NCBI GenBank assembly: GCA_963724295.1
Contig: CAVRUC010000001.1
Location: 159,822-223,821 of the forward strand
Reading direction: 5' to 3'
Source of the DNA: an uncultured Chloroflexia bacterium
GTDB lineage: Bacteria > Chloroflexota > Chloroflexia > Thermomicrobiales > UBA6265
Length of the DNA: 64,000 nt
Shown piece after piece: positions 1 to 64,000 of the stretch (the stretch's first letter is position 1; the number at the start of each line of letters is the position of its first letter). Both the position numbers and the translations under genes were made by a program. The notes beneath the pieces are model-generated. The model searched no databases, was not told the origin of the DNA, and was given only the letters and a program-made list of their open reading frames with translations.

Positions 1-126
1 GAACGCCGTAGCGCAGGGACGAGGAAGCGGCCAAGCTGACCGGCGGCTCCGGTGACGACCACCCGCTGACCGGCCAGCCGGCGCCCTCTCGACCCCTCGA
101 CTCCTCGACTCCCCGACTCGCGCACG

Positions 127-1213
127 TCAGACGACGTCGACACGCGAATGGTCGCCGAGCAGCAGGCGAATCGCCTGTGGGCGCAACGGGGATCGCTCGA
201 CGATGACTTCGCGGCCGATCAAGGAGTCCGCGATGCGCCGCTCGACACTGCGGATGATGCTGCCCTCCAGCACGATCGAGTGCTCGATCTCGCAGCCTGA
301 CAATTCGCAATTCGGACCAATCGCCGTGAAAGGGCCGATGTACGCGTCGCGCACCGAGGTGCCCGGTCCAATGACCGCGGGACCGCGAACGGTGCTGGCC
401 GTGATCGAAGCTCCCAGTTTCGACGACGACCGGGCCGATGAGCGTCGATTCCGCGTCGACCTCCCCGTCGATCCGGCGCTGCAGCGAACCGAGGATGAGC
501 CGGTTGGCCTCGAGCAAGTCGTCTTTCTTGCCGGTATCGATCCAGTCGTCACCGATGGTCTGGGCGCGGACGTCAAGGCCCGCGTCGATCAGCCCCTGGA
601 TGGCGTCCGTGATCTCGAGCTCGCCTCGCGCGGAAGGAACCAGCGTCGGCGTGATCTCGTGCACCTCGGGTCCGAAGTAGTAGACACCGATCACCGCGAG
701 ATCCGACACGGGCTCTCGAGGTTTCTCGACCAGCCGCAGAACCCGACCGTCCGGATCAAGCACGGCGACGCCAAGCGAAGACGGGTCGTCGACCCGGCGC
801 AGCAGGATCTGCGCCGCACAGGGCTGTTCCCGGAACCGCTCGGTGTAGGAAACGATCCCTCCACCAAGAAAGTTGTCGCCGAGGAACATGCAGAAGGGCG
901 AATCGTCTAGCCAGCTCCGGGCAGTGATGATGGCGTGAGCCAGGCCAAGCGGAGCGGGCTGCGGAATGTAGGTAACAGCAGCGCCGAATGCCGAGCCGTC
1001 GCCGACGGCCTGAATGACTTGGTCGGCAGTGTCGCCGGTGATGATGCCGATATCGGTGACCCCGGCTTCGACAAGCTGCTCCAGGGCGTAGAACAGCACC
1101 GGCTTGTTGGCCACGGGTACCAGCTGCTTCGCGCCGGTGGCCGTCAGCGGACGCAACCGCGACCCCTTTCCTCCGGCGAGCACCAATCCCTTCAACTTGC
1201 AGTTGCGGTCCAC
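127..1213 (-). pseudogene. Sugar-1-phosphate (glucose-1-phosphate) thymidylyl/nucleotidyltransferase, long RmlA-like form with C-terminal left-handed beta-helix. The frame is broken once, either genuinely or by an assembly indel.
   Basis: Manual minus-strand translation from GTG 1213 (or TTG 1195) gives KGLVLAGGKGSRLRPLTATGAKQLVPVANKP...RRIDGEVDAESTLIGPVVVE. At the AAA run (plus-strand TTT 418-420) the protein continues in the frame of track ORF 127..576 as LGASITASTVRGPAVIGPGTSVRDAYIGPFTAIGPNCELSGCEIEHSIVLEG (hexapeptide repeats). The upstream frame has no stop before the window edge, so it is absent from the ORF track. Confidence 0.7.
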
Positions 1214-1233
1214 GTTGCGAGCGGCCCTTTCCC

Positions 1234-2673
1234 ATGTCGACCGAATCGGTGCCAGCCTCGGGCCGACGTGCCAGGGTATGTAGGATAGTCCATCCCCTAC
1301 CGGACCCAAGTTGGGTCCGGGCCCGGTGGTATAGTCCACGCAATTCCCGGCCCGGGCGCTTGCCATATTGGTTGGGCAGGCGTTCCCTGGAGAAAACCGT
1401 GGCAACCCGGCACCGCGTCAACCCACACGCACAGCTCGACGACGCGGTGCGTGAAGGGCCAGGTGACGCGGCGTGGCATGGCCGCTTTCTCGGCGCCTTT
1501 GCGCGGCATCCTATATTCCGTCGTCTCTGGTTTGGTGCACTCGCGGCCTCGGTCGGCCAGTGGATGCAGCAGGTCGCGCTCGGCTGGCTGGCAATCGTCA
1601 TGACGAACTCACCGGGGTTCGTGGGCATCGTCACCTTTTCCGCCGGTCTGCCGTTCCTCGTTGTCGCGCCATTCGGCGGAGCGCTGATCGACCGCATCGA
1701 CCGCCGCAGGCTGATGCTTTCGTGCCAGGTACTGGCCTTTCTCCTGGCGACAGTGCTGGCATTCGACGTCATGAGTGGTCTCGTGCAACCCTGGCACCTG
1801 CCGATTGCGGCGTTCCTCAACGGGTCTCTGCAGGCACTACTGATTCCCACGCAACAATCCCTTGTGCCGGCGCTAGTCCCACGCGAGAGTCTGACCAACG
1901 CCGTCGCTCTGATGAGTGCCGGTCAAAACATGACCCGCGTGGTCGGTCCTTCGGTGGCCGGAATCGTGATTGGCACGATCGGCGTGGGTCCAACGTTCCT
2001 CGCTCAGGCATTGGCCATCGCGGCGTCCTTCATTCTTGTATTGGGGATCGTCCTCCCGCCGCGAGCGCAACGAAGCGCGGGCAGGAAGGGAATCTTCGAC
2101 GGAATTCGGCTCGTCGCCTCGCGCCCGGATCTGCGGTCGTTGTTTCTATTGGCCGCGATCCCAACGTTCTTCGTCTTTCCCTACATTGGGTTCCTTAACG
2201 TTTTCGCTCGCGACGTCCTTCACATCGGAGCGGGGGGGCTGGGACTACTGATGGCGGTTTCCGGCTGCGGCGCGGTCGTGGGGTCGCTTCTGGTGGCTGC
2301 GGCCGCGAGATCCGAGGGAACCGGGCGGCTATTACTGGGCATGACCGTCCTCTACGGACTCCCCATCGTTGGCGTGGCGCTCTCTCGGACCCTGTGGATC
2401 ACCCTGCCCATGCTCTTCATGGCGGGGATGCTCGGGGCGGCGTTCATGAGTGGGAATAATGCTCTCGTTCAGCACCGCGTGACTGATGAAGTCCGTGGCC
2501 GCGTGATGGGCGCCTACATGCTGACGTGGGGATTGATGCCGCTCGGTGCGCTGCCAATGGGGATGATTGCGGACCGCATTGGAATCTCGGTGGCTGTCGC
2601 CAGCGGCGCGGTCATCTCGTCCGTGCTGGTAGGAATCCTCGGCCTGGCATCGTCAGCCGTCCGTGATCTCTGA
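1234..2673 (+). CDS. MFS transporter (MFS_3 / enterobactin-exporter-like)
   Basis: 479-aa ORF with about 12 hydrophobic segments and the typical N-terminal motif HPIFRRLWFGALAASVGQWMQQVALGWL...PFGGALIDRIDRRRLM. The true start is probably internal, e.g. in-frame GTG 1447. Confidence 0.8.
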   Translation: MSTESVPASGRRARVCRIVHPLPDPSWVRARWYSPRNSRPGRLPYWLGRRSLEKTVATRHRVNPHAQLDDAVREGPGDAAWHGRFLGAFARHPIFRRLWFGALAASVGQWMQQVALGWLAIVMTNSPGFVGIVTFSAGLPFLVVAPFGGALIDRIDRRRLMLSCQVLAFLLATVLAFDVMSGLVQPWHLPIAAFLNGSLQALLIPTQQSLVPALVPRESLTNAVALMSAGQNMTRVVGPSVAGIVIGTIGVGPTFLAQALAIAASFILVLGIVLPPRAQRSAGRKGIFDGIRLVASRPDLRSLFLLAAIPTFFVFPYIGFLNVFARDVLHIGAGGLGLLMAVSGCGAVVGSLLVAAAARSEGTGRLLLGMTVLYGLPIVGVALSRTLWITLPMLFMAGMLGAAFMSGNNALVQHRVTDEVRGRVMGAYMLTWGLMPLGALPMGMIADRIGISVAVASGAVISSVLVGILGLASSAVRDL

Positions 2674-3864
2674 AGTGACCAACGGGGTGTCGGGGGTATT
2701 CGTGTCCACCAGTTCGAGCACGATTCGCTCCAGCTCACGCTCAGCTTGAGGCCCAAGCTCGCGTCCGGCCTCGGCAAGCTGCCGGAGGATCGAAGACAGA
2801 TCAGCGACTGGTGGAGCAATGGGACCAAAGCGATCCCGCAGGACGCCGCGATACCAGGACCCCAGCCGCCGCCGGACTTGATTCGCCGACGGCGGGTCAG
2901 CGCCAACCGCCTGGGCGATCCGCGTTGCCAGCGGCCGTAAGTCGCGCCCAGGGATCGGTAAACCGGCGACCTGATCCACCGCGGCTCGCTGGTTGCGAAT
3001 CGTTTGCACGTCGGCGTCCCAGTGTCGGATCAGCTCGATCGCGGACGCGGCGTCACGGGACCGGCGCACCGCTTCGTCGCGTACGGCATCGATGTCGATG
3101 GCGATCACATCGTTATGGAGGAGCAGCGGTTTCGTCGCATCGAGCCAGAATCCGACCGCGGCTCGAGCCAACCGGAAGTAATAGACCCCGGCCATCAGGT
3201 TCTGATCCGGCCGGGCAGGGAGGTCATCGGTGGCGGCAAGCGGCGCGATGAGCTCGGCCCCCTGGACCCCGTCCCAGAATCGATCCGCGGCGGCGGGGAC
3301 CAAGACCACTTCTTCGCGACGAACCGTCGTCCGCACGATGCCCCGCCGGTGTCGCAACATCAGATGCGTCAGAGGGTAGTCCGGGCAGAGAAAGACGCCC
3401 GACTCGATCTGAATCCGGTCACTTACCCCACTCAGAATGCCCGGGACATGGTCCCGCAGCTCGAGCAAGCCTAGGACCACTTCCGGGCTGACCTGCTTGG
3501 AGCGCGCGGTTTCGACCGAGAATTTGGCGTCCGCCGCCTGGATCGCTTGCTGGTCTCCGCGCTGGCCGATCAGCAGCAGATCTGGATTCTGCAGGCCCCG
3601 TTTCGAGGCCGCCGCCGCTATGGCCGGTGTGGCGTCGAGCCGGTCCACCCGGACGATTTGTAGCGGCTCCTGGTCGTCGGCGTGAATGCGGCGTTCGGTA
3701 CCGATCCACGTCGCCACGTGCTCCGCGGCGATGTCGGCCCAGCGGTCGCCGATGAGGTTGCTCGCTCCACCACGGTCGGCAAAACCCATCACCTCGCGGT
3801 CGAACAGCGCCGAGACCAGGTCGCCCCCCGGCAACAGCGGCGAGCGTGTGTTATCGCCCTTCAT
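2653..3864 (-). CDS. Hypothetical protein with a PD-(D/E)xK-like nuclease motif
   Basis: 403-aa ORF with protein-like composition and the motif NPDLLLIGQRGDQQAIQAADAKFSVE (PD...D-A-K). I recognise no other family. Its 3' end overlaps the convergent MFS gene by 21 nt. Confidence 0.55.
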   Translation of the reverse strand: MKGDNTRSPLLPGGDLVSALFDREVMGFADRGGASNLIGDRWADIAAEHVATWIGTERRIHADDQEPLQIVRVDRLDATPAIAAAASKRGLQNPDLLLIGQRGDQQAIQAADAKFSVETARSKQVSPEVVLGLLELRDHVPGILSGVSDRIQIESGVFLCPDYPLTHLMLRHRRGIVRTTVRREEVVLVPAAADRFWDGVQGAELIAPLAATDDLPARPDQNLMAGVYYFRLARAAVGFWLDATKPLLLHNDVIAIDIDAVRDEAVRRSRDAASAIELIRHWDADVQTIRNQRAAVDQVAGLPIPGRDLRPLATRIAQAVGADPPSANQVRRRLGSWYRGVLRDRFGPIAPPVADLSSILRQLAEAGRELGPQAERELERIVLELVDTNTPDTPLVTSEITDG

Positions 3865-4011
3865 CGGCCTCCGCGCGCTGAGCTCGCGATTCCCGCGGTC
3901 TTCGCCATCACTCTCTGGTACCTATCACGTGCAAATGACCCCCCGCACACGGCGGCTGAGAATACCAGCGTCGATGATGCGCCTGCCCTGACCTCAACTG
4001 ACCCGCACCTC

Positions 4012-4190
4012 AACCCCTCTCCCAACGCTTGCCCTCACCCCCAACCCCCTCTCCCGGCTCCGACAGCGAGGGGGCTCTCTGCCCGGCGGGGCGTTCTCCC
4101 TTCTCCCCGCTCCCAGGGGAGAAGGGCCGGGGATGAGGGGTGTCTCGGGCATGAGCGGTTAGCGCTCGGGATGATGAGTGCTCGCGACCC
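4012..4190. repeat. GC-rich palindromic intergenic repeat (REP-like), family A
   Basis: 11-bp perfect stem CCCTTCTCCCC (4098-4108) / GGGGAGAAGGG (4116-4126). The box GGCCGGGGATGAGGGG (4125-4140) pairs with upstream GCCCTCACCCCC and has a near copy, GGCCAGGGGGTGAGGG, at 62896-62911. Confidence 0.7.
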
Positions 4191-4199
4191 AGCCATCGG

Positions 4200-6329
4200 T
4201 TACTTGACCGCACGTCGCCGCACGATGAGTCCCGCTAGCCCTGCCAGGCCAATCAGCGCAAGCACGCGCGCCGCCCAGTCGAGCGGCTGCACCGAGTAGA
4301 CCAGCTCGGCCCGGGAAACCGGTTCGGCGGGTGTGAGCCAGATGTAGCCATCGCTCAGCCGATCGACCTCGACTCGGTCGGCATCGCTCGTCGCATCCCA
4401 ACGTGGGTACCAGTTGACACGAACCGTCACCGGGGTTCCGGGCCTGGCGCTTAGCGCCTCGATTCGTCGATCGCTGAGCTCGAGTGACACCGCGTTCTGC
4501 GCGCCGAACGTCACCGTGGTCACCGGATCGACGATGGAATAGACGTCGTAAACGCCTTCTCGCACCGGTTGCAGGAGTGGCGAACGGGCCGCGGCCTCAC
4601 GCGTGGGTCCGGTCACGGCGACGGCCCCGATGCCATGGCGCGCGAGATAGTCGCGCTCGAGGGTGCGCTGCGGGTCGGGGTAGTGGTGTCCGGCCAGAAA
4701 GTCGTACCCCGGCGTGCCCCCGTGATCGGGGTGCCAGTACCAGAGCCAGTTGTCGTAAAAGAGAGGCCGCGTGGTCCAGAGTGGCGCCCAGAGTTGCTGG
4801 TGCCAAGAGAGCGCCGATCCCAGCACCAACAGAGCGGTACCCGAAGGAGCCACCTCATCAGCCGCGCGGATCGCCTCCTCGAGATCCGCTTGTTCCGGTT
4901 GCGCGGACATTGGCACCGGGTAGAGACTGACCGCCGGAACCACAGGCGACGCCGGATCAAGCAACGGACCGCCGAGGGTCCGGGTCTGAACGAGGAGCAT
5001 CGCCGCGGCGGCCCCCGCCGCCAGCAGCGGCGCCACCCACGGCCGCGAAGGCATGAGTTTGGAGACGACCCAGGCGAGGATGATCCAGAATCCGACAGCC
5101 GCCAGATAGAGCGTCAAGAATCGCTGTAACGGCATGAGCCTGGTCGGCTCCAGCTGAGGCGCCAGACCGGCCGCGGCCGGTACGACCACCAGCGTTGCCG
5201 TGAGCACCAGGTAGAAGAGGAGCGCGGCCGCCGCCGAGGTGGTCGCCTGCCGCTGTCGAGCACGAAGCCCGACGATCAGACCCAGCAGTCCCAGAGCGAG
5301 TACGGGCCAGGTGATGGCGGTCGCGCTCGTCACCGCGTAGTTGATCAGTCCGCTGTACCCGCTGTACTGGACAAAGGTGTACAGATCCCTGAACCGTGCC
5401 AGGGCTATCAGCTCGGGCGCTGCCAGCAGCGCCGCCAACACCGTCACCTGTGCGAGCCGTATTGAGATATCGCCGACGCCAGCAGCTGCGGGTCCCTGGT
5501 TCAACTCCGTGGGTCGGGCGACGCCCGCGTTGCCCCTACGGCCATGAACCGCGACCTCAGGCGGCGACAAATGTCCACCATCCCCTGCCGGACGGAGTGG
5601 TGCGACTGCGTCGTTACGGAAGACCGCGGCGATCCACGCCCCTACTCCAATCGCGATCAGCGCCAGCAGCGATCGGGGGTTGCAGTAGATGGCGATCGCC
5701 GCGAGCGCGGCCGCGGTGACCCCTGACCAGCCCTCACCTGTTCGCAGAAACCGGACAATCGCGGGCATCATGCAGAGTGCGGCCACCGCGCCGGCGACAT
5801 TGGTTACCAGGCCCCACTGCACCAGTTCGGTGTATCCGCCGTGGTACCAGCCGCCGGGGAGTGCGATGTGCAGCACGAAGGCGATGAGAGCGACCGCCGG
5901 GGACCAGCCGTCTTCGCGGGTCATGGCGGCAAATGCCGCGCCCGGCGCCAGAAAGAGCCCGATGATAGCCAGCGTGTGGGCACTCTCGGCAGGCAACTGC
6001 CCTAAAGACAAGCCGCGCACGACGACCTCGAGCCAGGCCTCGCCTAGGGGGTAAAACTCGACGGGGTACCCTCCCTGGTGCTGACCGATCCAGCGCGGCA
6101 CGCTGCCGGACGCCAGCTCTCGCCAGAGGACCTCCGCTCGCGCCACGTGAAAGGGGTGATCGACGCTGGCGAAGGTATTCGGAAGGCGAGCGGTGCCTCC
6201 CGGGGTGACGACGTCTGCCGACAACGCCAGAGCACCCATGCGGACGGCGACGTAGAGGGCCACGAGCCCGAACGCCAACCCCCACATCCAGCGCGTCGTC
6301 GATGCGTCAGGCCGTCGACCGCCGATCAC
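4200..6329 (-). CDS. Large polytopic membrane protein, putative GT-C-type glycosyltransferase (6-pyruvoyl-tetrahydropterin-synthase-related membrane protein type)
   Basis: 709-aa ORF with many TM segments followed by a C-terminal soluble domain and a final TM. Its start overlaps the stop of the upstream small membrane gene (ATGA, 6326-6329). Confidence 0.6.
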   Translation of the reverse strand: MIGGRRPDASTTRWMWGLAFGLVALYVAVRMGALALSADVVTPGGTARLPNTFASVDHPFHVARAEVLWRELASGSVPRWIGQHQGGYPVEFYPLGEAWLEVVVRGLSLGQLPAESAHTLAIIGLFLAPGAAFAAMTREDGWSPAVALIAFVLHIALPGGWYHGGYTELVQWGLVTNVAGAVAALCMMPAIVRFLRTGEGWSGVTAAALAAIAIYCNPRSLLALIAIGVGAWIAAVFRNDAVAPLRPAGDGGHLSPPEVAVHGRRGNAGVARPTELNQGPAAAGVGDISIRLAQVTVLAALLAAPELIALARFRDLYTFVQYSGYSGLINYAVTSATAITWPVLALGLLGLIVGLRARQRQATTSAAAALLFYLVLTATLVVVPAAAGLAPQLEPTRLMPLQRFLTLYLAAVGFWIILAWVVSKLMPSRPWVAPLLAAGAAAAMLLVQTRTLGGPLLDPASPVVPAVSLYPVPMSAQPEQADLEEAIRAADEVAPSGTALLVLGSALSWHQQLWAPLWTTRPLFYDNWLWYWHPDHGGTPGYDFLAGHHYPDPQRTLERDYLARHGIGAVAVTGPTREAAARSPLLQPVREGVYDVYSIVDPVTTVTFGAQNAVSLELSDRRIEALSARPGTPVTVRVNWYPRWDATSDADRVEVDRLSDGYIWLTPAEPVSRAELVYSVQPLDWAARVLALIGLAGLAGLIVRRRAVK

Positions 6330-6721
6330 ATCTCCGCCGATGAGTCAGTCCCAGGCTCCGACGGAACATCGCGGAGACCAAGCGCCAGCCATAAGGCGAC
6401 GGCGGCGATGACCAGGGTCGCGACGGCGGCGGCGGCCACGAGGAAGATCAGCGGCCCGGGTGCCCCCAGATCGGTCAAGAATTCGAGGAATCGCGACCAG
6501 ATCACCCGCACAGGCATCCGCCGGCCGATCCAGTTGCCTGCTCCGATCCGCAACGTGCCGAAGGCGAGGAAGCCGACCATCGCCAGGACCGATCCGGCCC
6601 ATAGAACCATGAGCAAGCGGGGAAGCGCCGGGAACGACCGGGCGGCCGGCTCGGCCGGCGCCTCGGCAGGCAGGGTACGCGTCTCCTCACGCTGGGCGCG
6701 AGCGACCGTGATGTCAGCCAC
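6326..6721 (-). CDS. Small membrane protein (2-3 TM), operon partner of the GT-C genes
   Basis: 131-aa ORF with hydrophobic stretches LLMVLWAGSVLAMVGFLAF and LIFLVAAAAVATLVIAAVALWLAL. It overlaps both neighbours (8 nt and 4 nt), which suggests translational coupling. Confidence 0.6.
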   Translation of the reverse strand: MADITVARAQREETRTLPAEAPAEPAARSFPALPRLLMVLWAGSVLAMVGFLAFGTLRIGAGNWIGRRMPVRVIWSRFLEFLTDLGAPGPLIFLVAAAAVATLVIAAVALWLALGLRDVPSEPGTDSSAEM

Positions 6722-8270
6722 CCCAGGTCCAATTCACGGCAGGCTCGTCGACCGTCACGGTGAACGGCATCACGTAACCGGTCATGATGACGATATTGAG
6801 CAGCACCAGCCCAGCGAACACAACCCCCTGCGCCGCAGGTCGCGCCTGCCCCGGCAGCAGAGTTCGCAGCCCAAGCATCAGCAACAGCGCTCCGGCAGTG
6901 ACGGCTGGAAAGTAGTACCTGGCCTGGGACAACGCGAAAGAGGTCCCGAACTGAACCACAGCCAGGTAGGCAACGACACAGGTCAAGGCGAGCACGATCA
7001 ACCCGTTTCTCTGCCAGGGCTGCGGCCGCATGACCGGGTCATTGTGCGAGCTGGGCGAGCGTCGCCAAACGTTGAACGCATACACGGCGAGTCCCACTAT
7101 ACCCAGGATTGTGGGGATCGCTATCGCCCACAGCAGCCAGGGGCGGAGGTGGATCTGCCGCCACCCAAATTCGCCCCACGTTTCCTTGAACCGATTGAGG
7201 ATGAAGTCCGGGTCGGACAGGAGCTCGAAAAAGGATCCCATCGGACCGTTCCAGTACTGGAGCTCCTGGAGCCGAGCCAGCCCGCTGAAATCCCCGTACG
7301 TCCGGTAGAGGAAGAGGTACCACGGCGCCGAGAGAAGGATGGCCGGGATGCCGACCACGGCACCCCGTGTCAGGAGTCCGCGCCAATCGCGCCAGCCGAC
7401 GCCGAGAACGAGCGCGGCCGCGATGATCGGCGCCACCGTGATCGCCGTAGCCTTGGACAGCAGATCTAGGCCAAATGCGACCCCCAGCGCGGCACAAAGG
7501 CGCAAAGGAAATCGCTCCTTCATGCCAGCGATGAGACCCCAGACAATCAGTGAGGTCAGGGCGATCGCGACGATATCGTTGTTGACCATCGCCGCCTCGT
7601 AAGAGATCTGCGGCTGGAACGCGACCAGCGCCGGCACGGTCACCACCAGAAACGCATCTCCCGGGAAGAGCGACCGCGTCGCGCGGTAGGCGGCGTAGAC
7701 CGTCAGCAAGCCGAACGGGATGGCGGCCAGTCGCAGCAGATATTGCTGCGCAACCGGGGACGCGGCGGTCGAGGCGGCATACAGAGGGACCATCGTCGCG
7801 TAGTAGAGGGGCGGGTGGTTTGCCGCGTACTGGTAGCCCGACGGGAAGTAGCCCATGCCGGGCACCGTGACGATACGGGGCGGGTTGGCGCCCCAGCGCG
7901 GGCTGTCCGGGTCACAATACCAATCCAGGGTGAAGCGACAAAATGGATAGAGCTCCGCCGGGATCTCATCGGTCGGGGGCGGATCTCCGCCGTTCAGACC
8001 CGCACGCCACGTTGTCAGTTCAGGCAGCTGCGGCAGCCGGCCCTCGCTGGCCAACGTCCGTACGTAGCTGAAATGCGCGAGCTCGTCGTGCCCGCTGAAC
8101 GGGTAGTAGGCGGCAACGGAGAAGAGCTGTTTGACCGCGTAGAGAATCAAGAGCACGACGATGAAGCGAGTGGCCTCAGGCCATCGCCCCGCGCTCCGGA
8201 GGCGAGTCAACCGCCATCGCCGCGAGCCCGCCGCCGGAGAAAGTGGCGAGGAGTCCTCCAGGTCACCCAT
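6714..8270 (-). CDS. GT-C glycosyltransferase, family 39 / PMT_2 (ArnT-like)
   Basis: 518-aa polytopic ORF. It has the N-terminal loop motif YYPFSGHDELAHFSYVRTL (DE-type motif of PMT/ArnT enzymes) and about 11 TM segments. Confidence 0.7.
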   Translation of the reverse strand: MGDLEDSSPLSPAAGSRRWRLTRLRSAGRWPEATRFIVVLLILYAVKQLFSVAAYYPFSGHDELAHFSYVRTLASEGRLPQLPELTTWRAGLNGGDPPPTDEIPAELYPFCRFTLDWYCDPDSPRWGANPPRIVTVPGMGYFPSGYQYAANHPPLYYATMVPLYAASTAASPVAQQYLLRLAAIPFGLLTVYAAYRATRSLFPGDAFLVVTVPALVAFQPQISYEAAMVNNDIVAIALTSLIVWGLIAGMKERFPLRLCAALGVAFGLDLLSKATAITVAPIIAAALVLGVGWRDWRGLLTRGAVVGIPAILLSAPWYLFLYRTYGDFSGLARLQELQYWNGPMGSFFELLSDPDFILNRFKETWGEFGWRQIHLRPWLLWAIAIPTILGIVGLAVYAFNVWRRSPSSHNDPVMRPQPWQRNGLIVLALTCVVAYLAVVQFGTSFALSQARYYFPAVTAGALLLMLGLRTLLPGQARPAAQGVVFAGLVLLNIVIMTGYVMPFTVTVDEPAVNWTWGG

Positions 8271-8299
8271 TGGGCCCGTCCGTCTTCAGGCAGTGCGGG

Positions 8300-9823
8300 T
8301 CAGGATCTTCCCGCGGAGACCGGTTCCGCGACTCGCTTGATCTCGTGGTACTCGTCGTCGGCATTGACCTGGTCGAGATCGTGACTCTCGCCAAGGATAT
8401 TCTTCGCGGCCAGCAGACCCGTCTCGATGGAGTGATCCGTATTGTTGTATCGGAACGTGCCGTAGCGGCCGATAATCTGAAGGTTGTCGAGCTCGCCGAT
8501 AAATGATCGAATCCTGGCCAGCGGCTCCTCATAGCCGATGACGTAGGCCGGGTACGCGCGCGGCGCCCGCACGATGAAGCCCCCAATCACCTCGTCGGGG
8601 GTTATGAACTTCAAGTCCTCGACCAGGTGCCGAACGGTCTGGGCGACGAGCTGCTCTTCGCTCATGGACCAGATGTGATCGCCAAAGGAGCAGAAGTATT
8701 CGACCACCAGCGAGGTCAGGTCGTCGCTGGGCACCATGGCCGGGCTCCAATTCTTCGGCTCGTGGAACCGGCCGAAGAGGATGTCTTTGTCATGGACATA
8801 GAGCCAGGTGTCCGGCGTGACCTGGCGCTTCTTCAACATGATGTTGACCGTGATGATGTTCCGGAACGTGAGCGCGTCGGCGGCCGCCAGGATGTCGGCC
8901 GAGGGAGCCGGGTCCATGATCTTTGCCAGAAGCGTCAGTGGAATGGACGAGATGTAGTTGTCCGCTTCAACGCGCTCGCTGCCATTCTCTGTCGAGACCG
9001 TAATGCCGACGACGTGGTTCCCTTCGCGATGGACCTTCTCGACCCCGGTGTTGAGCCGGATCTCGTTGCCGGCCGCGCCGATGGCGTCAGCCATCCTCTC
9101 CGAGAATCGTCCGAACCCGCCGCGCGGGTACATGAACTCGTCGATCAGGCTGACCACCTTCCCCTTCGACGGGACTACCGCGTCCTTGACGGCGGTGACC
9201 AGCGACATGCCTTTCGACCGCTGTGAGACCCAGTCGCCGCTCATCTGGTCGCAGGGGAGACCCCATACCTTTTCCGAGTATCGCTGGAAAAAGAGCCGGT
9301 AGAGCGTCGGACCGAATTGATCGATGTAGGCATCCTCCATCGATTCGACCGGCGATGGGCTGATGCGCTGCTGCACTCTGGTCCGGCCGTAGTCGGCCAT
9401 CGCCCTGGCGGCCACAACCGGGCCAATCGCCTTCAAGGCATTGGAGATCTTGAGTGGGTAATCGACGTACTTGCCGTCAAAGTAGATGCGACTGACACGG
9501 TTCACCCAGAGCAGCTCGTCGGCGACGACCTCGCGGAAGAGCGCGTTGAGCTCGTCGTTCTTGGTGAACCAACGGTGCCCACCGATGTCGAATCGGAACT
9601 CGCCGTACTCGGTCTCGTGGCGAATCGTGCGCGCCAATCCGCCGACAAATGGGGCTCTCTCGAGCACCGTTGTCGGGACACCGGCCTTGGAAAGCACGTA
9701 GGCCGAGCAGAGACCTCCTGGTCCCGCACCCATGACCACCGTCGATCCCGCCTGCTGGGGCGTCGCTCCATTCGACGAAGCGCTATTGGATCCAAATGGG
9801 CGGCCGTTGTGTGGTGCATCCAT
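8300..9823 (-). CDS. NAD(P)/FAD-dependent oxidoreductase (amine-oxidase / UDP-galactopyranose-mutase-like fold)
   Basis: 507-aa ORF with the dinucleotide-binding motif VVMGAGPGGLCSAYVLSKAGVPTTVLE...GGLART and a conserved C-terminal GRYGTFRYNNTDHS. Confidence 0.8.
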   Translation of the reverse strand: MDAPHNGRPFGSNSASSNGATPQQAGSTVVMGAGPGGLCSAYVLSKAGVPTTVLERAPFVGGLARTIRHETEYGEFRFDIGGHRWFTKNDELNALFREVVADELLWVNRVSRIYFDGKYVDYPLKISNALKAIGPVVAARAMADYGRTRVQQRISPSPVESMEDAYIDQFGPTLYRLFFQRYSEKVWGLPCDQMSGDWVSQRSKGMSLVTAVKDAVVPSKGKVVSLIDEFMYPRGGFGRFSERMADAIGAAGNEIRLNTGVEKVHREGNHVVGITVSTENGSERVEADNYISSIPLTLLAKIMDPAPSADILAAADALTFRNIITVNIMLKKRQVTPDTWLYVHDKDILFGRFHEPKNWSPAMVPSDDLTSLVVEYFCSFGDHIWSMSEEQLVAQTVRHLVEDLKFITPDEVIGGFIVRAPRAYPAYVIGYEEPLARIRSFIGELDNLQIIGRYGTFRYNNTDHSIETGLLAAKNILGESHDLDQVNADDEYHEIKRVAEPVSAGRS

Positions 9824-10003
9824 AGTTTCGAAAGACCCTCTGATTCATCCCAGCGAGGCGGCCGAACAGTACCGGCGCGCCGCGAGAGTCGATGCGTCGG
9901 CCGTCGTCAGCGGCCCTGCTCCCAACTCTGGACGTACGCCCGATCGTCGTACCTGATAGGGACAATCGCGCGGTTCGGGCGAGCATTCATGGCCACGTTT
10001 CGA

Positions 10004-10426
10004 TCACCGGCGCCAGGTGAGCGCGTTATTCAGACTGAAATTCCAGACCGCGGCAATGCCGGCGCCGATGAGGTTGGCAATCAGGTAATCGAGTCCGATG
10101 CGATGCAGGGACACCAGCGTCAGCCAGTTGATGAGCAGCCCTCCGGAATTGATCGACCCGTAGAGCAGGGCCCGGTGCATAACGCGGCCTCGCCCCCGGT
10201 CGTGCCAGGTCCAGCGCTCATTCAAGGCGAACGTTGCGATCATCGACAGGAATATGGCGATCGGTGAGGCCATGGCCACCGCCAGACCGACCTGATCGAC
10301 CAACGCGAATAGAGCGCCCTGGTTGACACCCAGACCGATGGCCCCGACGAGTAGAAACTTCTGGAATCGGCGAGTGATCGTTGCCGATCGGACGACAGAG
10401 CGGGGCAAGCCTTCCGAAGAGAGCAT
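10004..10426 (-). CDS. GtrA-family membrane protein
   Basis: 140 aa with 4 TM segments. Typical GtrA signatures are FLLVGAIGLGVNQGALFAL and FALNERWTWHDR...AVWNFSLNNALTWRR. Confidence 0.85.
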   Translation of the reverse strand: MLSSEGLPRSVVRSATITRRFQKFLLVGAIGLGVNQGALFALVDQVGLAVAMASPIAIFLSMIATFALNERWTWHDRGRGRVMHRALLYGSINSGGLLINWLTLVSLHRIGLDYLIANLIGAGIAAVWNFSLNNALTWRR

Positions 10427-10549
10427 CAGCGGGGGTCCCTCCGCGGGCGGGTTTCAGCCACTTCTGCACGTTGATCGCGTCCAGGGAATCCGGACCCGGC
10501 AACAGTACCACGATCTCGCCGGCAACCCGATGCGGGCCAGCGCCACTGC

Positions 10550-11854
10550 TTATGGCGAGACTGCGGCGTCCTCCACTGCTTCGAAGGCTGCCCGCAACTG
10601 TGCATCCGCCGAACCCTCCAGCTCGCTCTCGGTCAGCTCAGGATCGTCCTCCGGCCGCGAAGGAAACGCGTCCCTCGCGAGCGTGACGAACTGATCGGGC
10701 TCGACCCCTTCTTTCCAGACGTGATCGCCTTCTGGCGTCAACCAGAATGCCGTAGCCAGCACGACGCTCGAACCATCGTCCTGAGGAAACGTCGTCAACA
10801 CCGTACCTGTGCCGAACGTCGTTTCCCCGACAAGCCGAGCTCGTCCATTGTCGCGAAGTGCGGCAGCAAGAACTTCCGCACCTGAAGCCGAGTCATCGTC
10901 GATTAGCACAACGAGTGCCAGGTCCTGCCAGGCGCCGGTCCGGCCGACGGTCTTGATCAGCCGAGCCTCTTGATCCCGCTCCTTCTCCTGGAAAATCGTG
11001 GATCCCTCATCGAGAAATTCCGACGCAACGCCGATCACCTCCGGCACGAGCCCGCCGGGATTGCCGCGCAGGTCGAGAATCAGCCGCTGCGCGCCCTCCT
11101 CGCGAATGGTCTGCAGAGCGCTCCGCACCTTCTGATTGACGCTAGGCTCGAAACCGGTGACACGGAGCTGGACCGTCTTATCTGGCAGCCAGCGCCAGGT
11201 GACCGGGTGAAGCTCGATCGTTTGCCGGGTGACCTCGACGCGCAGCGGATCGGGTTGATTGGGCCGCTCGATCGTGAGGGTCAGGTGGTCACCTTCTTTG
11301 CCGAGAATCAGATCGCGCAGGCTGCGCATATCCAAGCGGCGGGTCGAAACGTCGTCAACCTCGGCAATGACATCCCCCGGCTGGAGACCCGCGGCCTCTG
11401 CCGGCGATCCTTTCATCGTCGAAGCCACGACGGGAACGCCGCAACGGGAATCGACCTCGACGCCGATTCCGACATATTCGGCCTTCTGGGCCTCCTCCAT
11501 CTCCGCTGTCGAGACCGGATCGAGGAACCCGCTGTGCCCTTCATCGCCGATTGCATCGACCATACCCTGCGCGGCGCCGTAGATGAGGTCCGCATCGTCG
11601 ATCTGTTCGGGTTCCGGCCACTGCTCGTGAATAAGCTCCCAGGTCTCCTCCAGTGTCGCGAACTCCGGTCGCCCGGTCAGCGACGACTCGGCCACCGCGT
11701 CGCGTGATCCGCCCAGGTCGCTTCCGCCGGCGACCACGCCCAGCGCAAATGCACCGGCCACGATTACCGTCGCCGCGCCGGCTCTTCCCTTGCGTCCGAG
11801 AGACGTGACGACCGACGTGCGGTCACGGTCCTCGTCTACCGTCCGTGATGTCAT
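10550..11854 (-). CDS. ctpA: S41 family C-terminal processing peptidase (PDZ domain)
   Basis: N-terminal TM anchor, PDZ segment GIGVEVD...MKGSPAEAAGLQPGDVIAEVDD, and catalytic region LVVLIDDDSASGAEVLAAALRDNGRARLVGETTFGTGTV. Confidence 0.85.
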   Translation of the reverse strand: MTSRTVDEDRDRTSVVTSLGRKGRAGAATVIVAGAFALGVVAGGSDLGGSRDAVAESSLTGRPEFATLEETWELIHEQWPEPEQIDDADLIYGAAQGMVDAIGDEGHSGFLDPVSTAEMEEAQKAEYVGIGVEVDSRCGVPVVASTMKGSPAEAAGLQPGDVIAEVDDVSTRRLDMRSLRDLILGKEGDHLTLTIERPNQPDPLRVEVTRQTIELHPVTWRWLPDKTVQLRVTGFEPSVNQKVRSALQTIREEGAQRLILDLRGNPGGLVPEVIGVASEFLDEGSTIFQEKERDQEARLIKTVGRTGAWQDLALVVLIDDDSASGAEVLAAALRDNGRARLVGETTFGTGTVLTTFPQDDGSSVVLATAFWLTPEGDHVWKEGVEPDQFVTLARDAFPSRPEDDPELTESELEGSADAQLRAAFEAVEDAAVSP

Positions 11855-11996
11855 GGTGGATCGTTCCTTTGCTACGCTGATACCGCCTAAATCACTAATG
11901 CCTGTGATACGTATGCGATGATCGCCGGGTTCCGCACGGGCTCAATACCGACGGCGCATCGGTCGACTGCGGAGACAGTCCTCCGCTGTGGGCCTA

Positions 11997-12005
11997 TGGT
12001 ATACT
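11997..12005 (+). promoter_or_regulatory. Candidate extended -10 promoter element for rplU (TGgTATACT)
   Basis: TGG 11997-11999 is followed by TATACT 12000-12005, about 70-140 nt upstream of the candidate rplU starts. No good -35 element is present. Confidence 0.35.
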
Positions 12006-12015
12006 CACCTGTCGC

Positions 12016-12040
12016 GGGTGCGTTGGCGCACCCACTTTTT
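12016..12040 (+). terminator. Terminator-like hairpin plus T-run in the rplU leader (candidate attenuator / r-protein leader)
   Basis: GGGTGCG (12016-12022), loop TTGG, CGCACCC (12027-12033), then AC TTTTT (12036-12040). No upstream plus-strand gene exists for it to terminate. Confidence 0.4.
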
Positions 12041-12075
12041 GCGTTGCACGGAACCCGGGTACCCATCCCGCCGGT

Positions 12076-12495
12076 GTGGAAGAGCGAGCGAAGATCGTCA
12101 TGACCGAATCAGGATCGAGCACCGAGCCAGAGCAGCCGCTTATGCCGACCCAGCCACGCTCCGACGCGGGTTCGGGCAGCAGACCGTATGCCATTATCGA
12201 GACCGGCGGCAAGCAGTATCGTGTCGCGGTCGGTGACCGTCTTTCAATCGAAAAGCTGCCAGTCGAGGCGGGCGCGGGCATCACATTCGATCGGGTGCTC
12301 ATGGTCGGCGGCGACGGATCGCCCAGAGTCGGCACACCACTCGTGGCCGGGGCCACCGTCCAGGCAGAAGTCGAGCAGCAATTTCGCGGTCCGAAAATCG
12401 TCGTTTTCAAGTACAAGCCGAAGAAGCGATACCGGCGTCGCACGGGCCACCGCCAGGCGATGACGCGGGTGGCGATCACGGCGATCAACGCCTAG
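12076..12495 (+). CDS. rplU: 50S ribosomal protein L21
   Basis: YAIIETGGKQYRVAVGDRLSIEKL...FKYKPKKRYRRRTGHRQAMTRVAI. The start is uncertain, with in-frame ATGs at 12100 and 12142. Confidence 0.95.
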   Translation: MEERAKIVMTESGSSTEPEQPLMPTQPRSDAGSGSRPYAIIETGGKQYRVAVGDRLSIEKLPVEAGAGITFDRVLMVGGDGSPRVGTPLVAGATVQAEVEQQFRGPKIVVFKYKPKKRYRRRTGHRQAMTRVAITAINA

Positions 12496-12522
12496 ATCAG
12501 CAGAATCAAGGGAGAGACAGTC

Positions 12523-12861
12523 ATGGCTCACAAGAAAGGCGTTGGCAGCTCGCGGAACGGTCGTGATAGCGAGTCGAAACGGCTCGGTGTCAAACGAGCC
12601 GATGGCCAGTTCGTTCGCTCCGGAACGATCGTGGTTCGCCAGCGCGGAACGCAGTTCTGGGTCGGGCAGAACGTTGGCATCGGCAAGGACCACACGATCT
12701 ACGCCAAGATCGATGGCGTGGTGCGCTTCGAGCCGGTAACCCGTGCCAAGCGGCGTATCAGCGTCTACCCACCAGATGTCTACCCGGTCGGCGGTGGCAA
12801 GGAACTCATCAAGCCGGCCTATGAATCGATTGTTTACGCGGAATCAGGAGCGGCCGACTAA
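12523..12861 (+). CDS. rpmA: 50S ribosomal protein L27 (with C-terminal extension)
   Basis: [43 protein letters not shown]. The RBS AAGGGAGAG lies upstream. Confidence 0.95.
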
Positions 12862-12921
12862 CTCCGGGCGTTACCTGTTCCGTCTGATTTGCCTCTTGCG
12901 TGGTATGGAGCTCTCTTCCCA

Positions 12922-13278
12922 ATGAAGCCTGGAATTCACCCCGAATATGTCGAAGCCACGGTCACCTGTGCCTGTGGCAATACCTTTGTCACGCGATCGA
13001 CGAAGCCGTCCCTGCGCACCGATCTCTGTAACGTCTGTCATCCGTTCTACACGGGCGAGCAGCGAATCGTGGACACCGCCGGGCAGGTCGAGCGCTTCAT
13101 GCGTCGAGTCGAGGCCGCGGCGGGATCGAGTCGTCCGTCCAAGCGCCAGTCGCGCCTGTCGGCTCGAGCCGAGCGCGATGCCGCCGCGCGACGGGGTACC
13201 GAGACCGAAGATGCCGCTCCTGAAGCGGCGGAAGATGTCGTCGGAGCAGCCTCAGGCGCCAGCGGCGACACTGCCTGA
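12922..13278 (+). CDS. rpmE: 50S ribosomal protein L31 (Zn-ribbon type A) with a long Ala/Glu/Arg-rich C-terminal tail
   Basis: [28 protein letters not shown]...[24 protein letters not shown]. About 50 extra C-terminal residues follow. Confidence 0.9.
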
Positions 13279-13307
13279 TCGTCGGGCGCCACAATCGTGT
13301 CCTCGGT

Positions 13308-13341
13308 GGAGACCCGCTTCCAGCGGGTCTCCGTTATTTCC
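13308..13341 (+). terminator. Intrinsic terminator after rpmE
   Basis: Perfect 10-bp stem GGAGACCCGC (13308-13317) / GCGGGTCTCC (13323-13332) with loop TTCCA, followed by GTTATTTCC. Confidence 0.7.
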
Positions 13342-13487
13342 GGATCGGTCTGCCCGCGCGCGTATGATGGGGTCCGGCCTGGAATTTGCTAAAACACCTG
13401 AACAGAGCAGATTGCCGAATCCGCGCGGGGAGAAGCCGCATGCGCGAGGGGACATCCACCGCGATCTGGCAAAGAACAGGAGAGAGC

Positions 13488-14003
13488 TTGGCAGTTCAGG
13501 GCAACGACGTCGGCTCGATCCTCGCGTTCATCGAGATCCCTCGCGGTAGCCGCAACAAGTACGAGTACGACGAAGGGACTGGACGGTTTCTGCTCGACCG
13601 GGTCCTCTATTCGTCGGTCCACTATCCGACAGACTACGGATTCATCACCGAGACGCTGGCAGAAGACGGCGATTCCCTCGACGTGCTCGTCCTGGTGCAG
13701 GAACCGACGTTCCCTGGTTGCCTGATCCCTGCTCGACCGCTTGGCGGCCTCGATATGCACGACGAGAAGGGCTCAGACTTCAAGGTCCTCGCCGTGCCAG
13801 TCGGCGATCCGCGCTATGCCCATGTGCGGACGCTGGCCGATATCGGGAACCATTGGTTGCGCGAGATCGAGACCTTCTTCGCCACGTACAAGCAGCTGGA
13901 ACCGAAGCAGACCGAGGTTCTGGGCTGGCACGACCTCGAGGAGACGCTGCGGACGGTTGCCACCTGCCGCGAGCGGTATCGCGTGGCCCGCGGCGGCCAA
14001 TAG
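13488..14003 (+). CDS. ppa: Inorganic pyrophosphatase (family I)
   Basis: FIEIPRGSRNKYEYDEGTGRFLLDRVLYSSVHYPTDYGFI..TLAEDGDSLDVLVL. I prefer the TTG 13488 start, just downstream of AGGAGAGAG. The track ORF extends to 13386. Confidence 0.9.
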   Translation: MAVQGNDVGSILAFIEIPRGSRNKYEYDEGTGRFLLDRVLYSSVHYPTDYGFITETLAEDGDSLDVLVLVQEPTFPGCLIPARPLGGLDMHDEKGSDFKVLAVPVGDPRYAHVRTLADIGNHWLREIETFFATYKQLEPKQTEVLGWHDLEETLRTVATCRERYRVARGGQ

Positions 14004-14105
14004 TTAACTTGCCACGCTTGGACGTGATTTCCGGGGTGGGTGTTTCACGCGTCCCAGCGCACCGTCAACAGGACCTCACGGTCGCGTCGGAACTTGGATG
14101 AATCA

Positions 14106-15689
14106 ATGGAGCGAATCCGCAACCGTCAGAGCGGCGTAATCTGTCACCCAACATCGTTTCCGGGACCGCACGGGATCGGAGACTTCGGCGAAGCCGCGTT
14201 TCGCTACGTCGATTGGCTCGCTCGCGGGCGGCAAACGCTCTGGCAGCTATTGCCGCTTGGCCCGACCGGCCTGGGAAACTCTCCCTATGCGTCGCCGTCC
14301 GCCTTCGCCGGCAATGAGCTCCTCATCTCCCTCCCCTGGTTGGCCGGAGATGGTCTACTCGACCCCGCTGCCTTTGACGACGCCCCACCGTTTTCCACGT
14401 CTTGTGTCGAATATGACGACGTACGCGCATTCAAGCGGCCACTGCTGCGCAAGGCATTCGATCGCTTTCGCCGCGGCGCCGCGTCGGAATATCGCCCCGC
14501 CCTCGACGTGTTCCGGGACCAGCAGGCAGGATGGCTGGAGGACTACGCCACCTTCATGGCCCTGAAGAGCGCCCATAGCGAAGGCGCCTGGAGCGACTGG
14601 CCGGCTGAAGTCGCCCTCAGGGAGACCGCTGCGCTCGCTGCCGCGAAGGAGCGTTTCAGAGACGAGATTCGGTTTCACGAGTTCACACAATTCCTGTTTC
14701 ACCGGCAGTGGACCGAGGTGCGTCGCTACGCGAACCAGCGGGGCATCGCCGTGCTCGGCGACCTGCCGATCTTCGTCGCCTATGACAGTGCCGATGTCTG
14801 GGCGCATCGAGACCTGTTCCGGCTCGATCCACACGGCCGTCCGACGGTCGTGGCCGGCGTTCCTCCCGATGCCTTTACCGCGGAGGGGCAGTTCTGGGGA
14901 AATCCGATCTATGACTGGAACCGCAGCGCTGAAACCGGCTATGCCTGGTGGATCGAGCGGGTCCGGTCCTCGCTCCAGCAGGTCGACGTGCTCCGCATCG
15001 ACCACTTCCGCGCCTTCGCCGCATCCTGGGTCGTGCCGGCCGATGCTCGCACCGCCGCGGCTGGCCACTGGGAGAAGGGACCAGGACGGGCCATCTTCGA
15101 CGCCATGGAGCAAGCGCTGGGAGAGCTCTCTTTCATCGTCGAGGATCTCGGACTCATCACCCCGGATGTCGTCGCGCTGCGCGAAGAGCTCGGGTTCCCC
15201 GGCATGAAAGTGTTGCAATTCGCGTTCGACAGCGGCCCCGCCAATGCCTATCTTCCACACAATTACGTGCCGGATTCAGTGGTCTACACAGGGACCCATG
15301 ACAACCAGACGACGATCGGTTGGTTCCGCACATTGCCAGATCCGGTGCGCGCCAGTGCGCAGCGATACCTGGGACGCGATGGCAGCGATATCGCGTGGGA
15401 TCTGATTCGCACCGCGCTGGCTTCGATCGCCGACCGTGCTATTGCCCCATTGCAGGATGTGATGCGTCTCGATGATGACGCCCGCATGAATGCCCCGGGC
15501 AGCCCGTCCGGCAATTGGGCCTGGCGCTACGCTCCGCACCAGCTGCACGAAGGGCTGGCGGACGGGCTGCGCGAACTGACCGACACCTACGGTCGATCGG
15601 CCGCGATCGAGCTGCCGCGGGGACACGATCCGTATGACTACACGGCGCCGGATGCGACCCACCTGCTGCATATGCACGCGAGTCCGTGA
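14106..15689 (+). CDS. malQ: 4-alpha-glucanotransferase (amylomaltase, GH77)
   Basis: RQSGVICHPTSFPGPHGIGDFGEAAFRYVDWLARGRQTLWQLLPLGPTG..NSPYASPSAFAGNELLIS; ...DHFRAF...YTGTHDNQT. Confidence 0.9.
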   Translation: MERIRNRQSGVICHPTSFPGPHGIGDFGEAAFRYVDWLARGRQTLWQLLPLGPTGLGNSPYASPSAFAGNELLISLPWLAGDGLLDPAAFDDAPPFSTSCVEYDDVRAFKRPLLRKAFDRFRRGAASEYRPALDVFRDQQAGWLEDYATFMALKSAHSEGAWSDWPAEVALRETAALAAAKERFRDEIRFHEFTQFLFHRQWTEVRRYANQRGIAVLGDLPIFVAYDSADVWAHRDLFRLDPHGRPTVVAGVPPDAFTAEGQFWGNPIYDWNRSAETGYAWWIERVRSSLQQVDVLRIDHFRAFAASWVVPADARTAAAGHWEKGPGRAIFDAMEQALGELSFIVEDLGLITPDVVALREELGFPGMKVLQFAFDSGPANAYLPHNYVPDSVVYTGTHDNQTTIGWFRTLPDPVRASAQRYLGRDGSDIAWDLIRTALASIADRAIAPLQDVMRLDDDARMNAPGSPSGNWAWRYAPHQLHEGLADGLRELTDTYGRSAAIELPRGHDPYDYTAPDATHLLHMHASP

Positions 15690-15755
15690 GACCGCACCAA
15701 CCGTTTGATATGACGTTGAGCCCGAACATCGGGGCGGGTAGAAGGGAGGAATGAC

Positions 15756-17489
15756 GTGGCAGCGCCAGTCGGGGCCTTCACATTCATGTTGCATAGCCAT
15801 CTTCCATACGCCAGACAGGCGGGGATGTGGCCACACGGCGAGGAGTGGGTGCACGAGGCCATTGCCGAAACCTATGTCCCACTTCTGAACGCTCTCTACG
15901 ACCTGCGCGAAGAGGGCATTGCCTTCCGGCTGACGATCGGCATTACGCCGATCCTCGGCGAGCAGCTGGCCGATCCGTTGATCGTGGAGCACTTCATCGC
16001 CTACGCCGCCGAACGGGCCGCCAAAGCGGCGCTGGACGTGGACCGCTTCGAGCGAGCGGGCGATGTCACATTTCGCGACCTGGCTCGCTTCTATCACCAC
16101 TGGTACGCACGGGTGCTCACGTCGTTCCAGGACAGATTCGGCGGCAATCTGCTTGGCGCGTTCGGCACGTTGCAGGACGAAGGGCTCGTCGAAATCGCCA
16201 CCAGCGCCGCCACCCACGGCTACCTGCCGCTCCTCTCCCGCGATTCCTCGATCCACGGGCAGCTTCACACCGGAGTCGAAACCTACCGCCGATGGTTTGG
16301 GCGGTCGCCGCAAGCGGTCTGGCTGCCCGAATGCGCTTATCGACCCGCGATCATTGAAGACGAAGGTGGGCGGGCTGTGCGCCGGCCTGGCCTGGAATCG
16401 TTCCTCGCCGAGGAAGGGCTACTGGTCTTTTTCAGCGAAACCCACACGGTCGAAGGCGGCCGCCCGGTCGGAATGGCGGTGCCCGGCACGATCGGACCGT
16501 ACGGCATGATCGCCCGGCGCTACGCCTCGACGATCACCCCGCCGGAGCCGGACCAGCAGCTGGCGCCGGGAACCTCGCTTCGCCCCTACTGGGTCGGCGA
16601 CGCCCCGGGGCAAGTGGCCGTCCTGGCCCGGCACGAGCGGACTGGCCAGCAGGTCTGGTCGGCGGCATTCGGGTACCCCGGGGACTTCGTCTATCGCGAG
16701 TTTCACCGCAAGGACGCCGAGTCCGGCATGCAGTATTGGCGGGTCTCCGGGGCGGGCGTTGACCTTGGCCGGAAGCAGCCGTACGACCCACAGCGTGCCG
16801 CCGATCAGGTCCAGTCGCACGCCGACCACTACGTCCACCTGATCGAGGAGCAGCTGCGCGAATTTCACGAGCAAAGCGGCGAGTTCGGCTCCATCACGGC
16901 GTCGTACGATACCGAGCTCTTCGGTCACTGGTGGTTCGAGGGCGTCGATTGGTTGAAGGCGGTCCTGCGCGGGCTTGCCGGGCGGCCGGCTGTCGAGCTC
17001 AGCACGGCGAGCCGGGTCGTCGAGGAGCACCCGCCGCGCGAGGTGCTGTCGCTGCCGGAATCGAGCTGGGGAGCCGGGGGCGGCCACTTCACCTGGCTGA
17101 ACGACGATACAGAGTGGATGTGGCCCTTGATCCACGCCGCCGAACGTCGCATGGAAGACCTCGTCACCCGTTTCCCCAGCTCGGACGGCACCCGTCGCGA
17201 CGTGCTCAATCAGGCTGCCCGAGAGCTTCTTCTCCTGCAGAGCAGCGACTGGCCATTCCTGGTGACCACGCTCCAGGCGAAGGTGTACGCCGTCGAACGC
17301 TTCCAGGAGCACCTCGAACGGTTCGATCAGCTTGCCGCGCTCGCCGAGGCCGGCACCTATTCCGCCGCGGACGAGAACTACCTCGCCGCGCTGCGCGAGC
17401 GCGATAACCCGTTTGCAACGATCGATTATGGGGATTGGGCGCCACGCCAGGGCTACGTCGGGGTGCCTCCCGCGGCGTCTGCTGTCTGA
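15756..17489 (+). CDS. GH57 family 1,4-alpha-glucan branching enzyme
   Basis: GAFTFMLHSHLPYARQAGMWPHGEEWVHEAIAETYVPLL; GH57 plus DUF1957-like C-terminal half (SSDWPFLVTT). GTG start with RBS GAAGGGAGGA. Confidence 0.85.
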   Translation: MAAPVGAFTFMLHSHLPYARQAGMWPHGEEWVHEAIAETYVPLLNALYDLREEGIAFRLTIGITPILGEQLADPLIVEHFIAYAAERAAKAALDVDRFERAGDVTFRDLARFYHHWYARVLTSFQDRFGGNLLGAFGTLQDEGLVEIATSAATHGYLPLLSRDSSIHGQLHTGVETYRRWFGRSPQAVWLPECAYRPAIIEDEGGRAVRRPGLESFLAEEGLLVFFSETHTVEGGRPVGMAVPGTIGPYGMIARRYASTITPPEPDQQLAPGTSLRPYWVGDAPGQVAVLARHERTGQQVWSAAFGYPGDFVYREFHRKDAESGMQYWRVSGAGVDLGRKQPYDPQRAADQVQSHADHYVHLIEEQLREFHEQSGEFGSITASYDTELFGHWWFEGVDWLKAVLRGLAGRPAVELSTASRVVEEHPPREVLSLPESSWGAGGGHFTWLNDDTEWMWPLIHAAERRMEDLVTRFPSSDGTRRDVLNQAARELLLLQSSDWPFLVTTLQAKVYAVERFQEHLERFDQLAALAEAGTYSAADENYLAALRERDNPFATIDYGDWAPRQGYVGVPPAASAV

Positions 17490-19000
17490 TCGAGGAGATC
17501 GGGAAGCAGCGCGCGCAGCGGCAACGCGAGCCAGTCCGGTCGATTCCTCACTTCGTAGGCGACCTCGTAGAGCGCCTTGTCCAGCTCCCAGGCGGCCAGC
17601 GCCCGGGCGAAGGCCGCTTCGTCGCCTGGCACGAATCGCAGTTCGCTAGCGACCAGCGCTTGGCGGTATCCCGCGAGGAACCCGCGGCGGGCCCCCAGCT
17701 CCCAGGACTCGAGCCGGCTCCTCGCCGCAGAGCGGTCCGCGGAAACGCCAGCGGACCGCTCTGCGGCGCCCCGCGCATAGGCAAACGACCGCAGCATGCC
17801 GGCGACATCCTTCAGCACCGACGCTCGTTGACGCCGTTCCTCCAGGGATCGCGCCGGCTCTCCCTCGAAGTCGATGATGACCCAGTCTCCGTCCGGCGTG
17901 CGCAGCGTCTGACCGAGGTGATAATCGCCATGGACGCGGATGCGCCGCGTCCCCAGCTCGTCCCGGTAACCGCTGGCACGCTCGTCAAGCGCCCGCAACC
18001 CCGCGATCGTGTCAGGCAGTCTGCTGGCGATGTCGGGTGGCAGGTGACCCCGGCGCTCCTGGAGGAGCCGGATCGTCTCATCGATCGCGGCTCGGGTGCG
18101 GTCGGTATCTCTGTCGATGGCCGCACGATCGGTCGTCTCGGGGAAAAACCCGGGATCCTGGACCACTCCGAGCGCGACATGCAGCTCGCCAGTCCTCTGG
18201 CCCAGTCGCTGCTCCGCGGCAAACCGGTCGGCCCCCGGGTCGATGTCTCCCGCGGCGACCCCGGCCAGCCGCTGCAGCAGCCACGACCAACCGTCACCGA
18301 TATTCGGGACAAACCCCTGCGCCAGCGCGACCGCGTATGGTGCTCCATCTGCCGAACGCCAGGAAACGGAGCCGGCGTAGCGCGGCACTCGCTCGAACCT
18401 GACGTCAGCCAGCGCGCGCAGGACCTCTTCGTCGGGATTGAGCCCCGGTTGCAGACGTCGAAAGAGCTTGACAATCAGGACGTCGCCGAAGCGCAACGAC
18501 GAGTTGCTCTGCTCCGCCCGAACCACCGTAGGGGGAATGCCACGAGCGGCCGCAATATCGGCACCGGCGGCAGGGTGGGCGGCAAAAGTCCAGTTCCCGT
18601 GCGCCGCGTCATTCGTTCCGGCCACGTGATCGAGCAGCCAGCCGCCAAACCACGGTCGGTCGGTCGCGTCGACGACCACACCAGTAACATCACCGGTCTC
18701 GACCCTGGTGATGGTTTCCGCGGATTCTTCAGATTCGGTCAACGCCAGCGGCAAGAGATAGCGCGCCACGTTTCCATCGCCGAACGTGACCCGCGCTACT
18801 GCCAGCGCGAGCCAGTCCAGGCCGGCGCGCTCGATGAGCGCATCCTCGATCGCCGCCCCAGTGATGCCACGGCCCTTGTCCGCGAACCAGCGACGGGTCT
18901 CCAGCCAGTTCGGCAGCGCTTCGGCGCCGGTTTCGCTGAGCAGGGACCGGATAGCGCTGGCTCTGACCTCATCCGGTTGCAATGCGCCGGATGAGCTCAT
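17453..19000 (-). CDS. pep2: Maltokinase (Pep2/Mak, aminoglycoside-phosphotransferase fold)
   Basis: [60 protein letters not shown] 19000 overlaps the treS stop (ATGA). The 3' end overlaps the convergent GH57 gene by 37 nt. Confidence 0.85.
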
Positions 19001-20655
19001 GCGGAGACGGGAGACGGGCGCTCTAATCTGAACCAATAGAAGCTATGCGGACCGAATGTCAAGAAGTAGGGCAGCTCGCCAATCGGCGGGAACGGCGTCT
19101 CACCGATCAGCTCGATCGGTTGCCACCCGTTGTACGCGCTGAGATCGAGCTGCGATGGTTGCACGAACCTCGAGAGATTGACCACACACAGCAGCACTTC
19201 GTCCGCGTACGCGCGCACGTAGGCGAGCACCGTGCGATTGTCGGCGTTCAAGAATTCGAGCGATCCTCGGCCGAAGGCGCGATACCGCTTTCGGACACGG
19301 ATGATGCGGCGCATCCACTCCAGCAGCGAGGTCGGCAGCCGCTCCTGCGCCTCGACATTGACCGCCTGAAACCCATAGACCGGGTCGGCGATGACCGGCT
19401 CATACAGCCGCGCGGCATCGGCCCGGGAGAAGCCGGCGTTCCGGTCGCCTGACCATTGCATCGGGGTCCGCACCCCGTTGCGATCGCCGAGGAAAACGTT
19501 GTCCCCCATCCCCAGCTCGTCGCCGTAATAGAGCACCGGCGTGCCTGGCAGTGACAGCAGCAGCGAGTTCATGAGCTCGATCTTGCGGCGACTGTTCTCG
19601 AGCAGCGGCGCCAACCGGCGGCGAATACCGAGGTTGCGTCGCATCATTGAGTCTTTCGCGTACTCGGAATACATATAGTCGCGCTCTTCGTCGGTGACCA
19701 TCTCCAATGTCAGCTCGTCGTGGTTGCGCAGGAAGATCGCCCACTGCGCGTTCTCCGGAATAGGCGGCGTGCGGTTCATGATCTCGACGATCGGGATCCG
19801 GTCCTCGCGGCGGATGGCCATGAACATGCGCGGCATGACCGGGAAATGGAACGCCATGTGGAATTCCGGTTCTTCAGGTGTCCCGAAGTACTCGACGACG
19901 TCTTCCGGCCACTGGTTGGCCTCGGCGAGCAGGATCTTGCCCGGAAACTCCGTGTCGACCATCTGCCTCAGGCGCTGCAGGAACTCGTGTGTCTCGGGAA
20001 GGTTCTCGCAGATCGTTCCCTCCCGCTCGATGAGATACGGCACGGCATCACAGCGGAACCCGTCCAGACCCATGCCCAGCCAGTAGCGAACGATGTTCAG
20101 CATCTCTTCCTGGACGGCCGGGTTGTCGTAGTTGAGATCAGGCTGGTGGCTGAAGAAGCGATGCCAGAAGTAGAGACCGGCTTCCGGGTCATACGTCCAG
20201 TTCGAGACCTCGGTATCGATGAAGATGATGCGCGCGTCCGGGTAGCGGGTCGGGTCATCGCTCCAGACGAAGTAATCCCGATAGGGCGACTCCGGATCCT
20301 TGCGAGCTTCCTGAAACCAGGCATGCTGGTCAGAGGTGTGGTTGACGACCAGATCGGCGATGACCTTCAGCCCGCGCTCGTGCGCCGCGTCGAGCAGCGC
20401 CTTGAAATCCACAACGGTTCCGTAATCGTGGTGGATGCTCATGAAATCGGCGATGTCGTAACCGTCATCCTTGTACGGCGACGGATACATCGGCAAGAGC
20501 CAGATGCAATCGACGCCAAGCTGCTTGATGTAATCGAGTTTCTCGGTCATGCCCCGGAAGTCGCCGATCCCGTTGTTGTCGGAATCGAAGAACGATTTGA
20601 CGGGCGCTTCGTAAAACACCGCGTCCTTGAACCAGAGCGGGTCGCTACTCATCAT
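18997..20655 (-). CDS. treS: Trehalose synthase / maltose alpha-D-glucosyltransferase (GH13)
   Basis: [67 protein letters not shown]...[10 protein letters not shown]. Confidence 0.9.
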
Positions 20656-20817
20656 GCCTCCAGAGACGCCGGTCTCTCGCCCGCGCCATCACAACGTCAA
20701 CAGCGCGCATTATCCTCACCCGCGGCTCGGACGGCGAAGAGGTCAACGAAACCTGGCCAGCGCGATATCATGATGATGTGATGAACCTCCTGTGCCGGTC
20801 CGAAATGGCCGCTCACC

Positions 20818-21948
20818 ATGGGTAACCTGGTTGCCGGCCAGCCCGCGCTTCGTATCGAAACCGCGGTCTCGCTGCCGCTCGATTTGATCTCGGTCCTCTC
20901 CCTCATCTACCGCGCTGTCCTGGGCAGCGATCTCGACCCGTGGCTGGTCGAGGCGCGAGGCCGGCTCCCTGATCCCGTTCGCGCGGATCTCGATTTGCTG
21001 CACGGCTTCTCTGGCCGGCTCCTCTACTATCCCGAGGAACCGGTCATGCGCTTCGAACCGCTGCGTGCGGACCGGCTGGACGCGACCTTCGACGATTTGC
21101 TCGCGTTTATGGCCGGCATTCCCGCCAGCGAGTATCGCGAGATGGTTGGGCACGCGTTGCAGCGGGTCTACGCCGATCTCGAAATGCGCTGGCGGCCGCC
21201 GACCGACGAGGAATCGTGGTCCCGCGTGCTGGCTCCGGCACTTACGACAACGCCCCTCGCCGAGGTCCTGGCGCTCATCGCCGATCCCGAGCAGCTGAAG
21301 CGGCGGACCATCGCCCTCTACCAGGGCGTCTGGGAGGCGGTCTATCAGGAGGCGCGCGTGACCGAGCTGCCGATGCTGCGTGAAGCCGCCCTGCGGGGAG
21401 CGGCCTTCAGCGACCGGGGATTCTCCGAAGCCTACGCCGCCCTCACCGGTCAGCGCGTTCCGGAGGTCCTGGAGCGCCCGCCGGCGACGTTCACCCGGGT
21501 TGCGTTCTGCCCCTCCGCCCACCTCGGCGGCTTTGTCAGCTACATCGCGTACGAACCCGATCTCATCGTCTACTTTTCGGCGCCGCACTTCATCGATCGT
21601 TGCCGGGAGCGAGACGCGGCGCCCTCCCCGCCGCCTCCAAGCGATCGTTCGCCAGCCGGTGGCCAGGTCGATCTCCTCGACGCCGCCCGCGCCCTAGCCG
21701 ATCCAACGCGCCTGCGCATGCTCGACTTGTTGCTCGAAGGCGAGCTCTACGCCCAGGAGATCGTCGGTCGCCTGGGCGTCGCCCAATCGGCCGTATCGCG
21801 TCACCTTTCCCAGCTCGAGCGCGCGGGCCTGGTCACCGTTGAAGCACGACGCGGTTCGAAGTACTACGCGGTCAATCCCGCCCGCTTCGAGGCTGTAGCT
21901 TCGGCCCTGCAAGAGCGGAGCGCGAGAGCGAGAGCGCGCGTTTCGTAG
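20818..21948 (+). CDS. ArsR-family HTH transcriptional regulator with a long N-terminal domain
   Basis: C-terminal wHTH LADPTRLRMLDLLLEGELYAQEIVGRLGVAQSAVSRHLSQLERAGLVTVEARRGSKYYAVNP, preceded by about 280 aa of unknown function. It is divergent from treS. Confidence 0.8.
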   Translation: MGNLVAGQPALRIETAVSLPLDLISVLSLIYRAVLGSDLDPWLVEARGRLPDPVRADLDLLHGFSGRLLYYPEEPVMRFEPLRADRLDATFDDLLAFMAGIPASEYREMVGHALQRVYADLEMRWRPPTDEESWSRVLAPALTTTPLAEVLALIADPEQLKRRTIALYQGVWEAVYQEARVTELPMLREAALRGAAFSDRGFSEAYAALTGQRVPEVLERPPATFTRVAFCPSAHLGGFVSYIAYEPDLIVYFSAPHFIDRCRERDAAPSPPPPSDRSPAGGQVDLLDAARALADPTRLRMLDLLLEGELYAQEIVGRLGVAQSAVSRHLSQLERAGLVTVEARRGSKYYAVNPARFEAVASALQERSARARARVS

Positions 21949-22430
21949 CTGTCGCGACGCTGGGCAGATTGCACCGAGGAACCGGCGCGGGTATCCTTGC
22001 TCGCTACTGACCTCCTGTCGAGTGGTGCGCCAAGCGACGAAGCTTCGCACGGATTATGCGAGGCTCGGTGGGCGAGGTCCGGAACTCCGGACGAGAGCCC
22101 CGCTGGCGCATTGTGCGTTGGCGCTCAAAAACTCGACGCCTTGGGCGACGTTAGCCGGTCGCCCGGCAATACAACCCCATTTTCCTCAGTCAGGCGTTCG
22201 CCGCGGCGTCGACGAGACGCAGTCGGGGCGCACGCCTCCTCTTCTCTCCTCCCGAAGCTCGCTCCCCGATCGCGGGCGAGCCGGTAATCCTCGGCAGCGA
22301 TCGACCGAACGGCGGCACCCGGCGTCATGCCGGGTGCCATGCCGGCGGCGACACTTGACCGACCTTTCTGAGGCACCGTCGATCTCCGCCACCGACCGGC
22401 CTGGAACACCTCTGATTTATTGATATGTCC

Positions 22431-22985
22431 CTACGGGCTGAGGATGGCCTGCGGTCGCGACCGAAGTGGCTTCGGGCGAAACGTGCTTTGCACGCGCGCT
22501 CGCAGGACCGCGGCATCGCGGTCTCGCCCTGCCTGCGCATAGGCGTCAATCGCGGCCTCGTGTGCCGCCCGCTCCAATGTCCAGAACGCCGGCGTGCGAG
22601 TCAGGTCGAGCGCCGGGTCGAGCCTGGCGGCTTCCGCGAACGCGGCTCCGGCGGAAGCAAAGCGACGCTCCCGGCTCAAGGCCATGGCCCGCAGTGCGGC
22701 GGCGCGGGCCCGTCGCTCGTTGGCGGCCAGCGGCATCGAGCCATCAGGCAGTGCGGCCGGCACTGGCCCCTGATCCCGCGCCTCGGCGGTGGGACTCTCG
22801 CCCTCGCCCACGGCCGTGGCCACGAGCAGCGACTCCGTCGCGGCGTCGACTCCGCTCTGGATCAGTTCCGGCGCCGACTCGTGCAGCGGTTGTTCGACGG
22901 CCGGCATCGCGGCGCGAGTCGATCTGCCAGTCAGACGTTGCCAGGTCGCGTTGAGGCACATCACTGCCGGTTGGGAGATCATCAT
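22431..22985 (-). CDS. Hypothetical protein (Ala/Arg-rich, TPR-like C-terminal helices)
   Basis: The ORF is protein-like mainly in its C-terminal half (ANERRARAAALRAMALSRERRFASAGAAFAEAARLDPALDL). ATG 22985 (MMISQ) has GAGG about 9 nt upstream. Confidence 0.35.
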   Translation of the reverse strand: MMISQPAVMCLNATWQRLTGRSTRAAMPAVEQPLHESAPELIQSGVDAATESLLVATAVGEGESPTAEARDQGPVPAALPDGSMPLAANERRARAAALRAMALSRERRFASAGAAFAEAARLDPALDLTRTPAFWTLERAAHEAAIDAYAQAGRDRDAAVLRARVQSTFRPKPLRSRPQAILSP

Positions 22986-23197
22986 GGGGCGGCCTCGATT
23001 CGTCGGCTGTGCCAACGCGTCGCCGGTAGGCGGCGGGCTGGGTTTGCGCCGGTGCGGGGTCAGCGCCACATCGTGTCGATTGGGCGGGGATTCTGGTTAA
23101 GTCCAGAGATCGCATCGTACCATCGGGACCGTACGGACACAAGACCGGCTGTGACTGCCAGGCATGATCGACCCGGCCCGCGGAAGGGATACACGCG

Positions 23198-23989
23198 TTG
23201 ACCAACGGTCCGCAGACAGCTTCTTCCGGGGACCATGATCCAGCGGTCGCGGCACTCATCGAGATCGCCCGATCAGCGCGCGTCATCAGCGCGTTCACCG
23301 GCGCGGGGATCAGCACCGAGTCTGGCATTCCGGACTACCGGGGACCCGGAGGCGTCTGGGAGCGCAATGCCCCGCCGACCCTCAGCGACTTCCGCCAGAA
23401 CCCGGATACCCGCCGCCAATACTGGGATGAACGCCGCGAGCGATACCCGGCGCTGCGCGACACGCAACCAAATGCCGGACATCTGGCACTGGCTCGGTTG
23501 CAATCCTCGGGCCGCCTCTCGTACGTCATCACCCAGAACATCGACGGGTTGCATCAGAAGGCCGGCAGCGACCCCGAGCGCACCATTGAGCTGCACGGGA
23601 CGGCGCACCGGGTGCAATGTCTCGATTGCGGCGCGTCATGGCCGGCGGATCAGATCCAGGCCCGGCTCGAGCTCGAGCCACTGCCCACCTGCGAAATCTG
23701 CGGCGGAATGATCCGAGCCGCCACGGTCTTGTTCGGCCAGGCGATGCCCGAGGACGCGCTACGGCGAGCGTTCGCCGTCGCTCGCGCGACTGATCTGATG
23801 CTGGTCGTCGGCAGCTCGCTGGTCGTCCAACCCGCCGCTCGTTTACCGGAAATCGCGGTAGCCAGCGGATCCCGGCTGGCCATCATCAACAACGAACCAA
23901 CACCCCTGGACGGCCTGGCCGACATCGTCGTGCGCTCCAGCGCCGGCGCCGTCCTCAGCGCGCTCGCGGACGCCCTGCTCGACGAGTGA
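23198..23989 (+). CDS. cobB: NAD-dependent protein deacylase (Sir2 family)
   Basis: FTGAGISTESGIPDYRGPGGVWE...QNIDGLHQKAG...ELHG; Zn site CLDCG...CEICGG. TTG start. Confidence 0.9.
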   Translation: MTNGPQTASSGDHDPAVAALIEIARSARVISAFTGAGISTESGIPDYRGPGGVWERNAPPTLSDFRQNPDTRRQYWDERRERYPALRDTQPNAGHLALARLQSSGRLSYVITQNIDGLHQKAGSDPERTIELHGTAHRVQCLDCGASWPADQIQARLELEPLPTCEICGGMIRAATVLFGQAMPEDALRRAFAVARATDLMLVVGSSLVVQPAARLPEIAVASGSRLAIINNEPTPLDGLADIVVRSSAGAVLSALADALLDE

Positions 23990-23995
23990 TTGGGG

Positions 23996-24865
23996 TCACG
24001 ACGCCGCCGCGAGCTCCGGCTGGCAGACCGGGCAGTAGTACGTGCCGCGACCGCCTAGCTTGACCTTGATGATAGCCGTGCCGCACGTCGTGCAGGGCTC
24101 GTCTCGCCGCGCATGCACCGTCGGGAACCCATCACGGGGGTAGGCTCTGCCCCGCCGGATGGCGGCCCCACCTTGCTCGATACCGCGATCCAGCGCCCAA
24201 CCGATCGCCTCGTGCAACCGGGTGACCTCGTCCGGCTGCAAACTGTTCGCCGGTCTGCCAGGATGGATGCGGGCGCGGTGCAACGCCTCGTCGACGTAGA
24301 TATTGCCCAGACCCGCGACCACTCGCTGGTCCAGCAACGCTTGCTTGACCGCGATCCGGCGGCGTTGCAGGCGAGCGGCGAGGTCGTCGCGAGCGAACTC
24401 GGCGGTGCCGGTTCCTTCGGGTCCAAACCGGAATGTCCCGAGCGCGTCATCGACGGCATCGGTCGGCATCAAACGCCACCAGCCGAACTGCCGGATGTCG
24501 CTGTAGTAAGCGATGGTCTCCCCGAAGCGCAGCGTGAGGTGAGTCGCCTTGTGAGGAAACGGTCCTTCGGGATCGGGCACGGGATGACCCGCGATCGCTC
24601 TCGTACCGTCCGGCCGTAGCACCGCAAGCTGACCGGCCAACTTGAAGTGGGTCAGCACGCTCAACCCATCCGACCAGTGGGTGACCAGGACTTTGGCACG
24701 ACGATCGGTGCCGAGCAGGGTCCTCCCCACGAGCAGCCCCAGATCAGGCAACGGTGAGTCGCGAACGAGCTTCGGCAGTCTCAGCTCGAGACCCGTGAGC
24801 GTGCGCCCGGTCAGCTCGCGCTCGACGATTCTGCGGATGGTTTCGACTTCAGGTAGCTCGGGCAT
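23996..24865 (-). CDS. mutM: Formamidopyrimidine-DNA glycosylase / Nei family
   Basis: MPELPEVETIRRIV... from ATG 24865, with the C-terminal zinc finger CTTCGTAIIKVKLGGRGTYYCPVCQ. The track ORF extends 28 codons further upstream. Confidence 0.9.
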   Translation of the reverse strand: MPELPEVETIRRIVERELTGRTLTGLELRLPKLVRDSPLPDLGLLVGRTLLGTDRRAKVLVTHWSDGLSVLTHFKLAGQLAVLRPDGTRAIAGHPVPDPEGPFPHKATHLTLRFGETIAYYSDIRQFGWWRLMPTDAVDDALGTFRFGPEGTGTAEFARDDLAARLQRRRIAVKQALLDQRVVAGLGNIYVDEALHRARIHPGRPANSLQPDEVTRLHEAIGWALDRGIEQGGAAIRRGRAYPRDGFPTVHARRDEPCTTCGTAIIKVKLGGRGTYYCPVCQPELAAAS

Positions 24866-24909
24866 GCATTGGTCAGGGTCGCCACCTACCGGCTCGAACC
24901 CTGGCTGCC

Positions 24910-25209
24910 TTACGACATCTCGCTCCAGCGCGGCCGGGACTTTATCCACTGCACCGCGGAATGCCCGGCACGCACCATCTCGGCTTCGTTGTGCGAGGCG
25001 CTTTGCACCCGAGCCATGACATCCCAGGTTGCGTGCTTCGGATCCCGGTGACGCGCCTGATGAAGTACCTGGGGCGGTCCCAACAACCGCCCAACCGTCG
25101 AGTATTGAACCATCCAGCCCTCGCTCGTCAGGGTCAGCGTCACCTCCGCGCGGTCGCTCTTCCAGGTAAACGCGTCGCCGGCCGTGATGTCATACGGTCC
25201 CCCACCCAC
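24910..25209 (-). CDS. Hypothetical small protein
   Basis: 99-aa ORF with balanced, protein-like composition (DITAGDAFTWKSDRAEVTLTLTSEGWMVQYSTVGRLL). I recognise no family. Confidence 0.4.
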   Translation of the reverse strand: MGGGPYDITAGDAFTWKSDRAEVTLTLTSEGWMVQYSTVGRLLGPPQVLHQARHRDPKHATWDVMARVQSASHNEAEMVRAGHSAVQWIKSRPRWSEMS

Positions 25210-25452
25210 TGCTGTCCCGTCCCCTCACCAGCAGCGCGTCGCTGCGCCGAACGTTCGTCGGGCATTGTTTTGAGTCTCGCCGAGCGGGACTGGCCGTCCT
25301 CGAATTCGGACGAAGCAGAGGCCTCGCGCGGTGTCCCCCGGACCGCGACGGTCCCAGCCAACTCGATGCAGAAACCGCAGTTTAGCGCATTGCGAGGACT
25401 TCTTGTCACCCCATCCTCGAGGAGCGAAATTCACGAGCATTTTATCCCGAAA

Positions 25453-26607
25453 TCACGCTTGCGCAACCCGGGCGGCGCGAATGCGCTCGACGATCGGCGG
25501 GTGCGAGTAGAGCATCACGACCACCGGTCGCGGCGGATCCGGGTCCGCCAGACTCTGTGCCGCCAGCCCTTCCATGGCCCGGGCGTAAGCCGCGCCATCA
25601 CGCGTCAATTCGACCGCGAACCGGTCGGCACGCCGTTCCATGGCACGACTGAATGCCGCCTGCACAGGCATCAAGACCAGTCCAATCGCGGTCATGAGCA
25701 GGGCCAGCACTGGGAGCGAAGCCTCATCCGCGATGTCGTTGACCCCGGTTCGCCGCCGGGTCCGGAGGACCGCGAGCGGCCCGATCCGGGAGAGTAGCCA
25801 CGCCGTTCCGAATCCGGCCCCCGCTCCGAACCCGATCAGTCGCCAGATGTCGCCGTGGACCTGATGCCCCAGCTCGTGCGCGACCACCGCCTCGACTTCA
25901 TCCGAGGAGAACCCCGCCAGCAGCGTGTCGCCGAGCACGATCCGCTTGGTGTTGCCAAGCCCGGTGAACATGGCGTTCGGCTTCTCGCTCTGCCGGCTCA
26001 TGTCCATCTCGTAGACATCGCTGATCCGCACACCGCTGCGCGCCGCCAGGGACCGGATCCGCGCCGCCAGCGCCTCGTCGCGGAGGGGCTCGAACCGGTT
26101 GAACAGCGGCATCAACAGCACCGGAGCCAGATTGCTCAGCGCGACGGTCAGCGGCACCGACGCGCCGGCGATGATCAGCCACCAGTCCCGCGGCCGGCGC
26201 CGGATGACCGCGTACGCCGCCGTCAACAACGGGGTCTCCAGCAAGACGCCAAGCAGGAGGCCCTTTGCCTGGTCACCGAGCCAGCCGCCGGTCGATTGCC
26301 TGGTCAACCCGAAGCGCCGCTCCACCTGGTGACCGCCGAGGTAGGCGACCGGCAAGCTGGAGAGCCAGGAAAGTGCCATGGTCAACGCAAAGAACGCCGG
26401 CCGGGCCAGCCGCCGATCCCGCAGCCCACTCGCGACGGCGGCTTGCAGCCGCGCGGCCCGGCGATCCGACGCAAACCACGCTAACCGGGCCACGGTCCAG
26501 AGCGTCGAGAGCAGGAGCATGGCGAGCTTCGTCCGGCTGTAGCGCTTCGCCTTGGCCACGTCCAGACCCGGAATCTCGATCGGTTCCCGTTGGGCTTTCT
26601 TCATCAA
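25453..26607 (-). CDS. M48 family zinc metalloprotease (Ste24/HtpX-like)
   Basis: Multi-TM N-terminal half. HEXXH motif VVAHELGHQVHGD with downstream ...ERRADRFAVE. Confidence 0.85.
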   Translation of the reverse strand: MMKKAQREPIEIPGLDVAKAKRYSRTKLAMLLLSTLWTVARLAWFASDRRAARLQAAVASGLRDRRLARPAFFALTMALSWLSSLPVAYLGGHQVERRFGLTRQSTGGWLGDQAKGLLLGVLLETPLLTAAYAVIRRRPRDWWLIIAGASVPLTVALSNLAPVLLMPLFNRFEPLRDEALAARIRSLAARSGVRISDVYEMDMSRQSEKPNAMFTGLGNTKRIVLGDTLLAGFSSDEVEAVVAHELGHQVHGDIWRLIGFGAGAGFGTAWLLSRIGPLAVLRTRRRTGVNDIADEASLPVLALLMTAIGLVLMPVQAAFSRAMERRADRFAVELTRDGAAYARAMEGLAAQSLADPDPPRPVVVMLYSHPPIVERIRAARVAQA

Positions 26608-26638
26608 TTACACCATTCGAAGCTTTGTCGCGCGAACC

Positions 26639-27718
26639 TCATGGCAGCGGCGTTCCTACGGCAACAGGGCTCTCCAGGTCGAGCGGCTCGTACGGCGCGT
26701 AGCCGGTCAACTCGACGTAGCCGAGTCCGGCGACTGATCTGCCATGATGCGTTGCCGCGACGACGGCCTCCCCCTCCCAATAGATCACCCCGGTCGTCGC
26801 CCGCGTGTCCAGCTCCTGATCAGGGAGCGACGGCGTGATCGTCATGGCCAGCTCGTGGTCCGGAACGGCGATGGTCCAACCCGACGGATACGTGGTGCCG
26901 GTTTGCGGACTCGTCCACTCCCCATCCGCGGTAACGACGAAATCGCCTTCACCGAGAACGGAGAGCTCGCCATCGGAGCTAACGATCGAGCCGTCGACGC
27001 GCAGAGTCCGGCCCTTGGCATCGCGAATCAGGTAAAGCATCGCGTCCGTCCCATCCTCGAGCTGGACCGAAAACCAGTCCCACCCGCCCTCCTGGTAGGT
27101 CGCGAAGTCTCCCCACTGATGGTCCATCCAGGCCTCGCCGGTAACCTGCTGCCAGCCCTGTCCGAGATCGAGCGCGCCGGTGACATCCATCCGCGTCCAG
27201 GAGTAGTAGTACGACGCGGTGCCATTGCCGTAGTCGATGTAGCCGTCTCCGTCGTGCAGCGCGGCCGGTTTCGTCGCATCGACGTCGAGGCGCATGGCAT
27301 AGCCAGGCATGTCGGCCGCCAGCGCGAACTGGCCGTCGCCGCCCCGCATCGTCCATCCATTCAGGTCGAGGTCGAGGACCGCGGCTTCGCCCACGACTCC
27401 GGCTGCGCCGCGCAGACGCTGGTCGTAGCGGAAGCGCTGGCGCGGGTTGTCCGTGATCGCGAAGTGGGACACGTACCCTTCGAGATCGTCGCTCCGGGCG
27501 CGAAAGGTGACGTACTCGAATCCGTAGCGGTCGCCTTCCTCGGTGAAGAGGTGCCCGGTGAAGTACCACCACTCCACATCGACGTCATGCGGCCCGTCAT
27601 CACGCGGAAAGGCGACCGGGACCGGCGCATCGGACGCGACCGGGGTTCCCGGCCATTGGTGAGCCGCGGCGGCCGGCGCCGAAAGCGCGAGCATCAGCAG
27701 GCACGCCAGCAGCCTCAC
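26639..27718 (-). CDS. AttH / CrtC-like lipocalin-domain protein (secreted)
   Basis: FPRDDGPHDVDVEWWYFTGHLFTEEGDRYGFEYVTFRA...WMDHQWGDF. GTG 27718 gives the signal peptide VRLLACLLMLALSAPAAAA and overlaps the MMPL stop (GTGA). Confidence 0.7.
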   Translation of the reverse strand: MRLLACLLMLALSAPAAAAHQWPGTPVASDAPVPVAFPRDDGPHDVDVEWWYFTGHLFTEEGDRYGFEYVTFRARSDDLEGYVSHFAITDNPRQRFRYDQRLRGAAGVVGEAAVLDLDLNGWTMRGGDGQFALAADMPGYAMRLDVDATKPAALHDGDGYIDYGNGTASYYYSWTRMDVTGALDLGQGWQQVTGEAWMDHQWGDFATYQEGGWDWFSVQLEDGTDAMLYLIRDAKGRTLRVDGSIVSSDGELSVLGEGDFVVTADGEWTSPQTGTTYPSGWTIAVPDHELAMTITPSLPDQELDTRATTGVIYWEGEAVVAATHHGRSVAGLGYVELTGYAPYEPLDLESPVAVGTPLP

Positions 27719-29940
27719 ACGGATTCCTCGACCAGCGGTCGTGCCGGCAACAGCCGGTGCAATGGCGATGGCAGCCACCAGTTCCACTCACCCAGCAATC
27801 GCATGGTCGACGGCACGAGCAGGGCTCGTACCACCGTGGCGTCCAGGAAGACCGCCAGCGCGATCCCGAAGCCAAGCGCCTTGATCAAGACCACGTCGGC
27901 GGTGACGAACGACCCGGCGACCACCACCACCAGCAGTGCCGCCGAGGTGATGATTCGCCCCGATCGCTGCAACCCGACGGCCACCGCCTGCGTGTTGTCT
28001 CCAGTCCGTTCCCATTCCTCACGAATGCGCGAGAGGAGGAAGACCTCGTAGTCCATACTCAGTCCGAAGAGAACGCAGAACATGATCACCGGCAGCGACG
28101 CCTCCACGAAGCCGAGACCGGTGAACCCCAGGAAGCCGCCCAGGTTCCCCTCCTGGAAGACCCAGACCAGGGCGCCGTAGGAGGCCAGGATCGACAGCCC
28201 GTTCATGAGCACCGCCTTCAATGGCAGCAGCACTGAGCGGAACAGCACCAGCAACACCAGATAGGTGGCGGCGACCACGAGGGCGATCGCCTTCGGGAAG
28301 TCGGCGTACATCTCGGCGACCACGTCGACGATCTCGGCCGTGCCGCCGTCCACCTGCACCGTCAGCCCGGGCAGCTCCATCGCTCGCAACTCGGCGAGCA
28401 GCGCCTTGTTCTCCTCGTCGTTCGGCAGGAAGGAGCTATAGGCCACAATCACGGCCGAATTGTCATTGGCGAGCCGACCGGCGCCGGTGCCGACTCCGAG
28501 CCGGTTCAGACCTCGTTGCAGCAGGGCGACCCCGATGGCCTGCTCGCGCGGCAGGGTCGGGGGCGCGATGCTCTGCACCCGGGTCACGCGAGGGTCACTG
28601 GCCAACCTGGCGCCGACGGCGTAGATCGAACCCAGATGCTCCGTGGTGAACAGGTCGCCCGGCGATTCTGACTGCACGACGATCAGGAACGGGGAGATCT
28701 CCCCGGCGCCGAACTCCGCTACCAGCGTGTCGAACGCTTGCCGCGACGGCAGATCGGGGGGCAGGATCGTGGCGTCGGGCGACGAGATATTGACGCGCAG
28801 AAACGGGGACCCGAGCAGCAAGAGCAGCGCCAGCGTCGGGATCAGCACCGCGAGCGGCCGCGCCATCACCGCGAGTGAGAGGCGCACCCAGAACCCGTCC
28901 CCGGCGGTGTCGTCGCGCGGTGGCCGGATGGCGAAGCGATCGATCCTGGTCCCCACCAGCGAGAGCAATGCCGGCAGGAGCGTCAGCGCGGCCACGGTCG
29001 ACCAGGCCACCACGATGACCCCAGCGATGCCGACCGAGCGCAGGAACAGGAAGTCGAACAGTGTCAGACCCATCAAGCCGATCAAGACCGTGGCGCCGGA
29101 GAAGAAGACCGCCTTACCCGCCGTGGCGATCGTCCGCTCGACCGCCAGTGGCACGCTGCCGCCATTCCTCGCCAGCTCCTCGCGGAAGCGCGAGGTGACG
29201 AACAGCGAGTAGTCGACCGAAAGCCCCAGACCGAGCATGGTCGCCAGGTTGAGCACGAAAATCGAGAGGTCGGTCACTCGCGTCGCCGCGAAGATCGAGA
29301 CGAGCACCAGCGTAACCCCGGCCGCCCCGATCGCCAGTGGCATCAACGCGGCGACGACGGAGCTGAATACCAGCAGCAGCGCGATCAGGGCGATGGGGAA
29401 GACGATCACTTCGGCGCGGCGCAGATCGCGCTGGCTCACGGTCTCGATGTCCCGGTAGAAGACGCCCGCTCCCGCGACAGACATCCGTACCTCGTCCTGC
29501 GGCACGAGCGCGGCTTCGAACTCCGGCACCAGGCGCTGCGCGTCTTCCGGTTCGGCAGAGAGCCCGACCACGGCGTAGGCGGTGTCGCCGTCGTCGGAGA
29601 TCAGATTCGGGTCGGTCGTGGGAAGAATGATCCCGGTGACACCCGGCAAGGTCCGGACTCCGGCCAGGGAGCGATCGACCGCGGCCTGGAACGCGGGGTC
29701 ATTGGCCCTCAGCGCCTCGGACTGATAGACGACCAGGAGGGTTGACGGTGCAAACCCGAGCTCGCGCTGCAGCACCTCACGGGCACGCGCGGCCTCCGTG
29801 TTCGGCGAGGAGAAGCCTCCGACTTTCAGCGAACCCGCCACGCGGGGCAGAACCGGGAGCGATAGCAAGAGCGCCGCACCCCAGACGATCAGGATCGCCC
29901 ACCGCCAGCGGTACGCCATCCGGCCGAGCAACGAAAACAT
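27715..29940 (-). CDS. MMPL family (RND superfamily) transporter
   Basis: 741 aa with two 6-TM bundles and large loops. Typical motifs are GLGLSVDYSLFVTSRFREE and LFGLSMDYEVFLLSRIREE. Confidence 0.9.
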   Translation of the reverse strand: MFSLLGRMAYRWRWAILIVWGAALLLSLPVLPRVAGSLKVGGFSSPNTEAARAREVLQRELGFAPSTLLVVYQSEALRANDPAFQAAVDRSLAGVRTLPGVTGIILPTTDPNLISDDGDTAYAVVGLSAEPEDAQRLVPEFEAALVPQDEVRMSVAGAGVFYRDIETVSQRDLRRAEVIVFPIALIALLLVFSSVVAALMPLAIGAAGVTLVLVSIFAATRVTDLSIFVLNLATMLGLGLSVDYSLFVTSRFREELARNGGSVPLAVERTIATAGKAVFFSGATVLIGLMGLTLFDFLFLRSVGIAGVIVVAWSTVAALTLLPALLSLVGTRIDRFAIRPPRDDTAGDGFWVRLSLAVMARPLAVLIPTLALLLLLGSPFLRVNISSPDATILPPDLPSRQAFDTLVAEFGAGEISPFLIVVQSESPGDLFTTEHLGSIYAVGARLASDPRVTRVQSIAPPTLPREQAIGVALLQRGLNRLGVGTGAGRLANDNSAVIVAYSSFLPNDEENKALLAELRAMELPGLTVQVDGGTAEIVDVVAEMYADFPKAIALVVAATYLVLLVLFRSVLLPLKAVLMNGLSILASYGALVWVFQEGNLGGFLGFTGLGFVEASLPVIMFCVLFGLSMDYEVFLLSRIREEWERTGDNTQAVAVGLQRSGRIITSAALLVVVVAGSFVTADVVLIKALGFGIALAVFLDATVVRALLVPSTMRLLGEWNWWLPSPLHRLLPARPLVEESV

Positions 29941-29961
29941 CGATTGGTTCTCTAAACCTCT

Positions 29962-30342
29962 CTAGAGATGTTCCGGAACCGGTTCGCCGATCGCGACGAA
30001 CGTTCCATCCGCCGCTCGTTCGATCCGGCAGATGCGGCGCACCGCATGGCGCTCGAGCGGGCCGTGGATGTGAGGAAATCGCCGCTTGTCGTCCTCATAC
30101 GTCACCGGAGCCGCGACCTGCTCCAGATCGACCTCGAGCACCAGGTATGGCCTCGGGTCGTCCCGGTAATAGCGGTTTCCCACCTCGATCACGAGGTCGC
30201 GCCCGTGCGTGCAGTGGATGAATCCTTCGCCGGAGAACCCGTCCGGCAGGTATTGAGTCTCGTCTTTCTGAGCCAGCCAGACCTCTTCGGGGACGAGGTG
30301 GAGCGTCACCGCCGGTTCTCGCTCACGGCTACTTTCAGGCAT
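29962..30342 (-). CDS. DUF952 family protein
   Basis: GFIHCTHGRDLVIEVGNRYY...YLVLEVDLEQVAAPVTYED....FPHIHGPL. Start at ATG 30342 (MPESS). Confidence 0.7.
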   Translation of the reverse strand: MPESSREREPAVTLHLVPEEVWLAQKDETQYLPDGFSGEGFIHCTHGRDLVIEVGNRYYRDDPRPYLVLEVDLEQVAAPVTYEDDKRRFPHIHGPLERHAVRRICRIERAADGTFVAIGEPVPEHL

Positions 30343-30670
30343 GACGTCGATTTCCCGGCAGCTGCCCAATCCTTCACCGGACCGCACATGTCATCATGCG
30401 GCGCTCGCGACGGCCAAGGGTACATGGCCTGGTCCCGTGTCGTCGCACGACCGCGTTTGAGGTGCATGAGCGGGTCCCGTTTCGTTCCGTCGGAATGACG
30501 ATCCGTCCACGGGCATAGGCTTGCCACGGCCGGCGGCAGCGACGGGCAAAGAATCGCACCCCGAGTGCTCGCGGCATCGAATCTGCGTTTATCGGCGTCG
30601 GAGGCCCGATCAGGACGGCCTCGTCTTCCTTGCCGCCGACCCACCACACGAACCTGTGCTGGAGCTCTCG

Positions 30671-31627
30671 ATGCCCGGATGCCTCGAGTTCGATGCCGCG
30701 ATCGTCGGCGGCGGCCCCGCCGGGCTGGCGGCGGCGATCAACCTCGCCCGTGCCCTGCGCTCGGTGCTGGTCTGCGACCGCCCTCAGCCAGGGCGGTCGG
30801 ACTACCCGCAGGTCAACCACAACTATCTGGGTTTCCCGGAGGGGGTGCCGGCGCGGGAGTTGCGCGCGCGGGGAACGGCGCAGGCGGAGCGGTATGGCGC
30901 GCGGGTCTGTGGTGCCGAGGTGGTGGCGATCAGAAGGACGGCTGACAGGTTCACCCTGGAGGGGTCAAACGGCGAGCGCTACCAGGCGCGCGGGGTGATC
31001 CTCGCCACGGGAGTCCGCGACAACTGGACGCGCTTCCCCGGGTTCGAGGCGTTCATCGGCCGCAGCTTGCACTGGTGCATCGTCTGCGACGGGTACGAGA
31101 TGCGAGGCAAGCGGGTGGTGGTAGCCGGCAACGACGACGATGCGGCGACGATGGCGGTGCAGCTGCGCCGCTTCACGCCGGACGTGACGCTGGTGACCAA
31201 TGACGGCGCGCTGGGGCTGACGCCGGAGGCCGCCGATCGGCTGGCGCGGCGGGACCTGCCGGCGGTGATCGGGCGGATCACCTGCGGGCAGGCGCGAGCC
31301 GGCGAGCCGGGGATGCTAGCGTCCCTGCGGCTGGAGGACGGGCGGGAGCTGCCAGCGGAGCACCTCTTCAGCCATCAAGGGGCAACGCCGCAGACCGCGC
31401 TGGCGCGATCGCTGGGGGTGGCGCTGAGCGGCGGTGGCTACATCACCGTCGATACCGAGCAGCGGACCAGCGAGCCGTTCGTCTACGCGGCGGGGGACTG
31501 TACCCGGTTACTGGCCCACCAGATCGTGACGGCGGCGCACGAGGGTGCGACGGCGGCGCAGACGCTCAACTACGACCTGTTCGAGGCGGACGAGCTCAAG
31601 GACGAAATCGGGGCGAGGGTCGCATGA
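30671..31627 (+). CDS. Thioredoxin-reductase-like NAD(P)/FAD-dependent oxidoreductase
   Basis: FDAAIVGGGPAGLAAAINLARA; CIVCDGYE (redox CxxC); second Rossmann VVVAGNDDDAA; C-terminal YAAGDC. Confidence 0.8.
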   Translation: MPGCLEFDAAIVGGGPAGLAAAINLARALRSVLVCDRPQPGRSDYPQVNHNYLGFPEGVPARELRARGTAQAERYGARVCGAEVVAIRRTADRFTLEGSNGERYQARGVILATGVRDNWTRFPGFEAFIGRSLHWCIVCDGYEMRGKRVVVAGNDDDAATMAVQLRRFTPDVTLVTNDGALGLTPEAADRLARRDLPAVIGRITCGQARAGEPGMLASLRLEDGRELPAEHLFSHQGATPQTALARSLGVALSGGGYITVDTEQRTSEPFVYAAGDCTRLLAHQIVTAAHEGATAAQTLNYDLFEADELKDEIGARVA

Positions 31628-31649
31628 GCGGATCACGTGGTCACCGACT

Positions 31650-32894
31650 CTAGGACCAGTTCTTGTCCGAGCGCAGCTGCAATCGCTTGGCGGCCGCGAC
31701 GATGTCACCCAGATCCACCGGGTCGCTGAACGGATCCTCGTCGAGCTCGGTGACGCGGTTCAGCTCGCGCTGCCAGCGGCGCAGCTCGGCGACGTAGGGC
31801 TCGAACGGGACCCGGCGCAGGTCACCGCCTTCCTCGACCACATCACAGATCCCGTTGTGCAGCCACTCTCCCGAGTGCCAATTGGGCATGTCGACCGCCG
31901 GGAAGAGGCAGACGCCGTGCAGGTCGATCCCCTGCCGCACAGCGGCCAGCGACTCCTCGACGATGTCTTTGAGCCAATCCGGACGGCCGGCGCCCATACC
32001 GCTGGTCTCGCCGACGATCATCGGTCGCCGGTATCGCTCCCAGGCCCAGGTCAGCAGCTCCCCCAGCGGTTTGATGCGAGGGTCGTCGGGCGGCAAGGCG
32101 GCGTGTGGACCCTGCTCGCGAAACTCCATCTGCCCGAACGAGTAGCAGTTGACGCCGACGATATCGAGGATCTCCGGCGCGCCGCCGAACTCCGGGTGGC
32201 GCTTACCGGCGATCACGTCCCAGGCGTAGAACGTGTCCTCGAGCGTCTCCTGCTCAGCCTCGTCGGCGAGGTCAGGCCGGTCCTTCGGCGGGACCACGAG
32301 GATGAGCGGATCGATGTGAACCATACGCGCCTCCGCATCGACCTCGCGGATGGCCTTCACCGCCGCGATGTCAGCCGCGCACAGCGCGAGACGGAGCGCC
32401 CGCCGGTCCTCCTTCGTGTTCCGGAAGGGAGCCGCCCACCCCCACTCCCCACCCATGAAGCCGAAGAAAGTAATCTCGTTGATCGGCGTGAAGAAGTGCG
32501 ATCCCCGCACCCGCGGCACGACGTATTCGGCCGCCGCCCGGGCATACGCGGCGAAGCGCTCGACGAAGTCCGGCGCGAATGGGTCGGCGTCATCGGGATA
32601 GCCGTAGTGGCAAAGATCCCAGATGGGCAGGATCTGATGGCGGTTCATGGCCGCGATGAACGGCTCCAGCGACGAAAAGTCGTAGTCTCCGTCGCGCTCG
32701 ACGAGCGGCCACGGGATCCCCTCACGAGCGACGGCGATGCCCAGGCCGCGGAACATCGCATAGTCCTCGTCCACGTGGTCGGCGTGGCGCGTTTCCTCAA
32801 TCAGATTGCGCCGGCCCTGGTCTCGCCAGTCAAACGTCGAGCATTCGAAGCCCGAGAGAAAGAACGTGGGGAAGATGCCCTCATGTGTAGCCAT
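31650..32894 (-). CDS. TIM-barrel glycoside hydrolase (clan GH-A, GH1-like)
   Basis: FFLSGFECSTF...DEDYAMFRGLGIAVAREGIPW...LCHYGYPDD...TPINEITFF...IVGETSG. Specificity is unknown. Confidence 0.55.
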   Translation of the reverse strand: MATHEGIFPTFFLSGFECSTFDWRDQGRRNLIEETRHADHVDEDYAMFRGLGIAVAREGIPWPLVERDGDYDFSSLEPFIAAMNRHQILPIWDLCHYGYPDDADPFAPDFVERFAAYARAAAEYVVPRVRGSHFFTPINEITFFGFMGGEWGWAAPFRNTKEDRRALRLALCAADIAAVKAIREVDAEARMVHIDPLILVVPPKDRPDLADEAEQETLEDTFYAWDVIAGKRHPEFGGAPEILDIVGVNCYSFGQMEFREQGPHAALPPDDPRIKPLGELLTWAWERYRRPMIVGETSGMGAGRPDWLKDIVEESLAAVRQGIDLHGVCLFPAVDMPNWHSGEWLHNGICDVVEEGGDLRRVPFEPYVAELRRWQRELNRVTELDEDPFSDPVDLGDIVAAAKRLQLRSDKNWS

Positions 32895-33043
32895 GGCCTG
32901 TCCTCCAACGACGAGGACGGGACTATATCGGCGTCGGCCACCGAACGTCGAGAGAGCTACCAGGTCCCTATCTGGAGTTCGCCCAACTCAAACCATGGTC
33001 CTGCCTCACCGCCGGTTCTGAAGAAGACAGGCAAGGTGAAAGG

Positions 33044-34486
33044 TCATGGGCGTCCGTACGAGAGGTGGAACGGTCGTTGCTGATAAGCGTTTCCAACGCC
33101 GTCGGTGTAATACCCGAACGCCGCGAACCGGCGAGGGTCAGCCGTGGAAGGGCGAACCGTGATGTAATCACCCCATCGAGCCTCTGAAGACGCACCGGCG
33201 GTCGATGTCGACGTGTCGCGGAAGTAGACGACAAAGTCGCCGAGAATCCCGAAGCAGGAATTCGGATAATCGCTCGAGCCGCCTACGCCAACGCCGTATC
33301 CCACTTCACCGTTCGCAAGCGCAAGACACCCATAGGCAAATGCGTAGTCCGGGTTCCAAACCTGCCGCTCGTCAATAGTTGTCCAGCTATTCGTCGAGAT
33401 TCGAGCAATTCGAACGTGGGCGTTCGGATACACAGGCGACTCACCTGGTGCACTGGCAGCGGCATCCCATGCCACCCAAATGGAACCCTCATCGGCCAAA
33501 GCAGCTGAGACGTGGGCAACTCCCCGAGTCAACCAGTCCACACCGTCAGGATCCTCAGAATTCAAGTCTGCGTTCGTGGGGAACTGCCCGACCGCGACGC
33601 TGTGGAAACCGTAGGATCCCGCGCCATCGTCAAAGGTCATCACTTCTAGCGACGATGATGTTTCGATGGCTGCCAAATGCACGTTTTGTGGATTTTGTTG
33701 CGAAAGGTGCGAAAACGCGTAACGACGGTCGAGCGGATCCGTATGGCTCCAACTGACCGGTTGACGCTGGTCCAAATCGTCGAGCGAAAGGCTCATCACG
33801 ACCCGCCCTTGCCCGACCAGGTTTGTCGTCATGTAAAGCTGTGTTTCGCTGTAGGCCAGATCCTGGCGGTCGGTCGCTACTCCCGGGAACCCGAGATCGG
33901 AAGATGTAAAGTTGTAGACCGTCCACCCTTGCTCGACGTCCCCCCCAATGTCAGCCGAGTGGGTCACCGCCAATCGAAAGTGCCCCTCGCCTGAGCTTGC
34001 AGATGGATCGTGCTGAAGCATCCAGCAGTACAGATCACGATGAGGAACATGGATCATCACCGGGTCGACCGGGTGACCATTGGCGGCCGGCAGGAAGGCC
34101 GTCGGGCCGTGATCCGTGAAGGAGGCGCCCCCGTCAGTCGACGCCACCAGGTATGAATTACCGACGTAAAGAATGACGCCGTTAGGTGAGTCAGCGCCGC
34201 TTGGATCGGGGGGAACGCGGTTAAATATCCCGGGCAGGCTGGGATCAGTCATTGGGGTATACGATTCGAAGGTGATGGACTGAGGAGGTTCTGGCCCGGT
34301 GGTGGGGACGTTCTCTGTCGCAGGACTCTGCTCGACTGCTGGTCCCTCACCGAGGGGGATTGGTTGCGGCTCGTCCCGATCGAACTCATGCTCGGCACGC
34401 CGGCGGCGTGGCGGCTTGAGCGGTCTCGGCTTGACGTCTTCTACCGTGATAGGTTCCTTGATCTTCCCTGTGGCCAGCTTTGGCAT
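33044..34486 (-). CDS. Hypothetical protein, BNR/sialidase-like beta-propeller with a basic Pro/Lys/Arg-rich N-terminus
   Basis: 480-aa ORF in a visibly less GC-rich stretch. It has the BNR-like motif VASTDGGASFTDHG and no signal peptide. The N-terminus is KIKEPITVEDVKPRPLKPPRRRRAEHEF. Confidence 0.5.
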   Translation of the reverse strand: MPKLATGKIKEPITVEDVKPRPLKPPRRRRAEHEFDRDEPQPIPLGEGPAVEQSPATENVPTTGPEPPQSITFESYTPMTDPSLPGIFNRVPPDPSGADSPNGVILYVGNSYLVASTDGGASFTDHGPTAFLPAANGHPVDPVMIHVPHRDLYCWMLQHDPSASSGEGHFRLAVTHSADIGGDVEQGWTVYNFTSSDLGFPGVATDRQDLAYSETQLYMTTNLVGQGRVVMSLSLDDLDQRQPVSWSHTDPLDRRYAFSHLSQQNPQNVHLAAIETSSSLEVMTFDDGAGSYGFHSVAVGQFPTNADLNSEDPDGVDWLTRGVAHVSAALADEGSIWVAWDAAASAPGESPVYPNAHVRIARISTNSWTTIDERQVWNPDYAFAYGCLALANGEVGYGVGVGGSSDYPNSCFGILGDFVVYFRDTSTSTAGASSEARWGDYITVRPSTADPRRFAAFGYYTDGVGNAYQQRPFHLSYGRP

Positions 34487-34887
34487 AGTTGTCTCCTTTC
34501 GTGACGAGTACCGAGTTTACGCCCGGTTCATCAAAATTGATACCGGAAGCGAAATCCAATGTTGCGAGGTAGCGACTTCGTAACGAAGTCCCGCGAGTCT
34601 TAGACATTCAGGCGTCACATGCTGCGTGCGAGTGAGGCCGTTCGCCGCGGAAGTCAGTGGTCGTGAATCGCCGGTCAACAGCGGACATGGCGAGGCCGGT
34701 TGCCGCCGATCGCGCCGTGGAACCTCTTGCCGGGCGAGAACCACAGGAGTAGAGTGGAATCGAGCCGGGTCGTTCAGGTGAAAACCCCGGCGCTCCCCTT
34801 ACGTCGTCCGGTCGGCCCGCCGCCGTGGCGGCCCCAGCCGGACATCTCTCCCCTCCCGGGTCCCTCGGGCAAGGAAAGGAGACCAAC

Positions 34888-35121
34888 GTGGGACGCATCA
34901 TCGTCGCCAATCGCCGCGGCCATCAGGTCGTAGAGTGGAGTACCACCGACACCGAGGAGGCCCGCGCAACGGTCGAAGAGGCCGAGCGGATCCTGCGCGA
35001 GGCTCGCGCCGCCGGCTGCGCGATATCCAGGAAGGTCGACGGCGTGCACGTCCTCGACCGCGGTGAGTTCGATCCCGACGCCGAGGAATACCAGATCGTC
35101 GCTCCCATCGCCGGCGGCTGA
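34888..35121 (+). CDS. Small beta-grasp (ubiquitin/MoaD/ThiS-like) protein ending in Gly-Gly
   Basis: GTG 34888 lies 6 nt after the strong RBS GGAAAGGAG. The 77-aa product has a predicted beta-beta-alpha-beta-beta-beta order and the C-terminus DAEEYQIVAPIAGG-stop, resembling the MoaD/ThiS tail. Confidence 0.5.
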   Translation: MGRIIVANRRGHQVVEWSTTDTEEARATVEEAERILREARAAGCAISRKVDGVHVLDRGEFDPDAEEYQIVAPIAGG

Positions 35122-35152
35122 TCCGGAACCGGTTCCTTCATCGGCAACGTCC

Positions 35153-35196
35153 CCGCGCCGCGCAGCCAGTCGCCAAACTGGCTGGCGCGGGCGCGG
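35153..35196 (+). promoter_or_regulatory. Intercistronic GC-rich stem-loop between the GG-protein gene and the next gene
   Basis: CCGCGCCGCGCAGCCAG (35153-35169) pairs with CTGGCTGGCGCGGGCGCGG (35178-35196) with two bulges. No T-run follows. Confidence 0.35.
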
Positions 35197-35257
35197 AGTC
35201 ATGTCACGGACTGCCAACGGGCTGAACACCTCCAGTTCGCAACGCCACAGGTGAAAG

Positions 35258-35803
35258 TTGCGGATGACCATGGGCATTTCCGACGCGGCCCGGCGATTGC
35301 TCGACTGGTTGCGCCAGGGGCTAGACGAACCGGACGAACATTTTGGCGTCTTCAGCGGCGCTGATCTGCCGGATGCTCACAGCGACGCCGTGGAGTGGCC
35401 CTGGCGCTATCGCTGGGACCACCTCCCGAAGCGCAGCGCGGGCTTCGGCTTCACCAGCCCCGACTACGATGCGGCCCGGACGCGTGCCGAAGAGATCGCC
35501 CGGCTCACGCTCGGCGACGAGCTGTGGACACGGGTCCGGCGCGTCGGTTACGTCGACCTGCCGTCCCATCGCTTCCCGGGCGTCACCTACCGCCTGCGTG
35601 TCGGCCGCCGCATCGAAGTGCGCTGCGCCCCCGGCGTGGAGCCACCGTGGCGGCAGCCATTTCTCTGCATCAACCCGATCTACCCCTTACCGGAGGCCGA
35701 GTTCTTTGCCCATCTCTATCTCTACGCCCGCGACAACGAGGACGAGCTGATCCGGGTAGCGGCACCGCAACCCTGGGACCAGCCGCTCGGCCGCACCTTC
35801 TGA
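35258..35803 (+). CDS. Hypothetical protein (partner of the GG-terminated protein)
   Basis: 181-aa ORF with protein-like composition (GVTYRLRVGRRIEVRCAPGVEPPWRQPFLCINPIYPLPEAEFFAHLYLYARD). I recognise no family. Confidence 0.5.
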   Translation: MRMTMGISDAARRLLDWLRQGLDEPDEHFGVFSGADLPDAHSDAVEWPWRYRWDHLPKRSAGFGFTSPDYDAARTRAEEIARLTLGDELWTRVRRVGYVDLPSHRFPGVTYRLRVGRRIEVRCAPGVEPPWRQPFLCINPIYPLPEAEFFAHLYLYARDNEDELIRVAAPQPWDQPLGRTF

Positions 35804-35918
35804 GCGCCGCCGGTGCCGTCCAGTATTCGGGGGTGTTATGATCGCCGAAAGCAAGACTTTCCCCATGCCATTGCAGCAGGTCCGGCGGACAGCGGAGTGA
35901 CGCAGGAGGAGTTGCACC

Positions 35919-37223
35919 ATGCGGAACAAGAATGCTGGTCTGTCCCAGGTCGTCAATGAAACCCTGACCGGTCGCCGGTCGCGCCGCGAGGTCGTCCAGC
36001 GGGCAGCCACACTTGGTTTAGCCGCCCCGCTGGTTGCGGCCGGGCTGACGCTGCCCCGTCAGGGCACGGAAGCGGCGGCGCAGGATGCGACACCCGTAGC
36101 CCCACCATCCGGAGAGCCGATCACGATCGGCGCCGCGGTTTCGACGACCGGTTCGAATGGGCGCACTGGTCTCTACCAACAGGAGGCGTACCTGCTCTGG
36201 GAGGAGCAGAAGAACGCGGCCGGCGGCCTCCTCGGTCGTCCGGTGCGGATGGTGCTCTACGACGATCAGTCCGACCCGGCGACCGGTGCCCGCCTGTATG
36301 AGCGCCTGCTGACCGAAGATCAGGTCGATCTGATCCTTGGTCCCTACTCCTCGTCGGTGACGCAGGCGGTCGCCCAAGTCACCGAGCGCGCCGGCCAACC
36401 GATGCTGGCGGCCGGCGCCTCTGCTTCCGACATCTGGGCACGCGGGTACCAGTACGTTTTCGGCGTCTACTCGGTCGCCGAGGATTACTTCAAGAGCATC
36501 ATTCTCGACATCGCCCCGGCCCAGGGCTACACGACCGCCGCCATCATCTATGAAGACACGCTTTTCCCAACATCGACGGCGAACGGCGCGGCCGCGCATT
36601 GTGAAACCGCCGGCATCGAGGTCTTGGTCAACGAGGTCTACCCGGCCGAGGCGACCGACGTTTCCTCGGTGCTGACTAGAGTCCGTGACGCCAACCCGGA
36701 CTTGCTGATCGGCGGGTCTTACCTTCCAGACTCCGTCCTCATCACCCGCCAGGCGAAGGAGCTTGGCGTAAACCCGAAGCTCTTCGCCTTCTCCGTCGGC
36801 GCCGCTCAACCCGATTTCGTGGAGAGCCTCGGCGCCGATGCGGACTACATCCTCGGGCCGTCGATGTGGGAGCCGCAGGTAGAAACGCCCGGCAACGCGG
36901 AGTTCGTCGCCGCGTATGAGGCGAAGTTCGACCGCGAGCCCGATTACCACTCGGCCGCCGGCTATTCCGCCTGCCAGGTGCTCGAAGCCGCCGTCACCCA
37001 GGTTGGCGGGCTCGATCTCGATGCCATCCGCGACGCGTTACGAGCGCTCCAGATGAAGACCGTGCTCCCCGGTCAGTATCAGGTCGATGAGGCTGGCAAG
37101 CAGATCGGGCACATCGCCCTGACTGTGCAGTGGCAGGACGGGGAAAAGCTGATCGTCACCCCCGAGGACTTCGCCGAAGGCGAGCTCCGGCTGCCTACCC
37201 CGCCATGGAATGAGCGCGGCTAG
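35919..37223 (+). CDS. ABC transporter substrate-binding protein (branched-chain amino acid, LivJ/K-like) with a Tat-type signal
   Basis: The signal RRSRREVVQRAATLGLAAPLVAAGL is followed by a type-I periplasmic binding fold (ITIGAAVSTTGSNG...LILGPYSSS). Confidence 0.85.
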   Translation: MRNKNAGLSQVVNETLTGRRSRREVVQRAATLGLAAPLVAAGLTLPRQGTEAAAQDATPVAPPSGEPITIGAAVSTTGSNGRTGLYQQEAYLLWEEQKNAAGGLLGRPVRMVLYDDQSDPATGARLYERLLTEDQVDLILGPYSSSVTQAVAQVTERAGQPMLAAGASASDIWARGYQYVFGVYSVAEDYFKSIILDIAPAQGYTTAAIIYEDTLFPTSTANGAAAHCETAGIEVLVNEVYPAEATDVSSVLTRVRDANPDLLIGGSYLPDSVLITRQAKELGVNPKLFAFSVGAAQPDFVESLGADADYILGPSMWEPQVETPGNAEFVAAYEAKFDREPDYHSAAGYSACQVLEAAVTQVGGLDLDAIRDALRALQMKTVLPGQYQVDEAGKQIGHIALTVQWQDGEKLIVTPEDFAEGELRLPTPPWNERG

Positions 37224-37255
37224 AGTGGATGTGCCAGGCTTTGCGCGGACACGGA

Positions 37256-37302
37256 GGCGTCTGCGTAGCAGGGTCGGCTGAGCTCCGGAGAATGCAGACG
37301 CC
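37256..37302 (+). promoter_or_regulatory. Intercistronic hairpin after the binding-protein gene
   Basis: GGCGTCTGC (37256-37264) / GCAGACGCC (37294-37302), a 9-bp stem with a structured loop. This is typical of differential-expression hairpins after SBP genes. Confidence 0.35.
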
Positions 37303-37340
37303 GTGACCTGTCACGTGTCGCCAGAGGTCTGACCGCTGCG

Positions 37341-38195
37341 ATGGACCTGCTCCAGGTCGTCATCAGCGGTCTCTTGCTCGGCGGCGTCTATGCGCTCTTT
37401 GCCGCCGGGATGAACATGATCTTCGGCGTGCTGCGTGTCATCAACCTCGCCCACGGGGAGCTGATGATGCTCGGCGCCTACACCACGTTCTGGCTGTACG
37501 CCCTGGCCGGCATCAACCCGCTCCTCTCGCTCCCGATCTCTGCCCTGTTGATGTTCACGATTGGCGCGGTGATCGAGCGCGGGCTGATCGAGCGGGTCGT
37601 CGGTCAGCCGCTGCTCTCGTCGCTGCTGCTGACGTTCGGGCTCTCAACGTTGCTCATGGGGACCGCGCTTTCGCTGTGGACGGCGAATTTCCGCTCGGTA
37701 CCCTATCTAACCGGGTCGGTCACTGTGCTCGGTCTCAACCTCTCCCAGACGCGGCTCGTGGCCTTCGCCATCGCACTTGCGGTGACAGGGCTCACTTATG
37801 CCTTCCTGCGTTTCGCCACCTTTGGCAAGGCGATCCGAGCGACGACACAGAATGCCGAGGTCGCTCAGGTCTGCGGCATCAATGTGGGTCGGGTGCGGCT
37901 GGTGACATTCGCGCTCGGATCGGCCATGGCCGCTATCGCCGGTTCACTTATCGCGATGATCTTCACCATCAGCCCGGAGATGGGCCGCGTGTTCCTCGGT
38001 CGCGCCTTCGCCATCGTCGTGCTTGGCGGGCTCGGCTCCTTCGTCGGCGCGTTTCTCGGCGCGCTCGTGCTCGGGGTGGTAGAGACGGTCACCGCCTATT
38101 ACACCGACACGCAAATCGCCGAGGGGGTTTCGTACGCGGTCCTGGTCCTGGTCCTCCTCCTTCGCCCGGCGGGGTTGTTTGGGGAGAAGGAATGA
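37341..38195 (+). CDS. livH: Branched-chain amino acid ABC transporter permease
   Basis: 284 aa; LLQVVISGLLLGGVYALFAAGMNMIFGVLRVINLAHGELMMLGAY. Confidence 0.9.
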   Translation: MDLLQVVISGLLLGGVYALFAAGMNMIFGVLRVINLAHGELMMLGAYTTFWLYALAGINPLLSLPISALLMFTIGAVIERGLIERVVGQPLLSSLLLTFGLSTLLMGTALSLWTANFRSVPYLTGSVTVLGLNLSQTRLVAFAIALAVTGLTYAFLRFATFGKAIRATTQNAEVAQVCGINVGRVRLVTFALGSAMAAIAGSLIAMIFTISPEMGRVFLGRAFAIVVLGGLGSFVGAFLGALVLGVVETVTAYYTDTQIAEGVSYAVLVLVLLLRPAGLFGEKE

Positions 38196-39283
38196 GCCGC
38201 GCGGCGAAGACCGCCGGCGCCGATGGTCTGGGAGGGGTCGTCGAAACTCCGCTCCCCCGCGAAACCGACCGTGACGTCGACGGTACCGATGCCCCCCTGC
38301 CGGGCGCCAGCGCGCAACCTGTGCGAAAGCCGCTCCCGGCGTGGGAGCGGCAGCTCCCGAAAATCTATTTGGTGCTGCTCGTCGTCGCCGTCGTCGGTCT
38401 TCTCTACTTCCCGCGCACCGCCAGCGCCTACAACGTCACCCTGGCGCTGACCGTGCTGCTGACCGTTGTCCTGGCCACGAGCTGGAACATCATCTCTGGC
38501 TACACCGGCTACGTCTCCTTCGGCCACGCCGGCTTTTTCGGCATCGGCTCCTACATCGGCGCCCTGCTGATCTTCAACGACGTCATGCCGTGGATCCCAG
38601 CCATGATCGTCGCCGGGCTGGGCACCGCCTTCGTCGCGCTCCTCATCGGCTACCCGACGCTTCGCTTGCGCGGTCCGTATTTCGCGATCACGATGCTCGG
38701 CCTCAGTGAGCTGGCGCGGATCGTGGTCACCGCCTGGGACTCGGTCACCCGCGGCGGCCTCGGCGTCTACCTGCCGATCGTGCGCGATCAGCCACCGCCG
38801 ACCTACTATGCGATGCTCGTCCTCGCCGTCATCGCGGTTGTCGTCTCCTACGCGGTCGGGACCTCGACCTTCGGACTGCGCCTCCTGTCGATCCGGGACG
38901 ACGAGGTCGCCGCGCAGGCGATGGGGATCAACACGACGCGCTACAAGATGGCCGCGTTCGTCATCTCGTCTTTTTTCCCCGGGATCGCCGGCGCGATTTA
39001 CGCCTACCACGTCGGCTTCATCGACCCGGTGACCGTCTTCTCCGTCCTGTGGACGATCCGCGCCATCGCCAGCGCGATCGTCGGCGGCCAGGCCACCATC
39101 ATCGGCCCGATCATTGGTGCCGTACTGCTCTCCCTGGTTTCAGAACAGGTCTGGGCATACGACCCAAACCTCTACCAGGTCATCTTCGGCGGCATCATCG
39201 CACTCGTGGTGCTGGTCCTCCCGGGCGGGCTCATCGCGCTTGGGCAGGATTGGGGCTGGCTGCCCCGGAGCCGGCGGCTGTGA
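38192..39283 (+). CDS. livM: Branched-chain amino acid ABC transporter permease
   Basis: ATG 38192 overlaps the livH stop (ATGA). SWNIISGYTGYVSFGHAGFFGIGSYIGALL. The track ORF 37676..39283 is an upstream out-of-gene extension of the same frame. Confidence 0.85.
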   Translation: MSRAAKTAGADGLGGVVETPLPRETDRDVDGTDAPLPGASAQPVRKPLPAWERQLPKIYLVLLVVAVVGLLYFPRTASAYNVTLALTVLLTVVLATSWNIISGYTGYVSFGHAGFFGIGSYIGALLIFNDVMPWIPAMIVAGLGTAFVALLIGYPTLRLRGPYFAITMLGLSELARIVVTAWDSVTRGGLGVYLPIVRDQPPPTYYAMLVLAVIAVVVSYAVGTSTFGLRLLSIRDDEVAAQAMGINTTRYKMAAFVISSFFPGIAGAIYAYHVGFIDPVTVFSVLWTIRAIASAIVGGQATIIGPIIGAVLLSLVSEQVWAYDPNLYQVIFGGIIALVVLVLPGGLIALGQDWGWLPRSRRL

Positions 39284-40080
39284 GCGCCCCGCGCACATCG
39301 CTCGAGCCCCTCGATCCGCGAGGGAACCCGGCCACTTCGTCGACGCTACCGTCACACACTGGAGATGGGAGTGAGCCTGCTCCCATCCTGACGGTCAACG
39401 ATGTTTCGATCCGCTTCGGCGGCGTGCAGGCGCTCAACAAGGCGAACCTCAAGATCCGTCCGCACCGGATCACCGGAGTGATCGGACCCAATGGTTCCGG
39501 CAAGTCAACCCTCTTCAACGCGGTCACCGGCGTCACCCGCGCCGATGCCGGGTCGATTCGTTTTGGGGACACCGACATTACTCGCCTCGGATCGCACCAA
39601 ATCAACCAGCTCGGCATCGGCCGTACGTTTCAACTCACCCGTCTCTTCGGGCGACTGACGGCATTCGAGAACCTCATGGTCGTGGCCCGCGGTGACCAGG
39701 CGGCGGCGCGGCTGCGGGCCGAGGAACTGCTCGATACGGTCGCGCTGCGTCACGTCCGCGACGAGTATGGGGCCAACCTCTCCTACGGGCAGCAGAAGCT
39801 GCTCGAGTTCGTCCGGCTGCTGATGACCGATCCGACGCTGGTCATGCTCGACGAGCCGTTCGCCGGGGTCAACCCGACCATGGAGCGGCGGCTGCTGGAC
39901 CAAATGGAGAGTTGGCTGCGCGACGGCAGGACAATCGTCGTTACCGACCATGAGATGAAGATCATGATGGAGATTTGCGAGGAGATCTACGTCCTCGACT
40001 ATGGCGAGGTCATCGCCCACGGCTCGCCCGCCGAGATTCGAGCGAATACCCGCGTGATGGAAGCCTACTTTGGCCGCTGA
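39280..40080 (+). CDS. livG: ABC transporter ATP-binding protein
   Basis: GTG 39280 overlaps the livM stop. Walker A GPNGSGKST, signature LSYGQQKLLEF, Walker B LVMLDEP. Confidence 0.85.
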   Translation: MSAPRTSLEPLDPRGNPATSSTLPSHTGDGSEPAPILTVNDVSIRFGGVQALNKANLKIRPHRITGVIGPNGSGKSTLFNAVTGVTRADAGSIRFGDTDITRLGSHQINQLGIGRTFQLTRLFGRLTAFENLMVVARGDQAAARLRAEELLDTVALRHVRDEYGANLSYGQQKLLEFVRLLMTDPTLVMLDEPFAGVNPTMERRLLDQMESWLRDGRTIVVTDHEMKIMMEICEEIYVLDYGEVIAHGSPAEIRANTRVMEAYFGR

Positions 40081-40834
40081 CACGGAGGTTGCCGAAGCCT
40101 CGTTAGCTGACGGAGCCCGCACCGCGCCGCTGCTGGCAGTACGCGAGATCGACGCCGCCTACGGCAAGGTTCGCATCTTGAACGGCGTCTCACTTGAGGT
40201 GCAGCCGGGAGAGATCGTCTCCATTATCGGTCCCAACGGCGCCGGCAAGTCGACCGTGTTGAAGGCGGTGATGGGCATCCTCAAACCGACCCGCGGCGCG
40301 GTAATGTTCGCTGGGGAGGAGATCACCGGTCTGCGGACGGACCTCGTCGTCCACCGCGGGATTGCCTACGTGCCGCAGGGGCGGATCGTCTTCAAGGCGA
40401 TGAGCGTCGTCGAGAACCTCGAGATGGGCGCGTACACCGTCAAGGATAAAGCGCAGATGCGGCGGACAATGGAGCAGGTGTTCGCCGTCTTTCCTCGCTT
40501 GGGCGAGCGCCGCAATCAGAAAGCCGGCACCATGAGCGGAGGCGAGCAGCAAATGCTGGCGATGGGTAGGGCACTCATGGTCCAGCCGCGCCTCGTGCTG
40601 ATGGACGAGCCGTCCCTCGGTCTCGCCCCCCAATTCGTCGAGATGGTCTTCGACAAGCTCCAGCAGCTCAAAGCTACCGGCATGACCCTCTTGCTCGTTG
40701 AACAAAACGCGGTCAAGTCACTCTCGATCAGTGACCGCGGCTACGTTCTCGAGCTCGGTCGTAACCGATTTACCGGCAGTGGCGCCGACCTCCTCGACGA
40801 CGAACGCGTGCGCCGCCTGTACCTGGGTGGCTGA
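40070..40834 (+). CDS. livF: ABC transporter ATP-binding protein
   Basis: Walker A GPNGAGKST, signature MSGGEQQMLAMGRAL, Walker B LVLMDEPS. It overlaps livG by 11 nt. Confidence 0.9.
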   Translation: MAADTEVAEASLADGARTAPLLAVREIDAAYGKVRILNGVSLEVQPGEIVSIIGPNGAGKSTVLKAVMGILKPTRGAVMFAGEEITGLRTDLVVHRGIAYVPQGRIVFKAMSVVENLEMGAYTVKDKAQMRRTMEQVFAVFPRLGERRNQKAGTMSGGEQQMLAMGRALMVQPRLVLMDEPSLGLAPQFVEMVFDKLQQLKATGMTLLLVEQNAVKSLSISDRGYVLELGRNRFTGSGADLLDDERVRRLYLGG

Positions 40835-41170
40835 GGCGCGGGGTTCCGCGGGCTGACCGGTAGGCGGCGGCCTACCAAATGCCCACGGCGACACCGTCGA
40901 ATGGCCGTTGCGCTACCGCTGGGACCACCTCCCAGTGACTTGACTGACAGGCGGGCTGCTCGAGGCGCGGTCTCCGCTTCCTGAGCTCGCCCGCGTCCTG
41001 ATCTCCCGCCTCTTGCTCAGCTTCATGCTCGTCAGCCGAAGACGACGCCACGCGGACTCTGGCGGCCTGATTGACATCCGCAGGCGCCGGAGTAAGGTGG
41101 GCCACGGCCGGGGCGACCGCAGCGTGGACCGGCGTGTTCCTGGCCACCTTTGCTCGAATGGAGGAGCCTT

Positions 41171-42154
41171 GTGCGTTTGATCCCGGTTCTCGTCCTCGGC
41201 GTTGTCGCCCTACTGCTTGGCGCACCGTCCCTGGTCGGGGCGCAAGCCGCCAGCCCGGCAGCATCCGCTTCGGCGGCCGATGGCGAGGTTGCCGGCCTCA
41301 TAGATATTGGCGGACGCTCGCTCTACCTGGAATGTCGCGGAACAGGGAGCCCAACGGTCATTCTGGAGGCGGGGTTTCGGACGCGTGCCGATGTCTGGAG
41401 CGAAGACCTTGTCCAGCCAGATGCGCCGCGGACGATGGTCTTCCCTGGCGTGGCCGCCTTTGCCCGCGTCTGCGCCTACGACCGGCCAGGGACGTCGACC
41501 GTCATCGACGGCGCCTTGTTGCCCAGCCGTAGCGATCCGGTAGCCATGCCGCGGACCGCGCTCGACCTGGTGCACGATCTGCACGCGCTGCTCCAGGCGG
41601 CAAAGGTGCCCGGACCGTACGTCTTCGTCGGGCACTCTTATGGCGGGATGCTTAGCCGGCTCTTCGCCAGCACCTACCCGAACGGGGTCGTTGGCATGGT
41701 CCTGGTCGACGCCTTCTCGGAAGGCCTGGAAGAGCAAATGACGGCAGAGCAATGGGCCGCTTACAAGGAGCTGTTCCAGCCGGTGCCAGAAGCGCTTGCT
41801 GGCTACGAGGATCTCGAGTTCACCGACCTCGACGCGAGTACATCGCAAGTCCGGCAGGCGACCGCGGATTCGCCGTTGCGACCCCTCCCGCTCGTCGTCC
41901 TCTCCCGAGGACAGGTCATGCAGATGCCCGCGGACCTGCCAGGAGGGCTCACCGGCGAAGGGCTGGAGCAGGCGTGGAGCGTCGAGCAGGACCGGCTGGC
42001 CGCCCTCCTGCCCGATGCCCGACACGTCATCGCGCGCGAGAGCGAGCACTACATCCAGCTCCAGCAACCCGATCTGGTGATCGAGGCGGTGCGTCTGGTC
42101 GTCGAGGCCGTGCGCGACCCGGCCAGCTGGGCAACGCCGGCGGCAAGCCCATAG
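41171..42154 (+). CDS. Secreted alpha/beta hydrolase
   Basis: GTG 41171 lies 4 nt after GGAGGAG. Signal peptide VRLIPVLVLGVVALLLGAPSLVGAQA and nucleophile elbow VFVGHSYGGML. Confidence 0.8.
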   Translation: MRLIPVLVLGVVALLLGAPSLVGAQAASPAASASAADGEVAGLIDIGGRSLYLECRGTGSPTVILEAGFRTRADVWSEDLVQPDAPRTMVFPGVAAFARVCAYDRPGTSTVIDGALLPSRSDPVAMPRTALDLVHDLHALLQAAKVPGPYVFVGHSYGGMLSRLFASTYPNGVVGMVLVDAFSEGLEEQMTAEQWAAYKELFQPVPEALAGYEDLEFTDLDASTSQVRQATADSPLRPLPLVVLSRGQVMQMPADLPGGLTGEGLEQAWSVEQDRLAALLPDARHVIARESEHYIQLQQPDLVIEAVRLVVEAVRDPASWATPAASP

Positions 42155-42230
42155 AGTGACGGCACCCACCGGTGTCAGCCCGAGGGACTGTTGGGTGTCT
42201 GGGTGCCAGGGGTCGACAGGGGAATAACGC

Positions 42231-42335
42231 CTCAACACCCCGCCACCACGAGCGTAGCGAGTAATCACCCTATCACCGCGACCGCAGGGAGCAATCACCG
42301 CGAGCGCAGCGAGTAATCACCCTGTCACCCTCGTT
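42231..42335. repeat. Dispersed intergenic repeat, family B (two tandem core copies)
   Basis: The 22-nt core CGAGCG[T/C]AGCGAGTAATCACCC occurs at 42249-42270 and 42301-42322 and again at 59054-59075. The flanking ATCACC/GTCACC heptamer-like units and CACCCTCGTTCAC are the reverse complement of GTGAACGAGGGTG at 58961-58973. Confidence 0.8.
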
Positions 42336-42521
42336 CACGGCTCCATCCCAGGGTCCAATCGTCACTTTCGGGACCGATGGACGGGTTTTTCTCTTGCGAG
42401 CCGGCGCGAGACCTGGACTATAGGGTCAACCGGCGCGACAATGGGCCGGTGCCGCGCACCGCGCGGCTGGCTTGGGATCGCCGCCCCGCGACGCGATCAG
42501 CGTTGGGAAGGAGCGGCGCCA

Positions 42522-43274
42522 GTGCCGACATTTGGCTGCGCCTACTGGGGACGCGACGCGAGCGTCGCCGACCGCGATTTCGCCTCACTGCCGGAACTCG
42601 GATTTTCCTGGGTCGTCATTCCCGTCTCGACCGAGCGCATGCGCTACGACCGCGCGGGTACGGCCGCGGTGTTCGCCGCGGCGAACCGCCACGGACTCGC
42701 CACCCGAATTGCCCCCTGGGGAGTCGGCGGCCTCTTCGGCGGCGAGGGGGTGGTCGAAGCCGGTCCCTCACCGATGGCAACGCTGACCTGGTGGTTGTCG
42801 TGCGCCCACGATCTGGAGCCCGACGCCCTGTTCTGGGGCGAGCCGCACGGCGCGCTCGGTTTGGGGGCCATGGCGCGCGCGATGACGACCTGGGACATCC
42901 CCGGCGCCGCGCAGTACCTCCACGTCAACCCGAATCGCGGCGAGTGGCCCGAGCTGCCGGTCGCGACGGCGCTGACCGGAATCGGCATCGATGCCTACCG
43001 CAAGCCGGCGGTCGCCATCGCGCGGCTGCCCGAGGTGCGCAAGCGATATGGCCTGCCGGTGCATGTCTGGGTGCGCAGCTTCGGACTGACGAGAAGACAG
43101 ACGTTGCAGCCGGCGCGCGATCTCTCCGCCTTGTACGACGCGGGTGTCGCCGATATCGGGATCTGGGGCTTCCCTTCGGCCGGCTGCTCCTGCCTGGACA
43201 ACGCCGAGCCGCAGCGGGTCTGGAACGGGATCACGGCGACGATCGCGCGGCTCGGCGAAGCGCTGGCCGCGTGA
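42522..43274 (+). CDS. Hypothetical protein (possible TIM-barrel hydrolase-like)
   Basis: GTG 42522 lies 8 nt after GGAAGGAG. The 250-aa ORF has protein-like composition and I recognise no family. Confidence 0.5.
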   Translation: MPTFGCAYWGRDASVADRDFASLPELGFSWVVIPVSTERMRYDRAGTAAVFAAANRHGLATRIAPWGVGGLFGGEGVVEAGPSPMATLTWWLSCAHDLEPDALFWGEPHGALGLGAMARAMTTWDIPGAAQYLHVNPNRGEWPELPVATALTGIGIDAYRKPAVAIARLPEVRKRYGLPVHVWVRSFGLTRRQTLQPARDLSALYDAGVADIGIWGFPSAGCSCLDNAEPQRVWNGITATIARLGEALAA

Positions 43275-43578
43275 CGTGGTGACGAAGGCCGGCTGACTCG
43301 CCGGACGGGGCGACTCGCCGTCCCGAGTTACCTGGGCCTGGCTGCAAACGCCGGCACGTGACGATCACTAGCCTCCCAGGTTGAGACAAGGACTTGCGAA
43401 AGCTCTCCACCCGCGAGGAGCCACGGCTGTCAGAAGGTGGCGCTTGTCCGCCTGCTCGGAGCGTGTCCGGGCGGCGGTTACAGGCTGGCATGCCATTGAC
43501 AGCAGCGTGCCGGGAGCCGAGACTCTATGAGGCAGTCGTAAAGGCGAAGGGCGGCTGCCTACTCATCGATCGTGTGCT

Positions 43579-44157
43579 GTGGAGAATCGATTGTCCTGGC
43601 TGCTGCTGGCGCTGCAGGTGGTCCTGAGCGTCGTGCTCCTTGTCGCCGCCACCGAGAAGACGCTGCGCTCCGAGGAATTCTTCGCCGCGCTGCGCCTCAG
43701 CCACCTGCCGGCAGGCGCGATCGCGCCGATCGGCGTCGCCGTGCCGGTGCTCGAGCTGACGCTGGCGCTGGCGCTGCTGCTCGCGCCGGGGCGGTGGCTG
43801 CCGCTCGTGTTCCTGGCGGCCGCCCTCGTCTTCGGCGCCTTCACCGCCTGGATGGGCTGGGTGCGTGCGCGCCGGCTGCGCGTCCGTTGCGGCTGCTTCG
43901 GCCCCGGCGGCGGGCACGTCGGCTCTCGCACGATCGGGCGCAACCTCCTGCTGCTGGCGCTGGCGCTGGGCGGCACCGTGCTGGCGGGCCAGACGCCAAC
44001 TCCGCTGCCGGGTCCCTCGCTGGCGATGGTGGTCACCGTGACCTCGGTCGGCGCCTGCCTCGCCCTCCTGCTCGCGCTGCGCGCCGCCTGGCCGCACCTG
44101 ATCCTCAGCTTCGAGCAATACCAGGCGCGCCAGGCCGTCGCGACCGGCGGGGAGTAA
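43579..44157 (+). CDS. MauE/DoxX-family redox-associated membrane protein
   Basis: 192 aa with 4-5 TM segments and the motif RLRVRCGCFGPGGG (the C-x-C-F-G motif typical of MauE-like proteins). Confidence 0.7.
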   Translation: MENRLSWLLLALQVVLSVVLLVAATEKTLRSEEFFAALRLSHLPAGAIAPIGVAVPVLELTLALALLLAPGRWLPLVFLAAALVFGAFTAWMGWVRARRLRVRCGCFGPGGGHVGSRTIGRNLLLLALALGGTVLAGQTPTPLPGPSLAMVVTVTSVGACLALLLALRAAWPHLILSFEQYQARQAVATGGE

Positions 44158-44161
44158 ACGG

Positions 44162-44833
44162 ATGTCGACCCTCTTCTACGTCTCGTACGTCGCGCTCTGG
44201 GTGCTGCTGCTGACGATCGGCGTGCTCGTGCTGTTGCTCTATCGCCACTTCGGCGTGATGTCGCTCGGCACGCTGGAGGGGGTGCAGCGGGACGGTCTGC
44301 CGATCGGCTCGGTCGCTCCTCCCATCAGCGGAATCACCGCTGCCGGCCAGGACACCCGTTGGCAGCCGAAGCAAGGCCAGCCCCAGCTCCTCCTCTTCGC
44401 CGCCCCCGACTGCGAGCCGTGTGCCACCGTCCTCCCCCACGTCGAGCGGCTGGCACATGCGGTGAACGGCGGCCTCGGGATCGCGGCGGTCGTGCCGGGA
44501 CCAAAGGACGAAGTGACCCGGTTCGTCGAGCGCTACCGCCCGTCCTTTCCCTGCCTGGCCGAGGACGGCAGCGGCGCCTTTACCCGTTATAAGGTGCGCG
44601 TCACCCCGTTCGGGTTCATCCTCGGCACCGATGGCCGCGTCCTTGCGAAGGGGCTCTGCGGCGATCAGGTGCGGCTGCGCGGGCTGCTGGAGGCCGCCGA
44701 CCTGAGCGACATCGCCCAGGCGCTGCCGGCCCCGGCTCAGCCGGTCCAGATCACGCCGCGGAAACCGGTACCCGCCGGGCGGCGTTCTACGGTCGGGTTG
44801 TCGAACAACGGCGTCGACGGGAGCGAGCGGTGA
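44162..44833 (+). CDS. Membrane-anchored thioredoxin-fold protein (TlpA/MauD-like), CxxC = CEPC
   Basis: N-terminal TM LFYVSYVALWVLLLTIGVLVLLLY, then a redoxin fold with LLLFAAPDCEPCATVLP and VRVTPFGFILGTDGRV. It starts 5 nt after the MauE-like stop. Confidence 0.75.
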   Translation: MSTLFYVSYVALWVLLLTIGVLVLLLYRHFGVMSLGTLEGVQRDGLPIGSVAPPISGITAAGQDTRWQPKQGQPQLLLFAAPDCEPCATVLPHVERLAHAVNGGLGIAAVVPGPKDEVTRFVERYRPSFPCLAEDGSGAFTRYKVRVTPFGFILGTDGRVLAKGLCGDQVRLRGLLEAADLSDIAQALPAPAQPVQITPRKPVPAGRRSTVGLSNNGVDGSER

Positions 44834-44855
44834 TGCGGCTAGGGATGGGGAAGCT

Positions 44856-45383
44856 ATGACGACGGTCGAGCGCGTCGGCGAGGGACTGGCGCGGCAACTC
44901 AATCGGCGACAGACGTTGAAGCGGGCGGCGGTGGCCCTCTTCGGAGCGGTGGCCGCCTGGACGGTCGAGGGCTTCCGCGGCAACAGCGCCCTGGCCGACC
45001 ACTGCGCCGTCGTGACCGAAGGCAACTGCACCTGCACCCCGCCCGAGGGGATCTACTGCAACAGTCTGGACCCCTCGTACTGCGCTGGCGCGGCCTGCGA
45101 CGGCGGCTGCTACTACGACGAGTCGTATCGCTACGCCGGCGCCTGCTGGTGCAGCGCCATCTGCGAGTACGGTGGCGGCGAGTTCGGCCACTACCAATGC
45201 TGCGACTGCAACTGTTACGGGCAGCTGTGCGCCTGCCGGGAGTTCATCTCGACCGGCTACAGCGAAGAAGTCGTGACGGCGCCGCCGAGCGAAGCCGGCC
45301 CGCCCTTGCCGCCCCCGGGGTTCGGCGACGACGAGCCCCAGCTGCCGCCGGGCGTCGAGTCGTGCTTCCCGTTCTGCGACTGA
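44856..45383 (+). CDS. Tat-exported cysteine-rich protein (18 Cys in a mature region of about 127 aa)
   Basis: Tat motif NRRQTLKRAAVALFGAVAAW with an ALA-DH cleavage-like site. Mature region: HCAVVTEGNCTCTPPEGIYCNSLDPSYCAGAACDGGCYYDESYRYAGACWCSAICEYGGGEFGHYQCCDCNCYGQLCAC...SCFPFCD. Confidence 0.7.
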   Translation: MTTVERVGEGLARQLNRRQTLKRAAVALFGAVAAWTVEGFRGNSALADHCAVVTEGNCTCTPPEGIYCNSLDPSYCAGAACDGGCYYDESYRYAGACWCSAICEYGGGEFGHYQCCDCNCYGQLCACREFISTGYSEEVVTAPPSEAGPPLPPPGFGDDEPQLPPGVESCFPFCD

Positions 45384-45474
45384 CCGGGCGAGCGTGACGA
45401 TGTTCGCCACCGCGGTCATGCTGCTGGCCGTGCTGACCGGACTCCTGAGCGCGCACGCCCCCTGAACGGTCAAC

Positions 45475-46042
45475 ATGGCCGTTGGCCTGGGCCTCCTCGG
45501 TCGAGGAGGGAAACGACAGGCGCTCGGTTTGTGGGCGCTCCACATGGCAGGGGCCGCCCTGGCCGGCGCGCTCCTCGGCGGGCTGGTGGGCGGAATCGGC
45601 GCGCTGGCGGGGTTGGAGGCGTGGCGGCCCTGGATCATCGGCGGCGCCGCCCTTCTCGCCTTCGGGCTCGCCCTGCTGCCGCGGCCACCGAAGCTGGGCC
45701 GGCAGCGGCAGGTGCCGCGGCGGTGGGCGCCGGGGACGCCTCCCGCGCGCGTCTATCTGATCTGGGGGGCGATGCTCGGCAGCGGCGTCGCCACGCCGAT
45801 CTTCCACACCGCCTTCCTCCTCCTCCTTGCCGCCCAGCTCACGGGCGGGGTGGCGCTCGGCCTCGTCTCCGGCGCCCTGTTCGGCGCGGCCCGGCAGGCG
45901 ACGGCACTGCTTGCCGCTGCTGACCCGCCTCGACCCGGGTCGGACGATGGGTCTGCTGGAGACGCTCCGCCCCACCGCCCGCCGCCTGAACGCGGGGCTC
46001 ATCGTCGCCGGCGGCCTCGTCCTCGTCCTCGTCGGCCGCTGA
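45475..46042 (+). CDS. Polytopic (5-6 TM) membrane protein. It has a frame break near 45913 and a possible N-terminal extension to ATG 45400 through an in-frame TGA (45463-45465).
   Basis: Track ORF 45475.. is membrane-like up to ...GALFGAARQATALL. The plausible C-terminus PLLTRLDPGRTMGLLETLRPTARRLNAGLIVAGGLVLVLVGR-stop lies in the +1 frame (track ORF 45827..46042). Upstream and in the same frame, ATG 45400 encodes MFATAVMLLAVLTGLLSAHAP-TGA-TVN-ATG(45475). ATG 45475 has no Shine-Dalgarno sequence. Confidence 0.5.
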
Positions 46043-46100
46043 CTCTACCCCGCGTCGGGGAACGGCTCTCGCGTCCCGGTCCTGTTGTGGAGCTTGCTAC

Positions 46101-46538
46101 ATGGGGACGATCACCGTACGCCAGGCCACGCCTGACGACGCCATGGAATTGGCGCGAATGCTGGACCTGTTCGACCGCACGGGTGCCACTCCCGAGCAGG
46201 TCGCCGCGCGCATGCTGGCCTGCCAGAGCGTGTTGACGACCTATCTCGGCGAGATGGACGGGCAGGCGGTCGGCTTTGCCTGCTTGCGGCTGGTGCCACA
46301 CATCCAGGGCGACGAGCCGTATGCCGAGCTGACCGACATCTACGTCGACGCGCCGTTTCGCCGCCACGGCGTGGCCCGCGCGCTGATCGCTCAGCTTGAA
46401 GCGACGGCGCGGGCTGCCGGCGCCAGCGAGGTGGTGATCATCACCGGCTTCGACAACGAGGACGCCCAAGCGGCGTATCGCGCCGTCGGATACGACAATT
46501 GGGCGCTGGCGATGCGGAAGCGCTTCCCGGACGACTGA
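46101..46538 (+). CDS. GNAT family N-acetyltransferase
   Basis: 145 aa; AELTDIYVDAPFRRHGVARALIAQLEATARAAGASEVVI (acetyl-CoA-binding R/Q-x-x-G-x-A motif). Confidence 0.85.
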   Translation: MGTITVRQATPDDAMELARMLDLFDRTGATPEQVAARMLACQSVLTTYLGEMDGQAVGFACLRLVPHIQGDEPYAELTDIYVDAPFRRHGVARALIAQLEATARAAGASEVVIITGFDNEDAQAAYRAVGYDNWALAMRKRFPDD

Positions 46539-46711
46539 CGTCATCGCAACGATGCGCTGCCACGAAGGAGTGCAACCACAAGTACTCACTCCTGCATCAC
46601 CAGCCGTGCAGAACCTGCTGCCGAGCAGGCGAAGAATGCAAAGAGTGCAAAGGCTACGAGAGGCAGGCGCGACGGGAGCGGGGAAGGGCCCAATTGGTGA
46701 AAGGCCAGAAG

Positions 46712-48187
46712 ATGACAGCGTTGAATGAAGCCGCCCTCAGCAGCCTCGCCGCCACAGTCGGGACGCCCGGGTACGACCGGGCTGCCGTTTCAGCCGGAAT
46801 CGTGCATTTCGGCGTGGGTGCCTTCCATCGTGCCCACCAGGCGATGTTCATCGACGACATCCTGGCGCGCGGCTTCACCGACTGGGCGATCCGCGGCGTC
46901 GGCATCCTCGAGGGTGATCGGGCCGTCCGCGACGCCCTCCGCGCCCAGGACAACCTCTACACGCTCGTCACCAGCTCCCCGGACGGCACGTCCGTCGCGC
47001 GGGTGATCGGCTCGATCCATGAGTACCTCTACGCGCCGGACGACCCCAACGCGGTCCTCGATCGCCTCGCCGACCCGGCCACGCGCATCGTCTCGCTGAC
47101 GATCACCGAGGGCGGCTACAGCGTCAACGACGCCACGGGCGAGTTCGACCCGCGCGACCCGCTCACGCTGCACGATCTGCAACCCGGCACGCGCCTGCCG
47201 GTGAGCGTTCTGGGGTACATCACCGCCGGGCTGGCGCGGCGCCGGGAGGCAGGCACGCCACCGTTCACGGTGATGACCTGCGACAACATCCAGGGCAACG
47301 GGCATGTGGCGCGGACCGCCGTCCTGGGCTTCGCCGAGCGCAAAGACCCCGACCTCGCCGCCTGGATCGCCGGGAACGTGGCGTTCCCCAACTCAATGGT
47401 CGACCGCATTACGCCGGTGACCACGGACGAGACGCGCGCCAGCGTGCTGGCCGAGTACGGCATCGAGGATCGGTGGCCGGTTCACGCCGAATCCTTCGCC
47501 CAATGGGTCCTCGAGGACACCTTCCCCAGTGGCCGGCCGCCCCTGGAGCTCGTTGGCGTCCAGATGGTCGACGACGTCGAGCCGTACGAGCTGATGAAGC
47601 TGCGGCTCTTGAACGCCTCGCATCAGGGAATGGCGTATCCCGGCATCCTGGCCGGCGAACAGTTGGTGCACGAGGTCTGCCGGGATCCCCTGTTCACCGA
47701 TTTTCTCCTCGACTATATGCGCCTCGAGGCGATGCCGACGCTGCAACCGGTGCCGGGTATCGATCTGGACGCCTACTGCCGCGAGCTGATCGACCGGTTC
47801 AGCAACGAGGCCGTTCGCGACACCCTTGCCCGCCTGGCCTTCGATGGCTCGGAGCGCATCCCCAAGTTCCTCCTGCCGGTGCTACGCCAGCAACTGGAGA
47901 CCGGTGGCGAGATCCGGCGCAGCACGCTCGTGCTGGCCGCCTGGAGCCGCTTCCTGGAAGGACGCGATGAGAACGGCGACCCGACGCCCATCAACGACCG
48001 GCGGGCGACGGAGCTGATCGCGGCCGCGCACGCAGAGCATGCCGAACCAGGTTCCTTCCTGGACTACCAGCCCGTCTTCGGTGATCTCGGGACGAACCCG
48101 CGCCTGCGCGATACATTTATTGTCTGCCGCGCGTCGCTTGTCGATCGCGGGGCACGGGCCACAGTCTCGGCGATTGCCGACTTCTGA
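46712..48187 (+). CDS. Mannitol dehydrogenase family oxidoreductase (mannitol 2-dehydrogenase / fructuronate reductase-like)
   Basis: From ATG 46712: GIVHFGVGAFHRAHQAMFIDD...TITEGGY...MTCDNIQGNG...FPNSMVDRITP...LRLLNASH. Confidence 0.85.
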   Translation: MTALNEAALSSLAATVGTPGYDRAAVSAGIVHFGVGAFHRAHQAMFIDDILARGFTDWAIRGVGILEGDRAVRDALRAQDNLYTLVTSSPDGTSVARVIGSIHEYLYAPDDPNAVLDRLADPATRIVSLTITEGGYSVNDATGEFDPRDPLTLHDLQPGTRLPVSVLGYITAGLARRREAGTPPFTVMTCDNIQGNGHVARTAVLGFAERKDPDLAAWIAGNVAFPNSMVDRITPVTTDETRASVLAEYGIEDRWPVHAESFAQWVLEDTFPSGRPPLELVGVQMVDDVEPYELMKLRLLNASHQGMAYPGILAGEQLVHEVCRDPLFTDFLLDYMRLEAMPTLQPVPGIDLDAYCRELIDRFSNEAVRDTLARLAFDGSERIPKFLLPVLRQQLETGGEIRRSTLVLAAWSRFLEGRDENGDPTPINDRRATELIAAAHAEHAEPGSFLDYQPVFGDLGTNPRLRDTFIVCRASLVDRGARATVSAIADF

Positions 48188-48338
48188 GAGGCGGGGTCCT
48201 TTGTGTTGGCTGTTTCATTGTGCCGGGGAAGACCTGCTTCCTGATGGGCGGGCAAGGCTGCGGCTCTGATCTCTGCAACTTCCAGGGTCGTCGAAAAGGC
48301 CAAGAATCAGTGCGCAGCCGGTCGACGTACTCATCCCT

Positions 48339-49265
48339 CTAGGGCTTTGTGGCGTCCTCCATGTGGATAAGCTGCTCGGTCTGGTGAGTACCCTGAGCGA
48401 TCCTCAACGTCGTACGTTCTGGTTGGCCTGGTTGCTCAGTGTTGACCATGAACAGTTGCTCGTCTCCGACCGTCGTCTCCCCCCACGAGACATGCGCAGT
48501 GCCGACGAGCCCATGCTGCAACGGTATCGGGGTCATCCTCAGATCGCACTCGATTTCGACCTTGATTGCCCGCACGCGCCATTTAGTGCCATAGGTGTCG
48601 ATCAGGTAGCAGCCAGGGACAAGCTCAAACATTGCAGTTGCCCGGCTCCGGTCCTGATTCGCGTAGAAGAAGTCCATCAAATTCTTGCCCGACTCCGGCC
48701 GCCGCAGCACCTGTTCTGCTAGCTCCCCGACAGGCCCGGCTTTCTCGTCATCCTTTGAGTAGAGTGGTTCACCAAGACCCACCTCGGGCTCCTCAGGGTG
48801 CCCGTACTCTTCTGCCAATACTGCGCGACACTTCACGATATTGACGTTGAATCGACCAAGGAACACCTCCTTGAGTTTACTGACCTTCCCCGCCCAGTCA
48901 GATTCGATAGCTTCCTGCAGGTCCATCGTTTCAATACCAAACTTTTCCGCTTCATTCAGGGCGTTCTTTGTGAACCCGGTCCGGGATACGAGGATCAGTT
49001 TGTCTGTCCGGTGCTCATGCTTGCCGCGCATCTCCTGCACCCACCCAACGTCAGCAGCGCGACTCCGGTCGCGAACTTCGACTCCTATCTGCAGGGTAAT
49101 TTGGCCTGCTGGTTCTTCGATCAAGATGTCGACTTCTTGCGCTTTGCCTCCGAGCCGATCCGGAACCATGGCGGACTCGCTGACTGTAGCGCGATCATGG
49201 AGTTGGCGATGCAGTAGATAGATCAGGCGTTGGAATTCGTTCGAACGTCTCGGCATGTCAACCAT
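48339..49265 (-). CDS. Restriction-endonuclease-like (PD-(D/E)xK, Mrr-cat-like) N-terminal domain protein with an unknown C-terminal domain
   Basis: 308-aa ORF in the low-GC island. NEFQRLIYLLHRQL...AQEVDILIEE...IGVEVRDRSRAADVGWVQEMRGKHEHRTDKLILVSRTGFTKNAL matches the D...E-x-R/K core plus helper pattern of REase-like folds. Confidence 0.55.
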   Translation of the reverse strand: MVDMPRRSNEFQRLIYLLHRQLHDRATVSESAMVPDRLGGKAQEVDILIEEPAGQITLQIGVEVRDRSRAADVGWVQEMRGKHEHRTDKLILVSRTGFTKNALNEAEKFGIETMDLQEAIESDWAGKVSKLKEVFLGRFNVNIVKCRAVLAEEYGHPEEPEVGLGEPLYSKDDEKAGPVGELAEQVLRRPESGKNLMDFFYANQDRSRATAMFELVPGCYLIDTYGTKWRVRAIKVEIECDLRMTPIPLQHGLVGTAHVSWGETTVGDEQLFMVNTEQPGQPERTTLRIAQGTHQTEQLIHMEDATKP

Positions 49266-49353
49266 CTACCCCGTATCTTTCATTAGCCTATATCGAGTTG
49301 AGTCAATTGTCCCATGCTCAGTCAAAGACCTTAAGCTGAAGTCAGCGGCGTGA

Positions 49354-51876
49354 CTAGCCAATCTGCACGTTGAGAATCCGCAAATGATGAAGCGTCTCGT
49401 CTATGCGTTCTTGGTCGCCGATCCTGCTCCAGATCGGAAGTGCCTTTTGCAAAGCCTTGCGAGCGCCAACCAAGTCGCCTTGCTGTACGAGAACATTTGC
49501 GAGGTTTCGATTGTAAATTGCAATCCCGCGACTATCCTCTCCAGCGGTCTTTTCTGTAATCCTGATCGCGCGTTCAAAACGGTCCCGCGCGCCGGCGAGA
49601 TCTCCCTCAGATTGCAAGATATCTGCAATATTGTTCAGCGAAGTTGCTACTTGCGGATGATCTGGTCCGAACTTGGTTTCTCGAATGCGGAGGGCACGCT
49701 CATGCAGCTCCATCGCTTCGTTGGTATTACCTATACCTCGAAGGAGGTTTGCAAGGCTATCCAGGTCAGGCGTTACCGCTGGATTGTCAACGCCGTATGC
49801 CGTCTCATCGATCGCTAGTGCACGTTCAATATTGGCTCTTGCATCCTTGGTCCGGCCTTGCTTCATTAGTACCCGGGCCAACTTGAGAAGGGCAACTGCA
49901 ACCATCGGGTGGTCAGCCCCGTAGATCATTTCATTGAGATAAAGTGACCGCTGTAACAGCGCGCGAGCAGGCCGTAGTTCTCCTTGATCACTAAGAACGT
50001 CCCCTAAATTGCCGAGGGCGATAGCGACCTCCCGGCTCTCAGCGCCATCAATTCGTTCATGAATTCGGAGCGCCTGCTCCAGCACATTCCGTGCGGCCCG
50101 GTTATCTCCCTGCCGTCTGAAGACAATGCCGAGATCATTAAGCGCTGTCGCGACGTCCGAGTGCTCAGGACCGAATACCCTCATTCGAATGGATCGAACT
50201 TCTTGAAGTAGCCCTCGAGCCGCCTCCAACTTTCCTTGATCCCGTAAGATGTTGCCCATCAGTGCTAAGTCTGTTGCCGTCTCCGGATGCTCTTTCCCGT
50301 GCGCTGCCTCGTCGATGGCGAGTGACCTCTCGATGGCCTGCAGCGCAGCGGGTAGGTCTCCTAGATCCCGCAGGATACGGGCGAGATGATGAAGACCTAT
50401 CGCTTGGTCAACATGATCGCGGCCGAGTTCGCTCTCCGAGAGCATGAGAGCATGCTCTAGCATCGGACGCGCCTCTTCAGGTCGGCCCCGCGCCGCCAGA
50501 TGAACTCCAACGCGGCCATTGAGTCTCGCGACCGCCAAGCCGGTGAGGCCTATTTCGGTTCCATGTTGCATCACGGCCAGAGCGTGAGGCAGGATCCGTT
50601 CCCAACTGGGCCAGGTTCGCGGATCGTATCCCTCGTCTGGCAATGCGGCTGCCACGACGTAAGCCGCGGCCGCAGCCCATGCCCGCTGCTGGTCTCGAGT
50701 AAGGTGATCCTGCACTACAGCCTGGACGAGACGGTGAACAGACACCGTCTGGTCGTTAATTACCTCCACGAGAGAATAACGGCGAAGGGCCACAACGGCG
50801 TCATCTAGAGCAACCCGGTCCTTCACGGTCGCTCGGAGTGGCTCGGCCAAGGCCTCAGCACCTGCCATGAGCAACTCGAGCGGAATCGCGTCCGGAGCGA
50901 GGAAGGCAAAGATCTCCAATAGACCTTCTGCCGCCGGTGCCTGGTCGGCCGCTCCCTCGAACGCCAACTCCCACGCTGTGGCAACGGTGGCTTCGTAGTC
51001 GGTCAACTCACCTCGCTTCAGCACCTCCCGACGCTGCGTGCGGAACCGCTCCAGATACCCCTCAAGGGTCAACACGCGAGCGTTGATGTAGGCTGCCGCC
51101 TGCGAAAGTGCGAGAGGCAGGTATCCCAGTTCCTCGGCCAGTGTCGTCGCTGACGCTTCGTTCGGCTGCCCTGTCCGGGTCAGTAGGAATGCTATTGCTT
51201 CGGCCGGCGGTAGAACGGGAACCGCCATCGCTAGCACGTGCGGGGGCCAATTCGGGTTGAGAGACGTGACAACCACATGTCCGAAACCAACCGTCGGCAG
51301 ATACGGCTCCAGGATCGACGGATGATCCGCGTTGTCGAACACCAGCAGGTACCGCTGGCCCCCGCGGTCCAGCCAGCGACGAACCGCCAGGATCGTCTCC
51401 TCCTGAGCTTGGCGTGCAGCCTCAACGGTCGTTGACTGGTCCTGAACCACGGCCTCGGGGAGCCCAAGTTCGCGAGCAAGGGACGCAAAGTCGGCAGCGA
51501 GCGTGGACTCATCTTGGGCTCTGATCCACCAGATTACGTCATAGATTCCGGCATGGCGGTAGGCGTACTCGATGGCGATTTGGGTTTTGCCCATTCCACC
51601 TAGTCCATGAAGTGCAACTAGTTGAACTGGGTCCGATGTGCCGCTTGAAGTCAATGACTCATGCAATTGCGCTATCAGATCCACTCTGCCAGTAAAGTTG
51701 GGATTCCGACGATGGGGAAGATTGCTAACACGCTTAGCGATTCCGTGTCCGGAAGTCCTACCCGGCACACTAGCGGAGCTTGAAGACTCGGTTTGTGGAG
51801 ATACGCTTGGGATGTAGAGTGTGCCCAGAACCTCAAATGCGAAGGCAGCTGCGTGCCGGATGCAGTAACTTGCCAA
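49354..51876 (-). CDS. STAND NTPase: NB-ARC ATPase plus about 9 TPR (TPR_10/12-type) repeats. This is the intact 840-aa part of a larger PNP-NB-ARC-TPR gene.
   Basis: Walker A LHGLGGMGKTQIAIEYA and Walker B YLLVFDNADHP. Repeated 42-aa units follow (e.g. ATALNDLGIVFRRQGDNRAARNVLEQALRIHERIDGAESREV). The N-terminal ASYCIRHAAAFAFEVLGTLY continues the PNP domain encoded upstream. Confidence 0.85.
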   Translation of the reverse strand: MASYCIRHAAAFAFEVLGTLYIPSVSPQTESSSSASVPGRTSGHGIAKRVSNLPHRRNPNFTGRVDLIAQLHESLTSSGTSDPVQLVALHGLGGMGKTQIAIEYAYRHAGIYDVIWWIRAQDESTLAADFASLARELGLPEAVVQDQSTTVEAARQAQEETILAVRRWLDRGGQRYLLVFDNADHPSILEPYLPTVGFGHVVVTSLNPNWPPHVLAMAVPVLPPAEAIAFLLTRTGQPNEASATTLAEELGYLPLALSQAAAYINARVLTLEGYLERFRTQRREVLKRGELTDYEATVATAWELAFEGAADQAPAAEGLLEIFAFLAPDAIPLELLMAGAEALAEPLRATVKDRVALDDAVVALRRYSLVEVINDQTVSVHRLVQAVVQDHLTRDQQRAWAAAAAYVVAAALPDEGYDPRTWPSWERILPHALAVMQHGTEIGLTGLAVARLNGRVGVHLAARGRPEEARPMLEHALMLSESELGRDHVDQAIGLHHLARILRDLGDLPAALQAIERSLAIDEAAHGKEHPETATDLALMGNILRDQGKLEAARGLLQEVRSIRMRVFGPEHSDVATALNDLGIVFRRQGDNRAARNVLEQALRIHERIDGAESREVAIALGNLGDVLSDQGELRPARALLQRSLYLNEMIYGADHPMVAVALLKLARVLMKQGRTKDARANIERALAIDETAYGVDNPAVTPDLDSLANLLRGIGNTNEAMELHERALRIRETKFGPDHPQVATSLNNIADILQSEGDLAGARDRFERAIRITEKTAGEDSRGIAIYNRNLANVLVQQGDLVGARKALQKALPIWSRIGDQERIDETLHHLRILNVQIG

Positions 51877-52546
51877 CCTTCAGCGTCGGTTACGCTCTTT
51901 CCTTCGATAAGGTCTGAAATTCCCCGAATAACAAGTGCATCCGTTCGTAAATTAGCCCGAATCGCCTCCAGAAAACCGAAGCCCTCCATCTCTACAGCAG
52001 CGGCGTCACTGTAATTCTCTCGGAGGAACTTGTAGACCGGGGACCGCGTCGACGCGACAATTTCGCACCAGCGGCTACGGGCTTGACAATGGCATCAGGT
52101 AGTAACTCTGGAGCGGTGGGTAGAATGCGTTTCTGCCAATTCTGGTTGCGAGCGACGGCTCTAGCGCGTTGTTCCATTCGGTAAGACGAAAAATGCAATT
52201 CTGGGCGAGCGTAGAATTCCACAGCCGCCTTACCAGATTCATACTCATAGACTTTCGTGGCCGCAACAACTCCACCGAGTTGGACATCCTTAAGGCCTCC
52301 CGCGATCCCAACGAACAATGCGACGTCAGGAGAAAAGTTCGCTATGGCCCTCTCAGTTTCGAACGAAGCCCGAACGTTTCCCATCCCGATCTGCGCGATC
52401 GCTACTGTCCAAGATAGTTCCCCTACGGTGAATCCCTCGTTCGTAAACGGTGCCTGCGGGATGCGTTTCTTCTGTGATATCGTCAATATGATCCCGTACG
52501 GCCTGGAACTCCTACAGGTATCCGTCAGAATGACTGCGGTCGGCAT
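51877..52546 (-). pseudogene. PNP_UDP (purine/uridine nucleoside phosphorylase-like) effector domain of the STAND protein, broken by at least 4-5 frame changes
   Basis: Stitching three minus-strand frames gives MPTAVILT..PVEFQAVRDHIDDITEETHPAGTVYERG/FTVGELSWTVAIAQIGMGNVRASFETERAIANFSPDVALFVGIAGGLKDVQLGGVVAATKVYEYESGK...PVAAG/EIVASTRSPVYKFLRENYSDAAAVEMEGFGFLEAIRANLRTDALVIRGISDLIEGK..DAEGWQ/YCIRHAAAFAFEVL. Breaks lie near 52505-52525, 52433-52440, 52057-52064 and 51868-51880. Confidence 0.75.
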
Positions 52547-52702
52547 TACATCACGCCCGCAGGTTGAAAGATCACGCGGCTCATGCGTTGTCTCCGGATA
52601 CACTGGCAACTTGACCTTAAGGAGTCTTGACGCCATGGACCTTCGAGCGGCAAAACCCAGTCTCTGGACTACGAAGCGTTCGGGCCATAGAACGCGTACC
52701 AC

Positions 52703-53296
52703 TTGGGTCGTGGCTTGACGCTCAACATTGGCGCGACGCAAGCATACCTTCGCGGTGGACTGACGCTATTTGAAACATACGAGGTGGAAGATGGACCGGA
52801 GGAAGGCTGGCCATGCCCGCCAGAGCAATATGCGACGATAGTAGAGACTGCTCAGTCATTTGTTGGGCTCCGAGTGGTTGCCCTTGGCAGGAAGCAGCTG
52901 ACCACGCCAGTGCCTGGTTTCAAGGAGATTCCGCCCGTCGGTGAACCGTCCCACGTCGTACTTCCTCAGGAGATTACGTTCAGAATCGGACAGTTTGTGG
53001 CCAAAGGTCCACAGGTGGCCGCATACATAGTCTATGTTGGCGATACGATTCGTCACTATGCCGCTGTGATATCAGGTGTAACCTATCAGAACATTGACCA
53101 GATCGTCGCGGCACAATTCGTCTCGAATGTCTTTGAATGGGTAAGTTATGGGAAGGTTGGTCCTACATTTCTTGATGAGTTGGTGGCGGGCGATACTGCC
53201 AAATTCAAACCCGCCTTCTTTCTAGAGAACCTCCGAGATGCGATCGACTCAGTAGTTAGTGGAGTACTTCGTTCCCATCATCACTTTGTGAACTGA
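52703..53296 (+). CDS. Hypothetical protein (island orphan)
   Basis: 197-aa ORF divergent from the STAND gene, with protein-like composition (YATIVETAQSFVGLRVVALGRKQL...YIVYVGDTIRHYAAVISGVTYQNIDQIVAAQFV). I recognise no family and the start is uncertain. Confidence 0.45.
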   Translation: MGRGLTLNIGATQAYLRGGLTLFETYEVEDGPEEGWPCPPEQYATIVETAQSFVGLRVVALGRKQLTTPVPGFKEIPPVGEPSHVVLPQEITFRIGQFVAKGPQVAAYIVYVGDTIRHYAAVISGVTYQNIDQIVAAQFVSNVFEWVSYGKVGPTFLDELVAGDTAKFKPAFFLENLRDAIDSVVSGVLRSHHHFVN

Positions 53297-53346
53297 AAGT
53301 TGATGTCTTTGGAGGGCGAATCAGACTACTCATCTCGAGCAGATGA

Positions 53347-53998
53347 ATGCGTATAAGAATGATGGCGAAAGCGTGGAGGAAATTAAAAGATACCTCAAGC
53401 ACAGTGGATGAAATCTGTATGGAGTTTACCAGTGGTGTGATTGCCAGCTATTCCACTCTAGACATGTTGTATCAGCTTTGGGTGCTTGTTGTGCGAACAC
53501 CGTTTGGGGGTCCAGATTTTCCAAATAAGCTTCACTTCCCTGACAGCAATCCTGGGGACTCCCTCAAAAAATGGAACGTGTCAGTGCCGCAAGGTTTACA
53601 GCTTCCTGACCTTGCCCGAGCCATCCCCAATCTCTCGAAAGGTCACTTCGCTGATTTGCGAAAGCTCAGAAACGATCTCGTTCACAACATGGCCTCTGAC
53701 GATGTTAGAGCGTTGGTTTATATAGGAATTGGGCTCCCTCGCGATTAACGGACGGTCCCTGCAGTACGCTCACTACCTGACTCGGGACATCGAAAAAGGG
53801 GGCGACTCTGTGACGCACCCCTGGGTCCGGAGATTCTACCAACAGCAGCGCGATGCACAAGAGGAACTGTATCGATGGAATCTAGAGATAACGCAGTGTG
53901 TAATTGATACACTCGAGTGGCTAAGCATCTATTTGAAGTATGTGGCCGGGCTTGAAGGAACTGAGGATCGTGATTACGTGAGACAAGAGCCTCTCTGA
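53347..53998 (+). CDS. HEPN-domain protein (Rx4H motif). It is apparently split by one frame change near 53728-53735.
   Basis: ORF 53347..53748 contains HFADLRKLRNDLVHN (R at 53668-53670, H at 53683-53685, R-N-D-L-V-H). The overlapping ORF 53729..53998 (LGSLAINGRSLQYAHYLTRDIEKGG...) continues plausibly as the same protein (...ALVYIGIG/SLAING...). Confidence 0.6.
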
Positions 53999-54099
53999 CC
54001 TGCCTCCGTTCGTTTGACGCCTCCAAGCCCGCTCCTATCATCGCCAACAGGCGCGGACCCGTTCCACGCCCGCGTATTCAGTATCGACAGGAAGACCCC

Positions 54100-55151
54100 G
54101 TGCAGACCCGAGACGAGATCGGCTAACGACGCTCGCCAGCTGCGCTGGCTGAGCGGCCAAATTGGGCCCGGCGGCCCTGGCGCAGGTACTGCGTCCGTTG
54201 ACCCTCGCCACCCACCCGGATCTCGTCGTCGGTCTCCAGACCAGCGACGATGCCGCGGTCTATCGGATTGCGCCCGATCTGGCGGTCGTGCAGACGGTCG
54301 ATTTCTTCACCCCGATCGTCGACGACCCCTGGACCTACGGCGCCATCGCCGCCGCCAACAGCATGAGCGACGTCTACGCCATGGGCGGCACGGTCCTCTT
54401 CGCCCTCAATGTCGCCGGGTTCCCGGAGGACCTGCCGCCGCAGATGATCACCGCCATCTTCCAGGGCGCGGCGGAGAAGGTCGCCGAGGCCGGCGCCATC
54501 ATCGCCGGTGGGCACACCGTCACCGATGCCGAGCCGAAGTTCGGGCTCGTCGTCACCGGTACGATCCATCCCGACCAGGTCTGGACCAAGGCCGGCGCGC
54601 TCCCGGGCGACGTCCTCTTCCTCACCAAACCGATCGGCACCGGCATCGTCGCCACCGCGCTCAAGAATCAGAAAGCGCGCGCCGAGGACGTCGAGGCCGC
54701 CACGGCATCGATGCTGACCCTCAACCGCGCCGCCGCCGAGACGGCGAGAGCGGCGGGTGGCGTTCACGCCGCGACCGATATCACCGGCTTCGGTCTGCTC
54801 GGGCACGCCAGCGAGATGGCGGACAAGAGCGGCGTTGGTCTGCAGATCAACGCCTGGGCGGTCCCGCTCCTGCCCGGGACGGAGGGGTACGCCGGGGCCG
54901 GTCTCATCGCCGGTGGTCTGGGGCGGAATCGGGACTACTTCGCGCACCATGGCGGCGGGATTCGTTTCGATCCCAACGTGGAAGCCGTGCAGCAGACCAT
55001 CCTCTTCGATCCGCAAACCTCCGGCGGTCTCCTCTTCGCCGTCGATGCCGGTCAGGCCGATGCCTTCGCAACCGCGTTCACCGCCGCCGGCATCCCGCTC
55101 TGGCGCATCGGCCAGGTCGTCCAGGGCGCGGGCATCGACGTTTCCCCGTGA
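54100..55151 (+). CDS. selD: Selenide, water dikinase (selenophosphate synthetase), selenocysteine-containing form. One frame discontinuity lies at 54120/54121.
   Basis: Track ORF 54162..55151 is clearly SelD (DFFTPIVDDPWTYGAIAAANSMSDVYAMGG...ATDITGFGLLGH). In the same frame upstream: R-L-T-T-L-A-S-C-A-G-TGA(54150-54152)-A-A-K-L-GPAALAQVL, which is the SelD N-terminal loop with Sec in place of Cys. That frame has no start codon. GTG 54100 (RBS AGGAAG) encodes VQTRDEI in the +1 frame, and one extra C at ATC|GG would give ...DEIRLTT. Confidence 0.85.
54157..54180 (+). promoter_or_regulatory. Candidate bacterial SECIS hairpin for the selD UGA
   Basis: CCA-(AATT bulge)-GGGCC-CGGC-GGCCC-TGG. The apical loop lies 17-20 nt after the UGA and contains G. 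Confidence 0.5.
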
Positions 55152-56059
55152 GCGAATCCGCGACGCGACGAGATCTCCTCGACCTTCCTGCCATCAATCC
55201 CGCCTCCCGCATCCCGGCCTCGCGCCGGGACTGGATGCGCCTCATGAGCGAGCTCGGCATCCGGCCCAACAAGGGGCTCGGGCAGCACTTTCTCTTCGAG
55301 CGCGGGCTGGTCGAGCGCATGGTCCGTCAGGCCGGTGTCACCGAGCGCGACACCGTGCTGGAGATCGGTCCCGGTCTGGGGATTCTCACCTCGGAGCTGC
55401 TGCGCAAGGCGCGTCGCGTCGTCGCCGTCGAGCTCGATCGCTCGCTGATCGCGCACCTGGAAACCGCGTTCGGCGACGTCCCCGGGTTCGAGCTGGTGCC
55501 GGGCAACGCCCTGTCGCTCTCCGCCGACGAGCTCTTCGCGCCCGGCGAGCCGTTCGACGTCGTCGCCAACCTCCCCTATTCCGCCGGCACCGCCATCCTG
55601 CGCCATCTGCTCGAGCAACCGCGCAAACCGCGCCGTCTCACCGTCATGCTGCAGAAGGAGGTCGCCGACCGCCTCACCGCTCAGCCTCCCGACATGAGCG
55701 TGCTCGGCGTCGCCACGCAGTTCTTCGCCGAGCCGCGGCTGGCGTTCACCGTCTCGCCGGAGGTCTTCATCCCGCCGCCCAAGGTCGAGTCCGCCGTCGT
55801 CATCCTCGAGGTGCGCGACGAACCTCCCCTGCCCGCCGAGCTGCAGCCGTTGTTCTTCAAGCTCGTCAACGCGGGGTTCCGCCAGAAGCGCAAGCAGGTC
55901 GCCAACTCGATCGCCGACGTCCTTCAGCTCCCCAAGCCGGGCATCGCGGAGTGGCTCTCCGCGTCTGGCGTCGATCCGATGCGCCGGGCCGAGACCCTTT
56001 CCGTCGACGAATGGGTGACGCTGGCGAAGTCCGCTCCGGCGGACGTCGTCGCGGCGTGA
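55148..56059 (+). CDS. rsmA: 16S rRNA (adenine1518-N6/adenine1519-N6)-dimethyltransferase
   Basis: GIRPNKGLGQHFLFERGLVERMV...VLEIGPGLGILTSELL...VANLPYS. GTG 55148 overlaps the selD stop (GTGA). An alternative ATG lies at 55235. The track ORF 54014..56059 is an out-of-gene upstream extension. Confidence 0.9.
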   Translation: MSESATRRDLLDLPAINPASRIPASRRDWMRLMSELGIRPNKGLGQHFLFERGLVERMVRQAGVTERDTVLEIGPGLGILTSELLRKARRVVAVELDRSLIAHLETAFGDVPGFELVPGNALSLSADELFAPGEPFDVVANLPYSAGTAILRHLLEQPRKPRRLTVMLQKEVADRLTAQPPDMSVLGVATQFFAEPRLAFTVSPEVFIPPPKVESAVVILEVRDEPPLPAELQPLFFKLVNAGFRQKRKQVANSIADVLQLPKPGIAEWLSASGVDPMRRAETLSVDEWVTLAKSAPADVVAA

Positions 56060-56201
56060 TCCCATACCGCAACACTGTAAGCGTGTCATGCTGGGGAACG
56101 AACGTGCACGTGCAGCATCTCGGCTAAGAGCGCGTTGTACAGCAACCCAGCGTGTTGAAAAAGCCGGTGGCGAGATCGCGGTCCATCGGCGAGTTCGGGG
56201 A

Positions 56202-56229
56202 TTGACAGCCCTGGCCACTCGCGTACTGT
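56202..56229 (+). promoter_or_regulatory. Candidate sigma-70 promoter for the serine hydrolase gene
   Basis: TTGACA (56202-56207), 16 nt, TACTGT (56224-56229). The RBS GGAAGGAG precedes ATG 56303. Confidence 0.4.
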
Positions 56230-56302
56230 TGGCGCGCACACAGGCTGCGCCGGCGGCACGGCAGTCGACGCCGGCGCGATTGCGGAAGGAGATGCGTCGC
56301 TC

Positions 56303-57709
56303 ATGCCTCACGCACGTCACGTCAGAAGCGCCGGCATCACGTCGCGACGCGCGGTGCTGGCCGGTGGCGCCAGTGTCGCCGCGGCATTCCTGGCGGCTGC
56401 CGCTCCCCACGCGCAGGCGCAGGACGGAACCCCGGAGGCGAGCGCGACGACCGGGCCGCCTTTCCCTCCCGACGAGCAACTCGCCCTGGACCAGATCGTC
56501 GCCTCGCGGGTGGGCGGGCAGATGGTCCCGGGCGCGGTGGCCGGCGTCGCCATCCCGGGGCGCGGCTCCTGGGTTTATGCGCAAGGGATCGCCGATCTGC
56601 GCACCGCCGCCCCGATCGCCACGGACGACCACTTCCGCATCGCCAGCGTCAGCAAGACCTTCACCGCGACGGTGATCCTGCAGCTGGTCGACGAAGGCAA
56701 GCTCGCGCTCGACGATACCCTCGAGCCGTACGTGCCGGGGATCCCGAACGGGTCTGAGATCACCATCCGGCAGGTCCTGCAGATGACCGCCGGCATTTTC
56801 GACTACTCCCTGGACGAGCAGGTCGTGGTCGACTACGACCGCGACCCGACGATCCTGATCACCCCCGAGGACGTCATCGCCATCGTCGATCGGCACGGGC
56901 CGGACTTCGCCCCCGGTGCCTCGCTCAGCTACTCGGACACGAACTACTTCCTGCTCGGCCTGGTCATCGAGAAGGTGACCGGGATGGGTGCCGTCCAGGC
57001 CCTCCAGGAGTACGTCTTCACCCCGCTCGGTTTGACCGAGACGAGCCTGCCGGACACTCCGGAGATGCCCGCGCCGTTCGCCCGCGGCTACATCGCGACC
57101 TCGGCGACGGACGACACGTTGCGGGACGTCACGTTGAGCAACCCGCTCACGGCCTGGACCGCCGGCGGCATCGTCTCGACGCTGGCCGACCTCCTGGTCT
57201 GGGCGGAGGCGCTGGGGGCGGGGACGTTGCTCACGCCGGAGACGCAGCGCGAGCGGCTGCGCTTCGAGCCCGTCCCCGGCGGCTCTCGGCTGCCGGTTAG
57301 CTACGGGCTGGGCATCATGGATGTGGCCGGATTCGTCGGGCACAACGGGGCCATCTACGGCTACAGCACCTGGATCCTCTACGACCCCGAGAGCCAGGGC
57401 TCGCTCGTGGTGCTGGCCAACCGCGGCGAGCTGACGACGGAGTATGCCGCGGCGATCGCCGTCGACATCATCGAGTTGCTCTTCCCGGGGCGGATCGAGG
57501 CGGCGCTGGCCGCTCCGCCGCCGGGGACGCCTGGTGCCGTAACGCCGCCTGTGATGGCCATTCGCCCGGCAGAATACGAGTTCGTCCCGCGCCGCTCCCT
57601 GCCCCGGAGCGCGCCATGCTCGGTCCCGCCAAGGCCCGCCGCCTCGACGCACCGATCGCCGTCTCGCTGGTCGACCTCGTCCCGGCCGATAACCTCTACC
57701 GGCACGTGA
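56303..57709 (+). CDS. Serine hydrolase (beta-lactamase / D-Ala-D-Ala carboxypeptidase-related) with a Tat-type signal. The 3' end probably runs into an IS remnant.
   Basis: Signal SRRAVLAGGASVAAAFLAAAAPHAQA and SxxK motif FRIASVSKTFTA; ...YSDTNYFLLG...GHNGAIYGY. The last ~50 codons (from about 57550) are low-complexity and overlap transposase-like sequence in another frame. Confidence 0.8.
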   Translation: MPHARHVRSAGITSRRAVLAGGASVAAAFLAAAAPHAQAQDGTPEASATTGPPFPPDEQLALDQIVASRVGGQMVPGAVAGVAIPGRGSWVYAQGIADLRTAAPIATDDHFRIASVSKTFTATVILQLVDEGKLALDDTLEPYVPGIPNGSEITIRQVLQMTAGIFDYSLDEQVVVDYDRDPTILITPEDVIAIVDRHGPDFAPGASLSYSDTNYFLLGLVIEKVTGMGAVQALQEYVFTPLGLTETSLPDTPEMPAPFARGYIATSATDDTLRDVTLSNPLTAWTAGGIVSTLADLLVWAEALGAGTLLTPETQRERLRFEPVPGGSRLPVSYGLGIMDVAGFVGHNGAIYGYSTWILYDPESQGSLVVLANRGELTTEYAAAIAVDIIELLFPGRIEAALAAPPPGTPGAVTPPVMAIRPAEYEFVPRRSLPRSAPCSVPPRPAASTHRSPSRWSTSSRPITSTGT

Positions 57710-57909
57710 AGGCGACGCTTGATCTGTCGTTTGTGCGCGAGTCGGTTGATGAATACCGTTGCCCGGAGGGACAGATCCTCCGTCGCTATGCGACCAAACG
57801 CACCGAGGGCGTAGTGGCGTACCGAGGTGAGGCGACCATCTGCAATGCCTGCCCGGTCAAGGCCAAGTGCACCACCAGCGACCACGGGCGCAAGGTGCAG
57901 CGCCTGGAA
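57616..57909 (+). mobile_element. IS1182/IS5-like transposase remnant with an internal deletion of the DDE core
   Basis: The N-terminal transposase motif APIAVSLVDLVPADNLYRHVKATLDLSFVRE is joined directly (near 57757) to the C-terminal motif YRCPEGQILRRY...YRGEATICNACPVKAKCTTSDHGRKVQR. No catalytic region is present. Confidence 0.6.
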
Positions 57910-58047
57910 ACTCCGTGCAGCAACGGGTTCGTACTTGCCCGGCAGCACGCACGCGGGGGTCGCGGCACGATATTGCAACACGCTCGAACTCTGCTATCTG
58001 TTGCAATACACCGAAATCCTTCGACCGCGGCACAAAATGACACCTCG

Positions 58048-58938
58048 TTGCGTGACACCACGGAATCTGGCGAACGGCACGTCGGCATCGGCGCCCCGGC
58101 CAAGCTGAATCTCGGTCTGGAGGTCATCGGCCGCCGCGACGACGGCTTTCACGAGATCGCCACCATCTTCTTACCATCGATCTCTACGATCGCCTCACCC
58201 TGTCGCCGGCCGATGACCTGGAGCTGAGCTGTGACGACGATTCGCTGGCCGGCACGGACAATCTCGCTCTGCGCGCGCTCGACCTCTTACGCGATGAGAC
58301 GAGCTACTCTGGCGGCGCCCGCATTCACCTCCGCAAGCGCATCCCCTCGCGGCCGGTCTCGGCGGGGCGTCGAGCGACGCCGCCGCGGCACTTCTCGGCG
58401 GACGCGAGCTCTGGCAGCTGGACCTGAGCGACGCCGAGCTCCACGATCTCGCCGCCCGTCTCGGCAGCGACGTCCCCTTCTTTCTGCGCGGTGGCTGCGC
58501 CATCGGGCGCGGCCGCGGCGATCGTCTCGAGCCGCTGCCGTTTCCCCCGGATTGCTGGTTCGTGGTCGTCGTGCCGGACGTGCAGATCCCGGCCAAGACC
58601 GCCAGCCTCTACGCGCGCCTGCGTCCGGAGGACTTCAGCGACGGCTCCCGCATAGCCGCCCAGGCCGCGCGCCTGCGATCTGGTCAGGCCCTTGACCCGA
58701 CCCTGCTCGGGAACGCCTTCGCCCGCCCCCTCTACGCCATCGCCCCCGAGCTGGCCGCCCTACCGGACACCATGCGTGACGCCGGCGCCGAATCGGTCGC
58801 CATTTCCGGTGCCGGCCCCACGCACTACGCGCTTACTCACCGATGAGCCCAGGCCGAAAGCTCGCGGCACGTCTCCGCGAGCGACTCGGGGACCGCGCTC
58901 AGGTCTTCGTCTCCAGACCCGCGCCACCTCAGTCCTGA
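58048..58938 (+). pseudogene. ispE: 4-diphosphocytidyl-2-C-methyl-D-erythritol kinase, reading frame broken at least 3-4 times
   Basis: Frame 1 (TTG 58048): ..GIGAPAKLNLGLEVIGRRDDGFHEIATIF. Frame 2 from about 58173: TIDLYDRLTLSPADDLELSCDDDSLAGTDNLALRALDLLR...[11 protein letters not shown]. Frame 3 from about 58350: [22 protein letters not shown]...[20 protein letters not shown]...[11 protein letters not shown]. The tail ..KLAARLRERLGDRAQVFVSRPA lies in yet another frame and ends at TGA 58936-58938. Confidence 0.8.
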
Positions 58939-58960
58939 CCGTCCAGACCGGTATAGTTGG

Positions 58961-59095
58961 GTGAACGAGGGTGATGGGTGATGGGTGGCGGGGTCGCGGG
59001 TGGCAGGGTGGCAGGGTGGCAGGAGAGCGATAACCCCGCCACCCTGCCCACCACGAGCGCAGCGAGTAATCACCCCGCCACCCATCACCGTGAGC
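58961..59095. repeat. Large palindromic intergenic element, family B, with tandem 7-8-mers
   Basis: GGTGATGGGTGGCGGGGT (left arm) pairs with ACCCCGCCACCCATCACC (59069-59089). GGGTGGCA occurs three times at 58998-59021 and pairs with GCCACCCTGCCCACC (59038-59052). It contains the 22-nt core at 59054-59075 shared with 42249/42301. Confidence 0.8.
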
Positions 59096-59110
59096 GAGCG
59101 CTACAACCCC

Positions 59111-60517
59111 ATGATGATCCAGCCCCAAGCACTGATCAAAGGGCGCTATCGCGTCGGCCGTCGCCTCGGTGAGGGCGGGATGGCGATCGTCTACCTCGGT
59201 CACGATCTCTTGCTTGGCCGGGACGTGGCGATCAAGACACCCCGGCCGCAGTTCTCCGCCGACCCCGGCTTCCGCGCCCGCTTCGAACGCGAGGCGCGCG
59301 CCGCCGCTTCCCTCTCCCACCCGAACATCATCGACGTCTATGACGTTGGCGAGGACGAGGGCACACCCTTCATCGTCATGGAGCTCGTGCGCGGGCAGTC
59401 GCTGAAAGAGATCATCGCCGCCGACGCTCCGTTCCATCCCGACGACGTGGCCGAGCTGCTGGAGCAGATCGGAGGCGCCCTCGACTACGCCCATGTCAGA
59501 GGTTATGTCCACCGCGACATCAAACCGGGCAACATCCTCGTCGACGCCCACGGCCGGGCCAGGCTGGTCGATTTCGGCATCGCCAAGGGGCTGGCCGATG
59601 GCGACCTGACGGAAGCCGGCGAGAGCCTCGGCACCGTCGGCTACCTCTCGCCCGAGCAGGCCGCCGGGCTGATGGCCACCCCCGCCTCCGATGTCTACTC
59701 GGTCGGTGTGGTGGCCTTCGAGATGCTGACCGGCGAGCTCCCCTTCGCCGCGGAGACGCCCGTCGGCGTGGCCATGCGCCACGTCAACGATCCCGCGCCG
59801 CGCCCGTCACAGGTCGTGCCGGGGCTGCCGCCGCAGGTCGACCCCATCATCCTCCGCGCACTGGCCAAAGACCCAACGAAGCGCTGGGGCTCAGCCGGCG
59901 CCTTCGCCCGCGCCCTGCGCGGCTGGCGGATCACCGCTCCGCCCCAACCGGTGACGCGCGCCCCTCAGGAACGAGCGCTTGCACGTGAAGCGCCGCCACC
60001 GGCGCGCGGCAGCCTGGCGCCGACGATAATCATCGTCATCCTGGTCCTCGCCGCGCTCGGGGCACTGCTCTGGAACGGGTTCCAGAACCTGCCGGATCCC
60101 GTCGAGCCGACGCCTTCATCGGTTGTCGTACCGGAGGCGCCGGTCATTACCGGCGGCATCGATGACGAGCCGGCGAACGGCGACGGGCTCGCGCCGCAGA
60201 TCGTTCCCGCGGATCAGCAGCTCCCCGACCCGGCGCCGACGACCGACACCGGACAAACCGTGCCGACGATTGCCCCGGTCGGCGAAGCGGCGGTCGTCGT
60301 TCCCAATCTCCAGGGTCTGACCATCGGCGGTTCAATGGGAGTCGTGCTGCCGCTCGACCTGCGCCTGGTCCCGGATCAGCCGGTCTACTCCGACACCGTC
60401 CCGATGAATGCGGTGGTCGCCCAGGATCCCCCTCCAGGGACGCGGGTGGCGCCTGGCACCGCCATCCGGGTCTCGCTCAGCCGCGGACCATCGCCGTTTG
60501 CCGCCGGTCAGCCGTGA
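59111..60517 (+). CDS. Ser/Thr protein kinase with TM segment and C-terminal PASTA domain (PknB-like)
   Basis: YRVGRRLGEGGMAIVYLGHD..VAIK; HRDIKPGNILV; DFGIAK; SPEQ. TM IIIVILVLAALGALLW. PASTA-like VVPNLQGLTIGGS...VVAQDPPPGTRVAPGTAIRVSLSRGP. Confidence 0.9.
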   Translation: MMIQPQALIKGRYRVGRRLGEGGMAIVYLGHDLLLGRDVAIKTPRPQFSADPGFRARFEREARAAASLSHPNIIDVYDVGEDEGTPFIVMELVRGQSLKEIIAADAPFHPDDVAELLEQIGGALDYAHVRGYVHRDIKPGNILVDAHGRARLVDFGIAKGLADGDLTEAGESLGTVGYLSPEQAAGLMATPASDVYSVGVVAFEMLTGELPFAAETPVGVAMRHVNDPAPRPSQVVPGLPPQVDPIILRALAKDPTKRWGSAGAFARALRGWRITAPPQPVTRAPQERALAREAPPPARGSLAPTIIIVILVLAALGALLWNGFQNLPDPVEPTPSSVVVPEAPVITGGIDDEPANGDGLAPQIVPADQQLPDPAPTTDTGQTVPTIAPVGEAAVVVPNLQGLTIGGSMGVVLPLDLRLVPDQPVYSDTVPMNAVVAQDPPPGTRVAPGTAIRVSLSRGPSPFAAGQP

Positions 60518-61581
60518 CCGACGCGGCGCGTTCCAGCTCCTCGAACTTGAACTGGCGCGAGATCGTCACAACCGCCGTCCTCGTCTTCCTCGTCGTCGTC
60601 GCGGGATCTGTCGCCGCGTTCACGTTCTGGCTCCGGGAGCTCGCCGCTCCACAGGTCGTGCTCCTCGGTTCAGGGAACCGGCTCTCGCTCCTCGTCACCG
60701 ATGGACCGGCGCGCTTGCTGCTGGCCACCGGCGATAGCCCCATCGACTACGAGAATGCGCTGACCCACGTTCGCCCCATCTTCGCCCGGCGCGTCGACGT
60801 CCTGCTCGTCGCCGGCAGCGGCAGCACGCTGCTCGTTCCCCTTGCCGCCCACGGCGACTCGCACGTCCGCAACGCGACCGCGCTGGCGCCGCTGCCGCGC
60901 TCGCCCGAAGCCGATGCCATCGGCGCGATCCCGTCGTTCTCGTCGCCGCAACACATTCGTCTCGGGTCTTCGATCGAGGTGACCGTCGAGACCGCCCTCC
61001 CCTTCGGCGCGGATGCCGATGCCGACTTTCCGGCCTGGCGGGCAACCGTCCAGCATGGTGAGACGCGGATCGTGGTGCTCTCCGACGGTCCTGCGGCGTC
61101 GCTCTTCCCTCCCCCCAGTGGGCCGTCCGTCCTGGCGGTTTCCGGCGCCGATCCGGCCGCGGCATGGGATCTCTCACCGGCTGTCGCGTTCGTGGCAAAT
61201 TCGGAGATGATCGGCGGCCCCGAGATGCGGGCCGCGTTCACCGAGAGCAGCCGCTCGCCGCAATGGGGTTACCGCGTCTTCCCCGGGGAAGCGCTACGCC
61301 TGAGATTCGTCGCCGGTGGCGTGGAGCTGCCGTCCGAACCGGCGCACGATCTGGCGGGGACGCCGTCAGACGCCGCGATCATCGCTGTAGCTCAGATGAC
61401 CGCTCGTGTCATCCCGAGGAACGAGGGATCTCGTCGCTTTATCGCAGACCCATGTGCAGCGACGAGATTCCTCGCTGCGGCTCGGAATGACACTGGTTGC
61501 GCACGGCTGTCTACCCGGGCCGAGCCGAGCCGGCGAATCAGGCGCCGCGAGCCGCCTTCGCCCGCGCGAACTCATCCTTGA
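60514..61581 (+). CDS. Membrane-anchored hypothetical protein (degenerate MBL/ComEC-C-like?). The 3' part runs through a palindromic repeat.
   Basis: GTG 60514 overlaps the kinase stop (GTGA). N-terminal TM VTTAVLVFLVVVAGSVAAF. The C-terminal ~60 codons (61400-61581) coincide with the repeat and are low-complexity, so the true stop is uncertain. Confidence 0.5.
   Translation: MTDAARSSSSNLNWREIVTTAVLVFLVVVAGSVAAFTFWLRELAAPQVVLLGSGNRLSLLVTDGPARLLLATGDSPIDYENALTHVRPIFARRVDVLLVAGSGSTLLVPLAAHGDSHVRNATALAPLPRSPEADAIGAIPSFSSPQHIRLGSSIEVTVETALPFGADADADFPAWRATVQHGETRIVVLSDGPAASLFPPPSGPSVLAVSGADPAAAWDLSPAVAFVANSEMIGGPEMRAAFTESSRSPQWGYRVFPGEALRLRFVAGGVELPSEPAHDLAGTPSDAAIIAVAQMTARVIPRNEGSRRFIADPCAATRFLAAARNDTGCARLSTRAEPSRRIRRREPPSPARTHP
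61407..61493. repeat. Imperfect palindromic repeat related to family B (AGCGAG-type core)
   Basis: Left arm GTGTCATCCCGAGGAACGAGGGATCTCGTCGC (61407-61437) and right arm GCGACGAGATTCCTCGCTGCGGCTCGGAATGACAC (61459-61493). The arms pair with two mismatches plus a short internal asymmetry. Confidence 0.65.
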
Positions 61582-62770
61582 CCGACGCCAGCAGGTCCTG
61601 GTCGACGATCAGGTCGATACCGGTGAGCGCCATCGCCCGCGCCACGGCCAGGGTGTTGGCATAGCCCATCTCGGAATCCGCCGCCTGCACGACTTCCTGC
61701 GAGTGCCAGGTGCAGACGTGGTCGATGATCGGATACGAGGTCTCCACCGACGGCACCTCGTAGCTGACGTTGGCCCAATCGGTCGATCCCGTGCCCGGTT
61801 CCGCCTTTGCCGGCGGCAGCTGCAATCCGACCGCGTCGAGGTGCTGGCCGAGCCGGGACGCCATCGGGTAGTTGGTGATCATGTCCGCGTCCGGCTCTTC
61901 CGGCATCTCGAACTCGAGTGAGGCGCCGGTGATCAGCGCCGCGCCCTCGGCGATCCGCCGCACCTTCTCCACCAGCTCGTTCATCCCGGCCAGCGTGGCC
62001 GCGCGGACGAAGAATTCGGCCTGCGCGAAATCGGGCACCACGTTCGGCACGTCCCCGCCGTGGGTGATGATCCCGTGGATGCGCGCGTCGGCGGTGATGT
62101 GCTGGCGCAGGGCATTGATCCCGTTGAAGACCTCGATAACCGCGTTCAGCGCGTTGATGCCGTTGAAGGGATCGGCGGCGGCGTGCGCCGCTCGCCCGTG
62201 AAAGCCGATCTTGACCAGCACGCAGGCCAGCGATTGACCGCTCCCCTCCACCGTCGGACAGGTCGCTTCAGAGGTCCCGGGATGAGCACCCAGCGCGGCG
62301 TCGATGCCCGCGAATACCCCCGCCTTGGCCATGATCACCTTGCCGCCGACCGCTTCCTCGGCCGGTGTGCCAAAGACGTCGACCCGGCCCCTACCACCGA
62401 GATGCGGCAACGCCGCGGCAAGCCCTAAACCGGCGCCAATACCGGCGATGGCGATCAGATTGTGACCGCAGCCGTGACCCACACCGGGCAGGGCGTCATA
62501 TTCGCTGAGGTAGGCGATGCGCGGCTGACCCGTTCCCACCGACGCGGCAAATGCCGTCGGCAGCTCCGCGACCCCGCGCTCGACGGTGAATCCACGCTGC
62601 TCGAGAAAGTCGGCGCAAGCGGCGCTCGAGCGCACCTCTTCCAACGCGATCTCGGGATTGTCATGGATGAATTTCGAGAGCGCGATCAGATCGCCGGCGG
62701 CATCGTCGATGGCGCGCACCGCCGCTGCCTGCGCCGCTGTCAGATCAATATCCTGGATCGTGGCCGTCAA
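61538..62770 (-). CDS. M20 family amidohydrolase (M20D / AbgB-like)
   Basis: 410 aa; FIHDNPEIALEEVRSSA...RIAYLSEYDALPGVGHGCGHNLIA...GTPAEE. Confidence 0.85.
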   Translation of the reverse strand: MTATIQDIDLTAAQAAAVRAIDDAAGDLIALSKFIHDNPEIALEEVRSSAACADFLEQRGFTVERGVAELPTAFAASVGTGQPRIAYLSEYDALPGVGHGCGHNLIAIAGIGAGLGLAAALPHLGGRGRVDVFGTPAEEAVGGKVIMAKAGVFAGIDAALGAHPGTSEATCPTVEGSGQSLACVLVKIGFHGRAAHAAADPFNGINALNAVIEVFNGINALRQHITADARIHGIITHGGDVPNVVPDFAQAEFFVRAATLAGMNELVEKVRRIAEGAALITGASLEFEMPEEPDADMITNYPMASRLGQHLDAVGLQLPPAKAEPGTGSTDWANVSYEVPSVETSYPIIDHVCTWHSQEVVQAADSEMGYANTLAVARAMALTGIDLIVDQDLLASVKDEFARAKAARGA

Positions 62771-62835
62771 CGGGCCCTCCTTCGTCAGTCAACCATTTCT
62801 GGAATGTTACCGCTCAACCGCGCCGGAAACGATCG

Positions 62836-62935
62836 CCCCACGCAGGAAAACCCCCTCTCCCTGCGCACAGGGCGGGTACCCGCAGAGCGGGTGGCGGCCA
62901 GGGGGTGAGGGCCATCGCGGGCTGAGGGCACGGCG
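62836..62935. repeat. GC-rich palindromic intergenic repeat, family A
   Basis: CCCCCTCTCCCTGCGCACAGGGCGGG...CGCAGAGCGGG...GGCCAGGGGGTGAGGG (62896-62911), similar to the box at 4125-4140. Confidence 0.6.
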
Positions 62936-62972
62936 CCCCAATCCTCAGGATCTCTCAATACACGGAATATTG

Positions 62973-63989
62973 CTAGAGCGTTGCCCCGCACTCGGGACAG
63001 AAGACGTCGCGGGGACCGACGCGGGCGCGACAGACCGCACAGCGCTCGTCATCCGTCACGCCCGTCGAGGAGGTGACGGGCCATGGCCCAGCCTGCTCGG
63101 TCCTGGCGACCGTGTCATCGCCGGCGGCGCTCCAGGGCGACCATACCGTCTCGTCACTCTGTGCCTGCGGCGCATCAATGGCGCGCTGCCGCGTGCTTGC
63201 ACTCTCGACCTGATCCGCCCGGCCGTGGCCATTGTTTACGTGGGTAGCCTGCCCGTCTCTCGGCCATGGCTCCGCCTCGGTGTATGTCGCTCCCACCGGG
63301 AGCGGCGAGGTGGCCTCGATCCCCTGTCCGAAGCGGCCGGAAGGCGAAACTGGCTCCCGCCCCGGCTCGTACTTGCCGGCATCGCCATCGTTTGCCATCC
63401 GCACCGGACGCTGCCGGGCCGGCATGCCGGCCACCAGCGATCTGTCGCCCTCCCGTGGCTGGCGCCGGGATCGTGAGGCGTTCACGATCCACCCCAGTAC
63501 CGTCAGCACCAGGAGAATCCCTGCCGCTCCGAGCAAGAGGAGGTCGGCTCGCCGCAGCAGCGCCTCGCCGATGATCCCATCGTCGAGCGCCGCGCCTTGC
63601 TGCAGGTATTGATCGATCCACCCGAACAGCGTGGACAACAGGAACGCGGCATTGAATGCGGCCAGCAGTCCGCCCGCCAGCCGCGACGCGGTGCCGGGCC
63701 GGGAGCGCCCCATTGCCGCCCCCGCTCCATAGCCGAGCAGAAAGGTGCACGCCAGGAGCAACGCCGCGGAGGCGGCAAACGTCGCGGCGCCCTGCTCCAG
63801 GCCAAAGCGAGAGGCGAGCTCGGCGCCCCAGGCGCCGCCGAAGCGCGCGGCAAGCGTGGCGCCCAACAGGACACCAGCCGAGACCATCGCCTCTTTCGCC
63901 ACCCCGCGCCGGATGCCAAAGGGCACAAAGAGCAGGATGACCAATCCAAGCAGAATGTCGAGGAGTAATGGTGTGTCGATCTGCGGCAC
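62973..63989 (-). CDS. CvpA-family membrane protein with a C-terminal zinc-ribbon
   Basis: N-terminus LLLDILLGLVILLFVPFGIRRGVAKEAMVSAGVLLG (CvpA-like, 4 TM) and C-terminus CAVCRARVGPRDVFCPECGATL. Confidence 0.7.
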   Translation of the reverse strand: MPQIDTPLLLDILLGLVILLFVPFGIRRGVAKEAMVSAGVLLGATLAARFGGAWGAELASRFGLEQGAATFAASAALLLACTFLLGYGAGAAMGRSRPGTASRLAGGLLAAFNAAFLLSTLFGWIDQYLQQGAALDDGIIGEALLRRADLLLLGAAGILLVLTVLGWIVNASRSRRQPREGDRSLVAGMPARQRPVRMANDGDAGKYEPGREPVSPSGRFGQGIEATSPLPVGATYTEAEPWPRDGQATHVNNGHGRADQVESASTRQRAIDAPQAQSDETVWSPWSAAGDDTVARTEQAGPWPVTSSTGVTDDERCAVCRARVGPRDVFCPECGATL

Positions 63990-64000
63990 GATATCCGCCC

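Follow-up and report, generated by a model that had tools for sequence, protein, structure and literature searches.

A candidate membrane selenoprotein encoded together with a MauE/MauD-type pair and a putative cysteine-rich exported client

The 64,000-nucleotide stretch of DNA analysed here (the window) carries on its forward strand four tightly spaced open reading frames (43579-44157, 44162-44833, 44856-45383 and a fourth reaching to 46042), separated by gaps of 4, 22 and 16 nt, and the first three of these recall the mauE-mauD-mauA order of methylamine dehydrogenase clusters. The locus raises the question of which protein such a pair of maturation genes would serve where methylamine dehydrogenase itself is missing. 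The initial annotation had described four close-set genes on one strand with neither mauB nor mauG in the window, and both statements hold, since a Pfam scan of more than 30 ORFs of the window gave no match to Me-amine-dh_H or CCP_MauG. The answer that we prefer, at a probability of roughly 0.6, is that the genes form an operon dedicated to oxidative folding outside the cytoplasm and include the gene for its client protein; gene 4 would in this case encode a membrane selenoprotein.

A MauE/MauD-type pair in a conserved gene order

Gene 1 (43579..44157, forward strand) encodes a MauE-type membrane protein of 192 residues, a putative quinone-linked generator of disulfides. It matches the Pfam family MauE (PF07291) with E=9e-21 and 74.9 bits against a cut-off of 27, residues 6-133 spanning profile positions 2-126 of 128, and carries CGCFG at residues 104-108 (43888..43902, forward strand), which fits the CXC-F-G active-site signature established for MauE through mutagenesis (Gonzalez et al. 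2026, bioRxiv 10.64898/2026.03.05.709764). According to the same study MauE is a disulfide-forming enzyme of general use that resembles DsbB and complements an E. coli dsbB deletion via its CXC motif, and MauA is present in just 10.2% of the species bearing MauE. As MauE and MauD are generalists, finding them without MauA is less surprising than was assumed at first.

Gene 2 (44162..44833, forward strand) encodes a thioredoxin-fold thiol:disulfide oxidoreductase of 223 residues, MauD/TlpA/ResA-like, with matches to the Pfam families AhpC-TSA (33.8 bits, cut-off 26) and Redoxin (29.1 bits, cut-off 26.6) and a CEPC active-site motif at residues 84-87 (44411..44422, forward strand). A hydrophobic stretch at its N-terminus is read as a membrane anchor. 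The thioredoxin fold with CXXC, the hydrophobic N-terminus and the position directly after mauE (4-nt gap) are the attributes expected of a MauD, and the top NCBIfam match is TIGR02661 MauD; at 50.3 bits this match lies under the equivalog cut-off of 188.6, and judged by sequence gene 2 is MauD-like at the family level only. The two assignments first made for this pair, a MauE protein with a C-x-C-F-G motif and a membrane-anchored thioredoxin-fold protein with CEPC, were in other words correct.

More than 30 loci of Chloroflexota and Actinomycetota keep the four-gene order, so that the co-occurrence of the genes, proposed as a check in the initial annotation, is indeed conserved. Gene 1 lies upstream of gene 2 across the related loci, and genes 1, 2 and 3 appear in this order in every locus with a contig long enough, comprising 18 genome loci and the sufficiently long metagenome loci, as well as around the distant relative P0350. 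Since this order recurs in all sufficiently long loci, including those where the gene 3 relatives are only 30-40% identical, it goes beyond what would be expected by chance. Gene 4 is missing 3' of gene 3 in four loci (L004, L010, L011 and L015) and lies separate from genes 1-3 in another (L044), from which we take it to be accessory.

An exported cysteine-rich family as putative client

Gene 3 (44856..45383, forward strand) encodes an exported Cys-rich protein of 175 residues, in which a Tat-type leader precedes a domain of about 85 residues rich in Cys, followed by a Pro-rich tail and by CFPFCD at the C-terminus. The twin-arginine motif RRQTLK occupies residues 17-22 (44904..44921, forward strand), and the leader is likely cleaved after residue 47, between ALA and D. 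The protein has 18 cysteines, which include the QCCDCNCYGQLCAC run, and W98 is its sole tryptophan past the leader. The initial description of this protein, covering its length, the Tat signal, the 18 cysteines, the run and the single mature Trp, was accurate on all points.

There are 99 close homologues of gene 3, and the family comprises 146 clusters at 50% identity. Among 132 sequences C60, W98, C115, D117 and C125 are invariant, the Trp lying in a Cys-flanked CWC and the Asp in CCDC. The leader follows the consensus RRxFLxR, R17 and R18 occurring in 90% or more of the family. Its n-region is unusually conserved, with E9, A12 and R13 found in at least 90% of the members. None of the 132 members matches any Pfam family. 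The AlphaFold model of gene 3 has a pLDDT of 83.5 overall and above 90 over the domain residues 50-135. The number of cysteines ranges from 10 to 28 with no multiples-of-four pattern and is even in 125 of the 132 members, indicating that they form disulfides. Taken together, gene 3 belongs to a new, broad and unannotated family of what appear to be exported all-disulfide proteins.

A protein of this kind could be the product of a biosynthetic cluster, in which the disulfide machinery serves the maturation of a secreted bioactive mini-protein (a bacteriocin, an inhibitor or a signal) rather than a housekeeping purpose. The conserved n-region of the leader would agree with this, as would the tandem duplicates of gene 3 in L009 and L015 and the C-terminal CC of many family members. 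A parallel exists in Streptomyces, where MauE is found beside precursors with at least 8 cysteines in candidate RiPP clusters (decRiPPter, PMC7794033); there a mauE homologue, once also with mauD, adjoins a small secreted Cys-rich precursor, likewise in genomes without other mau genes. The Streptomyces precursors are, however, only 57-66 aa long and devoid of the CWC[ST] and CCDC motifs, and neither a Tat-type leader family nor a selenoprotein was reported for these clusters. Furthermore, the operon contains no protease, exporter or immunity gene, and fast-evolving toxins do not typically keep one fold, here some 85 residues long, conserved in two phyla. On balance we consider a bioactive product unlikely; the proposal touches the end use alone and is compatible with an oxidative-folding operon.

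Tat export is atypical for proteins that fold oxidatively outside the cell, and this counts against the oxidative-folding operon that we prefer. Export by this route is mostly for cofactor-bearing proteins, and the leader would be accounted for if gene 3 were a metal or Fe-S protein loaded in the cytoplasm, with genes 1, 2 and 4 engaged in metal/thiol homeostasis and gene 4 acting as a MerT-type transporter of thiophilic ions. The CxC, CC and CxxxC patterns are reminiscent of metallothioneins, transport-type membrane selenoproteins are known (MerT-like and YeeE/YedE, PMC13188914), and gene 4 has two conserved histidines, His19 and His48, close to its proposed selenocysteine (Sec; see below). 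His19 is nevertheless gone from L052 and L053, two distant loci, the even cysteine counts of gene 3 do not fall on multiples of four, all 132 family members are devoid of a ferredoxin-type motif or Pfam metal-binding domain, and the neighbours are a disulfide-forming pair, all of which makes a metal protein quite improbable. The initial annotation had left open a metal- or cofactor-bearing product, and this option appears weakened by the even cysteine count, whereas redox maturation of an exported, heavily cross-linked Cys-rich protein, as suggested at the same time, stands as the best reading.

An in-frame TGA in the fourth gene

Gene 4 had been taken for a simple Cys-free ORF, a description that could not be upheld. 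Its frame opens at ATG 45400 and meets an in-frame TGA at 45463..45465, and an extra base within GCTTG (45909..45913, forward strand) shifts the frame in this window only, all orthologues reading through; as a consequence of the TGA and the extra base, ORF calling splits the gene into 45475-46236 and 45827-46042. Reconstructed on the basis of the orthologues, with the TGA read as Sec and one base removed, gene 4 (45400..46042, forward strand) would encode a polytopic membrane protein of 213 residues, a candidate selenoprotein with Sec inferred at residue 22 in the motif HAP-U-TVNM. The TGA and the frameshift had both been overlooked initially, together with a selD gene 8 kb downstream.

The TGA is found at the same codon in 36 of 36 loci, and in all 36 the flanking pieces lie in one frame. 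The third codon position dominates the variation on both sides of the TGA, in the same frame: upstream of it the codon-position entropy is 0.10/0.28/1.07, and for the three codons from the TGA to the next ATG it is 0.18/0.07/0.66, Asn being encoded here by AAC (n=28) or AAT (n=5) and Thr by ACG, ACA, ACT or ACC. A SECIS-like hairpin, CCUCCUC-GGUC-GAGGAGG (45492..45509, forward strand), sets in 26 nt past the UGA and is supported by covariation: across 33 distinct sequences 89.6% of the cells are paired, the GGU of the loop is invariant, and compensatory changes occur in 5 of the 7 pairs, which was matched by 0 of 500 shuffles. The local fold has a z-score of -3.47, and no Rfam model matches the hairpin. 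TGA is also the normal stop of genes 2, 3 and 4, which we counted in support of recoding in gene 4.

The selD gene (selenide, water dikinase; 54100..55151, forward strand; TIGR00476, 351 bits, cut-off 125) is itself Sec-encoding, with an in-frame TGA at 54150-54152 in the context SCAG-U-AAK, a UxxK motif. The hairpin GCGCAG-GUA-CUGCGU (54180-54194) follows at the same distance downstream of the UGA as the hairpin of gene 4 in the same window. No selA, selB or tRNA-Sec lies within the window, where a tRNA scan gave no tRNA and the SelA and SelB Pfam models no match. A one-base deletion near 54120 places the GTG start of selD at 54100 out of frame, and the L001 orthologue is intact. The single-base indels in gene 4 and selD are due to either sequencing error or decay, and in this genome the system may have lost part of its function.

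Were the TGA a true stop, the region would instead encode a hydrophobic peptide of 21 residues and a membrane protein of 188 residues from the ATG 9 nt on, the hairpin serving translational coupling or mRNA stability. All database entries are in fact called from this downstream ATG, with 188 aa, an ATG or GTG stands directly past the TGA in most loci, and selA, selB and selC were not seen in the window. The customary Cys/Sec pairing test also fails, because no Cys homologue of gene 4 was found: the metagenome contigs gave no match to a TGY pattern, the N-terminal profile recovered truncated forms only, and all 120 homologues among the matches listed begin downstream of the TGA. Against a stop, the three codons from the TGA to the ATG are conserved at the protein level with synonymous variation, the L016 locus has GTC in place of the ATG, the two pieces share one frame throughout, and the hairpin has its loop and spacing in common with the selD element of the same genome. 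Moreover, it takes the joined protein to obtain an alignment to DsbD_TM that starts at profile position 3-5 and puts Sec at the site of the catalytic Cys. We hold termination at the TGA to be improbable, and gene 4, for which NCBIfam offers no model even at E<=10, is likely an undescribed membrane selenoprotein of a new family.

The alignment to DsbD_TM (PF02683) is itself below the cut-off of 27.1, the best gene 4 member reaching 22.4 bits (E=8e-5), two others E=0.004 and 0.018, all in the N-terminal half, and one member giving no match. An hhalign alignment to CcdA (5VKV) that covers 91 columns pairs U22 with the LSPC Cys, at a probability of 0.75%, and CcdA was not recovered when the gene 4 profile was searched against the PDB. 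Gene 4 with Sec read as Cys thus resembles CcdA/DsbD weakly, below every significance threshold. Two gene 4 fragments carry the JGI label "thiol:disulfide interchange protein".

Proposed pathway and comparison with known systems

Starting from what was computed (the families of genes 1 and 2, the conserved gene order, the signature of recoding in gene 4 and the even cysteine count in the gene 3 family), we propose that the operon could work as follows. Gene 1, with its CGCFG motif, would generate disulfides de novo at the membrane in the manner of DsbB, and the membrane-anchored gene 2 would hand them on by way of CEPC to the client in the manner of DsbA. The client would be gene 3, exported with its Tat-type leader and folding into a compact domain, some 85 residues long, whose 12-16 conserved cysteines may all be paired. 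Gene 4 would add a second redox activity, presenting a single Sec in the first membrane helix of a CcdA/DsbD-like scaffold, and most likely would reduce or reshuffle mispaired disulfides through a selenenylsulfide intermediate. From the adjacency of the genes we take genes 1 and 2 to act on gene 3, and we likewise infer which way the electrons flow, which proteins partner gene 4 and what role the folded gene 3 product has. Put in its most specific form, gene 4 would represent a new CcdA-like selenoprotein family with a lone membrane Sec and without Cys relatives, which takes part with MauE and MauD in folding a new family of Tat-leader all-disulfide proteins and whose selenol acts as a disulfide reductase or isomerase; the odds for this appear to us slightly better than even.

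If gene 4 is a selenoprotein, it constitutes a new membrane-embedded family, obligately Sec as far as seen, in soil Chloroflexota and Actinomycetota MAGs, for which the papers that we consulted report no selenoproteins, and because gene callers cut every member at the UGA the family goes unseen in current annotation. The MauE pathway, shown to be a DsbB analogue only in 2026, would be linked to a specific client and possibly to a reductive or isomerase arm, and the compact four-gene system would make the part of selenium in oxidative protein folding directly testable. The gene 3 family, with 146 clusters, no Pfam model and a predicted fold without PDB neighbour, is a clean target for work on structure and function.

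Compared with the mau clusters, the operon has the same order of MauE, a MauD-type thioredoxin-fold protein and a multi-disulfide client with a Tat leader. It is very improbable that gene 3 has diverged from a MauA-like small subunit and carries a Trp-derived quinone or another covalent cofactor matured by MauE and MauD, for although this canonical order, the long Tat-type leader and many cysteines that gene 3 shares with MauA, and the invariant Trp in CWC and Asp in CCDC would all fit, the family keeps one Trp and not two, the even cysteine count opposes a lone Cys-Trp cross-link, neither the operon nor the window has mauB, mauG or another modifying enzyme, MauE and MauD act as generalists, and comparisons by HMM, profile and fold show no relation of the client to MauA. 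The Me-amine-dh_L HMM (PF02975) gave nothing for gene 3 at E<=1 and matched 0 of 132 family members, the gene 3 profile had no matches in the PDB, and an hhalign comparison with 2BBK_L, a verified MADH light chain, returned a probability of 0.2-0.7%. Foldseek, which is weak on small disulfide-rich folds, found no PDB match for the model (best E=1.4, TM<=0.2), with no MADH or AADH chain among the best 50 matches listed. Hence the analogy with MauA drawn in the initial annotation fails, a specific relation between the two proteins finding no support, whereas its exclusion of tryptophan tryptophylquinone is upheld by the single conserved mature Trp, W98. The operon further departs from the mau clusters in that gene 2 lies well under the MauD equivalog cut-off (50 vs 189 bits) and in that a selenoprotein candidate follows the client.

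With the generalist MauE pathway (bioRxiv 10.64898/2026.03.05.709764) the operon shares a MauE protein with CXC-F-G, a thioredoxin-fold partner and the lack of MauA. That pathway serves clients in general, whereas the operon ties MauE to a single client family, to which many lineages add a Sec-containing membrane protein.

The 2026 inventory of 119 prokaryotic selenoprotein families (PMC13188914) provides precedents for membrane Sec in the MerT-like, YeeE/YedE and SO_0444 families and in the rhodanese/DsbD fusion TsoB, and gene 4 resembles the inventory members in its UGA with a downstream hairpin and in its redox/thiophilic context. It differs in matching none of these families, in its motif AP-U-T-x-N, which is absent from the inventory, and in that no Cys relatives were found.

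Compared with CcdA/DsbD, in particular T. thermophilus CcdA (PDB 5VKV), gene 4 is of similar size, with a hydrophobic pattern hinting at about six helices, it has the N-terminal G-x-L-S-x-x-x-P-[C/U] and directly after it a loop of basic character (LGRGGKRQ; in CcdA LGGARGRP), and it lies in a thiol-disulfide genetic context. In contrast to CcdA/DsbD, it scores under the family cut-off and has Sec at the first catalytic Cys, and at the second catalytic site, the Cys of TPC in helix 4 of CcdA, every gene 4 orthologue is without Cys and has Ile, Val or Leu instead (ATP-I/V/L). With one redox residue and the second CcdA Cys gone, the canonical two-Cys relay would be impossible for gene 4, and the proposed action of a single selenol at the surface of the membrane would be mechanistically distinct from the relay of CcdA/DsbD.

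Gene order and its conservation

The interval 43579-46042 holds four co-directional ORFs, as tightly spaced as the initial annotation had stated, with intergenic gaps of 4, 22 and 16 nt. Gene 1 (43579-44157; 192 aa) matches the Pfam MauE family at 74.9 bits (cut-off 27) and carries its C-x-C-F-G motif as CGCFG at residues 104-108, and gene 2 (44162-44833; 223 aa) scores over the cut-offs of both AhpC-TSA and Redoxin in Pfam, with CEPC at residues 84-87; the descriptions of a MauE-type membrane protein and of a thioredoxin-fold protein were thus correct. The best NCBIfam match of gene 2 is MauD, at 50 bits compared with a cut-off of 189. Equally accurate were the particulars of gene 3 (44856-45383), which encodes 175 aa with 18 cysteines, an RRQTLK motif, a QCCDCNCYGQLCAC run and one Trp past the leader. 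A scan for promoter and terminator consensus sequences from 43200 to 46300 found none, such a scan being uninformative for this phylum.

Gene 3 has 99 close homologues, the named ones coming from Thermomicrobiales MAGs, and 18 loci in Chloroflexota and Actinomycetota (Gaiellaceae) came from a scan in which each species was represented by a single genome. The order of genes 1, 2 and 3 is kept in these 18 loci wherever the contig extends far enough, gene 4 (45400-46042) follows next in 10 of them, and 31 metagenome loci retrieved via gene 4 have the same arrangement. An exhaustive HMM search extended the gene 3 family to 146 clusters at 50% identity, mostly of 130-170 aa, and even for the very distant relatives P0237 and P0350 a MauE gene and a thioredoxin-fold gene still lie upstream. 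Gene 4 is accessory to the operon, since it is missing behind gene 3 in four loci (L004, L010, L011 and L015) and sits after a LuxR-type regulator in another, L044. Assemblies with gene 4 include CAVVTE01, CAVXMK01, JALZJP01 and CADCWL01, and genes 1-3 occur without it in JAFAEX01, JAPOLF01, JADLCW01 and JBJTKE01. The homologue in L044 (2244-4001) belongs to a clade with the motif NAHVP-TGA-TVNM, and genes 1-3 are absent within 3.4 kb upstream of it.

Other variants were seen among the related loci. Gene 3 homologues occur as two tandem copies in L009 (4875-6018) and L015 (3-910). A distant version of the operon in L053 (2336-6100) and L054 has three additional conserved ORFs with no Pfam match, two upstream of MauE (142 and 180 aa) and one of 126 aa between gene 3 and the gene with the in-frame TGA, and a gene for an ECF-type sigma factor lies close by on the opposite strand. 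Four distant gene 4-like loci (L046-L049) were left out because the N-terminal segment around the TGA was absent from the fetched DNA. Frameshifts or chimeric calls affect several gene 3 family entries in the databases (P0327, P0047, P0062, P0084 and P0095-P0099); in P0327 the N-terminus of gene 3 is fused to the C-terminus of gene 4, and in P0084 gene 3 runs on into the 21 codons preceding the gene 4 TGA. Entries of this type are assembly or gene-calling artefacts of high-GC metagenomes.

The cysteine-rich gene 3 family

Members of the gene 3 family share a leader of the form M..VER.GE.LAR..RR.FL and four motifs, C.C.PP.G.YC, GCWC[TS], GYY.CCDC.C and C.C..F. C60, W98, C115, D117 and C125 are invariant in the family alignment, and 10 further cysteines are present in at least 90% of members. 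In 125 of 132 members the number of cysteines past the leader is even; it ranges from 10 to 28 and does not go in multiples of four. This is the pattern that all-paired cysteines would give, and it makes free thiols, all-Cys iron-sulfur clusters or a lone Cys-Trp cross-link less likely. The n-region of the Tat-type leader (44856-44996), predicted to be helical, is unusually conserved across the family alignment (A6), with E9, A12 and R13 at 90% or more ahead of the twin arginines, which suggests that a chaperone or processing factor recognises it; no gene for such a factor was found within the operon.

The initial annotation had likened gene 3 to MauA of methylamine dehydrogenase (MADH), and this analogy is not supported. 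None of the 132 aligned members matched a Pfam family, and sequence and profile searches of the PDB returned nothing meaningful. When the family profile was compared by hhalign with the MADH light chain, using a Paracoccus sequence checked against 2BBK_L, the probabilities were 0.7% and 0.2%. An AlphaFold model built from 132 diverse sequences reached a mean pLDDT of 83.5, with values above 90 at residues 50-135, and replaced an earlier, unusable model from 87 close homologues (pLDDT 44). Foldseek comparison of this model with the PDB gave a best E of 1.4 and a TM of at most 0.2, and the light chains of MADH and AADH were absent from the matches listed. A by-eye alignment of the cysteine patterns of MauA and gene 3 (W...C...CC...CxC) was dropped because hhalign lent it no support.

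Probable UGA recoding in gene 4 and selD

Gene 4 had been described as encoding a Cys-free protein with five to six transmembrane segments, but its frame contains an in-frame TGA as well as a one-base frameshift. From the ATG at 45400 it reads MFATAVMLLAVLTGLLSAHAP, then TGA (45463-45465), and the same frame resumes as TVNMAVGLGLL. In the window, as in 35 further loci, a TGA codon follows the (S/T)AH(A/S)P motif, and it is kept in distant contexts such as SAHAP-TGA-PINM (L050), ARAP-TGA-IPNV (L053) and TSTA-TGA-GINM (L052). Among 33 distinct sequences, third codon positions vary most on each side of the TGA in a single frame, with codon-position entropies of 0.10, 0.28 and 1.07 upstream and 0.18, 0.07 and 0.66 across the three codons that separate the TGA from the following ATG; there, 28 sequences use AAC and 5 use AAT for Asn. 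TGA is also the ordinary stop codon of genes 2, 3 and 4.

A hairpin (CCUCCUC-GGUC-GAGGAGG, 45492-45509) starts 26 nt past the UGA, in a region whose local fold has a z of -3.47. Across the 33 distinct sequences 89.6% of its cells are paired, compared with 55-68% for slid 3' partners; in five of its seven pairs both sides have changed, and the observed values were reached in none of 500 shuffles. The GGU of the loop is invariant. L016 has CCC in place of CUC in the 5' arm, a Leu to Pro substitution that is matched in the 3' arm by synonymous changes (CGA to CGG and GGA to GGG), so here pairing is preserved even at the expense of a protein change. In E. coli fdhF, SelB recognises an apical-loop G-U whose distance from the UGA is fixed, and the gene 4 hairpin would fit such known SECIS elements in both respects. 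Rfam gave no match, either for the whole window at gathering scores or for the hairpin surroundings at E<=10.

Neither a metagenome scan for the pattern TGY nor an N-terminal profile turned up a form of gene 4 with Cys at the UGA position, and there was none among the 120 homologues listed, all of which begin at the Met past the TGA. From the conserved TGA, the coding signature across it and the hairpin, we consider it probable that gene 4 represents a new family of membrane selenoproteins masked by current annotation, which was the unexpected outcome of the analysis.

A second candidate for recoding lies in the same window and lends independent support to the reading of gene 4. The ORF 54162-55151 is a SelD (TIGR00476, 351 bits compared with 125; NF002098, 315 compared with 299), and its frame runs upstream through a TGA (54150-54152) as LASCAG-U-AAKLGPAAL, giving a selenophosphate synthetase of the selenocysteine (Sec) type at 54100-55151 on the plus strand. 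It contains UxxK, the motif of Sec-type SelD (PMC13188914). A hairpin (GCGCAG-GUA-CUGCGU) starts 27 nt past this UGA, which places its GGU within one base of the position in gene 4. Given the Sec-type selD frame and hairpin, we take it that the organism, or a recent ancestor, would decode UGA as Sec. Within the window no tRNA and no SelA or SelB domain was found, and the literature on selenocysteine use in Thermomicrobia and Chloroflexi offered nothing specific.

Compared with L001, a syntenic locus of 86-92% nucleotide identity, both Sec-linked genes carry a lesion. One surplus base in gene 4 (45909-45913, about 45911) causes the conserved C-terminus to end at 46042 in another frame, and one base missing from the selD N-terminus near 54120 leaves the GTG start at 54100 in a different frame, cut off from the remainder of the gene. 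No indels relative to L001 occur in gene 1, gene 2 or the mannitol dehydrogenase gene, and those of gene 3 all keep the frame. The two lesions may be coincidental sequencing errors, or the Sec trait may be in an early stage of decay. L003, a MAG produced by the project that also gave L001, differs from the window by three single-base indels in its gene 2 orthologue (7330-8001), showing that such assemblies contain indel errors or pseudogenes.

Between mannitol dehydrogenase and selD lies a low-GC island (48300-53800; 52-59% compared with 65-70% elsewhere) with three minus-strand genes: an Mrr-type restriction endonuclease (48339-49265), an 840-aa NB-ARC/AAA_16 and TPR protein (49354-51876) and, just upstream of the latter, a PNP_UDP_1 phosphorylase-domain ORF (51992-52741). 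The matching interval is about 3.9 kb in L001 compared with 6 kb here, and the island looks like an inserted defence or mobile element. Farther away, the cluster at 14040-20655 (GH77 4-alpha-glucanotransferase, GH57 branching enzyme, a maltokinase N-terminal cap domain protein and an alpha-amylase-family enzyme) is ordinary alpha-glucan housekeeping, and three large high-GC3 ORFs on the minus strand (2653-8270; 403, 709 and 518 aa) matched nothing in Pfam or NCBIfam at E<=1e-5.

Comparison with CcdA/DsbD and MauE systems

When U was written as C, three of four gene 4 orthologues matched Pfam DsbD_TM (E of 8e-5, 0.004 and 0.018), all under the 27.1-bit cut-off and beginning at profile position 3-5, and two gene 4 fragments bear the JGI label 'thiol:disulfide interchange protein'. 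NCBIfam, including its many selenoprotein models, gave no match. A PDB profile search returned only Gly/Ala-rich stretches of prion proteins, which we take as compositional. The hhalign comparison with T. thermophilus CcdA (5VKV) aligned 91 columns at a probability of only 0.75%, with the presumed Sec, U22, opposite the Cys of LSPC and LGRGGKRQ opposite LGGARGRP; the second Cys of CcdA is replaced by Ile, Val or Leu in all gene 4 orthologues. Because of the sub-cut-off matches, the low hhalign probability, the missing second Cys and the lack of a Cys form, we do not file gene 4 in the CcdA family, and propose that it may work like a member with a single selenol. A 2026 inventory of 119 prokaryotic selenoprotein families holds nothing comparable (PMC13188914).

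On the basis of their families and of published experiments, MauE (gene 1) would make disulfides and the MauD-like protein (gene 2) would hand them on. Gene 3, adjacent and with its even cysteine number, would be the client and end fully disulfide-bonded, and gene 4, judged from its weak homology, may be the source of reducing or isomerising power. Having one redox residue, it would need either a partner with which to form a mixed selenenylsulfide or dimerisation through a diselenide.

The earlier proposal that the cluster serves the redox maturation of an exported protein with heavy cross-linking is supported, and its mechanistic basis now comes from a 2026 preprint in which MauE proteins of two phyla rescue an E. 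coli strain deleted for dsbB via the CXC motif and MauA is found in only 10.2% of MauE-bearing species (bioRxiv 10.64898/2026.03.05.709764). Earlier genome mining in Streptomyces found mauE, with or without mauD, adjoining precursors with at least 8 cysteines (PMC7794033); unlike gene 3, these are short and without the family motifs. In view of these findings MauE and MauD without MADH are ordinary, and what is specific here is their fixed pairing with the gene 3 client family.

Follow-up and report, generated by a model that had tools for sequence, protein, structure and literature searches.

A variable hotspot next to selD in a Thermomicrobiales genome carries a low-G+C insert with three candidate anti-phage genes

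The junction between a mannitol-dehydrogenase-family gene and selD is a variable hotspot in the 64,000-nt stretch of DNA that we analysed (the window), and the insert that fills it consists of three genes, not of the four that the initial annotation had listed, two of its reading frames (a supposed orphan and a supposed HEPN protein) being one two-domain gene. We consider it probable that this insert is horizontally acquired cargo of a recombination hotspot that two conserved host genes flank, in an uncultured member of the Thermomicrobiales (Chloroflexota), that it is made up of three candidate anti-phage genes, each of which moves independently of the others elsewhere, and that its frameshifts are most probably assembly errors. 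Judged by its gene content, the insert is credibly a defence islet of a fairly ordinary kind. The features on which this reading draws are listed below by window position; L001 and L063 are the two relatives in which the same junction was compared, L056 holds a related STAND locus, and the two-domain gene is termed gene 3.

46709..48187, plus strand: left flank, host gene of the mannitol 2-dehydrogenase / fructuronate reductase family (94% protein identity to L001)
48293..54008, no strand: low-GC cargo of 5716 bp in the hotspot that separates the mannitol-dehydrogenase-family gene from selD; homology to L001 stops at 48292 and restarts at 54009, and homology to L056 runs from 48293
48339..49265, minus strand: Mrr_cat-like PD-(D/E)xK protein, 308 aa, intact (Pfam PF04471)
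49354..52546, minus strand: STAND NTPase, ~1065 aa after frame correction, with PNP_UDP / NB-ARC / DUF7779 / TPR (Pfam; NCBIfam NF040586)
49411..50505, minus strand: TPR_10/TPR_12 repeat array, putative sensor (TPR_12 E 3e-71, TPR_10 E 1e-67)
51334..51672, minus strand: NB-ARC P-loop core (PF00931, AAA_16), Walker A GLGGMGKT at 51583-51606 and Walker B LLVFDNAD at 51325-51348
51850..52546, minus strand: PNP_UDP (nucleosidase-type) predicted effector domain (PF01048, E 2e-20; PADLOC PN-superfamily effector, PDC-M60C)
52635..53998, plus strand: gene 3, a single two-domain gene of ~453 aa, with an N-terminal domain without known family and a C-terminal HEPN-like domain (intact as P0154 in L063)
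53668..53685, plus strand: RNDLVH (Rx4H) motif of the HEPN-like domain (R and H invariant in 37-43 family members)
54090..55151, plus strand: right flank, host selD (TIGR00476, 351 bits; alignments with L001 and L063)

The insert is set apart from its surroundings by composition, with a G+C of 0.553 between 48293 and 54008 against 0.662 for the rest of the window, which places it 5.8 sd under equal-length windows taken elsewhere (n=234, minimum 0.623, sd 0.018). A 500-nt profile falls from 66-76% to 46-62% between ~48.2 and 54.0 kb, so that the A/T-rich stretch first noticed from two spot counts (26/60 G+C at 53401-53460 and 47/60 at 45601-45660, both exactly reproduced) is borne out by windowed G+C (55.3% vs 66.2%); the reading-frame coordinates given at that time were also correct. 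Comparison with homologous sequence in a relative fixes both borders at single-base precision. In the closest relative, L001, whose flanking genes are 93-94% identical at the protein level, the same two breakpoints enclose a different low-GC cargo of 3.66 kb that includes a match to PADLOC PDC-M34B (E 2e-12) and a STAND-like ATPase, both candidate defence genes. The second relative, L063, carries the same island as the window, with identities of 98.9-99.5% in the Mrr_cat gene, the PNP domain and gene 3 and of 93.5-94.2% in the flanks. Both breakpoints are thus identical in the three related genomes that the comparison covers, and since the cargo differs in one and is shared with another, the site is a variable hotspot. 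The different cargo in L001 and the G+C dip together support the view of this stretch as a compositionally foreign insert. On its left, the dehydrogenase gene matches the NCBIfam fructuronate reductase and D-arabinitol 4-dehydrogenase models (E 1e-106 to 1e-110, under their cut-offs); on its right, selD contains an in-frame TGA (Sec) at 54150-54152.

The initial annotation had seen no integrase, tRNA or direct repeats at the borders, and this held: a tRNA search of the whole 64-kb window found none, repeat searches returned only short pairs at chance level, and no open reading frame within the island has a recombinase domain. Furthermore, no Rfam family was found in the window, megablast of the island against plasmids gave no match, and a scan for promoters and terminators stayed at background level. 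Defence hotspots that lie between core genes and exchange their cargo without an integrase are established in enterobacteria and Pseudomonas. The site described here resembles them in its variable low-G+C cargo, in the lack of integrase, tRNA or repeats and in breakpoints shared by three genomes, and differs in that three genomes were compared and in that its synteny is not common to other Thermomicrobiales, in which the dehydrogenase gene is present outside this gene order. It adds a variable defence hotspot in Thermomicrobiales, a phylum-level group in which phage defence has hardly been studied by experiment.

The largest gene of the insert encodes the STAND NTPase. Pfam assigns residues 9-215 of the corrected protein to PNP_UDP_1 and residues 683-1047 to TPR_10/12, with NB-ARC and DUF7779 also detected, so that the three domain types assigned earlier have HMM support and a fourth is added; both Walker motifs are intact. 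The PNP domain also matches the PADLOC models 'Effector PN-superfamily' (E 1.4e-13) and PDC-M60C (E 3.7e-15). Together with the homologues, these matches support the earlier assignment of an effector-STAND-TPR protein of Avs/NLR-like architecture with a PNP-type N-terminal domain, which would make it a member of an already described kind. Proteins of PNP / NLR / TPR architecture have been reported, as has the ability of such PNP domains to act as ATP nucleosidases (Rousset et al. 2023, 10.1101/2023.01.24.525353). As in Avs/AVAST and NLR-like STANDs with a Cap17-like PNP, and in the fungal PNP-NLR-TPR 'NLRN' proteins (10.1101/2023.01.24.525353), a PNP_UDP effector, a STAND ATPase and TPRs are joined here in one polypeptide, and the PNP_UDP fold domain resembles the PNP effectors of defence systems (immune PNPs of the Cap17/DtcC-like type) by both PF01048 and PADLOC.

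Among 1831 STAND homologues, the best full-length one is 52% identical, and an exact look-up of the 746-aa STAND product matched no contig on record. Like Avs and NLR-like proteins, the gene occurs singly in other genomes: two PNP-STAND homologues (P0003 and P0005) stand alone among housekeeping genes without Mrr_cat or gene-3 partners. Also like them, it shows an exchange of effectors on a conserved backbone: P0004 in L056, a relative with 74-76% identity, has a TIR domain in place of the N-terminal PNP effector. The pair illustrates cleanly how, in nature, TIR and PNP effectors are swapped while the NB-ARC/TPR backbone stays the same.

Unlike Avs proteins, the window STAND matches none of the Avs1-5/AVAST models of PADLOC at E<=0.01 (its matches there being PDC-M60C, the PN-superfamily effector and a generic TPR model only), and its ATPase is of the NB-ARC / FxSxx_TPR type. 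Residues 281-1028 score 485.6 bits, against a cut-off of 300, with NCBIfam NF040586 ('FxSxx-COOH system TPR protein'), a family whose NB-ARC/TPR members are also annotated in non-defence contexts. This score and the lack of an Avs match would suit a protein with no anti-phage role, namely a signalling or regulatory STAND (in an FxSxx-COOH context or as a MalT/AfsR-like regulator) with unrelated accessory genes as neighbours. FxSxx-COOH systems have genes for a radical-SAM/SPASM maturase and an FxSxx-COOH peptide next to that of the TPR protein, whereas this island, which its three genes fill, contains neither, the NF040586 score notwithstanding. In addition, the gene lies in a variable hotspot beside other conflict-type genes, and an N-terminal enzymatic PNP effector exchangeable with TIR is a hallmark of immune NLR-like proteins (10.1101/2023.01.24.525353). 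We therefore regard a non-immune role as very improbable and retain the STAND protein as a candidate defence gene.

The Mrr_cat-like gene lies 88 nt downstream of the STAND gene on the same strand. Its N-terminal nuclease-like domain, proposed earlier as PD-(D/E)xK / Mrr-cat-like, scores 30 bits with PF04471 (cut-off 21), and its C-terminal ~180 aa belong to no known family. The protein is similar to Mrr and type IV restriction-like nucleases in passing the Mrr_cat gathering score and in the invariance of E44, D46 and E63 in its family. Unlike canonical PD-(D/E)xK nucleases, this family has Arg or Val in place of the (D/E)xK Lys; a further invariant residue, K82, follows 19 residues later and could replace the canonical catalytic Lys. 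The profile match to the Aravind-lab family 'NACHT-associated inactive REase 1' (NA-iREase1) is below threshold (20.4 bits vs 27). Only 17 homologues were found. In four of the seven loci examined (the window, L063, L056 and L061), the Mrr_cat gene adjoins a STAND or TIR gene, the homologue in L061 following a stand-alone TIR protein; those in L059, L060 and L062 have no adjacent STAND. The Mrr_cat gene that follows the TIR-STAND in L056 is 82% identical to that of the window (Mrr_cat score 24 bits), and the NB-ARC/TPR plus Mrr_cat block as a whole shares 82% DNA identity between the two. A phmmer search of the protein against PDB sequences returned nothing (no solved relative), as did a metagenome scan with the single protein, and an exact look-up matched no contig on record.

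On the opposite strand, the reading frame at 52703-53296 that had been taken for a separate 197-aa orphan is the N-terminal half of gene 3, the 'HEPN' frames forming the other half. The two halves are fused in L057, in L058 and in the intact 488-aa version from L063 (P0154), to which the window halves align at 99.5% and 94% identity. The family comprises 62 clusters at 50% identity, mostly of 400-460 aa, with an N-terminal domain of ~230 aa. The claim of a HEPN protein with a clean Rx4H motif fared unevenly. The motif is present and invariant in the family, where it takes the form RNxLVH, the residue that follows R being polar and an acidic residue upstream being conserved. Direct support from HMMs and from fold comparison did not materialise: the window protein matches none of the HEPN models in Pfam, PADLOC or NCBIfam, P0154 has no HEPN-profile match either, and Foldseek with whole-chain and domain-only AF2 models (pLDDT 85 and 86) found nothing in the PDB at E<=0.001 and chance-level matches only in BFVD. 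A Foldseek match to Csm6 (E 1.8) is likewise at chance level and was not counted as evidence.

HEPN domains have been characterised by Rx4-6H, by a polar residue following R and by a motif that lies where the third helix ends (Anantharaman et al. 2013, PMC3710099); that survey lists no architecture or operon for Cthe_2314. In the AF2 model the gene-3 motif occupies this position on the third helix, and the predicted helix order and motif position would be compatible with HEPN. One family member (P0177, E 7.8e-9 to the gene-3 family profile) passes Pfam HEPN_Cthe2314 (PF18730) with 31.3 bits against a cut-off of 27.1. By the motif and this one transitive Pfam link, the C-terminal half of gene 3 appears remotely linked to Cthe_2314-like HEPN. 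The likeness to that family (PF18730, PMC3710099) thus lies in the invariant R-N-x-x-x-H, its modelled position, the one passing member and the defence neighbourhoods of the gene-3 family; the window protein differs from it in having no HEPN-profile match of its own, no fold match to a solved HEPN (PDB) and an additional ~230-aa N-terminal domain without known family. Homologues adjoin SIR2+HerA (L068) or a patatin-type effector (L076) or lie near a HEC-06/GmrSD-like gene (L069), and others occur alone in other contexts; the gene has ~50% G+C within hosts of 64-71% G+C. A metagenome scan with a narrower family alignment (A9) found relatives, and a scan of viral contigs with the same alignment found nothing. 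The result is a small unannotated family, associated with defence islands and carrying a HEPN-like motif, that is a candidate single-gene system. More tentatively, and as a possibility that we would not yet favour, gene 3 may represent an undescribed single-gene abortive-infection family (~62 clusters, unmatched in Pfam and PADLOC) in which a new N-terminal sensor releases a divergent Cthe_2314-like HEPN RNase, the gene hopping as a lone islet of ~50% G+C into the defence islands of unrelated high-GC bacteria.

Whether the insert is one new system or two or three stacked ones had been left undecided. Several features would suit a single integrated multi-gene system, for instance one whose STAND protein, on sensing infection, licenses in trans the Mrr_cat nuclease, the HEPN-like protein or both: the genes lie side by side, STAND and Mrr_cat share a strand with a short gap, the STAND gene and gene 3 are divergently oriented with ~90 nt between their starts, and the whole island is common to the window and L063. 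The block kept in L056, the pairing with a TIR protein in L061 and the sub-threshold NA-iREase1 match point the same way. However, the copies in the window, L063 and L056 are closely related forms of a single element and so do not count as independent co-occurrences. Against integration stand the PNP-STAND homologues and the three Mrr_cat homologues that lack such partners, and the gene-3 homologues in L057, L058 and L068-L078, which never adjoin a STAND or Mrr_cat gene. A single system is accordingly improbable; because each gene occurs elsewhere without the other two, stacked units appear to fit better, and the stacked part of the earlier suggestion is retained. A two-gene system of STAND and Mrr_cat was demoted to a minor rival, both partners occurring alone elsewhere.

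What was observed or computed for this insert is its composition and borders, the domains and the gene fusion that it contains, and the genomes and neighbourhoods in which its genes occur; we infer every biochemical and defence step. The C-terminal TPR array of the STAND protein would bind a phage-derived ligand, the NB-ARC ATPase would then oligomerise, and the PNP-type nucleosidase, once activated, would destroy (d)ATP or a related nucleotide and so bring about abortive infection. The Mrr_cat protein, whose gene travels together with the NB-ARC/TPR backbone, may be an independent restriction-like nuclease or a STAND accessory. Gene 3 would act as a HEPN-type RNase restrained by its N-terminal domain until infection.

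As assembled, the STAND gene and gene 3 each need four frameshift corrections to be readable, and gene 3 also has two stop-creating substitution events. The disruptions were located by direct comparison with L001 and L063, the GC3 frame-plot being too noisy alone. They fall at 51858, 52061, 52434 (2 nt) and 52512-52522 in the PNP domain and at 52663, 52689-52691 (TAG), 53295-53300, 53389 and 53741 in gene 3. Every one is private to the window assembly and in frame in L063, and with the L063 state at seven indel positions STAND becomes a single open reading frame.

Genuine decay, in which frameshifts and stops in the strain inactivated both toxic effectors, namely the PNP domain and the HEPN-like gene, would account for some of this pattern. 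Self-toxic effectors commonly end up inactivated; the disruptions are concentrated in the two modules predicted to be toxic (51858-53741), with almost none in the NB-ARC/TPR region, the Mrr_cat gene or the dehydrogenase gene; and the stop-creating substitutions that accompany the 11 window-private indel sites in 51858-54121 are also what real inactivation would produce. The ratio of events argues against it, with ~10 indel sites but only 15 substitutions in 51610-54008 (99.3-99.5% identity to L063), far too high for natural decay. Moreover, a similar cluster of private 1-nt indels breaks host genes: essential ispE is split over at least three frames, and an assembly-private 1-nt deletion at 54121 severs the GTG start of selD. 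The sister assemblies have private frameshifts of their own in mtlDH, STAND and rsmA, and L063 shows 33 1-nt deletions of its own at places that are intact in the window. Decay of the effectors is thus unlikely, and pseudogenisation by the four PNP frameshifts was dropped as the main reading, host genes and sister assemblies having the same error pattern. Since essential host genes are broken in the same way, errors of long-read metagenome assembly are most likely the cause of the disruptions, and the island genes are probably intact in the organism. Clustered indel errors of this kind can make toxin domains look like pseudogenes and break a single gene up into an 'orphan' and a partner. A membrane-protein gene of the window is also frameshifted, and the TPR array, compared tentatively with an L063 sequence that is error-prone here, differs from it at 23 codons non-synonymously and at 7 synonymously.

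The island between a mannitol-dehydrogenase-family gene (46709–48187, plus strand) and selD is genuinely A/T-rich: the two spot counts of the initial annotation (26/60 and 47/60 G+C) were recovered exactly, and a 500-nt profile falls from 66–76% to 46–62% G+C between ~48.2 and 54.0 kb. Island G+C (0.553 compared to 0.662 for the rest of the window) lies 5.8 s.d. below 234 equal-length windows (their minimum 0.623), and three island bins (0.52–0.59) are the lowest 2-kb bins in the 64 kb. Mildly lower bins (0.62–0.63 vs ~0.66) also occur at 8001–16000 and 32001–34000. DNA homology with L001, a contig of a related genome, stops at 48292 and restarts at 54009; the left cargo end (GAAAAGGCCAAGAATCAG...) is the exact homology end also with an unrelated metagenome contig, L056. 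As first remarked, no tRNA lies at the island and a repeat search found no direct repeats at its borders; neither tRNA, tmRNA nor any Rfam family was detected in the whole window. All ORFs initially named were found at the coordinates given for them, and they resolve into three genes rather than four:

48339–49265, minus strand: gene 2, Mrr_cat-like protein, intact
49354–52546, minus strand: gene 1, STAND NTPase, domains read after frame correction
~52635–53998, plus strand: gene 3, two-domain protein joining the former "orphan" and HEPN-like ORFs

A search with the flanking dehydrogenase, run on a single genome for each species, places the window in Thermomicrobiales (Chloroflexota). The best locus, the MAG contig L001 (94% protein identity), also has dehydrogenase and selD adjacent, yet it lacks every island gene and carries at the identical two breakpoints another low-GC segment (L001:11607–15263; 3.66 kb, 46–55% G+C) encoding four proteins:

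320 aa, P-loop STAND-like ATPase
412 aa, TPR-like protein
136 aa, further protein
188 aa, PDC-M34B-like protein (PADLOC candidate PDC-M34B, E 2e-12)

A frameshift seems to affect the 188-aa protein near its C-terminus. Ten other Thermomicrobiales loci had the dehydrogenase gene alone in common and hence were of no use for synteny. A third contig, L063, recovered via gene 3, has this same cargo at the corresponding site; its flanks are 93.5–94.2% identical to those of the window, compared to 98.9% for Mrr_cat, 99.5% for the PNP domain, 99.3% for gene 3 and 95.0% for the NB-ARC/TPR part. Because L001 has other cargo and L063 the same cargo, parts of it at an identity above that of the flanks, the junction is a variable hotspot, and portions of its cargo were swapped after the flanks had diverged. 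The 75 nt just past the dehydrogenase stop codon (48195–48269) also match L001:9444–9518, upstream of that gene, at 80%, which may point to a short intergenic repeat.

Set against its homologues, the STAND gene requires corrections at 51858, 52061, 52434 (2 nt) and 52512–52522, and gene 3 at 52663, 53295–53300, 53389 and 53741, plus a TAG at 52689–52691. Every one of these disruptions is private to the window, L063 being in frame at each, and adopting the L063 state at seven indel positions yields a single 1065-aa STAND ORF. L063 itself carries 33 1-nt deletions of its own across NB-ARC/TPR, a region intact in the window, and a split dehydrogenase gene; rsmA of L001 appears shifted. Host genes in the window are also broken: essential ispE (58087–58926) is scattered over three or more frames and contains an internal stop, with about a dozen 1-nt deletions private to this assembly, so that assembly errors cluster locally there; a window-private deletion at 54121 severs the selD start; and 5′ of the dehydrogenase gene a conserved gene for a membrane protein (45475–46042), a single ORF in L001, shifts near 45911. 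Within 51610–54008, >99% identical to L063, ~10 indel sites accompany 15 substitutions. Given the private indels, the broken host genes and an indel/substitution ratio unlike natural decay, clustered long-read assembly errors are most probably the cause. A residual, less likely alternative is that the two predicted toxic modules (the PNP domain and gene 3) have truly been inactivated; the clustering of disruptions and two stop-creating substitution events support it, whereas that ratio and the host-gene damage speak against it.

The PNP, NB-ARC and TPR domains first read in the STAND protein are backed by HMM matches: PNP_UDP_1 at residues 9–215 (E 2e-20), Pfam NB-ARC/AAA_16 and DUF7779, and six to eight stretches matched by TPR_12/TPR_10, where one TPR_12 match can cover about two repeats. 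Both Walker motifs are intact, A as GLGGMGKT and B as LLVFDNAD. Immune-type PNP domains like this one are reported at the N-termini of Avs/NLR-like proteins (Rousset et al., 10.1101/2023.01.24.525353). No PADLOC Avs model matches gene 1; PADLOC returned solely PDC-M60C, a "PN-superfamily" effector model of CBASS type and a generic model for TPR. Its NCBIfam name would be "FxSxx-COOH system TPR protein" (485 bits vs a cut-off of 300), and the island has no space for the remaining genes of that system. The architecture is common, with 1831 homologues at E ≤ 1e-10, many titled "nucleoside phosphorylase/TPR repeat protein"; the closest full-length one shares 52% identity, and two PNP-STAND homologues with long contigs are solitary amid housekeeping genes. 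One homologous protein, P0004, has TIR in place of PNP and 74–76% identity from NB-ARC onward, the DNA homology breaking at window position 51609, a case of effector swapping on one backbone. ATP-nucleosidase activity is reported for Cap17, for DtcC and for the PNP domain taken from a PNP-NLR-TPR protein of fungi (Rousset et al., 10.1101/2023.01.24.525353). A mechanism is accordingly proposed by analogy only: the TPR array would sense, NB-ARC would then oligomerise, and the activated PNP domain would deplete nucleotides. Compared to L063, the TPR array (49411–50505) differs at 23 codons nonsynonymously and 7 synonymously, and the rest of the 840-aa STAND ORF (mainly NB-ARC and linker) at 25 and 49; the TPR excess could stem from diversifying selection acting on the sensor or else from L063 errors.

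Gene 2 scores over the Pfam Mrr_cat threshold, in agreement with its initial reading; a match to "NACHT-associated inactive REase 1" falls under threshold, and sequence search found no solved relative. The family comprises 17 homologues found by search; E44, D46, E63 and K82 are invariant in it. It has Arg or Val in place of the canonical Lys of (D/E)xK, so gene 2 is nuclease-like by sequence and only putatively catalytic. A homologue (82% identity) lies directly downstream of the TIR-STAND gene in L056, another follows a stand-alone TIR protein (L061), and those of L059, L060 and L062 have no adjacent STAND; the STAND/Mrr_cat pairing thus seems confined to one closely related element and is not established as a system. 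In L059 (8670–9956) a DDE transposase lies ~750 bp from the STAND-less homologue (70% identity), and the region, with several gene fragments, resembles a mobile-element scar.

[quoted passage not shown] P0154, the L063 protein (488 aa as called; likely true start M36, giving ~453 aa), is one intact ORF with 99.5% identity to the orphan and 94% to the HEPN ORFs. The corrected HEPN-like ORF has no Pfam domain and merely four word-indexed homologues, in which R..RNxLVHNM is invariant; an exhaustive profile search gave 62 clusters, mostly 400–460 aa with the HEPN-like part C-terminal. Among 37–43 members neither R nor H of Rx4H varies, and G399, Y412 and D419 are likewise invariant. The motif of the original HEPN claim is thus confirmed; HEPN models match neither the window protein nor P0154. 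A family member, P0177, clears Pfam HEPN_Cthe2314 (31.3 bits vs 27.1). Confident AF2 models (pLDDT 85 for the complete protein and 86 for its C-terminal domain) retrieved nothing significant from PDB and BFVD; in the model the motif closes the third helix, after which come a β-hairpin and a long last helix, a motif position and helix order compatible with HEPN as described in PMC3710099. Gene 3 thus shares Rx4H and its modelled position with the HEPN superfamily, though without a direct profile or fold match, and its C-terminal domain is probably HEPN. Its homologues have the following neighbours:

L068: adjoins SIR2 and HerA
L076: adjoins a patatin-type (CBASS-like) effector
L069: a HEC-06/GmrSD-like gene at 1.5 kb
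L073: adjoins a PycC-like cyclase-domain protein
L057: within a ParB/SSB/helicase element, in its own low-GC patch (48–53% vs ~72%)

No homologues were found on viral contigs. Guilt by association supports a candidate defence role and frequent single-gene lateral transfer for the family. The homologues at L057:5500–7500 and L069:6001–7287 form single-gene patches of ~50% G+C in 64–72% hosts, and the L057 element, with its large helicase, has a conjugative or integrative look.

The locus had been proposed as one new system or several stacked ones. Co-occurrence argues for stacking and against a single four-gene system: each of the three genes occurs elsewhere without the other two, and the only repeated pairing, NB-ARC/TPR with Mrr_cat, sits inside one element family. 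On these grounds the island is best read as three putative stacked units in a hotspot. That the pairing recurs at all would suit a two-gene STAND and Mrr_cat system, but with the recurrence limited to that family and the genes apart elsewhere, we regard this as improbable. All the kinds involved are already known (PNP-NLR-TPR proteins, Mrr-like nucleases, HEPN toxins, hotspots without integrase), and no strong surprise is expected for a specialist; new are this Thermomicrobiales hotspot, a naturally occurring pair with TIR and PNP swapped, and a small HEPN-like family that lacks annotation and has defence genes among its neighbours.

Beyond the island, selD (54090–55151, plus strand) has an in-frame TGA (54150–54152) at the catalytic Cys/Sec position (…SCAG-U-AAKLGP…), which makes its product a selenoprotein SelD; the same TGA occurs in L001 and L063, and Rfam gave no SECIS-type family. 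Between rsmA and ispE, ~2 kb (56060–58091) are missing in L001, while L063 has some or all of them (homology to ~57.7 kb); this is a second small variable site. This segment encodes a 468-aa serine hydrolase/class C β-lactamase-like protein (56303–57709), well under every NCBIfam cut-off.
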